NCBI RefSeq assembly: GCF_000392435.1 | Contig: NC_021219.1 | Location: 150,001 to 182,000, forward strand | Length of the DNA: 32,000 nt | Direction: 5' to 3' | Origin: Candidatus Saccharimonas aalborgensis | GTDB lineage: Bacteria; Patescibacteriota; Saccharimonadia; Saccharimonadales; Saccharimonadaceae | In this document: positions 1 to 32,000 of the stretch, one piece after another | How the letters are laid out: every line of letters begins with the position of its first letter | Numbering within the stretch: the first letter of the stretch is position 1 | Notes under the pieces: model-generated | Databases searched by the model: none | Seen by the model: only the letters and a program-made list of their open reading frames with translations | What the model was told of the DNA's origin: nothing | Program-made: the position numbers and the translations under genes

Positions 1-389
1 CGAGTATAGATTGCCATGGTGTTTGGATGATCAATTTGCAGTTCTACGATAATGACGTCGGTATCAGTTGCAGAGGCTATATGACGTCGCGCTGTCTTGA
101 ACACCGACCTCCATTCGCGGATACTTCCGACGTCCTGCGGAGGAGTTATGCCGAGGATCGCAAGTGGTACCGCTAACTCACTATCGACAGCAACCTCACC
201 TTCATGCATCCTGATACGAAACCGACTAGACAACACATCGGCGATCGCACGCTTGGTGCTTGTTTTGCCGACAGTGCCAGTCACGACAATGATCTTAACG
301 TCAGGATGTCTCGCAACATACTTTTTGACATACTTTTCGAGCTTTGATTGCACATATTTCTTTAGCATACTGCCTTTATCATACTGCAT
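1..389 (-). CDS. Mur ligase family protein, N-terminal part (CDS runs off the window start)
   Basis: I translated the minus strand from ATG 389 (alternative ATG 368 has a better aaagg RBS). It gives MQYDKGSMLKKYVQSKLEKYVKKYVARHPDVKIIVVTGTVGKTSTKRAIADVL... VTGTxGKTST is the Mur-ligase ATP-binding loop. It is absent from the ORF track because no stop falls in the window. The + ORF 97..423 is its antisense shadow. Confidence 0.75.
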   Translation of the reverse strand, partial: MQYDKGSMLKKYVQSKLEKYVKKYVARHPDVKIIVVTGTVGKTSTKRAIADVLSSRFRIRMHEGEVAVDSELAVPLAILGITPPQDVGSIREWRSVFKTARRHIASATDTDVIIVELQIDHPNTMAIYT

Positions 390-468
390 ACGCCTAAGGG
401 AGACTAGTCTGTATGAGTCTTGAAAAAACGTTACTCCCGAGATATACTCACTTAGTACAGTAAAATAC

Positions 469-494
469 GCGGGTTTAGCTCAGTTGTTAGAGTG
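469..494 (+). repeat. Duplicated 5' half (acceptor plus D-arm) of tRNA-Gly(GCC)
   Basis: gcgggtttagctcagttgttagag at 469-492 is identical over 24/24 nt to 647-670 of the intact tRNA 178 bp downstream. No matching T-arm or 3' acceptor follows it. Confidence 0.85.
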
Positions 495-495
495 A

Positions 496-547
496 GAATC
501 TCCGGCAGAGATTCGGAAACGGACTTTCCGATGAAAACTACGTTTTC
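496..547 (+). other. Three consecutive tight hairpins between the tRNA fragment and the intact tRNA
   Basis: Hairpin 1: gaatctc-cggca-gagattc (496-514). Hairpin 2: cggaaa-cggac-tttccg (514-530). Hairpin 3: gaaaac-tac-gttttc (533-547). All are perfect 6-7 bp stems. Function is unknown. Confidence 0.5.
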
Positions 548-2207
548 AATAGTGAAATCCGGGGGTCGCGGGACGTGACCTGCCTTGCAAGGCCAAGGAA
601 GCTAACACAGGAGCGCACCTCGTACGCACATTGTTACCAACCATACGCGGGTTTAGCTCAGTTGTTAGAGCGCTTCCTTGCCAAGGAAGAGGTCGAGAGT
701 TAGAGTCTCTTAACCCGCACCAAATATTTGAATTATGAGCCGAAAGGCTCTTTTTCTTTGCCTCAACGATGGTTCTAAAGGGGTCGTTTAGTATATAAGA
801 CAGCTTTTTGTCCTTTAATTCAATGTTTGAAAGTACGTATTCCAATAACTTCTGTCGTAGCCCCTCATCGCTCTCTTTGAACAACTGGTCAGCCCGTTGA
901 GCCAAGTCTAACAGGTAAGAGGCGGTTACTTGGAACTGTTTGTTATCATTTGTTAGCAACTTTAGGCGGTCATTCAGTTCCTGCTGTTTCTTTTCTAGCT
1001 CAGTTGCAATTTCATCGTGGAATGTCTGTGTAATACGACCCTCAAGTAAGTCATAGTAAACCTTACGCATTTTGTCCTTGAGCTTGTCGTACTCAGCACG
1101 GGTCTGCTCAATGTTTTGCGTAAAGTAGGTTTGCTGGTCGTTATGACGGTTACGCAGCTCGGCAATGACTTTATCTAACCAATTTTCTGGCACGTCTATA
1201 AACCCTATATCTGCCGCTACTTCATCAATTACGAGGCTCACGGCTGTATTAGGATTATCGCACTTGGAGTTAGCACATCGCAAATACACTGTGTTGCGAG
1301 CCTTGAATGGCGATACTGCACGTCCGCACTTGCCGCACTTCACTATCTTTTTGAGTGTAAAGTCTTTGCTATCGTACTTAGTCTTTTCGTGTTTACGCTC
1401 ATCACGGACACGCTGCACTTGGTTGAACAAGGCACGGCTGATTAGCGGCTTGTACTTGTGTGGGTACTCTCTGCCAGCGTGTACCATAACGCCATAGTAG
1501 AATGGGTTGCTCAAGATGCGTTCAAGAAACTGCTTACTTGGTGCTTTACTGCCAGCGATATTGCTACGAAAACCCATCTCACGAAGTTCTTTTGCAATGA
1601 CAGCATACGACATACCTCTTGCTCGCAGTTCATACGCTTTTACAATGTAGTGTGCCTTTGCATCATCAACTTCAATATCTTTGAGTGGTTTCTGTGGCGT
1701 ACCGCCCTTCAGCACGTTTAGATAGCCAATAGGAGCACGATGTACCCAAATGCCCTCACTCAGCATCTGCTCAAAGCGGCGTTTTACATTATCACGGATA
1801 CTATCTGAGTAGTATTTTGCCAGTGCCATACCAATACCTAGCCGAAACCAATCAGCAGCCGATGAGTTTTTATCAATGTACAGGCTATCGTTAGGGAAGT
1901 GCAGCTCAATCTTGCCTTGTTTGACCAACTGCTGCAATGCTTTTACTTCTTCTTGGCTACTATCACGAGTAAGGCGGTCTATCTTATCAAAGACTACGTA
2001 GCACAAACCAGTTTGCTTGTGGATGTGTTCAACGAGTTTGCTGAACTTCTGACGTACGTCCTTATGAGCACTCTCGTCAAACTCGTGATATTCAGAGGGT
2101 AGTTGTTTCTGTTCGGCATACCGTTCAAGCCGCAACTTCTGAGCTGGCAACGCTTTACGTTGCTCAATGTCCGATACTCGTGCGATTAGGATTAGCTTAG
2201 TTTCCAT
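546..2207 (-). CDS. Large serine recombinase/integrase
   Basis: The N-terminal resolvase catalytic motif is LIARVSDIEQ with VVFDKIDRLTRD. A recombinase domain follows, then a Zn-ribbon (KCGKCGRAV...LRCANSKC) and a C-terminal coiled coil. The last 59 codons (546-722) read antisense through tRNA-Gly and the spacer (..WCGLRDSNSRPLPWQGSALTTELNPR..), so the true C-terminus is uncertain. Confidence 0.88.
   Translation of the reverse strand: METKLILIARVSDIEQRKALPAQKLRLERYAEQKQLPSEYHEFDESAHKDVRQKFSKLVEHIHKQTGLCYVVFDKIDRLTRDSSQEEVKALQQLVKQGKIELHFPNDSLYIDKNSSAADWFRLGIGMALAKYYSDSIRDNVKRRFEQMLSEGIWVHRAPIGYLNVLKGGTPQKPLKDIEVDDAKAHYIVKAYELRARGMSYAVIAKELREMGFRSNIAGSKAPSKQFLERILSNPFYYGVMVHAGREYPHKYKPLISRALFNQVQRVRDERKHEKTKYDSKDFTLKKIVKCGKCGRAVSPFKARNTVYLRCANSKCDNPNTAVSLVIDEVAADIGFIDVPENWLDKVIAELRNRHNDQQTYFTQNIEQTRAEYDKLKDKMRKVYYDLLEGRITQTFHDEIATELEKKQQELNDRLKLLTNDNKQFQVTASYLLDLAQRADQLFKESDEGLRQKLLEYVLSNIELKDKKLSYILNDPFRTIVEAKKKSLSAHNSNIWCGLRDSNSRPLPWQGSALTTELNPRMVGNNVRTRCAPVLASLALQGRSRPATPGFHY
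647..722 (+). tRNA. tRNA-Gly (anticodon GCC), CCA encoded
   Basis: Manual cloverleaf. Acceptor is GCGGGTT/AACCCGC. D-arm is GCTC-AGTTGTTA-GAGC. Anticodon arm is CTTCC-TTGCCAA-GGAAG. T-arm is GAGAG-TTAGAGT-CTCTT. Discriminator is A, followed by CCA. Confidence 0.93.
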
Positions 2208-2234
2208 AATTGTTTACTCCTTTATAACTTAACA

Positions 2235-3419
2235 TTACTTACCAGTATTTTCAATGTTTGATAGAAAGTCAGACATACGTGTAGGCGTGAACCGCTGCAA
2301 TGCCTCGTCTATATGCACAAATGCTGTAAAGCGGTACGGGTCAGGCGATTTTAGCAATGGTTTGATGCGATACCACGCTTGCTTGCCATAACGAGCCTCA
2401 AGTACGTTACGCAGCCCGACAATACCTACTTGGCTGGTAATAACCAGTCCAGCGACTGCTGCAAGTGCAGCCTGTGGCGTTACGTCATCGTTTGCCTCAA
2501 GGTAGTTTTGCAACAGCTCGTACGGTTCTTTTACGTCAAGGGCAAGCATATCAACTGAGCTTGTGAGTTTGTTCCAGTGTTTGAGCAGTGTGTTTTGGCA
2601 CAACTTCTTTTTGTACAGGCTCTCAAATGTCCATTGCTCTAATTCGGGATAGGCTCGCTTAATAGAGGCTCTACCGACAAAACGTACTTCATACCTAAAT
2701 ACTTCCATTGGTCGGTATTCAGATAGGCTCTCAAGCAGGTTTAGCTGCACGGTGCTGTCATTCTCAAAAGCCCGTTTGCCGCTTTTCTTTGCTTTTAGCA
2801 GGTCAGCCATTTTGTCGTAAAAGGCTATATCAAGTGAGTTGGCGTGAATGTGTACGACGTGTCCATCACGAAAATCTGTTTTCTGTAAGTCGTACGTTTT
2901 ACTCACATCTAGCTTGCCCATCGTATTGAGGATTGTTTGGCACGATGTGTAATCAAGAAACACTATGTTCTTGGACGGATGCCAAGCAGCAATATCGGCG
3001 TGGGCAAGCTGTGGCTTGAAGAACTTATGACCGAGCAACTCTTGTAGTGATGCTTGTAGTGCGGTCAGCAGTGCATCAAAGTCTTTTTCTTCCAGCTCAT
3101 CAAAGTTATTGCCGAACAACATCTTTGGTGCTGAAAACTCAGCTGCTAACTGGTAGACAACGCCGAACTTTGTCATTCGCTTGTACATTGTCAAACGGGG
3201 CATATACTTGCCCATCTTGCCGTAGGTTGGCGATGGGTTGAGAAATGTCTTGCCGTAGCCTCTACTGTTCACAAGCTGCTCAAGTGTGATTGGTGTAAAC
3301 CTGCTACCGTCAAAGATGAGCGGATTATGTACGGGTATGAGTAGTTTTACTGTGTCTATCATACTGTTCATCACTTCTTTCAAATAACTCAATGCACTTT
3401 GCGACAACCGCTTGCTCAA
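2235..3419 (-). CDS. Phage/plasmid replication-initiator-like protein (gene II/X, CRI-like)
   Basis: The N-terminus MNSMIDTVKLLIPV and the motif FSAPKMLFGNNFDEL resemble the MIDxxxL.. and SLPKLLxGxN signatures of rolling-circle-type phage/plasmid Rep proteins. The start may be an internal Met at 3371 or 3362. Confidence 0.5.
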   Translation of the reverse strand: MSKRLSQSALSYLKEVMNSMIDTVKLLIPVHNPLIFDGSRFTPITLEQLVNSRGYGKTFLNPSPTYGKMGKYMPRLTMYKRMTKFGVVYQLAAEFSAPKMLFGNNFDELEEKDFDALLTALQASLQELLGHKFFKPQLAHADIAAWHPSKNIVFLDYTSCQTILNTMGKLDVSKTYDLQKTDFRDGHVVHIHANSLDIAFYDKMADLLKAKKSGKRAFENDSTVQLNLLESLSEYRPMEVFRYEVRFVGRASIKRAYPELEQWTFESLYKKKLCQNTLLKHWNKLTSSVDMLALDVKEPYELLQNYLEANDDVTPQAALAAVAGLVITSQVGIVGLRNVLEARYGKQAWYRIKPLLKSPDPYRFTAFVHIDEALQRFTPTRMSDFLSNIENTGK

Positions 3420-3636
3420 TTAGCTTGCCAGCCTCTTTGGTTACAGGATGGAAGTAGTTGAGCTGACGTGAACCTATCCTTTTGGTCGGGTAGGTTATGC
3501 GGTAGCCAGTGCCATTTAGTAACTGGTGTACGCCGAGCGAGCCGACATACAACTGACCGTCAATTACACAGTTTGCAAAAGCTACAAGCCCATCAGTCGG
3601 TTTGACTGGCGTGATATTTACTTCGCTAACGGTCAT
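3325..3636 (-). CDS. SpoVG-family nucleic-acid-binding protein
   Basis: VNITPVKPTDGLVAFANCVIDGQLYVGSLGVHQ...YRITYPTKRIG...YFHPVTKEAGKLIEQAVVAK is colinear with the SpoVG pattern (V.I....G.LKAFA.v..D..f.v..i.V......PS.k.....d..HPi..e.R..i..Av). Confidence 0.7.
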   Translation of the reverse strand: MTVSEVNITPVKPTDGLVAFANCVIDGQLYVGSLGVHQLLNGTGYRITYPTKRIGSRQLNYFHPVTKEAGKLIEQAVVAKCIELFERSDEQYDRHSKTTHTRT

Positions 3637-3710
3637 AGTTTTTACGTTCCTCAGCTGCCTTTTGGTGCTTGTTAGCCCAGAGCCAAAACGTCATAAGCCA
3701 ATCAATTAGC

Positions 3711-3920
3711 TTACGCAGCGACACTTGAAGTATTTTGTAAATCGTTACCATCTTCATCATTCCTCTCATTACGTTGTTTCTGAGCAAAATCCATCTGTAT
3801 AAGCACGTCAAAGAAACCAGTAAGGTTACGAATAGCCTCATCGCTTAACTCAGCAGCCACGCCATCGTTTGCGGCGTTATTTTGTGGTTCTGCTGGTAGT
3901 GGTTTATTCTTCGTTGACAT
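3711..3920 (-). CDS. Small acidic hypothetical protein
   Basis: A 69-aa ORF sitting in operon position between the 534-aa and SpoVG-like genes. I preferred it over the overlapping low-quality ORF 3626..3841. Confidence 0.4.
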   Translation of the reverse strand: MSTKNKPLPAEPQNNAANDGVAAELSDEAIRNLTGFFDVLIQMDFAQKQRNERNDEDGNDLQNTSSVAA

Positions 3921-4007
3921 ATAAAAAGTAGCCTCACTAACAAGACTACTTTCACGGCATACGAGCCAACCTAGACGCTCACTGGCTCACATTTCGCTCA
4001 CATTTTA

Positions 4008-5612
4008 CTACTGATATTTTGCAGTAATTCGCACTTTTGCGGCTTTATAGCTTAGTAACTTTCCTATACCTAGTTGCTCTCGTGCTTTTTTATTTACCCT
4101 AAGCATTGCATCGTATACGGCACGTTGGCTATCTTGGCTTTTTGTCGTGTACTCAAGAATGTCATCTTCCTTTGCGGCTGCTTTGCGGTTTTTGAAAACT
4201 AACTTGCAGATGTAGTATTCAAGCGTTTCGTCTGGTATACCGCAACTCTTACCCTCAAAGGTTAGCCTACTCGCTTTCGCATCAAACCTTACTTTATCCT
4301 GAGACACGTTTGTTTTCTCAGGCTCGGCAGGTTCGTTATCGTCATCACGGAGCGGAGCAGTATCGTCGGGGTACACAGGCTGTGGTTTCGGTTCTTTGTT
4401 GATAACGACCCCTTTCTTACGAAAGTCTTTCGCAAACGCATCAGCTCGCTTGTACCAGTTATCGGCAGCCTCACGGGCAGCCTTTTTATGTTCGGCTATC
4501 AGTCCGTCAATTTCTTCAAACAGTGCTGCTAGTTTATCGTCAAGCTCAAACTCAACGTGGTTACTGAGCATCCAATCCTTTTGTAGTTTGGCGTAATACT
4601 TCAATACTTCCGCACGGCTATATTGCCATCCCTCGCCAATGTCTTCGGCGTGTCCGAGCAATGTGTCGTACAGTTCGGGTGCAGCCTTTTCCCAGCTTTT
4701 CATTGTTTGCTTGCTGAGTGTGCTTTCTATCAAAGAAGTTAGCTTTATGTACGCAAAGTCTAGTTTGTCATCTTCAATAACTACGCCAGCCGAAACGACT
4801 GCATCCAATATGGCGATAACCCTGTTGTATAACAGTCTTAGCAGGTAAACGTCTTGCTGATGTTCCAATTCGGCGTTGCCAAGCAGCTCGTCAGCCAGTG
4901 CCTCAAATCCCGAAAGTACGTCAATACTATAAGTAAGCTCCTCAAGTATTTCAGCAAACATTTCTTCGGTTGTCTTACCAACGTCAGATGCTATTTCATA
5001 CACATCAACTTGTGTTGACGGCGGTATGTCGGCTTGGCTTGCGTAGGTGTTATTGGCGGTATACTTTATGACCTTTTTATCGTTTGCTAGTATGTCCAGC
5101 ACCTGTTTTTGCTCTCTTAGCCTTATGCCTTTCGCATCAAGGTTGCCTGAAAATACAATTACAGCGTTTCCAGTAACCAAGCCTTGATATGCGTCGTTTA
5201 TTTCTTCAACAACGGCTTGTATTTTCTCTTTGCCTGTCATAACGCCATTCTTCTTGGCACTCGCTTGAGCGTACGATATTTTGGGGGTTGCAGCCGCTGG
5301 CTCAGGTTTTTCGCCTATCCAATCAAGGTATTTCGGATCTTTACGCAATTCCTGCACGTAGTTATCAAAGTCAGGCAATATCTCAACCAGATATTTGTTA
5401 TAGGTTTGGTCGGTAGGCATAGCAATAAGCCGAGCAGCATTATGCTCTTTCTCTATCTTCTCAACCATCTGAACAAAGTCCATCGGCGGATAGTGATTGT
5501 TTAGGTCGTTTGCAGGGTGCAAACCAATGGGCTTACCATCCTCAGTAACTTCACGTTCGTCAAGCAGTCTGTTGATAAAAAACCATATTTTTTCTTTGCC
5601 GTGTAAACTCAT
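4008..5612 (-). CDS. Hypothetical protein (534 aa), first gene of the minus-strand mobile-element operon
   Basis: A long uninterrupted ORF with an acidic, coiled-coil-rich middle and a basic C-terminus. I recognised no family. Confidence 0.7.
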   Translation of the reverse strand: MSLHGKEKIWFFINRLLDEREVTEDGKPIGLHPANDLNNHYPPMDFVQMVEKIEKEHNAARLIAMPTDQTYNKYLVEILPDFDNYVQELRKDPKYLDWIGEKPEPAAATPKISYAQASAKKNGVMTGKEKIQAVVEEINDAYQGLVTGNAVIVFSGNLDAKGIRLREQKQVLDILANDKKVIKYTANNTYASQADIPPSTQVDVYEIASDVGKTTEEMFAEILEELTYSIDVLSGFEALADELLGNAELEHQQDVYLLRLLYNRVIAILDAVVSAGVVIEDDKLDFAYIKLTSLIESTLSKQTMKSWEKAAPELYDTLLGHAEDIGEGWQYSRAEVLKYYAKLQKDWMLSNHVEFELDDKLAALFEEIDGLIAEHKKAAREAADNWYKRADAFAKDFRKKGVVINKEPKPQPVYPDDTAPLRDDDNEPAEPEKTNVSQDKVRFDAKASRLTFEGKSCGIPDETLEYYICKLVFKNRKAAAKEDDILEYTTKSQDSQRAVYDAMLRVNKKAREQLGIGKLLSYKAAKVRITAKYQ

Positions 5613-5647
5613 AACTCATCACATCTTTCTTATCACGCCACTGGTAA

Positions 5648-5869
5648 GTGTTGTATAGTTATAGTATGCCACAAAGAAGTAAAAAAGAGCCGAAACTACT
5701 CACATTGAAACAGGCGTGTGAGATTTTGAATTGCCATCCAAACACGCTACGAGCTTGGGATGAAAAAGGCTACTTAGTTGCAGTACGTTTTGGCACACGT
5801 AGAGATAGACGATATAAACGAGAAGATGTGATGAAACTATTGGAAAAAAATGACAAAACAAAACACTGA
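5648..5869 (+). CDS. Excisionase/MerR-type HTH DNA-binding protein
   Basis: LTLKQACEILNCHPNTLRAWDEKGYLVAVRFGTRRDRRYKREDV is a typical HTH_17/excisionase-family helix-turn-helix. The likely start is Met at 5666. It diverges from the element operon. Confidence 0.7.
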   Translation: MLYSYSMPQRSKKEPKLLTLKQACEILNCHPNTLRAWDEKGYLVAVRFGTRRDRRYKREDVMKLLEKNDKTKH

Positions 5870-6524
5870 ACACACACATACTCACGATGACCATCATCAC
5901 GCACACGGCGAACACGGACACTCGCACGGTATAGTAGACCCGTCTATAGTTCGCTCTAAGCAGGGCGTGAAAGCAGTTAGCCTTAGTTTCCTGGTATTGC
6001 TTGTAACGGCTCTTTTACAGGGTACAGTGTACCTCTCAGGGCATAGCGTAGCCTTATTGTCTGACCTGATACACAACTTTGGCGATGCTCTAACGGCTAT
6101 TCCGCTTGGCTTAGCTTTTTTCTTTCGGAGTAAAAAGGGCGAGCATTGGGCTGGCTACTTCGTGGTAATTCTGATTTTTGTCAGTGCTTGCGTTGCTTTA
6201 TATGAGGTTATTCAACGGTTTATACACCCTCAGTCACTAACAAATCTTTGGGCTATTTTTGCGGCAGGTGTCGTTGGTTTCTTGGGCAATGAGCTTGCAG
6301 CCATTATCCGCACACGGGCAGGTAAAAAGCTGGACAGCCCCGCTCTGATAGCTGACGGCAAACACGCTCACGTTGACGGCTTGGTTAGTCTCGGCGTAGT
6401 TGTCAGCACGATATTCGTAGCACTTGGCTTTCAACAGGCTGACCCGATTGTTGGCTTGTTCATTACATTGCTTATTCTACGAATAACGTGGCAGTCGTGG
6501 CAAACAATTAGGAAAGCAGCCTAG
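5850..6524 (+). CDS. Cation diffusion facilitator, transmembrane domain only, His-rich N-terminus
   Basis: The N-terminus is HTHTHDDHHHAHGEHGHSHG. The CDF metal-site motifs are SVALLSDLIHNFGD (TM2) and ALIADGKHAHVDG (TM5). At 224 aa it has no C-terminal cytoplasmic domain. Confidence 0.8.
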   Translation: MTKQNTEHTHTHDDHHHAHGEHGHSHGIVDPSIVRSKQGVKAVSLSFLVLLVTALLQGTVYLSGHSVALLSDLIHNFGDALTAIPLGLAFFFRSKKGEHWAGYFVVILIFVSACVALYEVIQRFIHPQSLTNLWAIFAAGVVGFLGNELAAIIRTRAGKKLDSPALIADGKHAHVDGLVSLGVVVSTIFVALGFQQADPIVGLFITLLILRITWQSWQTIRKAA

Positions 6525-6526
6525 CT

Positions 6527-7411
6527 ATGAGCCACAGTCACGATAACAATGACGGTAGTATCAAGTTCGGATTGGTATTGAACACTGCGTTTACTATTGT
6601 TGAGTTTGTCTTTGGCATACTAACAGGCAGCCTTGCATTGATAGCAGATGCAGCTCACAATTTGACAGATACGTTTACACTATCTGTATCTTTTGCAGCC
6701 AACCGTCTAGCTCGGCGTGAGGCAAATGACAGCAAAACCTTTGGCTATGGACGGGCAACCATCTTGGCTGCATTGCTTAACGCAAGCGTAATGCTCGCTG
6801 TGGCTGCCTTTATTGTTATTGAAGCCATACAGCGACTTGGTAATCCGCACCCAGTAGAGGGCGGTGTGGTAGCTGCCGTTGCATTTGTGGGCATACTGGT
6901 AAACGGCTCAATCGCTATAGTCTTATCAAAGAACCGTAAAGACCTAAATATGCGTAGTGCCTTTGTGGATATGGTATTTGATGCACTGTCTTCACTCGGT
7001 GCGGTTGTAGCTGGTTTGATTATCTGGCTGACAGGCATAACGTGGGTAGATAGTGCTGTTGGTTTAGTGATTGCAGCCTTACTGGTATACAACACGCTCA
7101 AGATACTGCGAGAAGCGGTACAAATACTGCTTGAGGGTACGCCTAAAGAGCTAGATGTTACGGCGATAACTCAAGCCATTACAGATACTGATAAAGTCTT
7201 GTCGGTTGATGATATGCACGTCTGGGCTATTCGCTCTGGCTACAATGCCTTGAGTTGCCATATAGCAATTGACGAGGCTGACTTGAAGCAAAGCCGTGAC
7301 ATAGTGGAGGTTGTAAAAGCTAAGTTACGGACTAGCTATGATATTCAGCACGCCACAATTGAGGTTGAGTTGGAAGACTGCACTACGCACGATGAACACG
7401 AACGACACTAG
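6527..7411 (+). CDS. czcD: Cation diffusion facilitator (CzcD/ZitB-like), full length
   Basis: Motifs are GSLALIADAAHNLTD, KTFGYGRATILAALLNA and VFDALSSLG, plus a C-terminal domain (VDDMHVWAIRSGYNALSCHI). Confidence 0.85.
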   Translation: MSHSHDNNDGSIKFGLVLNTAFTIVEFVFGILTGSLALIADAAHNLTDTFTLSVSFAANRLARREANDSKTFGYGRATILAALLNASVMLAVAAFIVIEAIQRLGNPHPVEGGVVAAVAFVGILVNGSIAIVLSKNRKDLNMRSAFVDMVFDALSSLGAVVAGLIIWLTGITWVDSAVGLVIAALLVYNTLKILREAVQILLEGTPKELDVTAITQAITDTDKVLSVDDMHVWAIRSGYNALSCHIAIDEADLKQSRDIVEVVKAKLRTSYDIQHATIEVELEDCTTHDEHERH

Positions 7412-8054
7412 CGATACAAAACCCGATGACTATGCGTGGAAGCCAAAAGGCTTGCCTATTAAGGTACAGGGCGTTGCGATTGACCCTTATCTTGCGTTTA
7501 AGCACTTTGTAATGCCCGCTCTGGGTGACCCTAACTGGATTGAAGATAGCAGCAAAGTAATTGATACGGGTATGAGCAAACGGGAGTGGATTGGGCTTAT
7601 CATTCACGCAATCGCACTGATGGACTTAACGGGCGATGACCTGCGTGTAGCTAAGATGCTAGATAATGACGATGGCGGCTTGGTTCGTGGCGAAAGTGAA
7701 GCCGTATACGTGGAGCAGACGCTTGCAACGCACAAGAACAAGAAGCACGATACTCTGCTTGAGACTGTTGCCGAGCGGGTTGAAGACAAGTCGTCTAAAG
7801 GCGAGGGTTACGCTGCTAATATGCACCTAATAGTGTTCTGCAATATGGACGGCGACCTGCAAGAGACTGAATTGGCTAAGATAGTATCCGAGGGCAGGTT
7901 TAATATCGTCAATATCTTCGGCTTTAACAGTAAGGACAGGCACTACCTGTCACTATTGTTTGATAGAGACAAAGCCGATGCACCAATACACAGGTGTGCC
8001 ATCAGCGAGACAAAGTTGATTGAGCAAGCTAACAATTCTCAAAAAGTAACGTGA
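7392..8054 (+). CDS. Hypothetical protein
   Basis: ORF 7338..8054. The likely start is ATG 7392 (MNTNDTSD...), overlapping the CDF stop by 20 nt. I recognised no family. Confidence 0.55.
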   Translation: MNTNDTSDTKPDDYAWKPKGLPIKVQGVAIDPYLAFKHFVMPALGDPNWIEDSSKVIDTGMSKREWIGLIIHAIALMDLTGDDLRVAKMLDNDDGGLVRGESEAVYVEQTLATHKNKKHDTLLETVAERVEDKSSKGEGYAANMHLIVFCNMDGDLQETELAKIVSEGRFNIVNIFGFNSKDRHYLSLLFDRDKADAPIHRCAISETKLIEQANNSQKVT

Positions 8055-9007
8055 TGAAGAAGCTGAAAAAACTACTGACCAATCGGAACAACTACGTTGA
8101 TACCTCGCTGATAACGGCTCTGCAAAGCTGCTCCGATAAACCGCCCGTCAAGCTGATTGAACACTGCAATTCGCTCAACAATAGCTACAAGAAACAAAAC
8201 TACACAACTGTTGCCATTGTCATACGAGGGGTGCTGGATTACATACCGACCATTTTTGGTTTTGCCAATACTACTCAGGTTTACTCGGAATTACAGGGTA
8301 AACGAACATTCAAGGACGCATTGAAACAGCTTGACCAAGCCAGTCGTAACCTTGCAGATGATGGTTTGCACAGCCCAGCTCGTAAAGATGAAACACTTAA
8401 GGTCAGTAAGCTAACCGTTGATAACTTGCAAGGTAACCTTGCTATCGTGCTGAGCGAAACGGCTGCCCAGTTACGAACAAAGGATTTGCGTGACGATGGA
8501 AACGCCAAGTTAGACGAGCAAAGAGCCGTAAAACCCAAGCGACAAAAGTCGCAACTGGAAACCTTTGAGGATTATATTGTAAGTAAGCAGTGGACTGAGC
8601 AGGAGCTAGACGGCGATACGGTTTGGATTTGCGAAACGGATAATCTCTACCAGATACACAGCAAAGGCGATTATGACGAGTTTAGTGAACCGTGGACACA
8701 GGTTTACCCCGACAGCAGAGGCTCAGGCAAGCATAGTGTTGACCTTGTATATGCTGGCACAATCATCAAGCGATTTACGTTCATCTACTGTGACGGTGGT
8801 CGTATAAGTGTAGTTATGCCTGAGCTTTATATAGCACCTGAACACAGGTATCCACAGCGTAAGTTCAAAGAGGATGATAAAGACTATCGTGAGTACATCT
8901 GGGAAAAGGACAGCCTCAAGTTCAAGTTGATGATGCTCATCGGTAGCTTTTACATTTACAACACTCCAGAGGGAGTGGCTAAGCACTCAAATATACAGAT
9001 AAAATAG
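8051..9007 (+). CDS. Hypothetical protein
   Basis: A 318-aa ORF whose start overlaps the upstream stop (gtgATGa), implying translational coupling. I recognised no family. Confidence 0.6.
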   Translation: MMKKLKKLLTNRNNYVDTSLITALQSCSDKPPVKLIEHCNSLNNSYKKQNYTTVAIVIRGVLDYIPTIFGFANTTQVYSELQGKRTFKDALKQLDQASRNLADDGLHSPARKDETLKVSKLTVDNLQGNLAIVLSETAAQLRTKDLRDDGNAKLDEQRAVKPKRQKSQLETFEDYIVSKQWTEQELDGDTVWICETDNLYQIHSKGDYDEFSEPWTQVYPDSRGSGKHSVDLVYAGTIIKRFTFIYCDGGRISVVMPELYIAPEHRYPQRKFKEDDKDYREYIWEKDSLKFKLMMLIGSFYIYNTPEGVAKHSNIQIK

Positions 9008-9121
9008 CTATCCAAAAACGCTTGGTCATTCTGCCCCCATAAATTCGGCATTTACACTGCGGAGTGCTGTGTTGGCAGAATAAAGGGCGACTACCCCCCT
9101 ACCAACACGTCGTTTGCATAG

Positions 9122-9136
9122 TACCCCTAGGGGGTA
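9122..9136. promoter_or_regulatory. CsoR-type operator (GC-tract palindrome)
   Basis: tacccctagggggta is a near-perfect palindrome of the TACCC-n-GGGTA type described for CsoR-family operators. It lies 14 nt upstream of the repressor ATG and next to a tatata -10-like box. Confidence 0.6.
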
Positions 9137-9149
9137 TATAGTAAGAGGT

Positions 9150-9434
9150 ATGATAGGCGATATAAAGAAGCGAGCGTTACACCGAGCCAAGATACTTGAG
9201 GGGCAAATGCGAGGCGTTCAAAAGATGATTGAGAATGAAGACTACTGTATGGACATACTCACACAGAGCCTAGCCATTCAAAAGTCTATCGGTTCGCTCA
9301 ATAAGCTGATACTTGAAAATCACGTACGAACGCACATCAAAGAAAACCTAAGTTCCAATTCGGAAGATGAGCAAGAAAAAGCCATCGCTGAACTTCTATC
9401 ACTTTACGATCTGACGAATATCAGGGGTAAATAA
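9150..9434 (+). CDS. csoR: CsoR/RcnR/FrmR-family metal-sensing repressor
   Basis: HRAKILEGQMRGVQKMIENEDYCMDILTQSLAIQKSIGSLNKLILENHVRTHI matches RL.RIEGQ.rgi.rMie....C.DiL.Q..Av..Al......ll..Hl. The start is moved to ATG 9150 so that the operator is upstream. The track ORF starts at TTG 9114. Confidence 0.82.
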   Translation: MIGDIKKRALHRAKILEGQMRGVQKMIENEDYCMDILTQSLAIQKSIGSLNKLILENHVRTHIKENLSSNSEDEQEKAIAELLSLYDLTNIRGK

Positions 9435-9436
9435 AC

Positions 9437-9799
9437 GTGAAGTACCTAACAGCTATAAAAAACATTCTAGTTTTGTTAGCTGTATTGGTGCTCAACTCGG
9501 TTAGCCACGCATCTGCTATGTCGGCAATGCCCTCGCACGAGATGAGCGGTATGAACCACGGCTCAAGCGACGCAACTTCCTGTGCTACCCTTTGCCGCAC
9601 GGCAGTTATCAACAAGGAAGATAATGTCATCAACGATGACGAAAGCGAAGATGATACCGAACCAGCGATAGCTTTCTACGGACAGAGCCAAACACTATCA
9701 ACAGATGAAAAATCGCTTTCTCAACACCTTTATGCCGCAGAGATAAAGCCGCCGCCAAAGATACCGATTTATATTCTGTACGGTGTCTACCGAGTGTAG
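9437..9799 (+). CDS. Secreted Met/His-rich protein (possible periplasmic/cell-surface Cu binding)
   Basis: A signal-peptide-like N-terminus is followed by AMSAMPSHEMSGMNHG, a methionine-motif stretch like those in Cu(I)-binding proteins. The gene starts at GTG 2 nt after the repressor stop. Confidence 0.55.
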   Translation: MKYLTAIKNILVLLAVLVLNSVSHASAMSAMPSHEMSGMNHGSSDATSCATLCRTAVINKEDNVINDDESEDDTEPAIAFYGQSQTLSTDEKSLSQHLYAAEIKPPPKIPIYILYGVYRV

Positions 9800-9846
9800 G
9801 ATGCGATTGTTTACACAAATAGCATCAACTTAACTTTGGAGAAACT

Positions 9847-10548
9847 ATGAAAAATAACAGGAACAGTATAATCATCGTGGCGATAGTCGCAGTTGTAGCT
9901 ATCGCAGGTGTTAGTATTTACGCCATTAGCCGCAATGACAATATGATGGACGGCGATATGATGGGCAACTCAAACTCGCAATCGGCGGTTCAAGCTGATA
10001 CTAGCTCGGCAGACTATAAGCAGTACGCCGCACTCAAGGGCGAAGACTATGACAAGATGTTCCTTGCCAATATGATAGCCCATCATCAGGGTGCGGTTGA
10101 TATGGCAAACCTTGCTCTAACCAATGCCAGCCATCAAGAAGTGAAAGACTTAGCTAAAGCCATTGTGTCCGCTCAAACGACTGAGATTACCGATATGACT
10201 GCTTGGCAAAAGACGTGGGGCTATCCTGCAAGCAGTGGCGAAATGATGGAAGACCATAGCTCAATGGGTATGATGAACACAAACGCTGGAATGATGAACG
10301 AATTGAACGGCAAAACGGGCGAAGCGTTTGATAAGGCGTTCCTTGAGCAGATGATTATGCACCATCAGTCGGCTATAAATATGGCAGCAACAGGTAAAAC
10401 AAATGCTCAACACCAAGAAGTAAAAGACTTAACAGTTGCTATCGTTACAGCTCAGACCAAAGAAATAAAGCAAATGAAGCAGTGGCAAAAAGACTGGGGC
10501 TATTCTACTTCCAATACTACCAACTCAATGTCGGGAATGAGCCACTAA
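9847..10548 (+). CDS. DUF305-family protein (duplicated domain), membrane anchored
   Basis: Two copies of the DUF305 signature are present: FLANMIAHHQGAVDMA and FLEQMIMHHQSAINMA. Each is followed by HQEVKDL..AIV.AQ..EI..M..WQK.WGY. Confidence 0.85.
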   Translation: MKNNRNSIIIVAIVAVVAIAGVSIYAISRNDNMMDGDMMGNSNSQSAVQADTSSADYKQYAALKGEDYDKMFLANMIAHHQGAVDMANLALTNASHQEVKDLAKAIVSAQTTEITDMTAWQKTWGYPASSGEMMEDHSSMGMMNTNAGMMNELNGKTGEAFDKAFLEQMIMHHQSAINMAATGKTNAQHQEVKDLTVAIVTAQTKEIKQMKQWQKDWGYSTSNTTNSMSGMSH

Positions 10549-10549
10549 A

Positions 10550-12556
10550 ATGGAACACTCGCACCACGAACATTCTGAGCATCAAGACCACGACAAGCAC
10601 GCAGGACATTCAGTAGCAATGTTCAAGGACAAGTTCTGGCTGTCCTTGCTGCTAACGCTACCTGTACTTGCGTATTCCGAGATGATACAGCATTGGTTTA
10701 GCTTTACGCCGCCAACCTTTCCTGGCTCACAGTACGTGCCATTCGTATTCAGCACCATCATCTTTTTCTACGGCGGTCTAGTGTTTATAAAGAGTGCGTG
10801 GGGCGAGCTAAAAGCCAAATTGCCAGGTATGATGACGCTCATCAGCCTGGCAATTATCACGGCTTACGTGTATAGCGTAGCTACCCAATTCTTTATAAAG
10901 GGTGATGGTTTCTTTTGGGAACTAGCAACCTTAGTAACAATTATGCTGCTCGGTCATTGGCTAGAAATGGCATCGGTTGCCAAAGCTGAAAATGCCCTAG
11001 ATGCTATATCTAAACTGTTACCTGACAAAGCTGAGAAGCTAGTCAACGGTAAGCCAAAACAAGTATTGGTAAGTGAACTAAAAGTTGGCGACCTGGTATT
11101 GATACGTCCAGGTTCAAGCATCCCTGTTGACGGTGTGATTGTAGATGGTAGCTCGGCAGTTGATGAAGCGGCTATCACTGGCGAAAGTAAGCCAGTCAGT
11201 AAAACAACCAACGATGAAGTTATTGCTGGCACAGGCAATCAAGATGGTTCACTTACGGTAAAGGTTACGAAAATCGGTCAAGACACGGCACTTGCTGGAA
11301 TTATGCGACTTGTAGCCGAAGCACAAAGTTCAAAATCTAATGTACAGATACTTGCAGATAAAGCAGCCTTTTATCTGACCATCATTGCAATCGCTACTTC
11401 AATCGCTACGTTTATATTCTGGCTGATAGCTAAAGATGCTAGTTTCGCTTTAGAGCGGTCAGTTACGGTTCTGATTATAGCTTGCCCACACGCACTCGGT
11501 CTGGCAATACCACTTGTTGTGTCTATCTCTACTGCATTATCAGCGAAGAACGGTCTACTTGTCCGAAAACGTCTTGCTCTTGAAGCTGCTCGTAAGTTGG
11601 ACTGGGTACTCTTTGATAAGACTGGCACATTGACTAAAGGCGAACACGGCGTTACGGATGTGTGGGCTACAAAAGGTTATACAGAAGAAGATGTACTGCA
11701 CCTGACGGCTAGCCTTGAGCAGAACAGCGAGCATATTGTCGGTAAGGGTATTGTCAAAAAAGCCGAAGAACAACACGTCCATCTTGATAAAGTAGCCAAC
11801 TTCAAAGCGTTACCTGGCTTAGGCGTACAAGGTACTCTACACGGAAGCGAAGTGTATATCGCAGCAAGCTATCGCTACATAGAAGATAACAAGCTAATTG
11901 TTCCAACTGAAATAGCTAAGATGGTTAAGCAAGCAGCCAAAGAGGGAAAAACTGAGGTGTATCTAATTACCAATAAAAAGGTTGTTGGAGCATTGGGCTT
12001 AGCAGATATAGTGCGTGAACAATCTAAACAGACTATCGCAACACTCAAATCAATGGGTATAAAGACGGCAATGATAACAGGCGACTCAGATGAAGTTGCA
12101 GCTTATGTGTCAAAACAGCTTGGCTTAGACCAGTATTTTGCAGAGGTAAAACCAGAAGATAAGGCTGCTAAAGTCAAAGAGTTACAGAAAAACGGGCAGA
12201 AAGTTGCAATGGTCGGCGATGGTATCAATGACGCACCTGCACTTACTCAGGCAGATATTGGTATAGCTATTGGTGCTGGTACGGATGTAGCAATCAAGTC
12301 AGCAGATATTATACTGGTAAAAAGCGACCCTCAAGACGTGGTAAAGGTAATCAACCTATCAAAGGCTACCTATCGCAAGATGCTACAAAACCTCGGTTGG
12401 GCTACGGGTTATAACGTATTCGCAATTCCACTGGCAGCTGGCGTACTATATGGAGCAGGTATCGTTCTTGCTCCTGCTCTGGGAGCTGTACTTATGTCTG
12501 TTTCAACTGTTGTAGTAGCATTCAACGCTCAATTACTCAGACGTGCAAAACTGTAA
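10550..12556 (+). CDS. copB: Heavy-metal P1B-type ATPase, CopB-like (CPH motif, His-rich N-terminus)
   Basis: Motifs seen are MEHSHHEHSEHQDHDKHAGHS, the TM6 motif IIACPHALGLAIP, DKTGTLT, TGD and GDGINDAPAL. Confidence 0.92.
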   Translation: MEHSHHEHSEHQDHDKHAGHSVAMFKDKFWLSLLLTLPVLAYSEMIQHWFSFTPPTFPGSQYVPFVFSTIIFFYGGLVFIKSAWGELKAKLPGMMTLISLAIITAYVYSVATQFFIKGDGFFWELATLVTIMLLGHWLEMASVAKAENALDAISKLLPDKAEKLVNGKPKQVLVSELKVGDLVLIRPGSSIPVDGVIVDGSSAVDEAAITGESKPVSKTTNDEVIAGTGNQDGSLTVKVTKIGQDTALAGIMRLVAEAQSSKSNVQILADKAAFYLTIIAIATSIATFIFWLIAKDASFALERSVTVLIIACPHALGLAIPLVVSISTALSAKNGLLVRKRLALEAARKLDWVLFDKTGTLTKGEHGVTDVWATKGYTEEDVLHLTASLEQNSEHIVGKGIVKKAEEQHVHLDKVANFKALPGLGVQGTLHGSEVYIAASYRYIEDNKLIVPTEIAKMVKQAAKEGKTEVYLITNKKVVGALGLADIVREQSKQTIATLKSMGIKTAMITGDSDEVAAYVSKQLGLDQYFAEVKPEDKAAKVKELQKNGQKVAMVGDGINDAPALTQADIGIAIGAGTDVAIKSADIILVKSDPQDVVKVINLSKATYRKMLQNLGWATGYNVFAIPLAAGVLYGAGIVLAPALGAVLMSVSTVVVAFNAQLLRRAKL

Positions 12557-12563
12557 GCGTAGA

Positions 12564-12608
12564 TAGTTTGATAGCTAGCTGGCAAACTGCTAACCAGTTA
12601 TCAAACTA
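12564..12608. repeat. Inverted repeat/hairpin between convergent copB and recombinase 2
   Basis: tagtttgata (12564-12573) pairs with tatcaaacta (12599-12608). The spacer is 25 nt and contains a nested ctgg...ccag. There is no U tract. Confidence 0.5.
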
Positions 12609-12686
12609 CCTGACAGCTGGAATTGTTCAACGAGGTGTTTTAGCTTATAATCCTCTTGTGCATCAATAGCAGCTGTTTGAAATACG

Positions 12687-14255
12687 TCAACTATGCTGCA
12701 CCAAAGAAGACTTTTCAGTTACTGGAAGGTCTTTTTTATTTGACTGACCCCTGAAAATGGAGCTTATATTATGGGTGTAAACATTTTTGTTTTCGTCAAC
12801 GTATATTTTGCCTGTAAATAACAATTGTTTACACCGTTTCATATCCTCCCCTGATAACTCGAAGAAACGCCCACCCTTGTTACTAAGAAAGTTAAAGCTA
12901 AAGTCTAAGAACTCAGCTAGGTCTGTTTCGTGTTGTTCACTAAGCACAGCTATCTTATCTTCGTTCTCCGCAAACTCAGCTTTAAGCTTTTCTATTGAAG
13001 CCATTATTTCATCGCTAATCGAAACGAAAGAAGGGTTAGTAACTGCATCTGCTTTTTGAGCTATGCTTTGTTTTATATTGGCGTTAACAGCCTCAAGCCG
13101 TTGTATCTCGCTCTTAGCTTCGTGGTGCTTCGCGTTAAAGGTAGTGACTAGCTTAATCTTTAATTTTCTCATCTCAGCATTTGGCAGTATTACTGCATCT
13201 AGTAAATTGGAGAAGCTAGCGTGAGTTTCGTCTCGGTCTAAGAACCTGTTGCACTCTCTGCACTTATATTTGGCGTAGTAGCTAACTTTCTTTCTAGGCT
13301 TACCGTGGTTAGTCTTGCCGTTATTTAATGGTACGCTCGTGAAGCGTGGATATTTACGTTTTGCCGCTTCGCAAGATATACAGGTAAGTTCATTGCTCAA
13401 TGGGTATTTAGTATTTTTGTCTGGTCTATGACCTTGCTGTTTCTTAACGTTACGCTCAAAGACCCTAAGTATCTTTTCGTGCTCAGTACGGGTTATTAGT
13501 GGCTCGTGTAGACCGTGTTCATTACGTTCGTTAAACTTGCCCTTAAGGTCGATAATTCCTGCGTAATATGGCTCGCAAGCGATTATCCTAAACTTGTCCA
13601 TTTTAAGCTTTGCATAGCGTTTACCGAACTCAGTTTCTTGTAGTTCTTTTAAAGCGTCGGTTGGCGTTTTTAGATTTGAGGCAATCTGCCTTAAAGCTCT
13701 CTTGAGCGGTTCACCAGTAATTGGGTCTACGATATGAACACCAGCCATTGTACCTTTTTTGTAGCCTGCTTTTGGACCAGATGGCAAACGACCCTCTCTT
13801 ATTGCTTTTTTACCACCAGACACTGACTTACTTATGCGTTCTTCGTTACTACCCTCAGCTTGCAAGAACTTTGTGAATTTGAGTAATTTCGATGGTAAAT
13901 CATCCTTATTTAGCTCAGGGTTTGAAGCATACCAAACTCTCGTACCAGTTTCATAGAAAAGTTTAACTTCCCAAAAACCGCTTTCGTCAATTGACCGCAT
14001 AAACCTATCAGGCTCGTCTACGATAAGATACTTTACTCGCTTATTTTTCTTGGCAAAGTCGTATATCTCCAGCAGGTCTTTACGTTGTACGTTACTCCCA
14101 CGTTTACTAGATACGCTACCTGACCACCATTTAATAATTTCTACACCTAATTCTTTAGAGGCGTTAAATACAGCTTCGTGCTGACGATTTAGGCTATTGT
14201 TGTCAAGCTGCTCAGTCGACGATACACGACAAAGTGCTATAGCAAGGTCGCTCAT
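12687..14255 (-). CDS. Large serine recombinase/integrase (second copy, not a close paralog of the first)
   Basis: The N-terminus is AIALCRVSSTEQ with LIVDEPDRFMRS. A recombinase domain and a Zn-ribbon (CISCEAAKRKY...YKCRECNRF) follow, then a C-terminal coiled coil. A good RBS (gagg) lies 8 nt upstream. Confidence 0.88.
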   Translation of the reverse strand: MSDLAIALCRVSSTEQLDNNSLNRQHEAVFNASKELGVEIIKWWSGSVSSKRGSNVQRKDLLEIYDFAKKNKRVKYLIVDEPDRFMRSIDESGFWEVKLFYETGTRVWYASNPELNKDDLPSKLLKFTKFLQAEGSNEERISKSVSGGKKAIREGRLPSGPKAGYKKGTMAGVHIVDPITGEPLKRALRQIASNLKTPTDALKELQETEFGKRYAKLKMDKFRIIACEPYYAGIIDLKGKFNERNEHGLHEPLITRTEHEKILRVFERNVKKQQGHRPDKNTKYPLSNELTCISCEAAKRKYPRFTSVPLNNGKTNHGKPRKKVSYYAKYKCRECNRFLDRDETHASFSNLLDAVILPNAEMRKLKIKLVTTFNAKHHEAKSEIQRLEAVNANIKQSIAQKADAVTNPSFVSISDEIMASIEKLKAEFAENEDKIAVLSEQHETDLAEFLDFSFNFLSNKGGRFFELSGEDMKRCKQLLFTGKIYVDENKNVYTHNISSIFRGQSNKKDLPVTEKSSLVQHS

Positions 14256-14273
14256 CTTAACGCCTCAATAACA

Positions 14274-14326
14274 GTAGTTGGCGTCTCTCGGACAAGCTTG
14301 CGGAAAGCCAAAGAGACGCCAACTAC
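14274..14326. repeat. Perfect 15-bp inverted repeat immediately 5' of recombinase 2
   Basis: gtagttggcgtctct (14274-14288) pairs with agagacgccaactac (14312-14326). The 23-nt spacer contains aagctt. On the minus strand it sits 13 nt after the small ORF stop and 19 nt before the recombinase ATG. Confidence 0.8.
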
Positions 14327-14339
14327 CAATATCAAAATG

Positions 14340-14516
14340 TCATTTAGTGTCTTCCTCATTTTCCGCAATTTGTCCTTTATCTAACTCTATTTTAGCACCG
14401 ATATTATCCCTTGAATGTTGGTAGGCGTCATAAAGAAAACTAGCTAGCTCATCAAGTAGCTCATCGCTACCTACCACTGATGGGCTACAACCTGCACTAG
14501 TTTCCTTTGACGCCAT
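14340..14516 (-). CDS. Small acidic hypothetical protein (58 aa), below the ORF-track cutoff
   Basis: My own translation gives MASKETSAGCSPSVVGSDELLDELASFLYDAYQHSRDNIGAKIELDKGQIAENEEDTK. It lies between the 167-aa gene and recombinase 2 on the same strand. The RBS is weak. Confidence 0.3.
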   Translation of the reverse strand: MASKETSAGCSPSVVGSDELLDELASFLYDAYQHSRDNIGAKIELDKGQIAENEEDTK

Positions 14517-14565
14517 ACCCTAAAGGTAGAATATGGTTATATTTTTGTCGTAAATCCCGTAGTGT

Positions 14566-15069
14566 TTATTTGCGTTTTTTAGCTTTTAACAGAGTGTTGT
14601 GCTGGTCGCGGCATTTGACCAAATATTCTTGTATTTCATCGTCTCTAACTCCAAAATCTACAGCTCGACTACGCCTAATGACCGTATGGGCGACTAGGGT
14701 GGTCTCATTGTCTCCTGCATCAAAAATAGCGTTGCTTAGTTTTTCGGGTAGCCCCGTATTGCTTATTAGCATACTCGTTCTAGCTGGTTTGGCTACTTTA
14801 ATAGTCTTTACCCAGCCCTTTTGTTTAAATAGCTTCTCAAAGTAAATATCGTTAGGTTTGCCTAGCTGGAACTGTTTTACTACAAAACCGTTTAGTTTTA
14901 GTTGGCGTTTGTTCGGGTTATAGCTAAGCCAGTATGCCGTGTCGTTAGGTCTGCGTTGAGGTGGTATGACACCATAGCTCAGTAAATGTTTAAACTTATC
15001 TGGTGGGTTTAATTCCAATTCCAGTTTTAAATCATCATCCTCTGAGTTCTTTTTTTGCAAGCTTGCCAT
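14566..15069 (-). CDS. Hypothetical protein (167 aa), basic C-terminus
   Basis: ORF diverging from the helicase gene. I recognised no family. Confidence 0.55.
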   Translation of the reverse strand: MASLQKKNSEDDDLKLELELNPPDKFKHLLSYGVIPPQRRPNDTAYWLSYNPNKRQLKLNGFVVKQFQLGKPNDIYFEKLFKQKGWVKTIKVAKPARTSMLISNTGLPEKLSNAIFDAGDNETTLVAHTVIRRSRAVDFGVRDDEIQEYLVKCRDQHNTLLKAKKRK

Positions 15070-15122
15070 AAAGTAATTATAGCTCGAAACTCGACAAGAT
15101 ACCCCAGTCTTACATCGCTAAC

Positions 15123-18100
15123 TTGGCTGAACTGTTGTATAATTTGGTTAGAAATCGAACATTTTTTCAACTTATGACAAAAATACCTGTAACCATCAGT
15201 CAACTAGCAAAATACGGACTTGATTATGTAAGCCTTATATCGAGCAGTGCCTCGAGAAGTAGACCGATAAAAACAGAACCTATGGACGCCAGCCTAGTGT
15301 CCATCCCCGACTTAATTTTCAAAAGCGAAGTCGATACGATAACTATTAACCTCGTTACTTCGTTAGATAGTCAATATGACCCGAACCTGCCAAGTGAAGA
15401 TAAGACAGATGAACAGCTACAAGCTGAGCATCGCGTTATCCGTGACAGGGCCATCTTTGATAAAATCCAAGAAATAGACACAAAGATAAAGACTGACGAA
15501 TACACGAAGCGGGTCGTACTGCAGACGGGCTTTATATCCTTTGAAGGTAAGCGATACAAAGAAACAGAGTTCGGTGAAGAGTATGAGAACTACGAAGCTC
15601 CGTTATTGCAAATTCCAATTGCTGCCATCAACTTCAAATATACGAGTGACGGGGCTAATGTAGTCATTGAACTTCCTGACAGCTATGTAGAAGTATTGAG
15701 TGGTCCACTAAAAAACTATTTACCGCAACAATACTACGATAACGTCTTTAAGTTTGTTGCCGATGCGGAGGCCGAAGGAAAAACTAGCCTACCAATCGGT
15801 AGTGATTTTATTGAAGATTTGTGGTCCGCAATTAGAGTACAGCTTGATAGAGTGGATGCTAGGTCTATTTCTGAAGCACCGAGCTTCGATACAAGTATAG
15901 TTGCGATTACAAATAAGACTAACCACTTCTTAGCAGAAGACCTTAAGGCGATTGCTGCTTTAGAAGATGAAGACCTGATTGAGACTTCCTTGGGAAGCTG
16001 GGTGTCTGACGAAGATATGGCGATAGAACAGGCTGTGTCCGATGATGGCAGTACAGAGATATTCTTTCCATTTGATTATGACAAATACCAACTAAAAGTT
16101 TTGGGCATTACAGCAAATAAGGCAGTCATAGTCGAAGGCCCTCCTGGTACTGGTAAATCTCAAACCATTTCAAACCTACTAGTTCATCTAGCAGCTACGG
16201 GTAAAAGAGTATTATTCGCTAGCCAAAAGGACCAGGCGATACGTGGCGTAAAGGACAAGCTAAAAACTCTTGATGTACCATTTCTTTACGGCTATATACC
16301 TGATAAAACATCTAAGTTGTATACAGCAGATGATGAAAAAGACAGTGCTGCGAATACTCTCATAGCTTTAAACAGAGAATTCCAGAAAGGTAAGGTCGGT
16401 GACTTAAAAGAGCCTCTTGAGTTACTGTCTGACCGTTCAAAGATTTTTGTAGAGAATATGAACATTGAACGTTCGCTCTACTCATTATATGAAGAGCGTC
16501 GAAGCCTTAGCTACCTAGACCCTTATTATAATTACGGAATAGACCTAGAATTCTATGAACAATGTTTAGATTTTGAAAATAGTATAGCTAACCTCGAGGC
16601 TACGATTAAACAATTCGAGAACGTACATAGCAAGTTTATAAAAACTGCTGACACCAAATTCAAAGACCTTGAAATAGACTATCAAGAAACAATATCTTCG
16701 ATTGAGAACATAAACAACTATTTTAAAACCCATATGCCAGAAAGGTCTGGTTTCTTTGCAAGTAAAGTTAATGACCTCAAGCTTCGTAGTGCATTAAAAG
16801 AACACTGCAAAAACATCCTTCAAGAAATATACCTAGAATTTGAAAAGGTGTTGTTTTCAGATAATACAAAGTCAGCAAAACTGAAATTATTAGATGGCCT
16901 AAAAGCATATTTTGTATATTCAAGCGACAACCAGGTATTGGCGTATAACCGTGCGGAACTCGACGGATTACTTCAAAGTAAAGATATGCCTCATACCGCC
17001 CTTGCAAGCCTAAAGAAGCTGGTAAGTGAACACGGTGGATATAAGAAGGTATTTGAAGACCTCGAAAGGTACAACGAGATTTCTGCCCAAATAGACGAAG
17101 CGTCATTATACTCAGCAAATGAGCTAAACCGAGAAATCAAAGATATACGAAAGTTCTACAGAAAAAACATTACGAACTATGTTCGCAATCGAATACTAAC
17201 AAGGGTTGGTGAGGCCAATAACAGCAAAGAGCTGAGAGCGACATTGGCACAAGTTGCTAGAAGTCTTTCAAAGAGTAAGAAAGCAAATAAAACGTTCGAC
17301 AGGCTCAAGCATAACGAAGATAACTTTAGTGCTATGTCAAAAGTTCTACCTATCTGGATGATGAGTTTAGACGACGTGAGCCGTATTGTTCCTTTGGAAA
17401 TGAACGCGTTCGATTACGTGATTATTGACGAAGCATCCCAGTGTAATTTTGCTTATGCGTTCCCAGCTATGTACCGTGCAGAGCATACTATTTTCTTCGG
17501 CGATACTTTACAAATGCGTGACGACAATATTATGTTCAAGTCTAATGACCAACTTAATGCCATAGCAAAGAAGCATAAAATTCCTGATGTTTATCAGATT
17601 AAAGCGGAAGAAGACACCGTTAAATCAGTAATGGACATCGCCAATCTAAATGGTTTTAAGACGACTACTTTAAAGTATCACTATCGTTCCCCTAAAGAGC
17701 TTATAGGCTTCTCAAATGAGGCCTATTACGAGCCTATTGGCCGTAAGCTTGAAGCAGTTAATGATAACATTGTGCCTTATAAAGACACTGGTCGTGTATT
17801 GCTTAATCATTTGGTAACTCCAAATGATAATGAAGAGATTGGCAGTAGGACCAACTTTGCGGAGATACACAAAATTCAACAGTTGGTAGAAGAAATAAAA
17901 ATCGACCCAATTTTGAAAGACAAGTCTATAGCCATATTGACCTTCTTTAACGAGCAAGCCGAAGAAATACGTAAAGCTATTACGGATGAAGACATCAAAG
18001 TTTCGATTATTGACGGTATCCAGGGAGATGAACGCGACATCGTAATTTACTCATTTGTTATTAAAGACCCAAGCGACAAGCGACGCTATATCGCGTTGAC

Positions 18101-19046
18101 TGGTGAAGGTGGTGAGATACGTAAAGATATAGCTGCTGGTCGTGTGAATGTTGCATTTAGCCGTGCCCGACTTCAGGTCCATTGTGTGACTTCTCTTGCC
18201 ACAGAGCTTTGGCCTGAGGGTATTTGGATTAAGAAGTACCTAGAGTATGTTGATAAGAACGGAGCAATATCTAGAAGGCATAGTAAATCCGAGCAGCGTT
18301 TCGATTCGCACTTCGAGGAGCAGGTTTTTAGCTACCTATCAAAGCAGCTTGATGCAAATGAGTTTACGCTCGAAACACAAGCAGGTTCACTCGGGTTTAA
18401 AATTGACCTAGTCGTTCACCATAATGGTAGGAAACTTGCTATTGAGTGTGATGGTCCGACCCACTTTGAGGGAGGAGACGGTCAAGTTTACGTACAGAAC
18501 GACTGGGAGCGTCAAGGGGCATTAGAAGTAGCAGGATGGACCTTCTATCGTATTTCTTACTTCGATTGGGTCGACGACCAAGCAGAGGAAGAGAAAGCCC
18601 TACTACTACATATAGGTGAGTATTTTAATGATGAGCATAATTCAGGTAAGACAAGTGTTGTTAAAGAGCTAGAGAAAGAAACGGTTGCACCTGAGGATGC
18701 CCCGAAAGATACGTATGTAACAGATTTTTCTGACGAACGCGTCGATAATGAAAGTCCCGTTAACGCAACGCCTGCACCACGTGCAACAAAGACTAAGGCT
18801 AAGACTTCGACAAAGAAAGAATTTAGTGTCGGTGACCGTGGTGTTGACCAAGATGTTTTTGAAAGTTATCTACAAGCAAGAGTTAGAGGAACAATAAACA
18901 TAAGATACCAAAGCACTCGCCCTGGCAGCGGGAACTATTGGCGTAATGTAAGCCTAATCAAATACGATGGCACATATCTTTATTCCGAAGGGTCGGGTAC
19001 TTACCCAATCCGATACCGTCGTGACCGCGTCTTAGAATTCAAATAA
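15123..19046 (+). CDS. DUF4011-type SF1 (Upf1/DNA2-like) helicase fused to a DUF559/Vsr-like nuclease; HheA-like defence protein
   Basis: Helicase motifs are Walker A GPPGTGKSQTISNLL, DEASQ, YRSPKELIGFSN, QGDERDIVIYS and NVAFSRAR. The C-terminal KIDLVVHHNGRKLAIECDGPTHF...WERQGALEVAGWTFYRISYFDW matches the DUF559 PD-(D/E)xK pattern. A K/T/P-rich linker and a small terminal domain follow. The probable start is ATG 15174; the track start at 15123 is TTG. Confidence 0.88.
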   Translation: MAELLYNLVRNRTFFQLMTKIPVTISQLAKYGLDYVSLISSSASRSRPIKTEPMDASLVSIPDLIFKSEVDTITINLVTSLDSQYDPNLPSEDKTDEQLQAEHRVIRDRAIFDKIQEIDTKIKTDEYTKRVVLQTGFISFEGKRYKETEFGEEYENYEAPLLQIPIAAINFKYTSDGANVVIELPDSYVEVLSGPLKNYLPQQYYDNVFKFVADAEAEGKTSLPIGSDFIEDLWSAIRVQLDRVDARSISEAPSFDTSIVAITNKTNHFLAEDLKAIAALEDEDLIETSLGSWVSDEDMAIEQAVSDDGSTEIFFPFDYDKYQLKVLGITANKAVIVEGPPGTGKSQTISNLLVHLAATGKRVLFASQKDQAIRGVKDKLKTLDVPFLYGYIPDKTSKLYTADDEKDSAANTLIALNREFQKGKVGDLKEPLELLSDRSKIFVENMNIERSLYSLYEERRSLSYLDPYYNYGIDLEFYEQCLDFENSIANLEATIKQFENVHSKFIKTADTKFKDLEIDYQETISSIENINNYFKTHMPERSGFFASKVNDLKLRSALKEHCKNILQEIYLEFEKVLFSDNTKSAKLKLLDGLKAYFVYSSDNQVLAYNRAELDGLLQSKDMPHTALASLKKLVSEHGGYKKVFEDLERYNEISAQIDEASLYSANELNREIKDIRKFYRKNITNYVRNRILTRVGEANNSKELRATLAQVARSLSKSKKANKTFDRLKHNEDNFSAMSKVLPIWMMSLDDVSRIVPLEMNAFDYVIIDEASQCNFAYAFPAMYRAEHTIFFGDTLQMRDDNIMFKSNDQLNAIAKKHKIPDVYQIKAEEDTVKSVMDIANLNGFKTTTLKYHYRSPKELIGFSNEAYYEPIGRKLEAVNDNIVPYKDTGRVLLNHLVTPNDNEEIGSRTNFAEIHKIQQLVEEIKIDPILKDKSIAILTFFNEQAEEIRKAITDEDIKVSIIDGIQGDERDIVIYSFVIKDPSDKRRYIALTGEGGEIRKDIAAGRVNVAFSRARLQVHCVTSLATELWPEGIWIKKYLEYVDKNGAISRRHSKSEQRFDSHFEEQVFSYLSKQLDANEFTLETQAGSLGFKIDLVVHHNGRKLAIECDGPTHFEGGDGQVYVQNDWERQGALEVAGWTFYRISYFDWVDDQAEEEKALLLHIGEYFNDEHNSGKTSVVKELEKETVAPEDAPKDTYVTDFSDERVDNESPVNATPAPRATKTKAKTSTKKEFSVGDRGVDQDVFESYLQARVRGTINIRYQSTRPGSGNYWRNVSLIKYDGTYLYSEGSGTYPIRYRRDRVLEFK

Positions 19047-19196
19047 AACCATACCTTTAGCCAACAACTTTGCTAACATTAGCGACCCTTGTTTTTGCCG
19101 TACGATTGTTGGGCTAAACTTGAAAACAAAAGAAAATTCACCATCGACAAAAATTTAGCCTACAAGTGCGTTTACGAGCTTAAGTAAATTCTGAGT

Positions 19197-20135
19197 CTAA
19201 AGCATAGGGGGGGCCATTTTATAGTCGGGTAATTCACCTATTACTGAAATTCTAATTCCATATTTTGTTTTATCAAGTGTGGCAGGGTCTACTTTTGGCC
19301 AGTTTTGAAGCTCTTCGATTGTCAGTGATTCTGACTCTACATTTTGGTTAGTCTGAAATGTGTTTTTTGCTGCATCAAAAATACCTTGTGCGTGCTTAAC
19401 GTTCCATTTGCCATCCAGATACTGTGTGCCAACTTCATAATTGAAGGAGAATTCGTCTATAACCCCCCTTGTACCGTCCGCCATTACAATTTCTTGCTTG
19501 GGCAAAGTATATGCGTACCATCCGTCCGCACCGTTATTAAATTCTTCAATCCTCTCAACCAAATACCCACTGTTCCAAAGCACGTCTTTGAAGACATCAT
19601 ATGCTATAACCGTGTGACTGCCATCGTCAGATACAAGCTCCTGTCTACCCAAATCTTGATAAACATTAAATCCTGAACCAACTGAAGTGTGTTTTATCCC
19701 AAAACTTAGAGCCTTAACATAACGAACCTCAATAAGTGTCTTCGAAGCGATAGCAAATGGGTTTTCCTTATCCGTAGTGTCTATCAAATGAGTTGGTCTT
19801 ATGCCAAAAAATTTAGCTGCTGCAACTGCAGATTCTGCATAGGGGCTGTTAGATACCATCACTCCTAGTGGTACGCCTTCGTCCTTAAGCTTGAAGCCAT
19901 AATCCGCCACATCCTTTATCCCAATGTTCCGTTTATGGTCTTTAGCGTCAAAGTCAATCTGTTGCGTGCCAGTATCAAGTAAAGTATCAACTTGTCGTTT
20001 GCCGCCAGTAATTGTTGCAGGTAACTTTACATCGTCTTTAATTTCAGAGTTAGGATAGAGCTTTCTAACCATAGCACTGACTTTCTTTTCATACTTTTTG
20101 CCGTCGTTAGATTTTTTATGCTTTTTCTTAGTCAT
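19197..20135 (-). CDS. Mrr-cat-type restriction-endonuclease-fold protein with an unknown C-terminal domain
   Basis: The N-terminus GKKYEKKVSAMVRKLYP...GGKRQVDTLLD...IDFDAKDHKRNIGIKDVADYGFKL...GVMVSNSPYAESA follows the Mrr_cat pattern (G..fE..v......D.l....v..K......v....v..f). About 190 aa of the C-terminus are unassigned. Confidence 0.6.
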   Translation of the reverse strand: MTKKKHKKSNDGKKYEKKVSAMVRKLYPNSEIKDDVKLPATITGGKRQVDTLLDTGTQQIDFDAKDHKRNIGIKDVADYGFKLKDEGVPLGVMVSNSPYAESAVAAAKFFGIRPTHLIDTTDKENPFAIASKTLIEVRYVKALSFGIKHTSVGSGFNVYQDLGRQELVSDDGSHTVIAYDVFKDVLWNSGYLVERIEEFNNGADGWYAYTLPKQEIVMADGTRGVIDEFSFNYEVGTQYLDGKWNVKHAQGIFDAAKNTFQTNQNVESESLTIEELQNWPKVDPATLDKTKYGIRISVIGELPDYKMAPPML

Positions 20136-20140
20136 TGCTA

Positions 20141-20827
20141 CTACAATTCACTATCAAAGAAATTAACTTTTGGTCGAATTATTTTACCATCATTATCAAG
20201 GAAGCAGTCATATCCAACTTCAATATAACCACCAATATTCCAAACCTGCACTTCCAGCTTCTTGTTTGGATGCAACGTGTCTAGCTTAATATTTTTACTT
20301 GGCTTAACCTGTTTTGGCTTTTCTCCAGAATTCAATATCGTCACTGTCCTTGGCTCATTACTAAGATGTAGAGTTAATTTTTTTATTAACTCATTAGAGT
20401 TGTTCTCAATAATAAAAATCCACATTTGCTCACCATTGTGGCTAGGCTTTTGCTCGTCAAATTGAGGAACATAATGGGCTTTTAATCTAAGTCCAGGCAC
20501 AAAGTATAGTTTTCGTGTAAATACGACTAGCAACGATACGCCTACAATTACTGCAATAGGCCATTTAAGTACACTTATATTCGCGGACCAAGCAGTGTGA
20601 TTACCTGCTAATTGAAAAGCAAAACCAAAGACAATAAGCCCAATACCAAATCGTGACAATATTTCGTATCGTTGAGCTTTTCGTTTTAAGTGGTCGCTAT
20701 TGCCAATAGAGAGTGACATAGAACCATCTCTTGCTAATAATGGTGCAAGTCCGAAGAAAAACAATAATATTGCTCCGAAGAGGTCTAGCACCAACCCTAT
20801 GTCACCTAGCTGTATGTTTAATATCAT
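20141..20827 (-). CDS. Membrane protein (about 3 TM) with a soluble beta-rich C-terminal domain
   Basis: Hydrophobic segments are IGLVLDLFGAILLFFFGLAPLL, FGIGLIVFGFAFQLAG and WPIAVIVGVSLLVVF. Its stop lies 5 nt upstream of the nuclease-like gene start. Confidence 0.65.
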   Translation of the reverse strand: MILNIQLGDIGLVLDLFGAILLFFFGLAPLLARDGSMSLSIGNSDHLKRKAQRYEILSRFGIGLIVFGFAFQLAGNHTAWSANISVLKWPIAVIVGVSLLVVFTRKLYFVPGLRLKAHYVPQFDEQKPSHNGEQMWIFIIENNSNELIKKLTLHLSNEPRTVTILNSGEKPKQVKPSKNIKLDTLHPNKKLEVQVWNIGGYIEVGYDCFLDNDGKIIRPKVNFFDSEL

Positions 20828-20841
20828 CTAATCTAATATTA

Positions 20842-21009
20842 TCAAATTAGGCTATCTTCAACGATGTAAGTCTTGCTCGGTAGTAGCATACTCTTATACT
20901 GGGCATAAGGTACGGCTAAAATATCACGCCATCTTTGTATTTCTAACCTCAGTTCCGCATAGCTATCCGCGATAGTTTGGTGTAAAAGCTTTTGGTCCTC
21001 GTGCACCAT
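20842..21009 (-). CDS. Possible small protein (55 aa); the long 119-aa version is rejected
   Basis: MVHEDQKLLHQTIADSYAELRLEIQRWRDILAVPYAQYKSM... lies 14 nt upstream of the membrane protein gene. Residues upstream of this Met are encoded by repeat B1 and are unlikely to be coding. Confidence 0.3.
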   Translation of the reverse strand: MVHEDQKLLHQTIADSYAELRLEIQRWRDILAVPYAQYKSMLLPSKTYIVEDSLI

Positions 21010-21142
21010 AGAAGACACCGCCTCAATGGCGGTATTTTCTATGGCTGTACACAGTTTCCACTTTGTGGGGCCAGGCCACTTGCTTTGTTTATTCAGGCAA
21101 ATTGGTAGAATATTAACACTTCTTAGGGGTGAACTCCATATC
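21004..21142 (+). repeat. Repeat family B, copy 1 (17-bp hairpin plus about 100-nt conserved tail)
   Basis: It is about 88% identical by eye to 26890-27027. It opens with the hairpin ccatagaagacaccgcc-tcaat-ggcggtattttctatgg (21006-21044). It also contains tggtagaat, an extended -10-like box facing the beta-helix gene. Confidence 0.85.
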
Positions 21143-21282
21143 CCCCTATATCCCTGGGGTTTTCCTTTTGGTAAGAGTAAAGTTTTGCTGGACACCGACA
21201 AAACAACGCCTCACCGCTAGCGAGCTTTTGAAAAGTAACAAGCTCTGCTACAATATGAAAGTATAAATAAAGAAAAAGCAAT

Positions 21283-22404
21283 ATGACATTCACTCGAAAA
21301 AAAATTATCGTAGCGCTTATTGTCGTAGTGTGTATCGCGCTTAGTGTTGGCGTTTTTTTAGGAACTAGGCAACAAGTCGTGACAACCAAGCCGGGAGATA
21401 CTAATACCAGTACTCTCCAGGAGTCAGCCGCCTCATCACAGAAATCAGCAATATCTAAGACTGAACAAGGTGAAAAAACTCAGGCACCCGCTGATCAAAA
21501 AACACAAACTAGCGCAAATAGCTCAAATCAAGGCGGTGCCCAAGGTGCGACAAGCCATAGTCAGCCATCATCACCTCCCAACACCACCCCCGTGAACCCA
21601 AGCACTCCCGCGCAGATATGCGGTCAGGCTGGCTACAATGGCAATGGCAATTCATTGTCGCTATTTCAGACGGTCTACCCGGGCCAATGGCGCAGTGACT
21701 ATAGCTTTGCATCACTCTGGAGTGTACCCGGACAGACGTTTGAAAATTTCCGGCTCGAAACCTCGCTTTTCGCGATGTCTGACAATTTGATAATCCGTAA
21801 TTTCTATCTAGCTCCGGGTGCCGACTACTACCCGGTTCGTACCGATAACCGAGAGTCGGGTACGGGCACGCAAATCTACAATGGGACAGTCAGAGCAACT
21901 GGCGCGACCGATGACAATCTTTACAAAGGCATTCTTGTCGATGTACCACATGTCACAATAAGTGACATGGATATTTCCGGAACCCACGACGGCTTATCGC
22001 TGGCATCAACTTACACCACAGTAAGCAATGTGTGTATCCACGACCTGGCCTCTACTCCAACAGCCCACAATGACGGAATCGAGATATATGGGGGCGGTCA
22101 TGTCATTATTAAAGATAGTGAGATCAATAATAACCACGGTCAGACGTCAGCTATTAACATCACTAACGATTACGGAGCTATCGATGACGTGCTTATAGAA
22201 AATGTCACACTAAGCGGCGGCGGATATACAATTTATGTTCGTGGCGATGGTGCCAGTGGCCAGCCGATTACCAATATTCGCTTTAGAAATGTAAAGATAG
22301 CGAGCCCTGGGTATTACGGAGTCGTGAGCTATCAGGGTGCGCCTGGCGCGATTGTTGAGTGGGACGTCAAAGATGCTCAGGGCAATGTCATTCAGCACCC
22401 ATAA
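21283..22404 (+). CDS. Membrane-anchored/secreted right-handed beta-helix (pectate-lyase-fold) protein
   Basis: An N-terminal TM segment (IIVALIVVVCIALSVGVFLG) is followed by an S/T/Q/P-rich linker. Beta-helix-like repeats follow (ISGTHDGLSL, VCIHDLAS, IKDSEINNNHG, VTLSGGGYTIYVRG). Confidence 0.6.
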   Translation: MTFTRKKIIVALIVVVCIALSVGVFLGTRQQVVTTKPGDTNTSTLQESAASSQKSAISKTEQGEKTQAPADQKTQTSANSSNQGGAQGATSHSQPSSPPNTTPVNPSTPAQICGQAGYNGNGNSLSLFQTVYPGQWRSDYSFASLWSVPGQTFENFRLETSLFAMSDNLIIRNFYLAPGADYYPVRTDNRESGTGTQIYNGTVRATGATDDNLYKGILVDVPHVTISDMDISGTHDGLSLASTYTTVSNVCIHDLASTPTAHNDGIEIYGGGHVIIKDSEINNNHGQTSAINITNDYGAIDDVLIENVTLSGGGYTIYVRGDGASGQPITNIRFRNVKIASPGYYGVVSYQGAPGAIVEWDVKDAQGNVIQHP

Positions 22405-22552
22405 CCCCTCCTAACTTAAATGACCGTCCTGGTGCAACCAACCTAGAAAGACTAGATTGTCCAAGACGGCCATTAAAGCCCGCGACAAATAAAAATAGTC
22501 TTTCGCTGGATGGTTGCTCTTTTATTATACTGCAGATCGACGCAAGGCTGCG

Positions 22553-22577
22553 AAAAAAAGCATGTCTTTAGACATGC
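22553..22577 (-). terminator. Intrinsic terminator on the minus strand
   Basis: Read on the minus strand it is GCAUGUC-UAAA-GACAUGC followed by UUUUUUU. The stem is a perfect 7 bp. Confidence 0.7.
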
Positions 22578-22592
22578 CGAACCGCAGCTCTT

Positions 22593-22868
22593 CCCCCAGA
22601 AAAACAGATGGGTTTTGCTCCGCAAAACCATACTTTCCCAAACAAAAACGGGCGTTTCGCGCCCGGATTTGCGGATTTGTCCAAATTTGGTGGAGTTTTA
22701 CAACCAAGTTCGAACCGAATTCGAGCAAAATGGCCGAAGCGCAGCCCCAACACCTGCGGGCACGCTGCGCCCGCTCGCCCCACCAGAAAAACCCTTTGGT
22801 TATTTTTTTGAGATTTCCCCCCGCCGAATTTCTTTTGTTGTTGTAAGGGGTGTTTTCTGGTGGTGGCG
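22593..22868 (-). repeat. Repeat family A, element L (MITE-like; inverted relative to element R)
   Basis: 22812-22868 is the reverse complement of 25163-25218, about 54/57 by eye with one 1-nt indel. The core tggtggagttttacaaccaagttcgaaccgaattcgagc (22688-22726) matches inverted 25296-25337 and 26857-26894. The ends carry ccagaaaaac / gtttttctgg-type terminal inverted repeats. Confidence 0.85.
22641..22664 (-). terminator. Intrinsic terminator on the minus strand, inside repeat element L
   Basis: Read on the minus strand it is GGGCG-CGAAA-CGCCC followed by GUUUUUGUUU. Confidence 0.65.
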
Positions 22869-22904
22869 CGTTACATATGCTCGGTGTAGTACAATAGATC
22901 AGAG

Positions 22905-23762
22905 ATGAACTGGGAAGTATTTGTCGTTATCAACCTAATCACCGCTTCGTTGCTCGTACCATTGCAACGTCTTTTATTGCGCCGAGAAGAAACTGATCCG
23001 TTGACTTTTATTGTTGTGTCACAGGTTATTACCGGTGCCCTACTTATACCATTCACGCTTGCACATGGCTTTGAGTTCCCCGACATTAATAAATATGGCC
23101 TGCTAATGATTACAATGTTTGGGCTTTACAGTATCGGACATTATCTCTATGCGCACACGCTCAAGCGTGTCGAAGCTTCTGTATTCTCAACGTTGCTCAA
23201 CACGAGCACAATTTGGGTAATTGCAATGGGTTATCTTGTATTGCACGAAGAGTTGCATCTCTCGGATATTGTTGGGACGGTTATCATCATGACAAGTGTG
23301 TTTATGCTCATGGAGCGTAAAAAGAAACATAGGCTACACCTTGAAAAATCTATTCTCATGGGATTGCTTGTCGGATTAATATTCGGTGTCGCTTTGTCAA
23401 TGTGGGTATACATAGGCAAAGGCTCGGACTTATTGTCATGGATAACAATTAGCTTCTTCGGAACGCCCCTTATTATGCTTGCCGTGAAACCAAAGGTAGC
23501 ACGAAAAGCAAGGCACTTTTTCTCTGGTGAGTTGCTACCTAGAATGTTAATACTTGCTGTTGTATGGGCGGTTGATAATCTTGCCTCACTGGCTGCATAT
23601 CAGCATGGTAACGTCAGTATTATTGCACCGTTGCTGCAAACAAGCGCAATCTTAAGCGTACTCGTTGCGATTATATTCTTAGGGGAAAGAACTCGGTTAC
23701 GCTGGAAAATTGCTGCATCTGTTGTTTGTTTTATCGGCGTTGTACTGATTATTAGTTTCTAA
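22905..23762 (+). CDS. EamA/DMT-superfamily transporter (10 TM)
   Basis: Two EamA-like halves are present. The C-terminal half is typical: SIIAPLLQTSAILSVLVAIIFLGERTRLRWKIAASVVCFIGVVLI. Confidence 0.8.
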   Translation: MNWEVFVVINLITASLLVPLQRLLLRREETDPLTFIVVSQVITGALLIPFTLAHGFEFPDINKYGLLMITMFGLYSIGHYLYAHTLKRVEASVFSTLLNTSTIWVIAMGYLVLHEELHLSDIVGTVIIMTSVFMLMERKKKHRLHLEKSILMGLLVGLIFGVALSMWVYIGKGSDLLSWITISFFGTPLIMLAVKPKVARKARHFFSGELLPRMLILAVVWAVDNLASLAAYQHGNVSIIAPLLQTSAILSVLVAIIFLGERTRLRWKIAASVVCFIGVVLIISF

Positions 23763-23798
23763 CAAATAATCCGGTGAAGCAATGACAGCCCTAGTTCG

Positions 23799-23807
23799 TG
23801 ATATAAT
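23799..23807 (+). promoter_or_regulatory. Extended -10 promoter candidate (TGaTATAAT)
   Basis: tgatataat sits in the intergenic region after the DMT stop, facing the retron leader. An atgaca -35-like hexamer is only 14 nt away, so activity would rely on the extended -10. Confidence 0.35.
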
Positions 23808-24006
23808 ATACATGGGACTGCTTAGGCAGTCGGTACGTTTTTATCATTTTCTGCTCGCTCGAGGTGTTGTGACATGGCAACTATGCCATAAATAGTCCCC
23901 CTTTAATGTGATTCTTGTAATGCGTTAATGTGTGGCTATTACGCCCGGCTTCGCCGGCGCGAGACCTACCGGTTACGGAGCTTGTCTTTGTACCGATACG
24001 TTTCTA

Positions 24007-24263
24007 GAGGCCAAAGTACGTTGTATGACCTTTTCTGGACAGTGCGGAAAGCGAGACCCCGCGTATGCGTGGAGAAAGGAAATGTGATGAACTTACAGCG
24101 TACTAAATATAAACGTACGACTCCAAAGTCTCTTACTGAATACTCATCAACGAGCATCAGTCTGGGCGATGGCTTCAAGCTACTGGTTCAAACCATAGTG
24201 AAAATCATCGAAAAGTACTTTGGTCTCCTCTATGTTTCTATCTATTAGGTAGGCGCATACGGG
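24007..24263 (+). ncRNA. Candidate retron msr-msd non-coding RNA (boundaries tentative)
   Basis: There are nested long-range inverted repeats just upstream of the RT. Option 1: gaggccaaagtac (24007-19) pairs with gtactttggtctc (24215-27), 12 WC plus 1 GU, followed by G24020. Option 2: cgtatgcg (24062-69) pairs with cgcatacg (24254-61), followed by GG 24071-72. Option 2 encloses a small hairpin (cgtac..gtacg) and a 109-nt imperfect hairpin (24119-24227). Confidence 0.45.
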
Positions 24264-24268
24264 AGAAT

Positions 24269-25129
24269 ATGGGGAACACGGAGGAACTAGAAAAATTATT
24301 AGCAGACTACCCCGCCGAGGCGAGAGTTTTTTGTGCATTAGAACCAAAACGCGACGGTACGTCGCGTCCTATTATCAAGCCAAATAAGCCGCTCAATCAG
24401 TGGCTCAAGCGTATGAAACGCGCTTTGTATCGACAACGTAGAGACTGGCCGACGTTTATTCACGGCGGAGTGAAAAAGCGAAGTTATGTATCATTCGCTC
24501 GCCCTCACGCCAACAAGAACACCGTCATTACTATTGACATAAAAGACTGTTTTGGCTCCATAACACAAAGCGAGGTGCAACAAGCCCTCGTCAGTAAACT
24601 CGGCTTACCGGACGGCCTTGCCTCTCGGCTTGCAGCAAAATTGTGCTACAAACGCCGCATACCACAGGGTTTTGCAACAAGTAGCTATCTGACCAATCTA
24701 TATCTCAACGACACACTACTGAAAATCAACCGCCAACTTAAGCGCAAACAAATTGACATGACTGTGTACGTCGATGATATTGCGCTGTCGGGACAAAAAG
24801 TTGATAGTGCGGTGATTATCAACCTAGTCACGCTTGAGCTATCTCGCGCGCGGTTAGCAATAAGCAAGGCTAAGGTGAAAGTTATGCGCTCTCATAGTCC
24901 GCAAATTATTTGTGGACTTGTTGTCAATAAAGGCGTAGCCCTTTCGCGACAAAAACGGAAAGAAATTTTTTCAGATATAGCCAACGGACGTATGAGCGAG
25001 ACAAGTTTACAGGGCTGGCTAGCGAACTTAAATATGATAGACAGACGGCTTATGAATAAGTTGCAAACATACGCTACACAAAAAGGCCTGGTGGTAGTGA
25101 GCGCGAAGCGCGGCGGTCTTGCCGCCTAG
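24269..25129 (+). CDS. Retron-type reverse transcriptase (286 aa, no fused effector domain)
   Basis: It is colinear with the Ec86 RT as I recall that sequence. KRDGTSRPIIKPNKPL aligns with KKGPEKRMRTIYQPSREL. HGGVKKRSYVSFARPHANKNTVITIDIKDCFGSI aligns with the NAxxH...DLxDFFPS block. LCYKRRIPQGFATSSYLTNLYL aligns with ICCYKNLLPQGAPSSPKLANL. TVYVDDIALSG aligns with YTRYADDLTLS. PQIICGLVVNKG aligns with RKVTGLVIS. LQGWLANLNMID aligns with VRGWLSFILSVD. Confidence 0.9.
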   Translation: MGNTEELEKLLADYPAEARVFCALEPKRDGTSRPIIKPNKPLNQWLKRMKRALYRQRRDWPTFIHGGVKKRSYVSFARPHANKNTVITIDIKDCFGSITQSEVQQALVSKLGLPDGLASRLAAKLCYKRRIPQGFATSSYLTNLYLNDTLLKINRQLKRKQIDMTVYVDDIALSGQKVDSAVIINLVTLELSRARLAISKAKVKVMRSHSPQIICGLVVNKGVALSRQKRKEIFSDIANGRMSETSLQGWLANLNMIDRRLMNKLQTYATQKGLVVVSAKRGGLAA

Positions 25130-25162
25130 GCGAAGCCTCAACACCTCTACTGCTTGCAGTAG

Positions 25163-25465
25163 TCGCCACCACCAGAAAACACCCTTTACAACAACAAAAG
25201 AAATTCGGCGGGGGAAATCCAAAAAATGCAAAAGGCAGGGCTGGCGGGACGGGCTTGCGTTTCTCGCAAGCAATCGGCGGGGTTTGTTCACGCATTTCGC
25301 TCAAAATGGGTTCGAGCTTGGTTGTAAAAATACACCAAATCAGGACAAAATTGCAAATTCGGGCGGAAGTTTGCGCTCCGCCCCAGCCAGAAAAACCTTT
25401 GATTGTTTCTTTTTATAATTTCCCTTGCCGTGTTTTTTGGAAACTGAAAAGGGTGTTTTGGTTTG
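25163..25465 (+). repeat. Repeat family A, element R (MITE-like)
   Basis: It has an inverted M module (25163-25225), the conserved core (25296-25337), a GC hairpin gggcgga..tccgccc (25360-25382) and a direct M module (25383-25465). Its ends ccaccagaaaacaccctttac and gaaaagggtgttttggtttg form terminal inverted repeats. Confidence 0.85.
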
Positions 25466-25569
25466 TCGGTTCTACCTTATGGCAAAAAGGAGTTGTAAAG
25501 AGTACAATTTAAATATAACCCTAAACCAAATCTCTGTTTGGCATGGTTTATAAATCCACAAAGAGAAAC

Positions 25570-25656
25570 AGCTCGTCACGGGTACTTCTTTTTGTGTTCG
25601 CGTGGGGAAACCCGCGCGGGTGGTCGCAAGGCTGCCGCTCGTGGCGAGCTTTTTGG
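25570..25656 (+). other. Structured leader/terminator-like element upstream of the 2TM gene
   Basis: An 11-bp closing stem pairs agctcgtcacg (25570-80) with cgtggcgagct (25640-50), followed by tttt. It encloses the hairpin gcgtggg-GAAA-cccgcgc (25600-25617), which has a GNRA loop. Confidence 0.45.
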
Positions 25657-25697
25657 TACGTCACGAAAATATTGCCAAATAAGTAAAAGGGGCTAAA

Positions 25698-26396
25698 GTG
25701 TCAAATAGTAACGAATGGTATAAAAGAAACACGTCAATCATACTTCTACTATTTTTCTTTTTTCCAGTTGGCCTCTACCTGATGTGGAAGTATGCAAATT
25801 GGAATAAGGTAGTAAAAATAATCATTAGCGTGCTGTTGGGGCTGACTGTTATTGTAGTGTTAACTAACCCGCCAAAAGAGCCGGTTAAAGATACTCAAGA
25901 AACGAATACGGAGCAGAGACAGCAAACTCAACAAGCACAACCGCAACAACCAGCTGCGAGTGCATATAGCTACGACTGGGGTAATGAGGGGACAAATACT
26001 TACTGGTTGCTCGCGAAAGATGTAGACAACAGTAGCGCAGACTTAAAGGATCGCATCAAGGCTACAATAGCAGACTTTAGCAAGAAAGTTTCGTTCACGA
26101 CAAACACCCTAGTCAGTGTCACAGATAACGCTAACGTATTTAAGTGCGAAACATTGGCGGGAAAACCAGGCTACACGGGGTCTGAATATGTTGCTTGTCT
26201 AAACGAAGCTGGAGGCAAAGACGCCTATAATGCCGCCACTTCTGCGCATAATATTGCTCTTTATAGCCATAATTTTAAGTACAATATGGACGCCACGGAG
26301 TGCAAAGATAAATGTAATGAACTAATGTTCTATCCCGATGCGTCAAAAACATCTGAGCAAGCAAAGTATAAAGAAACGCTATACTGGAAACCATAG
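25698..26396 (+). CDS. 2TM membrane protein with a Q-rich linker and an extracytoplasmic domain
   Basis: The start is GTG with RBS aagggg. The TM segments are SIILLLFFFFPVGLYLMW and VVKIIISVLLGLTVIVVLT. A linker QETNTEQRQQTQQAQPQQP follows, then a Cys-containing C-terminal domain. Confidence 0.65.
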   Translation: MSNSNEWYKRNTSIILLLFFFFPVGLYLMWKYANWNKVVKIIISVLLGLTVIVVLTNPPKEPVKDTQETNTEQRQQTQQAQPQQPAASAYSYDWGNEGTNTYWLLAKDVDNSSADLKDRIKATIADFSKKVSFTTNTLVSVTDNANVFKCETLAGKPGYTGSEYVACLNEAGGKDAYNAATSAHNIALYSHNFKYNMDATECKDKCNELMFYPDASKTSEQAKYKETLYWKP

Positions 26397-26404
26397 GAGG
26401 TGTT

Positions 26405-26806
26405 ATGGGATTATTTAGTGTTAGTGAAGAAGAGAAAGCAAAGCGAGAACAAGCGAAAAAAGAAAGCACAGCAGCTAAAGAAGAAGCAGCATTTAGCGCC
26501 TCGCCCGTCGGAAAAGCGCGCCAAGCCTACGAAGACGGTCTAAAATACTATCAAGTATCTTTTGATTTAGAGCGAGTTGGGACTAATTCTGTTAGTGTTA
26601 TGGCACGCAGACAAATTAAATCAACATGCGACCCTGTCGGGGCAATTCTAACAGCCATCGACGATGAGGGATGGCAACTAATCCAGGCGGGCTATACTTT
26701 CCGCCAAACCCACCAAGATAGTCGAGATAAATTTCTATCTAGCGGCCAGCAGGTCGCCATTACTGGTCAGACAGTTGGCTTATACCTCTTTAGGCGCAGG
26801 CCGTAA
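26405..26806 (+). CDS. Hypothetical protein (133 aa), possibly DUF4177-like
   Basis: A strong SD (ggaggtg) lies 6 nt upstream, and the start is 8 nt after the 2TM gene stop. The C-terminus AILTAIDDEGWQLIQAGYTF...GLYLFRR resembles the EGWELV...FKR pattern. The assignment is weak. Confidence 0.55.
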   Translation: MGLFSVSEEEKAKREQAKKESTAAKEEAAFSASPVGKARQAYEDGLKYYQVSFDLERVGTNSVSVMARRQIKSTCDPVGAILTAIDDEGWQLIQAGYTFRQTHQDSRDKFLSSGQQVAITGQTVGLYLFRRRP

Positions 26807-26810
26807 TTGT

Positions 26811-26894
26811 GTTTAGGCGGTGGCTTTGTCGCCTAGGGCGGAGCTTAGCCACTCCGCTCGTAATCGGTTCGAACTTGGTTGTAAAACTCCACCA
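26811..26894 (+). repeat. Repeat family A, partial third copy (core only), fused to repeat B2
   Basis: ctcgtaatcggttcgaacttggttgtaaaactccacca (26857-26894) matches the reverse complement of the L core nearly perfectly and also matches the R core. It is preceded by the GC hairpin gcggag-cttagcca-ctccgc. Confidence 0.8.
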
Positions 26895-27027
26895 TAGAAA
26901 ACACCGCCTCAATGGCGGTATTTTCTATGGTAGTACACAAGTTTCCAGTTTCTGGGACCAAGCCCCTTGCTTTGTTTATTCAGGCAAATTGGTAAAACTA
27001 ACGCTTCTTAGGGGTGAACACCATACA
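26890..27027 (+). repeat. Repeat family B, copy 2
   Basis: It is a direct repeat of 21004-21142. The hairpin ccatagaaaacaccgcc-tcaat-ggcggtattttctatgg is at 26892-26930. Confidence 0.85.
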
Positions 27028-27067
27028 CCATACACTCTATACACTATACCTCCTATCCATATCTCCT

Positions 27068-28852
27068 TTATTGCGAAAAAAACCTTTTACACAAATCGTC
27101 CGTAATTTTACCGAATTCATCATGCAAGCTCTTAGTATTTTTGAGCGAGATATCCTTCCAGTCTATAAAATTTTTGAAGGATGCGACTTCAGTGGGCATT
27201 CCCACATCATTTTTCATAAGTTGTCTCTCACAGTACTCGATGATTAGCTCCTCTGCTTGCTGCGTACTCTTCTCAGCTATCGCTTCAAGGTATTCAAGTT
27301 CTTCGATATGAAGTATTACAAAGGGATAGAGTTTGTTCCTAGATAGTGTGGGAGTAACCGATGAAGCATAGCCATTGTAGTAACGACGATTAATTGGATC
27401 TGCGGGTAAGTCATCTTCTGTAACGAGTATAGGCACAATGATGTCAGGCAACTTATATCCAGGGATTTGCACTGCATTGTCACGAAGAAGTGACACGAAA
27501 TGGTCAATTTGCTGAAGACCCTTGCGTTTATGCTTTTTTTTCGGGTTCCTGGTCTTTTTAGTGCCAAATAATTGTTGAAGCGAACTCTTCATGTTTGGAC
27601 GCGAGGCATAAAGCTGCATTTTATAGGGGATATGAAGGGCTTTAGCCTCAATGATAAGCAAAGCTTTATTACCCAACACTAGACCATCTGCAAGCTCGCC
27701 GTATCTTTTGATGGTAAAGTTCCTAATGACCTTACTGGAACCAAATCCACTCTCAAGTCGGTCAAGTGCATATTTCTCAAACCCAACTGACCAAGCTTTA
27801 GGCAGCAAGCCAAGTCTGCTTTTATCATCGACTCGGTTCAAATATTCATTCATTTGCCAATAAACACCGAGTGTCGTCCTGTTAGCCAATAACCTAGGTG
27901 AAGCACACATGATTTTTTGTTGCCCAATCATAATTACTGGATGTCTCATAAAAACCATAAAATTATTCTGGTGCGGACTTCCACGCAGAACTGTGCTGAT
28001 AACCTCTTTGTTCTCTGATTCATAATCTTGCAGTTTCATCGTATATAACCCAAGTAGTGTTTGTAGCTGCTCAGGAGTAAGCTTCATTTGAGAAAAATAA
28101 TCCATATCTCTGACGACATCGTTATCTAAATCTGGCTCTGAGCTATGAATTGACCATTCAGTCATAAGCGAGAAGCCAAAACCAATATAGTCAGAGATGG
28201 TTACCCCCGTGGCATCAGTGAATAACTGCTCAATATCCAAGTTATGGGGATTTGAAGCACAGCGTTTAACAATGAGCGTTGTCCTTGCTAGCTGATGTAG
28301 TATATTTGGGCGGGACGTTAGGAAGCTCTGCTCAGCGAAAGCCATTCGCATTCGCTCCACAGCATATTTGGTCATCTTTGGTTTGCCATTTACCATTCTG
28401 TAGTGCATGCCACGCGGAGCAATGGCACGATGCGTCCATTGTTCGGTTAATACCAATAGCCATTTACCAAACTGTTCAAGCTGTTCGGGAGTTGCTATAT
28501 CCTGGCCAGCATCCGAGTCGCAGTTATCAATCGCAAGTGCAATAAGTGCCAATAAGGGAGGTTCTGTAAAGAACACCCACTCGTCACTCAGCCCCTGATT
28601 CTTTCTGGCTTGAAACAACTTGGCGATTTTTTCTCTGGTTTCCTGCGAGAAGAAACTTCTGAGTAGTTTAATCTGTTCATTGTTGTCTTTTACGGGAGTT
28701 TTATAAAGAACGATGCTGAGCTTTGACGCTACAATAAGGACAGCCCATAGGTTGTAGTCTTGTAACTCTTTGCCTACTTGCTTAACACTACGCATTTCTC
28801 CGAATATATCTGAGTAGCCAAAGTTCACGTTTACGTAATCTGCAACTGCCAT
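27068..28852 (-). CDS. Hypothetical protein (594 aa) with a C-terminal PD-(D/E)xK-like nuclease motif
   Basis: It is a long clean ORF. GELADGLVLGNKALLIIEAKALH fits D-x(n)-E-x-K of restriction-endonuclease-fold proteins. The N-terminal roughly 380 aa are unassigned. Confidence 0.7.
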   Translation of the reverse strand: MAVADYVNVNFGYSDIFGEMRSVKQVGKELQDYNLWAVLIVASKLSIVLYKTPVKDNNEQIKLLRSFFSQETREKIAKLFQARKNQGLSDEWVFFTEPPLLALIALAIDNCDSDAGQDIATPEQLEQFGKWLLVLTEQWTHRAIAPRGMHYRMVNGKPKMTKYAVERMRMAFAEQSFLTSRPNILHQLARTTLIVKRCASNPHNLDIEQLFTDATGVTISDYIGFGFSLMTEWSIHSSEPDLDNDVVRDMDYFSQMKLTPEQLQTLLGLYTMKLQDYESENKEVISTVLRGSPHQNNFMVFMRHPVIMIGQQKIMCASPRLLANRTTLGVYWQMNEYLNRVDDKSRLGLLPKAWSVGFEKYALDRLESGFGSSKVIRNFTIKRYGELADGLVLGNKALLIIEAKALHIPYKMQLYASRPNMKSSLQQLFGTKKTRNPKKKHKRKGLQQIDHFVSLLRDNAVQIPGYKLPDIIVPILVTEDDLPADPINRRYYNGYASSVTPTLSRNKLYPFVILHIEELEYLEAIAEKSTQQAEELIIEYCERQLMKNDVGMPTEVASFKNFIDWKDISLKNTKSLHDEFGKITDDLCKRFFSQ

Positions 28853-28950
28853 AATGTAAGTATAGTTTATAAGAGTAAATGTCCGTTGGTTTACGTGCGT
28901 ACTATTTGGCCGTTACCCTTGTGTATGTAAGTAAAGGAGCTATTTAAGGG

Positions 28951-29056
28951 GTGGTGAGGCGGTATTTTCTGTGGTGCGATACGATTTTTAGTTTCGAGGG
29001 CCAAGTTTTTGCATTGTCTATTTAGGAGAGCTGGCAAGAATGTACATATCTTGGGA
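28951..29056 (+). repeat. Repeat family B, diverged/truncated copy 3
   Basis: ggcggtattttctgtgg...gggccaag...ttgc.ttgt.tatt.agg...tgg.aagaat...cttggg aligns with B1 and B2 at roughly 60% by eye. The left arm of the hairpin is missing. Confidence 0.55.
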
Positions 29057-29100
29057 CTCAACCGTGAACCCGATACAGTATATCTCTTGACCTAAAACTA

Positions 29101-29565
29101 TCAGGTACTGAGTTCCTTGCGCCAGACCGTACAGTATCTGTGTTTCTCCTTGGCTGCAACATCGTCTGCAATCTTCGCAACTCGTGGATCAATCCTTTCG
29201 AACCCAAGCGCTTCATAAAACCGGTTATTCCAAAATAACGTCATGGCCGTAAGATCACGTATGTCCTCCTCACCCACAACATACAGCCCAAATAGCTGCT
29301 TCGTCAGCTCGCTACCTATACCCCGCCGTCTCGCATCGGGATGCACTACAAGTGATTCCATGTACGCATGGGGAGGCCGAAGCTCAACTCCAACACAGCC
29401 AACCAGTGTTTCCTCACCTGGTACATACGCGAGGAGCCAGCCGTCATAGTCGGCAATATCTTCCGTTGATAATTTACCCAGACGTATCAGTGCTTCAACA
29501 CTATGCTCTATATTGGGCGTCATTGTTTCGAGAGGGGGATGTTTCGATATGTCGATAGATTTCAT
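29101..29565 (-). CDS. GNAT-family N-acetyltransferase
   Basis: The acetyl-CoA motif A is LVVHPDARRRGIGSELTKQL (Q/RxxGxG/A), and the C-terminus has YEALGFERI. Confidence 0.8.
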   Translation of the reverse strand: MKSIDISKHPPLETMTPNIEHSVEALIRLGKLSTEDIADYDGWLLAYVPGEETLVGCVGVELRPPHAYMESLVVHPDARRRGIGSELTKQLFGLYVVGEEDIRDLTAMTLFWNNRFYEALGFERIDPRVAKIADDVAAKEKHRYCTVWRKELST

Positions 29566-29851
29566 ATTTCAAATATACACTCTGAGGACGCGCCACCAAA
29601 CCATAAACCTATAACTCAGCGAGGCGTGGGTTGGTCATTTACATCACTGATTAGTTTGTAACGATCACCGTTGGCTTCAAGCAATTCAGTTTAAACATAG
29701 GAGCCCGCATTGAACAATCGTTCGGAGTATAGCTACAATGACGATTTGTACGTACGGTAGCTTCCGGGATTGGTGTGAATATAACGAAAGATGTACACCA
29801 GAGAAAACTTTTCGGTCACAGGAAGGTCATTATTAATCAACACTATTTAGT

Positions 29852-30231
29852 CTAAGCGTATTTTATATATGACCTAATCGTTATGTAAACCTGGACAGTA
29901 AATAGTACCGAGATTATGATATATGTCGATATCGTTACCGGCCCCTGTATGGCCGACGGGAAGAATAGTCGATAGAGCCCCCTAGCATAGTCATGAGCCA
30001 CGCAGTCAGCGTGATGAGCACTGGCCAGCGCCGCGTCCATACATTGTGTACGGTCACAAGGTAAAACCCAAAGGCCAGCAGCACAAACCCATTGAGATAG
30101 ACCACATGTTCGCTCACCTGAGAGTTGTAGATAGGGAGCGTCACGATCTCGGACAAAAAGAGTGCCGACAGAACAGGTCCGGCAAATCGGCCAACCTTTT
30201 TTGATGCGGTGATCTCGACGCGTGTGGTCAT
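29852..30231 (-). pseudogene. Small membrane protein split by a frameshift in a C5/G5 homopolymer (or a sequencing error)
   Basis: ORF 29935..30231 ends ...AWLMTMLGGSIDYSSRRPYRGR*. Adding one G in the run at 29978-29982 joins it to the tail of ORF 29852..30247. That gives ...TMLGGLYRLFFPSAIQGPVTISTYIIISVLFTVQVYI..., which continues a hydrophobic helix. Confidence 0.4.
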
Positions 30232-30312
30232 GCAGACATCTTAACAAATTTTGTCAAACAATCCCACTAAAACTGAAACTAAATAAGAAACCGGCGTAGG
30301 TATATAAACCTT

Positions 30313-30876
30313 TTGCTACACACTAAAGAGATTCTTGTATTACACTATACATATATGTCACGACAACAAAAAAATGACCCTAGGTCAAAGGAATCCGAAA
30401 AACAGCTTCAGGCTGATTATTTACGAGAGAGAATCTATAGTGGCATTACCCTTCTTGGCGTTAGCGCAGGCCTCCTCGCAAATACTGCATACATCTCTGC
30501 CAGTTACGCGCTCACGACAATAGTATCCGCCGCACTTGGTATAGGACTGGCAAGCATTTTTGCAGAACTTGTGTCATATCGCGTTATTCACGACAGAGCT
30601 ATTCCTCGACGTGAATTCTTGCATCACCTAAGAACACACCGAGCTTTTCTGGTCGCTGCAGCCCCATCACTTATATTTATTCCTGCTGCGGCCCTCAGCA
30701 TCATGACACTGCGAACTGCGCTCGTAATAGACATCGTTCTCGGGGTATTTAGCTTATTTGTTATCCTCATCCGTTCAGCAGTCACGCCAAAGAATACGTT
30801 GGCATCAATCACCGTATCGATTGGAATACAGGCGATTATCGCAGCTCTTGTGATTGGTCTAAAGATAGTAAAATAA
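30313..30876 (+). CDS. Integral membrane protein (4-5 TM), unknown family
   Basis: The probable start is ATG 30355 (MSRQQKNDPRSKE...). Multiple hydrophobic helices follow. Confidence 0.6.
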   Translation: MLHTKEILVLHYTYMSRQQKNDPRSKESEKQLQADYLRERIYSGITLLGVSAGLLANTAYISASYALTTIVSAALGIGLASIFAELVSYRVIHDRAIPRREFLHHLRTHRAFLVAAAPSLIFIPAAALSIMTLRTALVIDIVLGVFSLFVILIRSAVTPKNTLASITVSIGIQAIIAALVIGLKIVK

Positions 30877-30899
30877 CCTAGCACTTCATAGTCATAGTT

Positions 30900-31313
30900 T
30901 TATTGACAGGCACTACCAAACAGCTCACCATAGGTAACTTTACCTATTTGGTCTTTTTTCTGATCAGCAACGCGAGCGCGACACTCGACTGCCTTGAGGT
31001 CTAGCTCACGCTGAGCAGCTTGCCTCTGTTGCTCTACTGCTTGAGCTCGCTTAGCTGATTCGTTCTGCAGATACATATACCCCATCGACCCTATAAGGCC
31101 CAAAATGAGGATGATTGCTGCAGTGATATATTGTTTACGACTAAACTGTATCTTTGGAAGTTTTTTAGTCTTTTTCACAGAGTGGACGCCCACTTCTGCC
31201 TTTGCTTCAATAGACGACATCATGCGTGCAGACGTTATAGCTTTACGCCCGATTTTGCGACGATATAAACCCTCTCCCCGTCTCGCATGTTGTGGTTTCA
31301 TCATTCCTATCAT
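30900..31313 (-). CDS. Single-pass membrane protein with a coiled-coil ectodomain
   Basis: It has a basic N-terminus, the TM segment ITAAIILILGLIGSMGYMYL, then AKRAQAVEQQRQAAQRELDLKA. Confidence 0.5.
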   Translation of the reverse strand: MIGMMKPQHARRGEGLYRRKIGRKAITSARMMSSIEAKAEVGVHSVKKTKKLPKIQFSRKQYITAAIILILGLIGSMGYMYLQNESAKRAQAVEQQRQAAQRELDLKAVECRARVADQKKDQIGKVTYGELFGSACQ

Positions 31314-31354
31314 AGCAAATCCAGGGTCCGTTTGCTAGCGACATATCCTCGACC

Positions 31355-31383
31355 TTGATAAAAATAGCCACCTCTTGTAGAAT
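31355..31383 (+). promoter_or_regulatory. Sigma70-type promoter for the tRNA-Phe gene
   Basis: The -35 is ttgata (31355-60). A 17-nt spacer ending in tg follows. The -10 is tagaat (31378-83). The tRNA starts 12 nt downstream. Confidence 0.6.
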
Positions 31384-31394
31384 GGATGTTGTGT

Positions 31395-31470
31395 GGCTCT
31401 TTAGCTCAGTTGGTAGAGCAGAGGCCTGAAGAGCCTTGTGTCACTAGTTCGAGTCTAGTAGGAGCCACCA
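31395..31470 (+). tRNA. tRNA-Phe (anticodon GAA), CCA encoded
   Basis: Manual cloverleaf. Acceptor is GGCTCTT/AGGAGCC. D-arm is GCTC-AGTTGGTA-GAGC. Anticodon arm is GAGGC-CTGAAGA-GCCTT. Variable loop is GTGTC. T-arm is ACTAG-TTCGAGT-CTAGT. It ends A-CCA. Confidence 0.92.
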
Positions 31471-31479
31471 TACGAAAGC

Positions 31480-31505
31480 ATCCCTCGTGATATGAGGGAT
31501 TTTTT
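31480..31505 (+). terminator. Intrinsic terminator after tRNA-Phe
   Basis: atccctc-gtgatat-gagggat followed by ttttt. Confidence 0.8.
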
Positions 31506-31569
31506 CGTGAGGTGACACAAGGCTCTTCAGGCCTTGGCCCTTCGAGCGGTTAATTGAAGCTGAGGGCTC

Positions 31570-31641
31570 TGTCACTAGTTCGAGTCTAGTAGGAGCCACC
31601 ATACGAAAGTATCCCCCCATATCTAGGAGGGATTTTTTCGT
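31570..31641 (+). repeat. Duplicated 3' part of tRNA-Phe plus its terminator
   Basis: tgtcactagttcgagtctagtaggagccaccatacgaaag repeats 31439-31478 exactly. It is followed by a terminator hairpin with changed stem bases (atcccccc..ggagggat ttttt). I could not fold a full cloverleaf. Confidence 0.85.
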
Positions 31642-31669
31642 AAGATTGCATGCTATAATACCCGTTAGC

Positions 31670-31744
31670 GCGGGTATCGTATAACGGCTATTATATGACC
31701 TTCCCAAGGTTGAGACGGGAGTTCGACTCTCCCTACCCGCACCA
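31670..31744 (+). tRNA. tRNA-Gly (anticodon CCC), CCA encoded
   Basis: Manual cloverleaf. Acceptor is GCGGGTA/TACCCGC. Anticodon arm is TGACC-TTCCCAA-GGTTG. T-arm is GGGAG-TTCGACT-CTCCC. It ends A-CCA. The D stem is weak (3 bp). Confidence 0.88.
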
Positions 31745-31753
31745 TTTCCAGTT

Positions 31754-32000
31754 ATGACTAGAGTTGATTTTTCACCAAGAGCACAACGAGTCGTCGACAT
31801 TACCTTGAGCGAGGTAGCGCATCGCTATGGCGACGGGATAAACCCCGGATCAATCGCTTCATGTCCCTATCACGATCTTGAACATTCGACTGCCGTCATG
31901 GAAAGTGCTGTCCTATTGGCTTCACGGTTGCATCTTAGTAGAGCCGCCCTCGAATTGGCCGCTCTGAGCGGCGCAGCTCACGACGTCATTCGCGAACACG
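31754..32000 (+). CDS. HD-domain-like protein, N-terminal part (runs off the window end)
   Basis: My own translation gives MTRVDFSPRAQRVVDITLSEVAHRYGDGINPGSIASCPYHDLEHSTAVMESAVLLASRLHLSRAALELAALSGAAHDVIREH. The H...HD-like YHDLEH and AAHD are consistent with an HD phosphohydrolase. There is no stop in the window. Confidence 0.55.
   Translation, partial: MTRVDFSPRAQRVVDITLSEVAHRYGDGINPGSIASCPYHDLEHSTAVMESAVLLASRLHLSRAALELAALSGAAHDVIREH

Follow-up and report, generated by a model that had tools for sequence, protein, structure and literature searches.

Integrative elements and prophages of large serine recombinases (LSRs; phiC31, Bxb1 and A118 types) and islands linked to tRNA genes are the described systems closest to the elements reported here. 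They have in common with them an enzyme combining Resolvase, Recombinase and zinc-ribbon domains, a specific target (here the 3' end of a tRNA), attL/attR-like hybrid joints and a short direct core at both ends (here CACCA). The islands that target tRNA genes are described as usually relying on tyrosine integrases (PMC4383910). In contrast to LSR integrative elements, those reported here have two classes of long (105-320 bp) near-perfect inverted repeats, an internal inverted attP-like joint and a framed cargo bay; they carry no phage or conjugation genes and have no viral-contig matches with the module architecture.

Cassette chromosomes such as SCCmec, with Ccr serine recombinases, have a highly variable cargo, sit at the 3' end of one conserved gene and are subject to tandem accretion and recombinase decay. 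Known from staphylococci and enterococci (PMC6222049; PMC10581047), they resemble the present elements in being serine-recombinase-driven cassettes with variable cargo, but their target is rlmH instead of tRNAs, their ends are short direct and inverted repeats instead of perfect frames of ~100-300 bp, and the organisms are unrelated. A further comparison is with tycheposons, although their recombinases and backbones differ from those found here. Tycheposons supply flexible genes to a streamlined genome without conjugation, which is a likeness to the Saccharibacteria elements, and to our knowledge no paired inverted-repeat frames have been reported for them. In Prochlorococcus, they are described as tRNA-linked, cargo-carrying integrative elements with flexible genes (bioRxiv 10.1101/2020.12.28.424599).

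Here we describe two inverted elements, L and R, in the window (the whole 32,000-nt stretch of Candidatus Saccharimonas aalborgensis DNA that was analysed), which we consider likely to be the decayed, chimeric inverted-repeat arms of the cargo bay of a degenerate tRNA-linked LSR element belonging to a Saccharibacteria family. This family is widespread and apparently undescribed; in an incomplete literature we found no description of such an architecture of tRNA, LSR and framed cargo, and an earlier description is possible.

Inverted elements and passengers in the window

Gapped local alignment of L (22593-22868) with R (25163-25465) returned inverted repeats over 209 nt at 74.6% identity (E=2e-35), confirming the pair where the first-pass annotation had placed it, and a repeat search gave the arm pairs 22660-22732/25293-25365 (73 nt, 82%) and 22806-22868/25164-25226 (63 nt, 90%). 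The near-identical 57-bp segment that had been noted is real, its sharpest stretch being 22818-22868 versus 25164-25214 (50 of 51 positions identical, 98%), and identity between the two elements is 98% in the inner arm compared to 68% in the outer part. The whole of L begins with CCCCCAGAAAAAC and ends with GTTTTCTGGTGG, and the reported distances of 37 bp from L to the DMT start and 34 bp from the RT stop to R are correct. However, the exact bracketing of the DMT gene and the retron that had been claimed does not hold on the R side, since ~65 nt of conserved backbone inside R (25101-25165) overlap the last RT codons. This T module is 86.6% identical to L016, L021 and L058 and 94% identical to L060, and in all of them it adjoins the P modules.

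Inside each element, four modules follow one another, namely X (terminator hairpins), a 31-nt M-core ending in CACCA, the GC hairpin S3 and the 84-bp quasi-palindrome P (Table 1), and the order X, M, S3, P is kept across species in many Saccharibacteria MAGs and metagenome contigs. The proposed building block, a quasi-palindromic module of about 85 bp, stands for L, where the arms pair (22780-22863; arm score 15), is weaker for the second module of R (25384-25465) and fails for its first module (25169-25252), the mismatched arms of which score 5 compared to 10-24 in intact modules. The outer arm of the latter, CCGCCAGCCCTGCC, is like the L012, L027 and L077 type, and a half-module similar to 25384-25465 follows the distal M-core in L027. 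The S3 stem sequence varies by lineage. The M-core has 21 invariant columns over 16 lineages, and a pattern scan for it located 18 stretches in genomes (GTDB species representatives) and 18 in metagenomes.

Table 1. Features of the locus; positions are those of the window.
Position	Strand	Feature	Remarks
21004..21140	+	left copy of 137-bp direct repeat	right copy 26890-27025; 89% identical
22405..22592	-	leader / first-codon remnant of deleted LSR gene	79-86% identical to sequence just upstream of LSR genes in L055, L065, L063
22593..22685	-	X module of L	two hairpins with T-runs; terminator-like sites 22665-22649 and 22629-22611
22686..22716	+	M-core of L	reverse complement ends ...CCACCAAA
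22717..22779	.	S3 module of L	GC-rich hairpin, lineage-specific; separates M from P in every relative
22780..22863	.	P module of L	84-bp quasi-palindrome, covarying arms around conserved centre TTTCCCCCGCCGAATTTCTTTT
22818..22868	.	inner (cargo-side) arm of L	common to R and sister genome; 98% identical to reverse complement of 25164-25214, 100% to L001
22905..23762	+	DMT/EamA transporter gene, passenger	Pfam EamA 1.2e-21
23799..25087	+	retron unit, passenger: ~470-nt leader (53-aa small ORF 24087-24248) and most of RT ORF	full RT ORF 24269-25129
25101..25165	-	T module: hairpin-containing conserved backbone just inside R	over last RT codons
25169..25252	.	P module of R, inverted, chimeric	inner arm L-type, outer arm of a different type
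25253..25339	+	S3 and M-core of R	reads towards ...ACACCAAA; M-core 25309-25339, identity to L M-core 90%
25340..25383	+	truncated X module after CACCA of R	start AATCAGGACAAAATTGCAAAT matches X following tRNA-Gly in L015, L024, L025
25384..25465	.	second, degenerate P-like module of R	same orientation as P of L; 70.7% identical over 82 nt to 22776-22856
26836..26894	+	third S3/M-core copy	ends CCACCA, joined to different downstream sequence; opposite in orientation to L, with 85% identity over 60 nt

Besides L and R, the window also holds a third M-core copy (26836-26894) and a direct repeat of 137 bp (21004-21140 and 26890-27025); it has 3-4 copies, all within 6 kb. Both copies of the 137-bp repeat have ...CACCA just before them and a terminator hairpin at their start. 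The joints of L and R are both of the M/X type, and that of the copy ending at 26894 is M/other. The short-read contigs L009 and L010 have breaks in this third copy and in the M-core of L.

The first-pass annotation regarded L and R as MITE-like or as parts of a composite-transposon-style cassette. On such a reading they would be non-autonomous copies or IS-derived arms, with the DMT-retron DNA moved by a DDE-type transposase encoded elsewhere. Like MITEs and composite transposons, these are short non-coding units with inverted termini, inverted around genes; the P module of L has such termini with pairing arms, and further partial copies lie nearby in the window. However, the target-site duplications looked for were found neither at the outer ends (22592/25466) nor at the inner edges (in the 15-17 nt beyond or within the ends of L and R, direct matches stayed below 4 nt). 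No credible ORF or Pfam transposase match was present in L or R, so neither has the transposase of an IS copy, and the ORFs between them are the DMT gene, the small ORF and the RT, confirming by ORFs and Pfam that no transposase lies between them, as had been stated. No autonomous relative with the same termini was found, the only recurrent neighbour being a serine recombinase flanked by X and not by P termini. One to three exact M-core copies were found per contig scanned (GTDB species representatives and metagenome contigs), and a fixed multi-module order adjoins a serine recombinase and a tRNA. Furthermore, discontinuities lie at the palindrome centre and not at the termini, and the DMT-RT pair was not found elsewhere. 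The transposon explanation is thus largely refuted, and we regard it as very improbable.

As to the passengers, the RT belongs to the retron clade of reverse transcriptases (PADLOC RT_VI 3.1e-49; Pfam RVT_1 2.8e-18). The retron unit is homologous at the DNA level to L069, L070, L071 and L073 (65-79%) from 23785/23799 as far as 25087, or in L073 no further than about 24560, the ~470-nt leader is kept with the RT in four other loci, and the 53-aa small ORF is conserved in L071. Type VI retrons are described as having an adjacent non-coding RNA template, a small-protein toxin and an HTH partner (bioRxiv 10.64898/2026.04.27.721009); an HTH_19/SocA_Panacea gene follows the RT in L069 and L070, and Pfam searches of the ORFs identified no HTH gene in the window cassette. 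The retron occurs in other species without the DMT gene and without L/R-type repeats.

The suggestion that the DMT gene and the retron form a mobilisable unit did not survive comparison, as the pair is not conserved and was not found elsewhere, and RT homologues at 58-76% identity have the same ~470-bp leader, no adjacent DMT gene and no L/R-type repeats. A role of the DMT as retron effector, or a DMT-RT unit, was likewise rejected, since RT homologues stand in four other contexts without an adjacent DMT gene and the window DMT shares only 23% identity with the EamA gene framed in L077. LOOT RNA, present only in the window, was discarded as a part of the element. On the reading that we prefer, the transporter and the retron are only passengers of the LSR element.

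Intact relatives at tRNA genes

The X module of L is homologous (75-92%) to sequence after real tRNA 3' ends in other species, where X homologues also frame an LSR gene as a near-perfect inverted repeat. Intact relatives have the order tRNA (3' CACCA), X hairpin pair, LSR, inverted near-identical X, M-S3-P, cargo, P-S3-M (CACCA) and host DNA, with X repeats around the LSR, the 3' end of which reads back through X into the tRNA, and M-S3-P repeats around variable cargo. The LSR-flanking inverted repeats measure 105-147 bp with 98.6-100% identity in 11 independent loci, and where they abut an intact tRNA (10 loci) they start within its last 5 nt in nine cases and within 8 nt in the other; the cargo-flanking repeats measure 98-319 bp with 97-100% identity in 10 loci, and 156-320 bp in the intact layout. 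The tRNAs involved are Leu-taa, Leu-caa, Val-gac, Gly-gcc, Glu-ttc, Arg-ccg and Arg-tcg. At 14 of the 51 M-core copies, the 5' end of an LSR gene lies 155-321 nt away on the X side. Among four LSR homologues picked solely by the size of their contigs, the tRNA and X repeats were present in every one, and perfect cargo frames in two.

The LSR, with Resolvase, Recombinase and Zn-ribbon domains, is of a family with at least 7,764 members (E<=1e-60), and the sister genome L001 carries its gene (562 aa with all three domains), as do at least 15 related loci. At the window locus the LSR gene is absent and only the 188-bp leader is left (22405-22592; about 65-70% similar to L001 8140-8340); no LSR coding sequence follows it, and the stop of a beta-helix gene lies at 22404. 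The window therefore holds a remnant and not a complete member, and the cognate recombinase gene has been deleted.

In relatives, the elements lie at specific sites with hybrid joints on a CACCA core, reading tRNA...CACCA/X and M...CACCA/host, and at these junctions the M-core occupies the place of the tRNA 3' end. From the intact module order, all three joints therefore consist of a tRNA or tRNA-end-like M arm, CACCA and the next segment, and they read like attL (tRNA/X), an internal inverted attP-like joint (M/X) and attR (M/host). We know of no role for an internal inverted attP-like joint. The cargo is different in every locus; frames in other species hold unrelated genes, and some carry housekeeping-type genes (RNR, an aaRS), which are unusual for mobile cargo. 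The earlier view of L and R as mobile-element DNA is thus upheld in that they belong to such DNA and frame a slot with species-variable content, but not as regards MITEs or a composite transposon. No LSR accompanies the facing tRNA and M-core of L024, L028, L059 and L066, the first of which resembles a deletion derivative. A phage origin was rejected, as the M-core had no match in 2.9 million viral contigs and the 8 matches of the P centre in viral contigs all lacked the module architecture.

A serine recombinase beside inverted-repeat-framed DNA is also found in the invertase switches Hin, Gin and PinQ (PMC12529663), and L and R might accordingly be inversion sites, with the recombinase inverting its own gene and the cargo, each framed by repeats, in the manner of phase variation. 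The LSR does directly adjoin segments framed by near-perfect inverted repeats, and arms are near-perfect within genomes compared to 65-87% identity between species, suggesting frequent interaction of the two copies. Moreover, at one tRNA-Val in a chromosome otherwise 100% identical, the LSR module lies in either orientation (L026, L074). However, the L074 module is 98.8% and not 100% identical to that of L026 and has a different far flank, and is therefore a separate insertion; a simple flip was rejected for this pair. Orientation of the LSR relative to the tRNA is 11 to 1, a tally that counts against equivalent joints because these would make both orientations common. The cassette has a single orientation in all assemblies (>20 contigs, independent samples), among which coexisting orientations were not found, and a flip within symmetric frames would leave promoter-gene relations unchanged. 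In the window, identity between L and R is just 75%, and the recombinase has been lost. Hin, Gin and PinQ are small invertases with ~26-bp sites and an enhancer, in contrast to an LSR of 520-560 aa with repeats of ~100-300 bp and no orientation polymorphism of the cassette. Taken together, we find it quite unlikely that L and R are inversion sites.

Chimeric arms and the P centre

L is 100% identical to the sister genome L001 in the inner arm and 68% identical in the outer part, with the last mismatch at 22817 and the P centre of L at 22821/22822. The sister genome switches to a different backbone at the P centre, where L/R identity also steps, and between the window and L001 genome types only the L side differs. 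The same inner/outer step (95% versus 72%) was observed for L019 versus the L016 lineage, and L015 and L063 come nearest to the outer part of R. We rejected uniform decay from an originally perfect repeat, as identity drops from 98% to 68% at the P centre and the outer part of L is nearer to other species' copies than to R. On these alignments, L and R are chimeras that unite different lineages at the P centre, and given the discontinuities there, the cassette plus its inner half-modules acts like one exchangeable unit.

For the window cassette, neither an empty site nor an excised circle, circle junction or inverted cargo was found, the order being the same in >20 assemblies, and in >20 contigs from independent samples DMT-RT has one orientation relative to both flanks. 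Exact-protein look-ups (RT, DMT and left-flank gene) returned contexts of the window type and the L001 type only, and strain-level alternative contexts of the cassette were rejected on this basis. A deletion between two nearby direct P modules was also dismissed as the cause of the two genome types, since the predicted tRNA-Leu-LSR unit ~4.7 kb left of the window is absent and core genes are located there. L016 and L021 diverge inside the tRNA body (a degenerate tRNA-Leu copy), ~20 nt before CACCA, so that the crossover may not lie exactly at CACCA.

Over 13 lineages, compensatory double changes occur in 8 of the 15 P arm pairs, and the centre is nearly invariant whereas the arms are variable. 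Imperfect palindromes with covarying arms that delimit exchangeable passengers are also found in integron cassettes (attC), but integrons use a tyrosine recombinase and folded single strands, their sites are direct while the framing sites here are inverted, and attC is conserved at the termini and variable in the middle, the reverse of the P module. No tyrosine recombinase was found near the locus in the window. With 84 bp and arms 27-42 nt from the centre, the P module is larger than known LSR att sites.

Alternatively, L and R may be cis-acting RNA or transcription elements, that is, insulators made up of terminators and a long hairpin, possibly with a small RNA gene ending in CCA, shielding the passengers from read-through, with their repetition being a by-product of element history. 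Covariation of the P arms is helix-like (on the cargo-ward strand, 12 G.U versus 5 C.A), L carries three or four minus-strand terminator-like hairpins, 19 terminator-like sites were observed in the 6.2-kb region compared to 7.6 expected, and M resembles a small RNA gene in having terminators after its terminal CCA. However, neither L nor R had an Rfam match even at E<=5, and RNAalifold returned no consensus structure for the M-core or for S3+M, M being conserved as sequence. ARAGORN identified no tRNA in either element, and a tRNA-like or known RNA was rejected on these three results. Insulation also leaves unexplained the 97-100% arm identity, the CACCA joints at tRNA ends and the chimeric arms, and is unlikely as the explanation of L and R, although it is compatible with their origin in an LSR element as far as the X and P modules are concerned.

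Proposed history and significance

If L and R are arms of an LSR element, as we prefer, the LSR would place the element at tRNA 3' ends, and the M-core, conserved in sequence and not in structure, may be a recombinase-binding arm mimicking the tRNA end. The X hairpins and the P palindrome would insulate or terminate transcription, and the cargo with the inner halves of both P modules may have been swapped between backbones via crossovers within the ~20 nt conserved at the middle of P. In the window, the LSR gene would have been lost with its leader left behind, the arms would have become chimeras with lineages meeting at the P centre, and the DMT gene and a type-VI-like retron would be what the bay carries today. 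Unless a related LSR can act on it in trans, the cassette has probably lost its mobility. How recombination proceeds at the P centre is likewise inferred, and the crossovers could be ordinary short-homology recombination. Several of the results speak against this history, namely the failure to find an empty site, excised circle or inverted cargo, the change on the L side only between the two genome types, the failed prediction of a deletion between direct P modules, the divergence of L016 and L021 before CACCA, the 11 to 1 tally of LSR orientation, the housekeeping-type genes in some frames and the size of the P module. More tentatively, and with only a modest chance of being right in our estimation, the P modules may be dedicated sites of site-specific cassette exchange, and paired inverted attP-like regions may be part of an LSR integration mechanism not yet described. 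The elements would then be a serine-recombinase gene-capture platform, functionally integron-like and mechanistically unrelated, that supplies Saccharibacteria and their ultra-small relatives, with their reduced genomes, with flexible genes, among them defence systems such as retrons.

Saccharibacteria and other ultra-small bacteria are described as having genomes of about 1 Mb and few recognised routes of gene exchange, yet many horizontally acquired genes (PMC12455944). Here, a recombinase family of great abundance, with 7,764 or more close homologues, is associated with a regular, easily recognised architecture at tRNA genes, and the framed slot holds different accessory genes in each lineage, in the window a transporter and a retron defence module. 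If this architecture works as proposed, it would offer natural pairs of serine integrases and attachment sites aimed at tRNA genes, possibly of use to genome engineers, a rule for finding cargo automatically in metagenomes, and a concrete, testable vehicle for the turnover of flexible genes in Saccharibacteria and other ultra-small bacteria.

Structure of the inverted elements L and R

The inverted elements L (22593-22868) and R (25163-25465), which the first-pass annotation had placed around the transporter gene and the retron, are both real and meaningful. A repeat search of the window recovered two arm pairs, one of 73 nt at 82% (22660-22732 and 25293-25365) and one of 63 nt at 90% (22806-22868 and 25164-25226), and both merge in a gapped alignment of 209 nt at 74.6% (E=2e-35). 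As also stated at that time, no transposase lies between them; the interval contains a transporter gene of the EamA/DMT type (22905-23762), a gene for a reverse transcriptase (RT; 24269-25129) and a small ORF, and nothing else. The proposed identity as MITEs, on the other hand, was not borne out. Target-site duplications were absent from both the outer and the inner edges of L and R, which are instead the cargo-frame repeats of a tRNA-linked element family associated with a large serine recombinase (LSR).

On the plus strand, L is composed of the modules X, M-core, S3 and P in that order, while in R the order is reversed to P, S3 and M. X consists of hairpins resembling intrinsic terminators. 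The M-core has 21 invariant columns and no consensus fold was found for it, which fits a predicted protein-binding arm. The arms of P covary, 8 of 15 pairs showing double changes, and the cargo-ward strand has a slight excess of G.U, as fits a putative hairpin or symmetric binding site.

Modules of L and R in the window, related loci with near-perfect inverted repeats, and genes framed in related loci (L followed by a number denotes a locus from a related genome or metagenome, in its own coordinates; L001 is a sister assembly)
Feature	Coordinates	Description
X module of L	22593-22685	two hairpins with T-runs, minus strand
M-core of L	22686-22716	31 nt; reverse complement ends ...CCACCAAA
S3 of L	22717-22779	GC-rich hairpin
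P of L	22780-22863	84-bp quasi-palindrome
X of R, truncated	25340-25383	after P, S3 and M of R
Second P-like module of R	25384-25465	degenerate; beyond truncated X
Class A loci		L001, L015, L016, L018, L021, L026, L055, L061, L062, L075/76, L077
Class B loci		L015, L021, L023, L026, L027, L052, L059, L062, L075, L077
L015 cargo		Imm5-like protein; weak GIY-YIG match
L021 cargo		methyltransferase, HD protein
L026 cargo		queuosine salvage
L027 cargo		AraC regulator, glyoxalase
L051 cargo		PEP-utilising enzyme, phosphatase
L059 cargo	2055-6567	ribonucleotide reductase with own AdoCbl-II riboswitch
L062 cargo		class-I aminoacyl-tRNA synthetase, NUDIX/EPSP-like protein, hydrolase
L066 cargo		collagen-like protein
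L075 cargo		HD protein, peptidase S51, rve-type IS, nucleoside deoxyribosyltransferase
L077 cargo		PNK3P/HAD protein; unrelated EamA transporter

A third, partial copy of the element is found at 26836-26894, and a 137-bp direct repeat (89%) at 21004-21140 and 26890-27025. The direct repeats enclose 5.9 kb including L, the cassette and R, and each copy comes after CACCA and has a terminator hairpin at its start, so that the two resemble an additional pair of tRNA-end-type joints. Immediately to the right of R, upstream of a 232-aa ORF, lies a LOOT RNA (Rfam RF03000, 25518-25636, 63 bits, E=8e-10), which is missing from all 38 related loci scanned and hence is not part of the element family.

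A recombinase-associated element family at tRNA genes

The L/R-type modules go with the recombinase and not with the retron. The M-core pattern was found in 18 stretches of GTDB species representatives, almost all of which bear the label Candidatus Saccharibacteria, and in 18 further stretches of metagenome contigs, with no match among viral contigs; the matched loci keep the entire X-M-S3-P order beyond the core alone. At 14 of 51 M-core occurrences the start of a divergent LSR gene lies on the X side at a distance of 155-321 nt, many of the remaining occurrences being truncated by contig ends, and none of the M-core loci examined carried an RT or DMT homologue. The LSR of L001 has 562 aa with Resolvase, Recombinase and zinc-ribbon domains, and solved structures match its catalytic domain only. 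Its family numbers at least 7,764 proteins at E<=1e-60; many are found on contigs of ~1.9-2.5 kb, a length that would result from assembly breaks in the repeats bordering the 1.7-kb gene.

Self-comparison of the related loci revealed two classes of near-perfect inverted repeats. Class A repeats are X modules of 105-147 bp (98.6-100% identical) on both sides of the LSR gene, and in nine of ten cases the outer copy starts within the CACCA that forms the final 5 nt of a genuine tRNA gene (Leu-taa, Leu-caa, Val-gac, Gly-gcc, Glu-ttc, Arg-ccg or Arg-tcg). Class B repeats are M-S3-P units of 98-319 bp (97-100% identical) around 0.8-5.7 kb of cargo, and overlap class A in the TGGTG of the M-core. This layout gives three joints, each composed of a tRNA or M arm, CACCA and the next segment, namely tRNA to X, M to X (inverted, intact) and M to host DNA. 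Module identity is 65-87% between species, and the arms are nearly identical inside one genome. In a check without ascertainment bias, on four LSR homologues chosen for long contigs only, all four had an adjoining tRNA and X repeats (near-perfect in two loci and about 80% identical in the other two), and two had near-perfect cargo frames with M-cores that deviate from the search pattern.

The framed genes differ from lineage to lineage. The frame of L059 consists of 319-bp inverted repeats (99.4% identical) directly after tRNA-Leu(gag); it has no recombinase, and the gap between tRNA end and M-core holds just an 18-nt palindrome.

Over 4.4 kb, L016 and L021 share 99.93% identity; their divergence sets in within the body of tRNA-Leu, at a degenerate tRNA-like copy present in L016, and thus the true crossover point is not fixed. 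Loci L074 and L026 share 2 kb of 100%-identical chromosome and the same tRNA-Val, with the LSR module in opposite orientation; these modules (L026 1352-5119, L074 7000-10746) are 98.8% identical and their far flanks differ. Hence, the LSR module can sit either way round, the overall orientation tally being 11 to 1.

The window copy as a remnant and mosaic

The window contains a mosaic remnant of the element. Its positions 22405-22592 share 79-86% identity with the LSR gene leader of other loci and no LSR coding sequence follows, and the P module of R has mismatched arms (score 5 versus 10-24 in intact copies). The inner 51 nt of L and R agree at 98% and the outer ~150 nt at 68%, the outer part of L being nearer to L014 and L061 (86.5%) than to R. 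From 22818 rightwards, two sister assemblies, L001 and CP064959.1, match the window at 99.3%, whereas to the left they have a different backbone with tRNA-Cys, tRNA-Leu-taa, an LSR gene that is intact, and an X-M-S3 and outer P arm of their own; 22817 is the last mismatched position, and the P centre lies at 22821/22822. The same step separates L019 from the L016 lineage (inner 95%, outer 72%). These steps at the P centre indicate that cargo and inner P arms have been joined to at least three different backbones, with joins in its ~20 conserved nucleotides. As a proposal, the delimited, exchangeable cassette of the first-pass annotation stands in this modified form, and not as a DMT-retron functional unit. 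For the DMT-retron cassette, neither an empty site nor a circle junction nor a copy with inverted cargo was found.

One candidate for the difference between the two genome types was the loss of DNA between neighbouring direct P modules, a prediction that failed owing to core genes left of the window's tRNA-Gly; the types therefore differ by a larger rearrangement or replacement. Five short-read contigs from different samples all end at 22442, 38 bp past the stop of a beta-helix gene, and one DMT short-read contig begins at 22804, inside the P module; both positions are assembly-graph branch points and hint at unsampled variants at the recombinase leader and the P module.

A 28-nt stretch from the 5' part of the tRNA-Gly(gcc) gene (647-722) recurs exactly at 465-492, 178 bp upstream, and a second-family LSR (546-2207), 24% identical to the L001 enzyme, runs antisense through the tRNA gene. 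Since the sister assemblies L080 and L081 have core genes beyond this region, an island of ~26 kb seems to begin at this end of the window. It holds metal-handling genes at 5850-12556 (two cation-efflux proteins and a P-type ATPase) and, at 12687-19046, a third protein with a Resolvase domain (12687-14255), after which come a helicase of 1307 aa that carries an MTES_1575 nuclease domain and an Mrr-like protein, contents that look like stacked elements.

The retron as cargo

The best defence-system match of the window RT is a type VI retron RT (3.1e-49). DNA homology between the window and loci with RT homologues at 58-76% identity extends from ~23785/23799 to 25087, a region that takes in the RT and the ~470-nt leader before it; the homology with L073 stops inside the RT at ~24560. 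Neither an adjacent DMT gene nor L/R-type repeats were present at these homologue loci, so that the retron is a module of its own and the suggested DMT-retron pair did not recur there as a unit. A small ORF of 53 aa immediately before the RT gene (24087-24248) is ~70% conserved in L071, whose RT is 63% identical, and may be the counterpart of the small-protein toxin that type VI retrons are reported to encode; the window cassette has no gene for an HTH partner.

The window RT ORF exceeds most homologues by 7 aa. Its last ~14 codons (25088-25129) lie within conserved element backbone (25101-25165) common to L016, L021, L058 and L060 and not within retron DNA, which suggests capture of a retron with a truncated 3' end. 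In L069, an oral-type Saccharibacteria contig, a homologous retron (4579-6840) directly follows a three-tRNA cluster and precedes an HTH_19/SocA_Panacea gene; this spot is tRNA-linked too, without the repeat modules.

In conclusion, the element family is classed among the serine-recombinase integrative elements, its architecture appears to be undescribed in the literature searched, and the retron is one passenger among many.

Follow-up and report, generated by a model that had tools for sequence, protein, structure and literature searches.

Type VI retrons belong to RT clade 3 of Mestre et al. (2020), and two of them have been characterised: Retron-Vpa2 (Zhang et al., 2025, bioRxiv 10.1101/2025.10.22.683967) and Retron-Sen3 (Garcia-Rodriguez et al., 2026, bioRxiv 10.64898/2026.04.27.721009). 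In these systems the gene for a small toxic protein (SP) lies between the ncRNA and the reverse transcriptase (RT) gene. The described SP clusters are cl2075, cl2760, cl3272, cl3897 and the Vpa2-like 'Large' group, which are three-helix bundles, and the ncRNA of cl2075 Type VI retrons is reported to lie within ~280 nt of the SP start. A Cro/C1 HTH protein (cluster 2_1, 91–110 aa) is encoded directly upstream of the RT or overlaps it in ~78% of Type VI retrons, while ~22% are without it; in both studied retrons, Vpa2 and Sen3, the HTH protein is needed for viability or repression. [quoted passage not shown] Two layers of control have been proposed for Type VI, msDNA-gated translation (Vpa2) and HTH-mediated neutralisation (Sen3).

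Here we describe a probable HTH-less Type VI variant confined to Saccharibacteria. The locus under study is probably a self-contained retron of the Type VI kind, composed of three parts (a structured RNA, an SP and an RT). Its features are listed in Table 1; "the window" denotes the whole 32-kb stretch of DNA that was analysed.

Table 1. Features of the retron locus (coordinates are those of the window).
Feature	Position	Strand	Evidence
Extended -10 promoter element, TGaTATAAT	23799..23807	+	Aligned in every locus with upstream sequence
Structured hybrid RNA, ~450 nt, ncRNA with embedded SP CDS	23814..24262	+	Pairing, covariation
P1, 5' stem-loop GACUGC UUAG GCAGUC, directly 5' of the 5' IR	23816..23831	+	Covariation
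5' inverted repeat GGUACGUU, pairs with 24097-24104 (AGCGUACU)	23832..23839	+	96.7% of cells paired
P2 5' strand UGUUGU (partner 24039-24044), then invariant G23871	23865..23871	+	Covariation
P3, highly conserved hairpin AUGGCA-ACUA-UGCCAU, then conserved AAAUAG	23874..23889	+	Covariation
Variable core, hairpin-forming, candidate msd	23900..24004	+	Heterogeneous length and sequence between conserved flanks
Direct repeat 1, GCGAGACC, inside the variable core	23959..23966	+	Exact repeat of 24051-24058
IR1 GAGGCCAAAGUAC, pairs with 24215-27	24007..24022	+	82-91% of cells paired, little covariation
Anti-Shine-Dalgarno CCUUUUCU, complementary to SP SD GAAAGG (24074-79)	24029..24036	+	93-98% of cells paired
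Direct repeat 2, GCGAGACC	24051..24058	+	Just 5' of small hairpin 24059-63/24068-72 and SP SD
SP gene, 53 aa, MNLQRTKYKRTTPKSLTEYSSTSISLGDGFKLLVQTIVKIIEKYFGLLYVSIY, candidate toxic effector	24087..24248	+	Intact in 36/36 loci; dN/dS
IR2 GUACUUUGGUCUC, within SP codons 43-47, partner of IR1	24215..24227	+	Duplex with IR1
Terminal hairpin around the SP stop codon (24246-48)	24228..24262	+	14 pairs, 93.8% of cells paired
Retron RT, 286 aa, Type VI-like clade	24269..25129	+	PADLOC, NCBIfam, motifs, nearest relatives

The reverse transcriptase

The RT ORF matched the Pfam family RVT_1 (2.8e-18), and all of the motifs that had originally been read in it (FARPH, PQGFATSSYLTNL, YVDDIALS, ICGLVVN and GWL) were present in its translation. 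In an alignment of 37 homologues, residues H80, Q133, G134, Y167, D169, D170 and N220 were invariant, and FARPH (H80), D90, PQG, YVDD and ICGLVVN (G216, N220) were invariant or nearly so. Judged by these residues, the catalytic centre (YVDD) is intact and the motifs are those of retron RTs. As predicted, the protein has no fused effector domain, and it has neither a maturase nor an endonuclease domain.

The description of the protein as a retron RT was borne out by profile searches, in which retron models dominated. All of the 25 top PADLOC matches listed were retron RT models (81–166 bits); the best was RT_VI (3.1e-49, 165.7 bits), followed by a model scoring 135.3 bits. When the NCBIfam collection was searched, retron families scored 83–102 bits and no other family more than 37 bits (group II intron RT, 36.6; Drt2, 29.4; Drt3a, 24.6). 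The match to the retron St85 family (3.7e-29, 101.9 bits) was far under its curated cutoff of 235, which sets the protein apart from St85. A profile search of 1.84 billion representatives returned the RT's own clade at 181–440 bits, the next matches reaching at most 166 bits. These outsiders resemble Type VI: 92 of 125 matched RT_VI at E <= 1e-60, nine of the ten best had it as their best model by a margin of 45–70 bits, and one RT_VI-matching outsider has relatives in canonical SP-HTH-RT operons. When a canonical Type VI RT was compared with plasmids by tblastn, only matches of up to 33% identity, belonging to other retron types, were obtained.

Two features separate the RT from typical members of the type. 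It is 40–55 aa shorter, and its score of 166 bits on RT_VI is ~60–100 bits lower than theirs (224–264 bits). In a neighbour-joining tree of 134 RTs the clade was monophyletic on a long separate branch; with distances of ~1.6 substitutions per site, saturation keeps this tree from placing the sister group of the clade. The assignment to Type VI comes from the RT_VI profile scores and the nearest outside relatives, the tree containing no typed reference RTs, and from its sequence we classify the protein as a retron RT of the Type VI lineage (Mestre clade 3, Type VI subclade). The nearest public genome carries a frameshift in this region, and its annotation lists the RT as a hypothetical protein of 162 aa.

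The structured RNA

Conservation between loci started at the -10 box, whereas the sequence 5' of it was unrelated among them. The box had the form TGnTATAAT, with TAAAAT and TACAAT as further variants, and a promoter-like site 2 nt out of register with this element was also reported. We infer a transcription start near 23814, that is 273 nt 5' of the SP ATG. In 31 loci the -10 box and the RT ATG were 422–547 nt apart, mostly 452–476 nt.

The structured leader of the original prediction was confirmed as a covarying RNA. In our model 92.9% of the alignment cells were paired, compared with 35–46% when the partners were slid, and compensatory changes on both sides were found at 40 of the 72 pairs; the observed values were reached in none of 500 shuffles, the structure having been derived from the same alignment on which it was scored. 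The MFE z-score of the hybrid RNA was -2.98. At E <= 1, Rfam contained no family for the leader; only LOOT RNA was found, downstream. Several of the helices cross or compete, so more than one fold is possible.

A covariance model of the 5' module (23812–23908) gave exactly one strong match per Saccharibacteria locus in 14 loci (68–110 bits). In P1 all six pairs covaried and 98.5% of the cells were paired. The partner of the 5' IR, AGCGUACU, corresponds to SP codons 4–6, and the covariation of this helix was weak (three of eight pairs, one compensatory case each) because both of its sides are nearly invariant. P2 covaried at five of six pairs, with 90.5% of cells paired, and is followed by G23871, which was invariant in 23 sequences; by analogy with other retrons, P2 may be the a1/a2 duplex and G23871 the priming guanosine. 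The cells of P3 were paired in 100% of cases, with compensatory cases at four of six pairs, making this hairpin a candidate RT-recognition, msr-like element.

The variable core is a candidate template for reverse transcription. A single 109-nt hairpin had been proposed here but was not recovered; instead, 23890–24006 folded into three hairpins (z = -2.9 for the core in the window). The hairpin 23945–49/23953–57 covaried at four of its five pairs.

Two long-range duplexes, each followed by a potential priming G, had also been proposed. The 13-bp duplex 24007–19/24215–27 is real. It extends to 16 nt with 88% complementarity and is kept in relatives, where 82% of cells paired over the 16 positions and 91% over the nine outer pairs. 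The G that follows it (G24020) is invariant, but it lies inside another covarying helix, in which the mid box GUACGUU (24016–22), overlapping IR1, pairs with 24112–18 (98.1% of cells paired, four of seven pairs covarying). Since this mid-box helix crosses the P2 and 5' IR helices, a pseudoknot or alternative states have to be assumed. IR2 likewise has an alternative partner, CCAAAGU (24123–29): the helix 24123–29/24217–23 was 99% paired, with compensatory cases at four pairs. The second duplex, 24062–70/24253–61, is present in the window with 8 perfect bp but is not conserved in relatives; only 62% of the cells paired and its covariation score was no better than that of a pairing slid by 2 columns.

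Around the start of SP, the anti-Shine-Dalgarno strand varied only from C-G to U-G, so that its support is conservation and not covariation. At the other end of the gene, nine of the 14 pairs of the terminal hairpin showed compensatory changes, and the hairpin extends into the RT SD GGGAG (24261–65).

Direct repeats of ~7 nt, as known from Type VI, are also found in this RNA: the msd region contains one copy, and the second lies near the SP ribosome-binding site. In one locus taken alone, such an 8-nt repeat is marginal (5–9% of shuffles reach it), so the argument rests on conserved position and concerted change. The two repeats were present and co-varying in 18–19 of 23 loci; their identity was 8.2/11 within a locus and 6.7/11 between loci, and none of 10,000 permutations reached the observed value. 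Repeats are found in the canonical Type VI locus L042 as well (GTGAGGCCG at -143/-71).

The small protein encoded in the leader

The 506-nt stretch upstream of the RT had been taken as non-coding, which is contradicted by a conserved 53-codon ORF at 24087–24248. This ORF was intact and preceded by an SD in all 36 related Saccharibacteria loci with upstream sequence, where it encodes 52–72 aa. The SD lies 6–9 nt 5' of the start, and frame, start codon and length are kept down to 41% RT identity. SP and RT are separated by 20 nt in the window and by -34 to +37 nt over the 36 loci; in several of them the ORF overlaps the RT start by 4–34 nt. A search retrieved 79 homologues, all of them unannotated.

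The dN/dS ratio was 0.29 in the SP frame and 1.22 and 0.91 in the other two frames; for the thirds of the gene it was 0.16, 0.40 and 0.34. The most conserved codons (4–13 and 43–47) coincide with RNA pairing boxes. In codons 16–41, which lie outside the boxes, dN/dS was still 0.40 in frame versus 0.79 off frame. Judged from these ratios, the ORF is under purifying selection.

The AlphaFold model of SP (pLDDT 68) predicts a beta-hairpin at residues 2–23 and a helix at 28–52. The N-terminus is strongly basic (RTKYKRTTPK), R5, T12 and P13 are invariant, and the C-terminal helix is hydrophobic. A fold search with the model against the PDB gave no match at E <= 0.001 (best E = 4). No sequence relationship was seen between this protein and the SPs of three canonical loci; for the SPs of two canonical loci the hhalign probability was 1–2%, and, judged against these two, the protein falls outside the described SP clusters and their helical-bundle fold.

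The retron had been described as having no recognisable effector, yet its leader encodes a conserved SP exactly at the position of the Type VI SP toxins. It is most likely that SP is the supposedly missing effector, encoded within the structured RNA leader. Alternatively, SP could be not a toxin but an accessory of the RT (for example a nucleic-acid chaperone or a partner that binds RNA), or it could be a leader peptide that opens the RT ribosome-binding site by being translated; the system would then have a different actual output, or none at all. The basic N-terminus and its invariant residues would fit such a role, and so would a sequence unrelated to the canonical SPs. The stop codon within the covarying hairpin that reaches the RT SD and the overlaps of SP with RT both suggest translational coupling, and with a harmless SP the absence of an antitoxin-like HTH would be easier to tolerate. 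We nevertheless consider this rather unlikely, since the toxic SPs of Vpa2 and Sen3 likewise lie inside a hybrid RNA, have their SD sequestered and carry a hydrophobic helix at the C-terminus, and a pure leader peptide needs no selection at the amino-acid level along its full length.

Gene neighbourhood and the HTH gene

The upstream gene was confirmed as an EamA transporter (Pfam 1.2e-21), and the repeat element that had been noted downstream of the RT was located at 25164–25365. We found an inverted copy of this element at 22660–22868, so that the two flank the segment with EamA and the retron. The window as a whole represents an island bordered by tRNAs, in which recombinases and defence-like genes (Mrr-like, GapS1-like and helicase-nuclease) are found. 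The retron is a candidate anti-phage system. When PADLOC, Pfam and NCBIfam were run on the neighbouring ORFs, no retron effector domain was found; the only match, weak and GapS1-like, lay at a distance of 2 kb on the opposite strand.

A conserved flanking gene was sought among 39 related loci and none was found, EamA not being associated with the retron; SP was the sole conserved neighbour of the RT. Because the flanking genes vary over these loci, the module consists of ncRNA, SP and RT, and no role has to be assumed for EamA or the downstream genes.

Relative to canonical Type VI, it is the HTH gene that the locus lacks, not the effector. No HTH ORF was present between SP and RT in the window or in 36 loci, no Pfam HTH domain was found in the neighbouring ORFs, and tblastn with three HTH queries detected no homologue in the 32-kb window. 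Genes for an XRE-type HTH protein of ~71 aa were found 0.05–2.3 kb from the RT in L008, L011, L031, L033 and L038 and, weakly, in L015, that is in 5–6 divergent members of the clade, with varying position and strand. These genes could mean that the locus is a canonical Type VI retron with an HTH partner supplied in trans from another part of the genome, which we regard as unlikely. The ~25 loci that form the window's own subclade have no HTH gene close to the RT, and neither those HTHs nor the one of L012 had a homologue in the window; moreover, mobile islands often carry XRE HTH genes, whose proximity in a few loci may be due to chance.

The original prediction offered an effector of a new kind or a rearranged locus, and both were left unsupported, as SP lies in the leader and no flanking gene is conserved. 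In its remaining form this view would hold that the retron stands alone with an effector that is unknown, unlinked or lost by rearrangement, the small ORF being an accident of RNA conservation. The missing effector domain beside the RT, the overlap of the conserved codons with the pairing boxes and the inverted repeat elements on both sides of the segment speak for it. It is improbable in view of the frame, start, SD and length kept in 36 of 36 loci, the selection seen in codons outside the boxes, the arrangement, already familiar from Type VI effectors, and the variable flanks. Finally, a non-retron defence RT (DRT/UG, Abi, group II intron or DGR) with an RNA unrelated to msDNA synthesis could be imagined from the weak group II intron RT, Drt2 and Drt3a matches and from the missing Rfam family, but it is highly improbable against the uniformly retron PADLOC matches, the far higher scores of the NCBIfam retron families, the lack of maturase, endonuclease and fused effector domains and the Type VI retron RTs found as outside relatives.

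Comparison with known systems

The Type VI reading, with SP as effector, can be compared point by point with the published retrons. As in Type VI, the RT scored best on RT_VI and has its nearest outside relatives there; the SP gene lies between ncRNA and RT within ~450–470 nt of structured RNA; and the inferred transcription start lies no more than ~280 nt 5' of the SP start. The ribosome-binding site of SP is sequestered, the long-range IR1/IR2 duplex brackets the gene, and SP has a hydrophobic C-terminal helix. P1 lies directly before the 5' IR and matches the Sen3 element in position; the short direct repeats, which lie in the msd-like region and beside the SD hairpin, recall the Vpa2 type. 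Judged against the published descriptions, the RNA has the hybrid architecture of Type VI and an SP gene, a conserved ORF of 52–72 aa with an SD, upstream of the RT.

Unlike Type VI, the locus has no Cro/C1 HTH gene, and its RT is shorter and scores lower. The SPs, at 52–72 aa, show no detectable similarity to those of Type VI and are predicted to form a beta-hairpin and a single helix; IR2 lies inside the 3' coding end of SP, whereas in Type VI it follows the stop codon. The host range, Saccharibacteria (CPR), is also different. As the covariance model R1 (5' module) found no match in the canonical or distant loci L012, L039, L042, L043 and L044, the homology of the RNA with Type VI is one of architecture only.

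With Retron-Ec86/Eco1 and St85 the locus shares the NAxxH-like FARPH, YVDD and the VTG-like ICGLVVN in the RT, a structured RNA directly upstream on the same strand, and the classical a1-G-msr order (the P2 duplex 23865–70/24039–44, the invariant G and the conserved hairpin). It differs from them in that the effector is a small ORF within the RNA and not a separate enzyme gene, and in that, by analogy with Type VI, its msDNA would be an activator, whereas theirs is an antitoxin.

There is also a resemblance to type I toxin-antitoxin systems and other riboregulated toxins: the protein is short, it contains a hydrophobic helix, and conserved intramolecular pairings mask its SD and early codons. 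In contrast to type I systems, no antisense RNA gene is evident, and release would, by the Type VI analogy, be driven by DNA reverse-transcribed from the same transcript. Unlike type I toxins, SP is not predicted to be transmembrane, because its helix contains K, E and Q.

Proposed mechanism

The following steps are modelled on Retron-Vpa2 and Retron-Sen3. A single transcript would carry the ncRNA, the SP gene and the RT gene. In its resting fold, translation of SP would be repressed by the anti-SD (24029–36) lying on the SD and by the 5' IR (23832–39) lying on SP codons 4–6. The RT would bind the conserved 5' module (P1, P3), prime on the 2'-OH of a guanosine, for which G23871 is the best candidate, and copy the variable core (~23900–24038) into single-stranded DNA. 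Upon phage infection this DNA would accumulate, and the complement of repeat 1 could anneal to repeat 2 beside the SD hairpin; alternatively, the copying itself might destroy the anti-SD strand. Either event would open the SP ribosome-binding site, and SP, with its basic N-terminal hairpin and hydrophobic C-terminal helix, would then be made and arrest or kill the cell.

Without the HTH protein, control would be exerted by the RNA alone or by a factor encoded elsewhere. It is conceivable, and we put it forward only tentatively, that the clade is a naturally minimal retron with a toxic SP and no protein antitoxin or repressor at all, controlled by the fold of its own mRNA and by the DNA reverse-transcribed from it.

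Significance

With its HTH partner missing and the small ORF unannotated, this RT would be reported as an orphan by standard defence-system callers. The ncRNA-SP-RT module is likely to be a complete retron for Saccharibacteria, and with it the Type VI effectors gain a new SP family of ~80 members. As a naturally HTH-less system it can serve to tell msDNA-gated translation (Vpa2) apart from HTH-mediated neutralisation (Sen3), and, at only ~1.35 kb, it is an attractive minimal system in which reverse-transcribed DNA would switch on translation. If there is indeed no protein repressor, the HTH of Type VI would be dispensable and RNA/msDNA-gated translation would be the ancestral core mechanism. 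No retron in Saccharibacteria was described in the literature searched; if the reading as a minimal retron without a protein repressor is true, the ultra-small, episymbiotic CPR bacteria would have in it their first defined retron defence system.

Reverse transcriptase

The original prediction of a retron reverse transcriptase (RT) with a structured leader was right in both components: retron RT models match the protein best, and the leader contains conserved, covarying helices. All the RT motifs quoted in it were found in the 286-aa translation, which matched RVT_1 of Pfam (2.8e-18). Among the PADLOC models, RT_VI (Type VI retron RTs) ranked first (3.1e-49, 165.7 bits), followed by RT_III-A (135.3 bits) and then by other retron RT models. 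In NCBIfam, the retron St85, TIR and Ec67 families scored 83-102 bits, and the non-retron models (group II intron, Drt2, Drt3a) all scored 37 bits or less.

A search of 5.8 billion proteins returned about 56 RT homologues with 39-80% identity, nearly all of ~279 aa. By scanning genome and metagenome contigs we gathered 39 loci (L001-L039), and the named contigs were almost all Saccharibacteria or Saccharimonadales MAGs. Residues H80 (FARPH), D90, Q133/G134 (PQG), Y167/D169/D170 (YVDD) and N220 were invariant among 37 aligned homologues. The 14 representatives of the Saccharibacteria clade scored 181-440 bits in a profile search covering 1.84 billion representatives, and everything else scored at most 166 bits. 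RT_VI was the best model for nine of the ten top-scoring outsiders, by 45-70 bits, and matched 92 of 125 outsiders at E <= 1e-60. The clade was monophyletic in an NJ tree, which did not resolve its sister group. Canonical operons around relatives of one outsider encode a small protein (SP, 66-70 aa), an HTH protein (93-98 aa) and an RT (328-339 aa); at a distant Dojkabacteria locus (L012, RT identity 31%) an HTH gene lies directly upstream of the RT gene.

Small-protein gene in the leader

The 506-nt leader had been taken to be non-coding, but it contains a conserved ORF (Table). Wherever a locus includes upstream sequence, it has a 52-72-aa ORF that stops just ahead of the RT start or overlaps it, and the conserved sequence across loci is MK.QRTKYKRTTPKSQTE...G.GF..LL..V.KIIEKYFGLLY. 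The start codon, the open frame and a Shine-Dalgarno (SD) sequence GAAAGG(A/G) 6-9 nt upstream were kept in 36 of 36 loci. Pairwise Nei-Gojobori estimates gave a dN/dS of 0.29 for this frame, compared with 1.22 and 0.91 when these nucleotides were read in either of the other frames, and the third codon position was the most variable. By segment, the values were 0.16 for codons 2-15, 0.40 for codons 16-41, which fall outside the RNA pairing boxes, and 0.34 for codons 42-50.

A profile search found 79 SP homologues at E <= 1e-13; none of them carried a Pfam domain, and their names were only generic or spurious (e.g. 'hypothetical protein'). From a 52-sequence alignment AlphaFold predicted a beta-hairpin (residues 2-23) and a helix (28-52) with a mean pLDDT of 68, and a PDB fold search with this model gave no match. 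When ORFs of at least 70 aa within 3.5 kb of the RT gene were clustered across loci, no other conserved neighbour was found. Since the SP is conserved and no other neighbour is, the module consists of an RNA, a small protein and the RT, and the hidden SP gene most likely accounts for the effector originally reported as missing.

Structure of the leader RNA

The flanks 5' of the -10 element are unrelated between loci, and the RT ATG follows the -10 box at a distance of 422-547 nt (452-476 nt in most loci). Helices were derived from a 23-sequence alignment with RNAalifold and by systematically scanning for conserved stacks. With the model derived from the same alignment that was scored, 92.9% of cells were paired over all helices pooled, against 35-46% with slid partners, 40 of 72 pairs had changes on both sides, and none of 500 shuffles reached any measure. 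Covariation was strong in P2 and the mid box. The mid-box helix crosses P2 as well as the 5' inverted-repeat helix, and all three are well paired, so the leader either folds into a pseudoknot or adopts alternative conformations.

The 13-bp duplex proposed originally is IR1/IR2, which is real and kept (82-91% paired) but shows little covariation; IR2 has a rival partner, CCAAAGU at 24123-29, that is 99% paired. The second proposed duplex proved to be specific to the window. Boxes are duplicated in the leader besides GCGAGACC. GUACGUU occurs twice (23833-39, 24016-22) and faces two CGUAC boxes (24099-24103, 24114-18), covariation assigning a separate partner to each copy of GUACGUU such that the pairings cross, and two copies of CCAAAGU (24011-17, 24123-29) compete for a single ACUUUGG (24217-23). 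No simple nested fold accommodates all of these boxes.

The sequence of the direct repeats varies by locus (GCGAGACC, CGAGACCC, GAGGGAC, GCGGGACA, GCAGGACA, GGGACAACC, ACGGGACAC), yet both copies match within a locus. Identity over 11 anchored positions was 8.2 within loci and 6.7 between them; the within-locus value was reached in 0/10,000 permutations, also with the 12 distinct combinations, in a test that relatedness inflates. An 8-mer match inside one locus is only marginally unexpected. Measured from the SP start, a direct repeat of 9-10 nt lies at -143/-71 in one canonical Type VI operon, and the window repeats lie at -128/-36.

Features of the retron and its surroundings (window positions)
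Feature	Position	Strand	Remark
Extended -10 element TGnTATAAT	23799-23807	+	inter-locus conservation starts here
P1	23816-21/23826-31	+	conserved helix
5' inverted repeat	23832-39/24097-24104	+	pairs with SP codons 4-6
P2	23865-70/24039-44	+	followed by invariant G23871
P3	23874-79/23884-89	+	conserved helix
Core hairpin	23945-49/23953-57	+	conserved helix; variable-length core
Direct repeats GCGAGACC	23959-66; 24051-58	+	exact, 8 nt; variable core; just 5' of SD hairpin
IR1/IR2	24007-15/24219-27	+	conserved pairing
Mid box	24016-22/24112-18	+	conserved helix
Anti-SD/SD	24029-36/24074-79	+	conserved helix
Small hairpin	24059-63/24068-72	+	conserved helix
SP ORF	24087..24248	+	53 aa; preceded by GGAGAAAGGAA
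Terminal hairpin	24228-62	+	14 bp; encloses SP stop codon, touches RT SD site
RT ORF	24269..25129	+	286 aa
~200-bp intergenic repeat	22660-22868; 25164-25365; 26848-26894		75-90% identity between copies
LOOT RNA (Rfam RF03000)	25518-25636	+	63.1 bits; gathering score 46.4
Large serine recombinases	546-2207; 12687-14255	-
1307-aa protein	15123-19046	+	SF1 helicase domains (AAA_11/AAA_12), MTES_1575 restriction-endonuclease-like domain
312-aa protein	19197-20135	-	weak Mrr_cat match
594-aa protein	27068-28852	-	sub-threshold GapS1 (antiphage), 1.6e-10, 40.5 bits; cutoff 320
tRNA genes	647-719; 31395-31467; 31670-31741

Genomic context

The window is Candidatus Saccharibacteria DNA. The nearest public complete genome (L045, CP064959.1 421217-427705) is 99.46% identical to window 22772-28129 over 5.3 kb, with 15 indels that put all three genes (SP, RT and EamA) out of frame; the homology ends at 22772, within the upstream repeat. 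Its RT is annotated only as a 162-aa hypothetical protein, which equals the C-terminal part of the window RT except for the start codon. The indels are spread evenly over all genes and so resemble assembly error more than retron decay.

Bounded by tRNA genes, the window is an island containing two serine recombinases, metal-resistance genes, a 1307-aa helicase-nuclease, an Mrr-like protein and a weak GapS1-like protein; the last three are defence-like and lie near the retron. A 46-nt direct repeat (98% identity; 31439-31484 and 31570-31615) overlaps the 3' part of a tRNA gene beside a further tRNA gene, which is the pattern of mobile-element integration into a tRNA gene. Together with the two large serine recombinases, this suggests an integrated island covering much of the window.

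The gene upstream of the retron encodes an EamA transporter, as first described. A copy of the ~200-bp repeat directly follows the RT stop in the window and six related loci, and the repeat was also noted in L006, L014, L016, L017, L020, L023 and L001. An inverted copy lies upstream of whichever gene precedes the retron, and the pair brackets a two-unit cassette (EamA and retron in the window). One possibility is that the repeats are the terminal inverted repeats of a mobile, non-autonomous cassette; others are that they serve as a recombination site or as a shared terminator/sRNA element. A second family of ~107 nt (direct copies at 21004-21110 and 26890-26997, 90-94% identity) occupies intergenic gaps bounding neighbouring gene cassettes and abuts a fragment of the ~200-bp repeat at 26848-26997. 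The LOOT RNA lies past the repeat that follows the retron and ahead of the next gene, with terminator-like hairpins at 25631-25649.

Comparison with Type VI retrons

Type VI retrons have been described as ncRNA-SP-HTH-RT (bioRxiv 10.1101/2025.10.22.683967; bioRxiv 10.64898/2026.04.27.721009). In Retron-Vpa2, a 'hybrid RNA' of ~470 nt comprises msr-msd and a toxic SP whose translation is repressed, with its SD and start codon located in stem-loops and inverted repeats closing the structure; conserved 7-nt direct repeats in the msd and the riboregulator loop are a proposed route by which msDNA opens the ribosome-binding site, msDNA builds up only upon triggering, and the HTH represses reverse transcription (bioRxiv 10.1101/2025.10.22.683967). 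The ncRNA of Retron-Sen3 and the cl2075 lineage is located no more than ~280 nt from the SP start, and defence depends on a stem-loop that immediately precedes the 5' inverted repeat; the basal stem contains the SD, IR1-IR2 pair around the SP gene without significant covariation, and the HTH neutralises the SP (bioRxiv 10.64898/2026.04.27.721009). The window has each RNA feature described for both retrons, and its 273 nt from the inferred start to the SP ATG resemble the ~280 nt of Retron-Sen3/cl2075.

Unlike Type VI operons, all 36 clade loci lack an HTH gene between SP and RT, and tblastn found no HTH in the window. Five or six divergent loci carry an XRE-family HTH of ~71 aa at 0.05-2.3 kb from the RT, but its linkage to the retron is doubtful because position and strand vary. 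Such genes were seen in the L008/L040/L041 6129-6344 region and at L031 3269-3484, and on the minus strand at L011 2486-2722, L033 229-441 and L038 5810-6028. The L040 retron lies beside type IV secretion genes (TraC, TrbC, TraG-like), which indicates a conjugative element.

The RTs of Type VI neighbours are 40-55 aa longer than that of the window. Comparing the SP with two canonical SPs by hhalign gave probabilities of 1-2% and no significant similarity; 13 residues of its C-terminal helix aligned to one of them with 31% identity and 57% similarity, far below significance. A covariance model of the 5' RNA module gave one match per Saccharibacteria locus (68-110 bits) and matched none of five canonical or distant loci.

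Proposed mechanism

By analogy with Type VI, the ncRNA, SP gene and RT gene would form a single transcript, in whose resting fold SP initiation would be blocked. The SP stop codon lies inside a covarying hairpin whose 3' strand enters the RT SD site (window 24228-24265), and in ten loci (L001, L002, L006, L007, L011, L013-L015, L025, L032) an extended SP ORF overlaps with the RT start over 4-34 nt. The terminal hairpin and these overlaps suggest that translation of the RT is coupled to that of the SP, an arrangement that is awkward to reconcile with a fully silenced SP toxin. The RT would bind the conserved 5' module and copy the variable core, the best candidate for the priming site being the invariant G23871 beside P2. 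The SD may then be freed, either by ssDNA that has accumulated or because the copied anti-SD strand is destroyed, and the SP would be produced and harm the cell. Our literature search found no papers on retrons in the phylum Saccharibacteria. The system is most likely a new form of Type VI retron that lacks the HTH and is specific to these bacteria.
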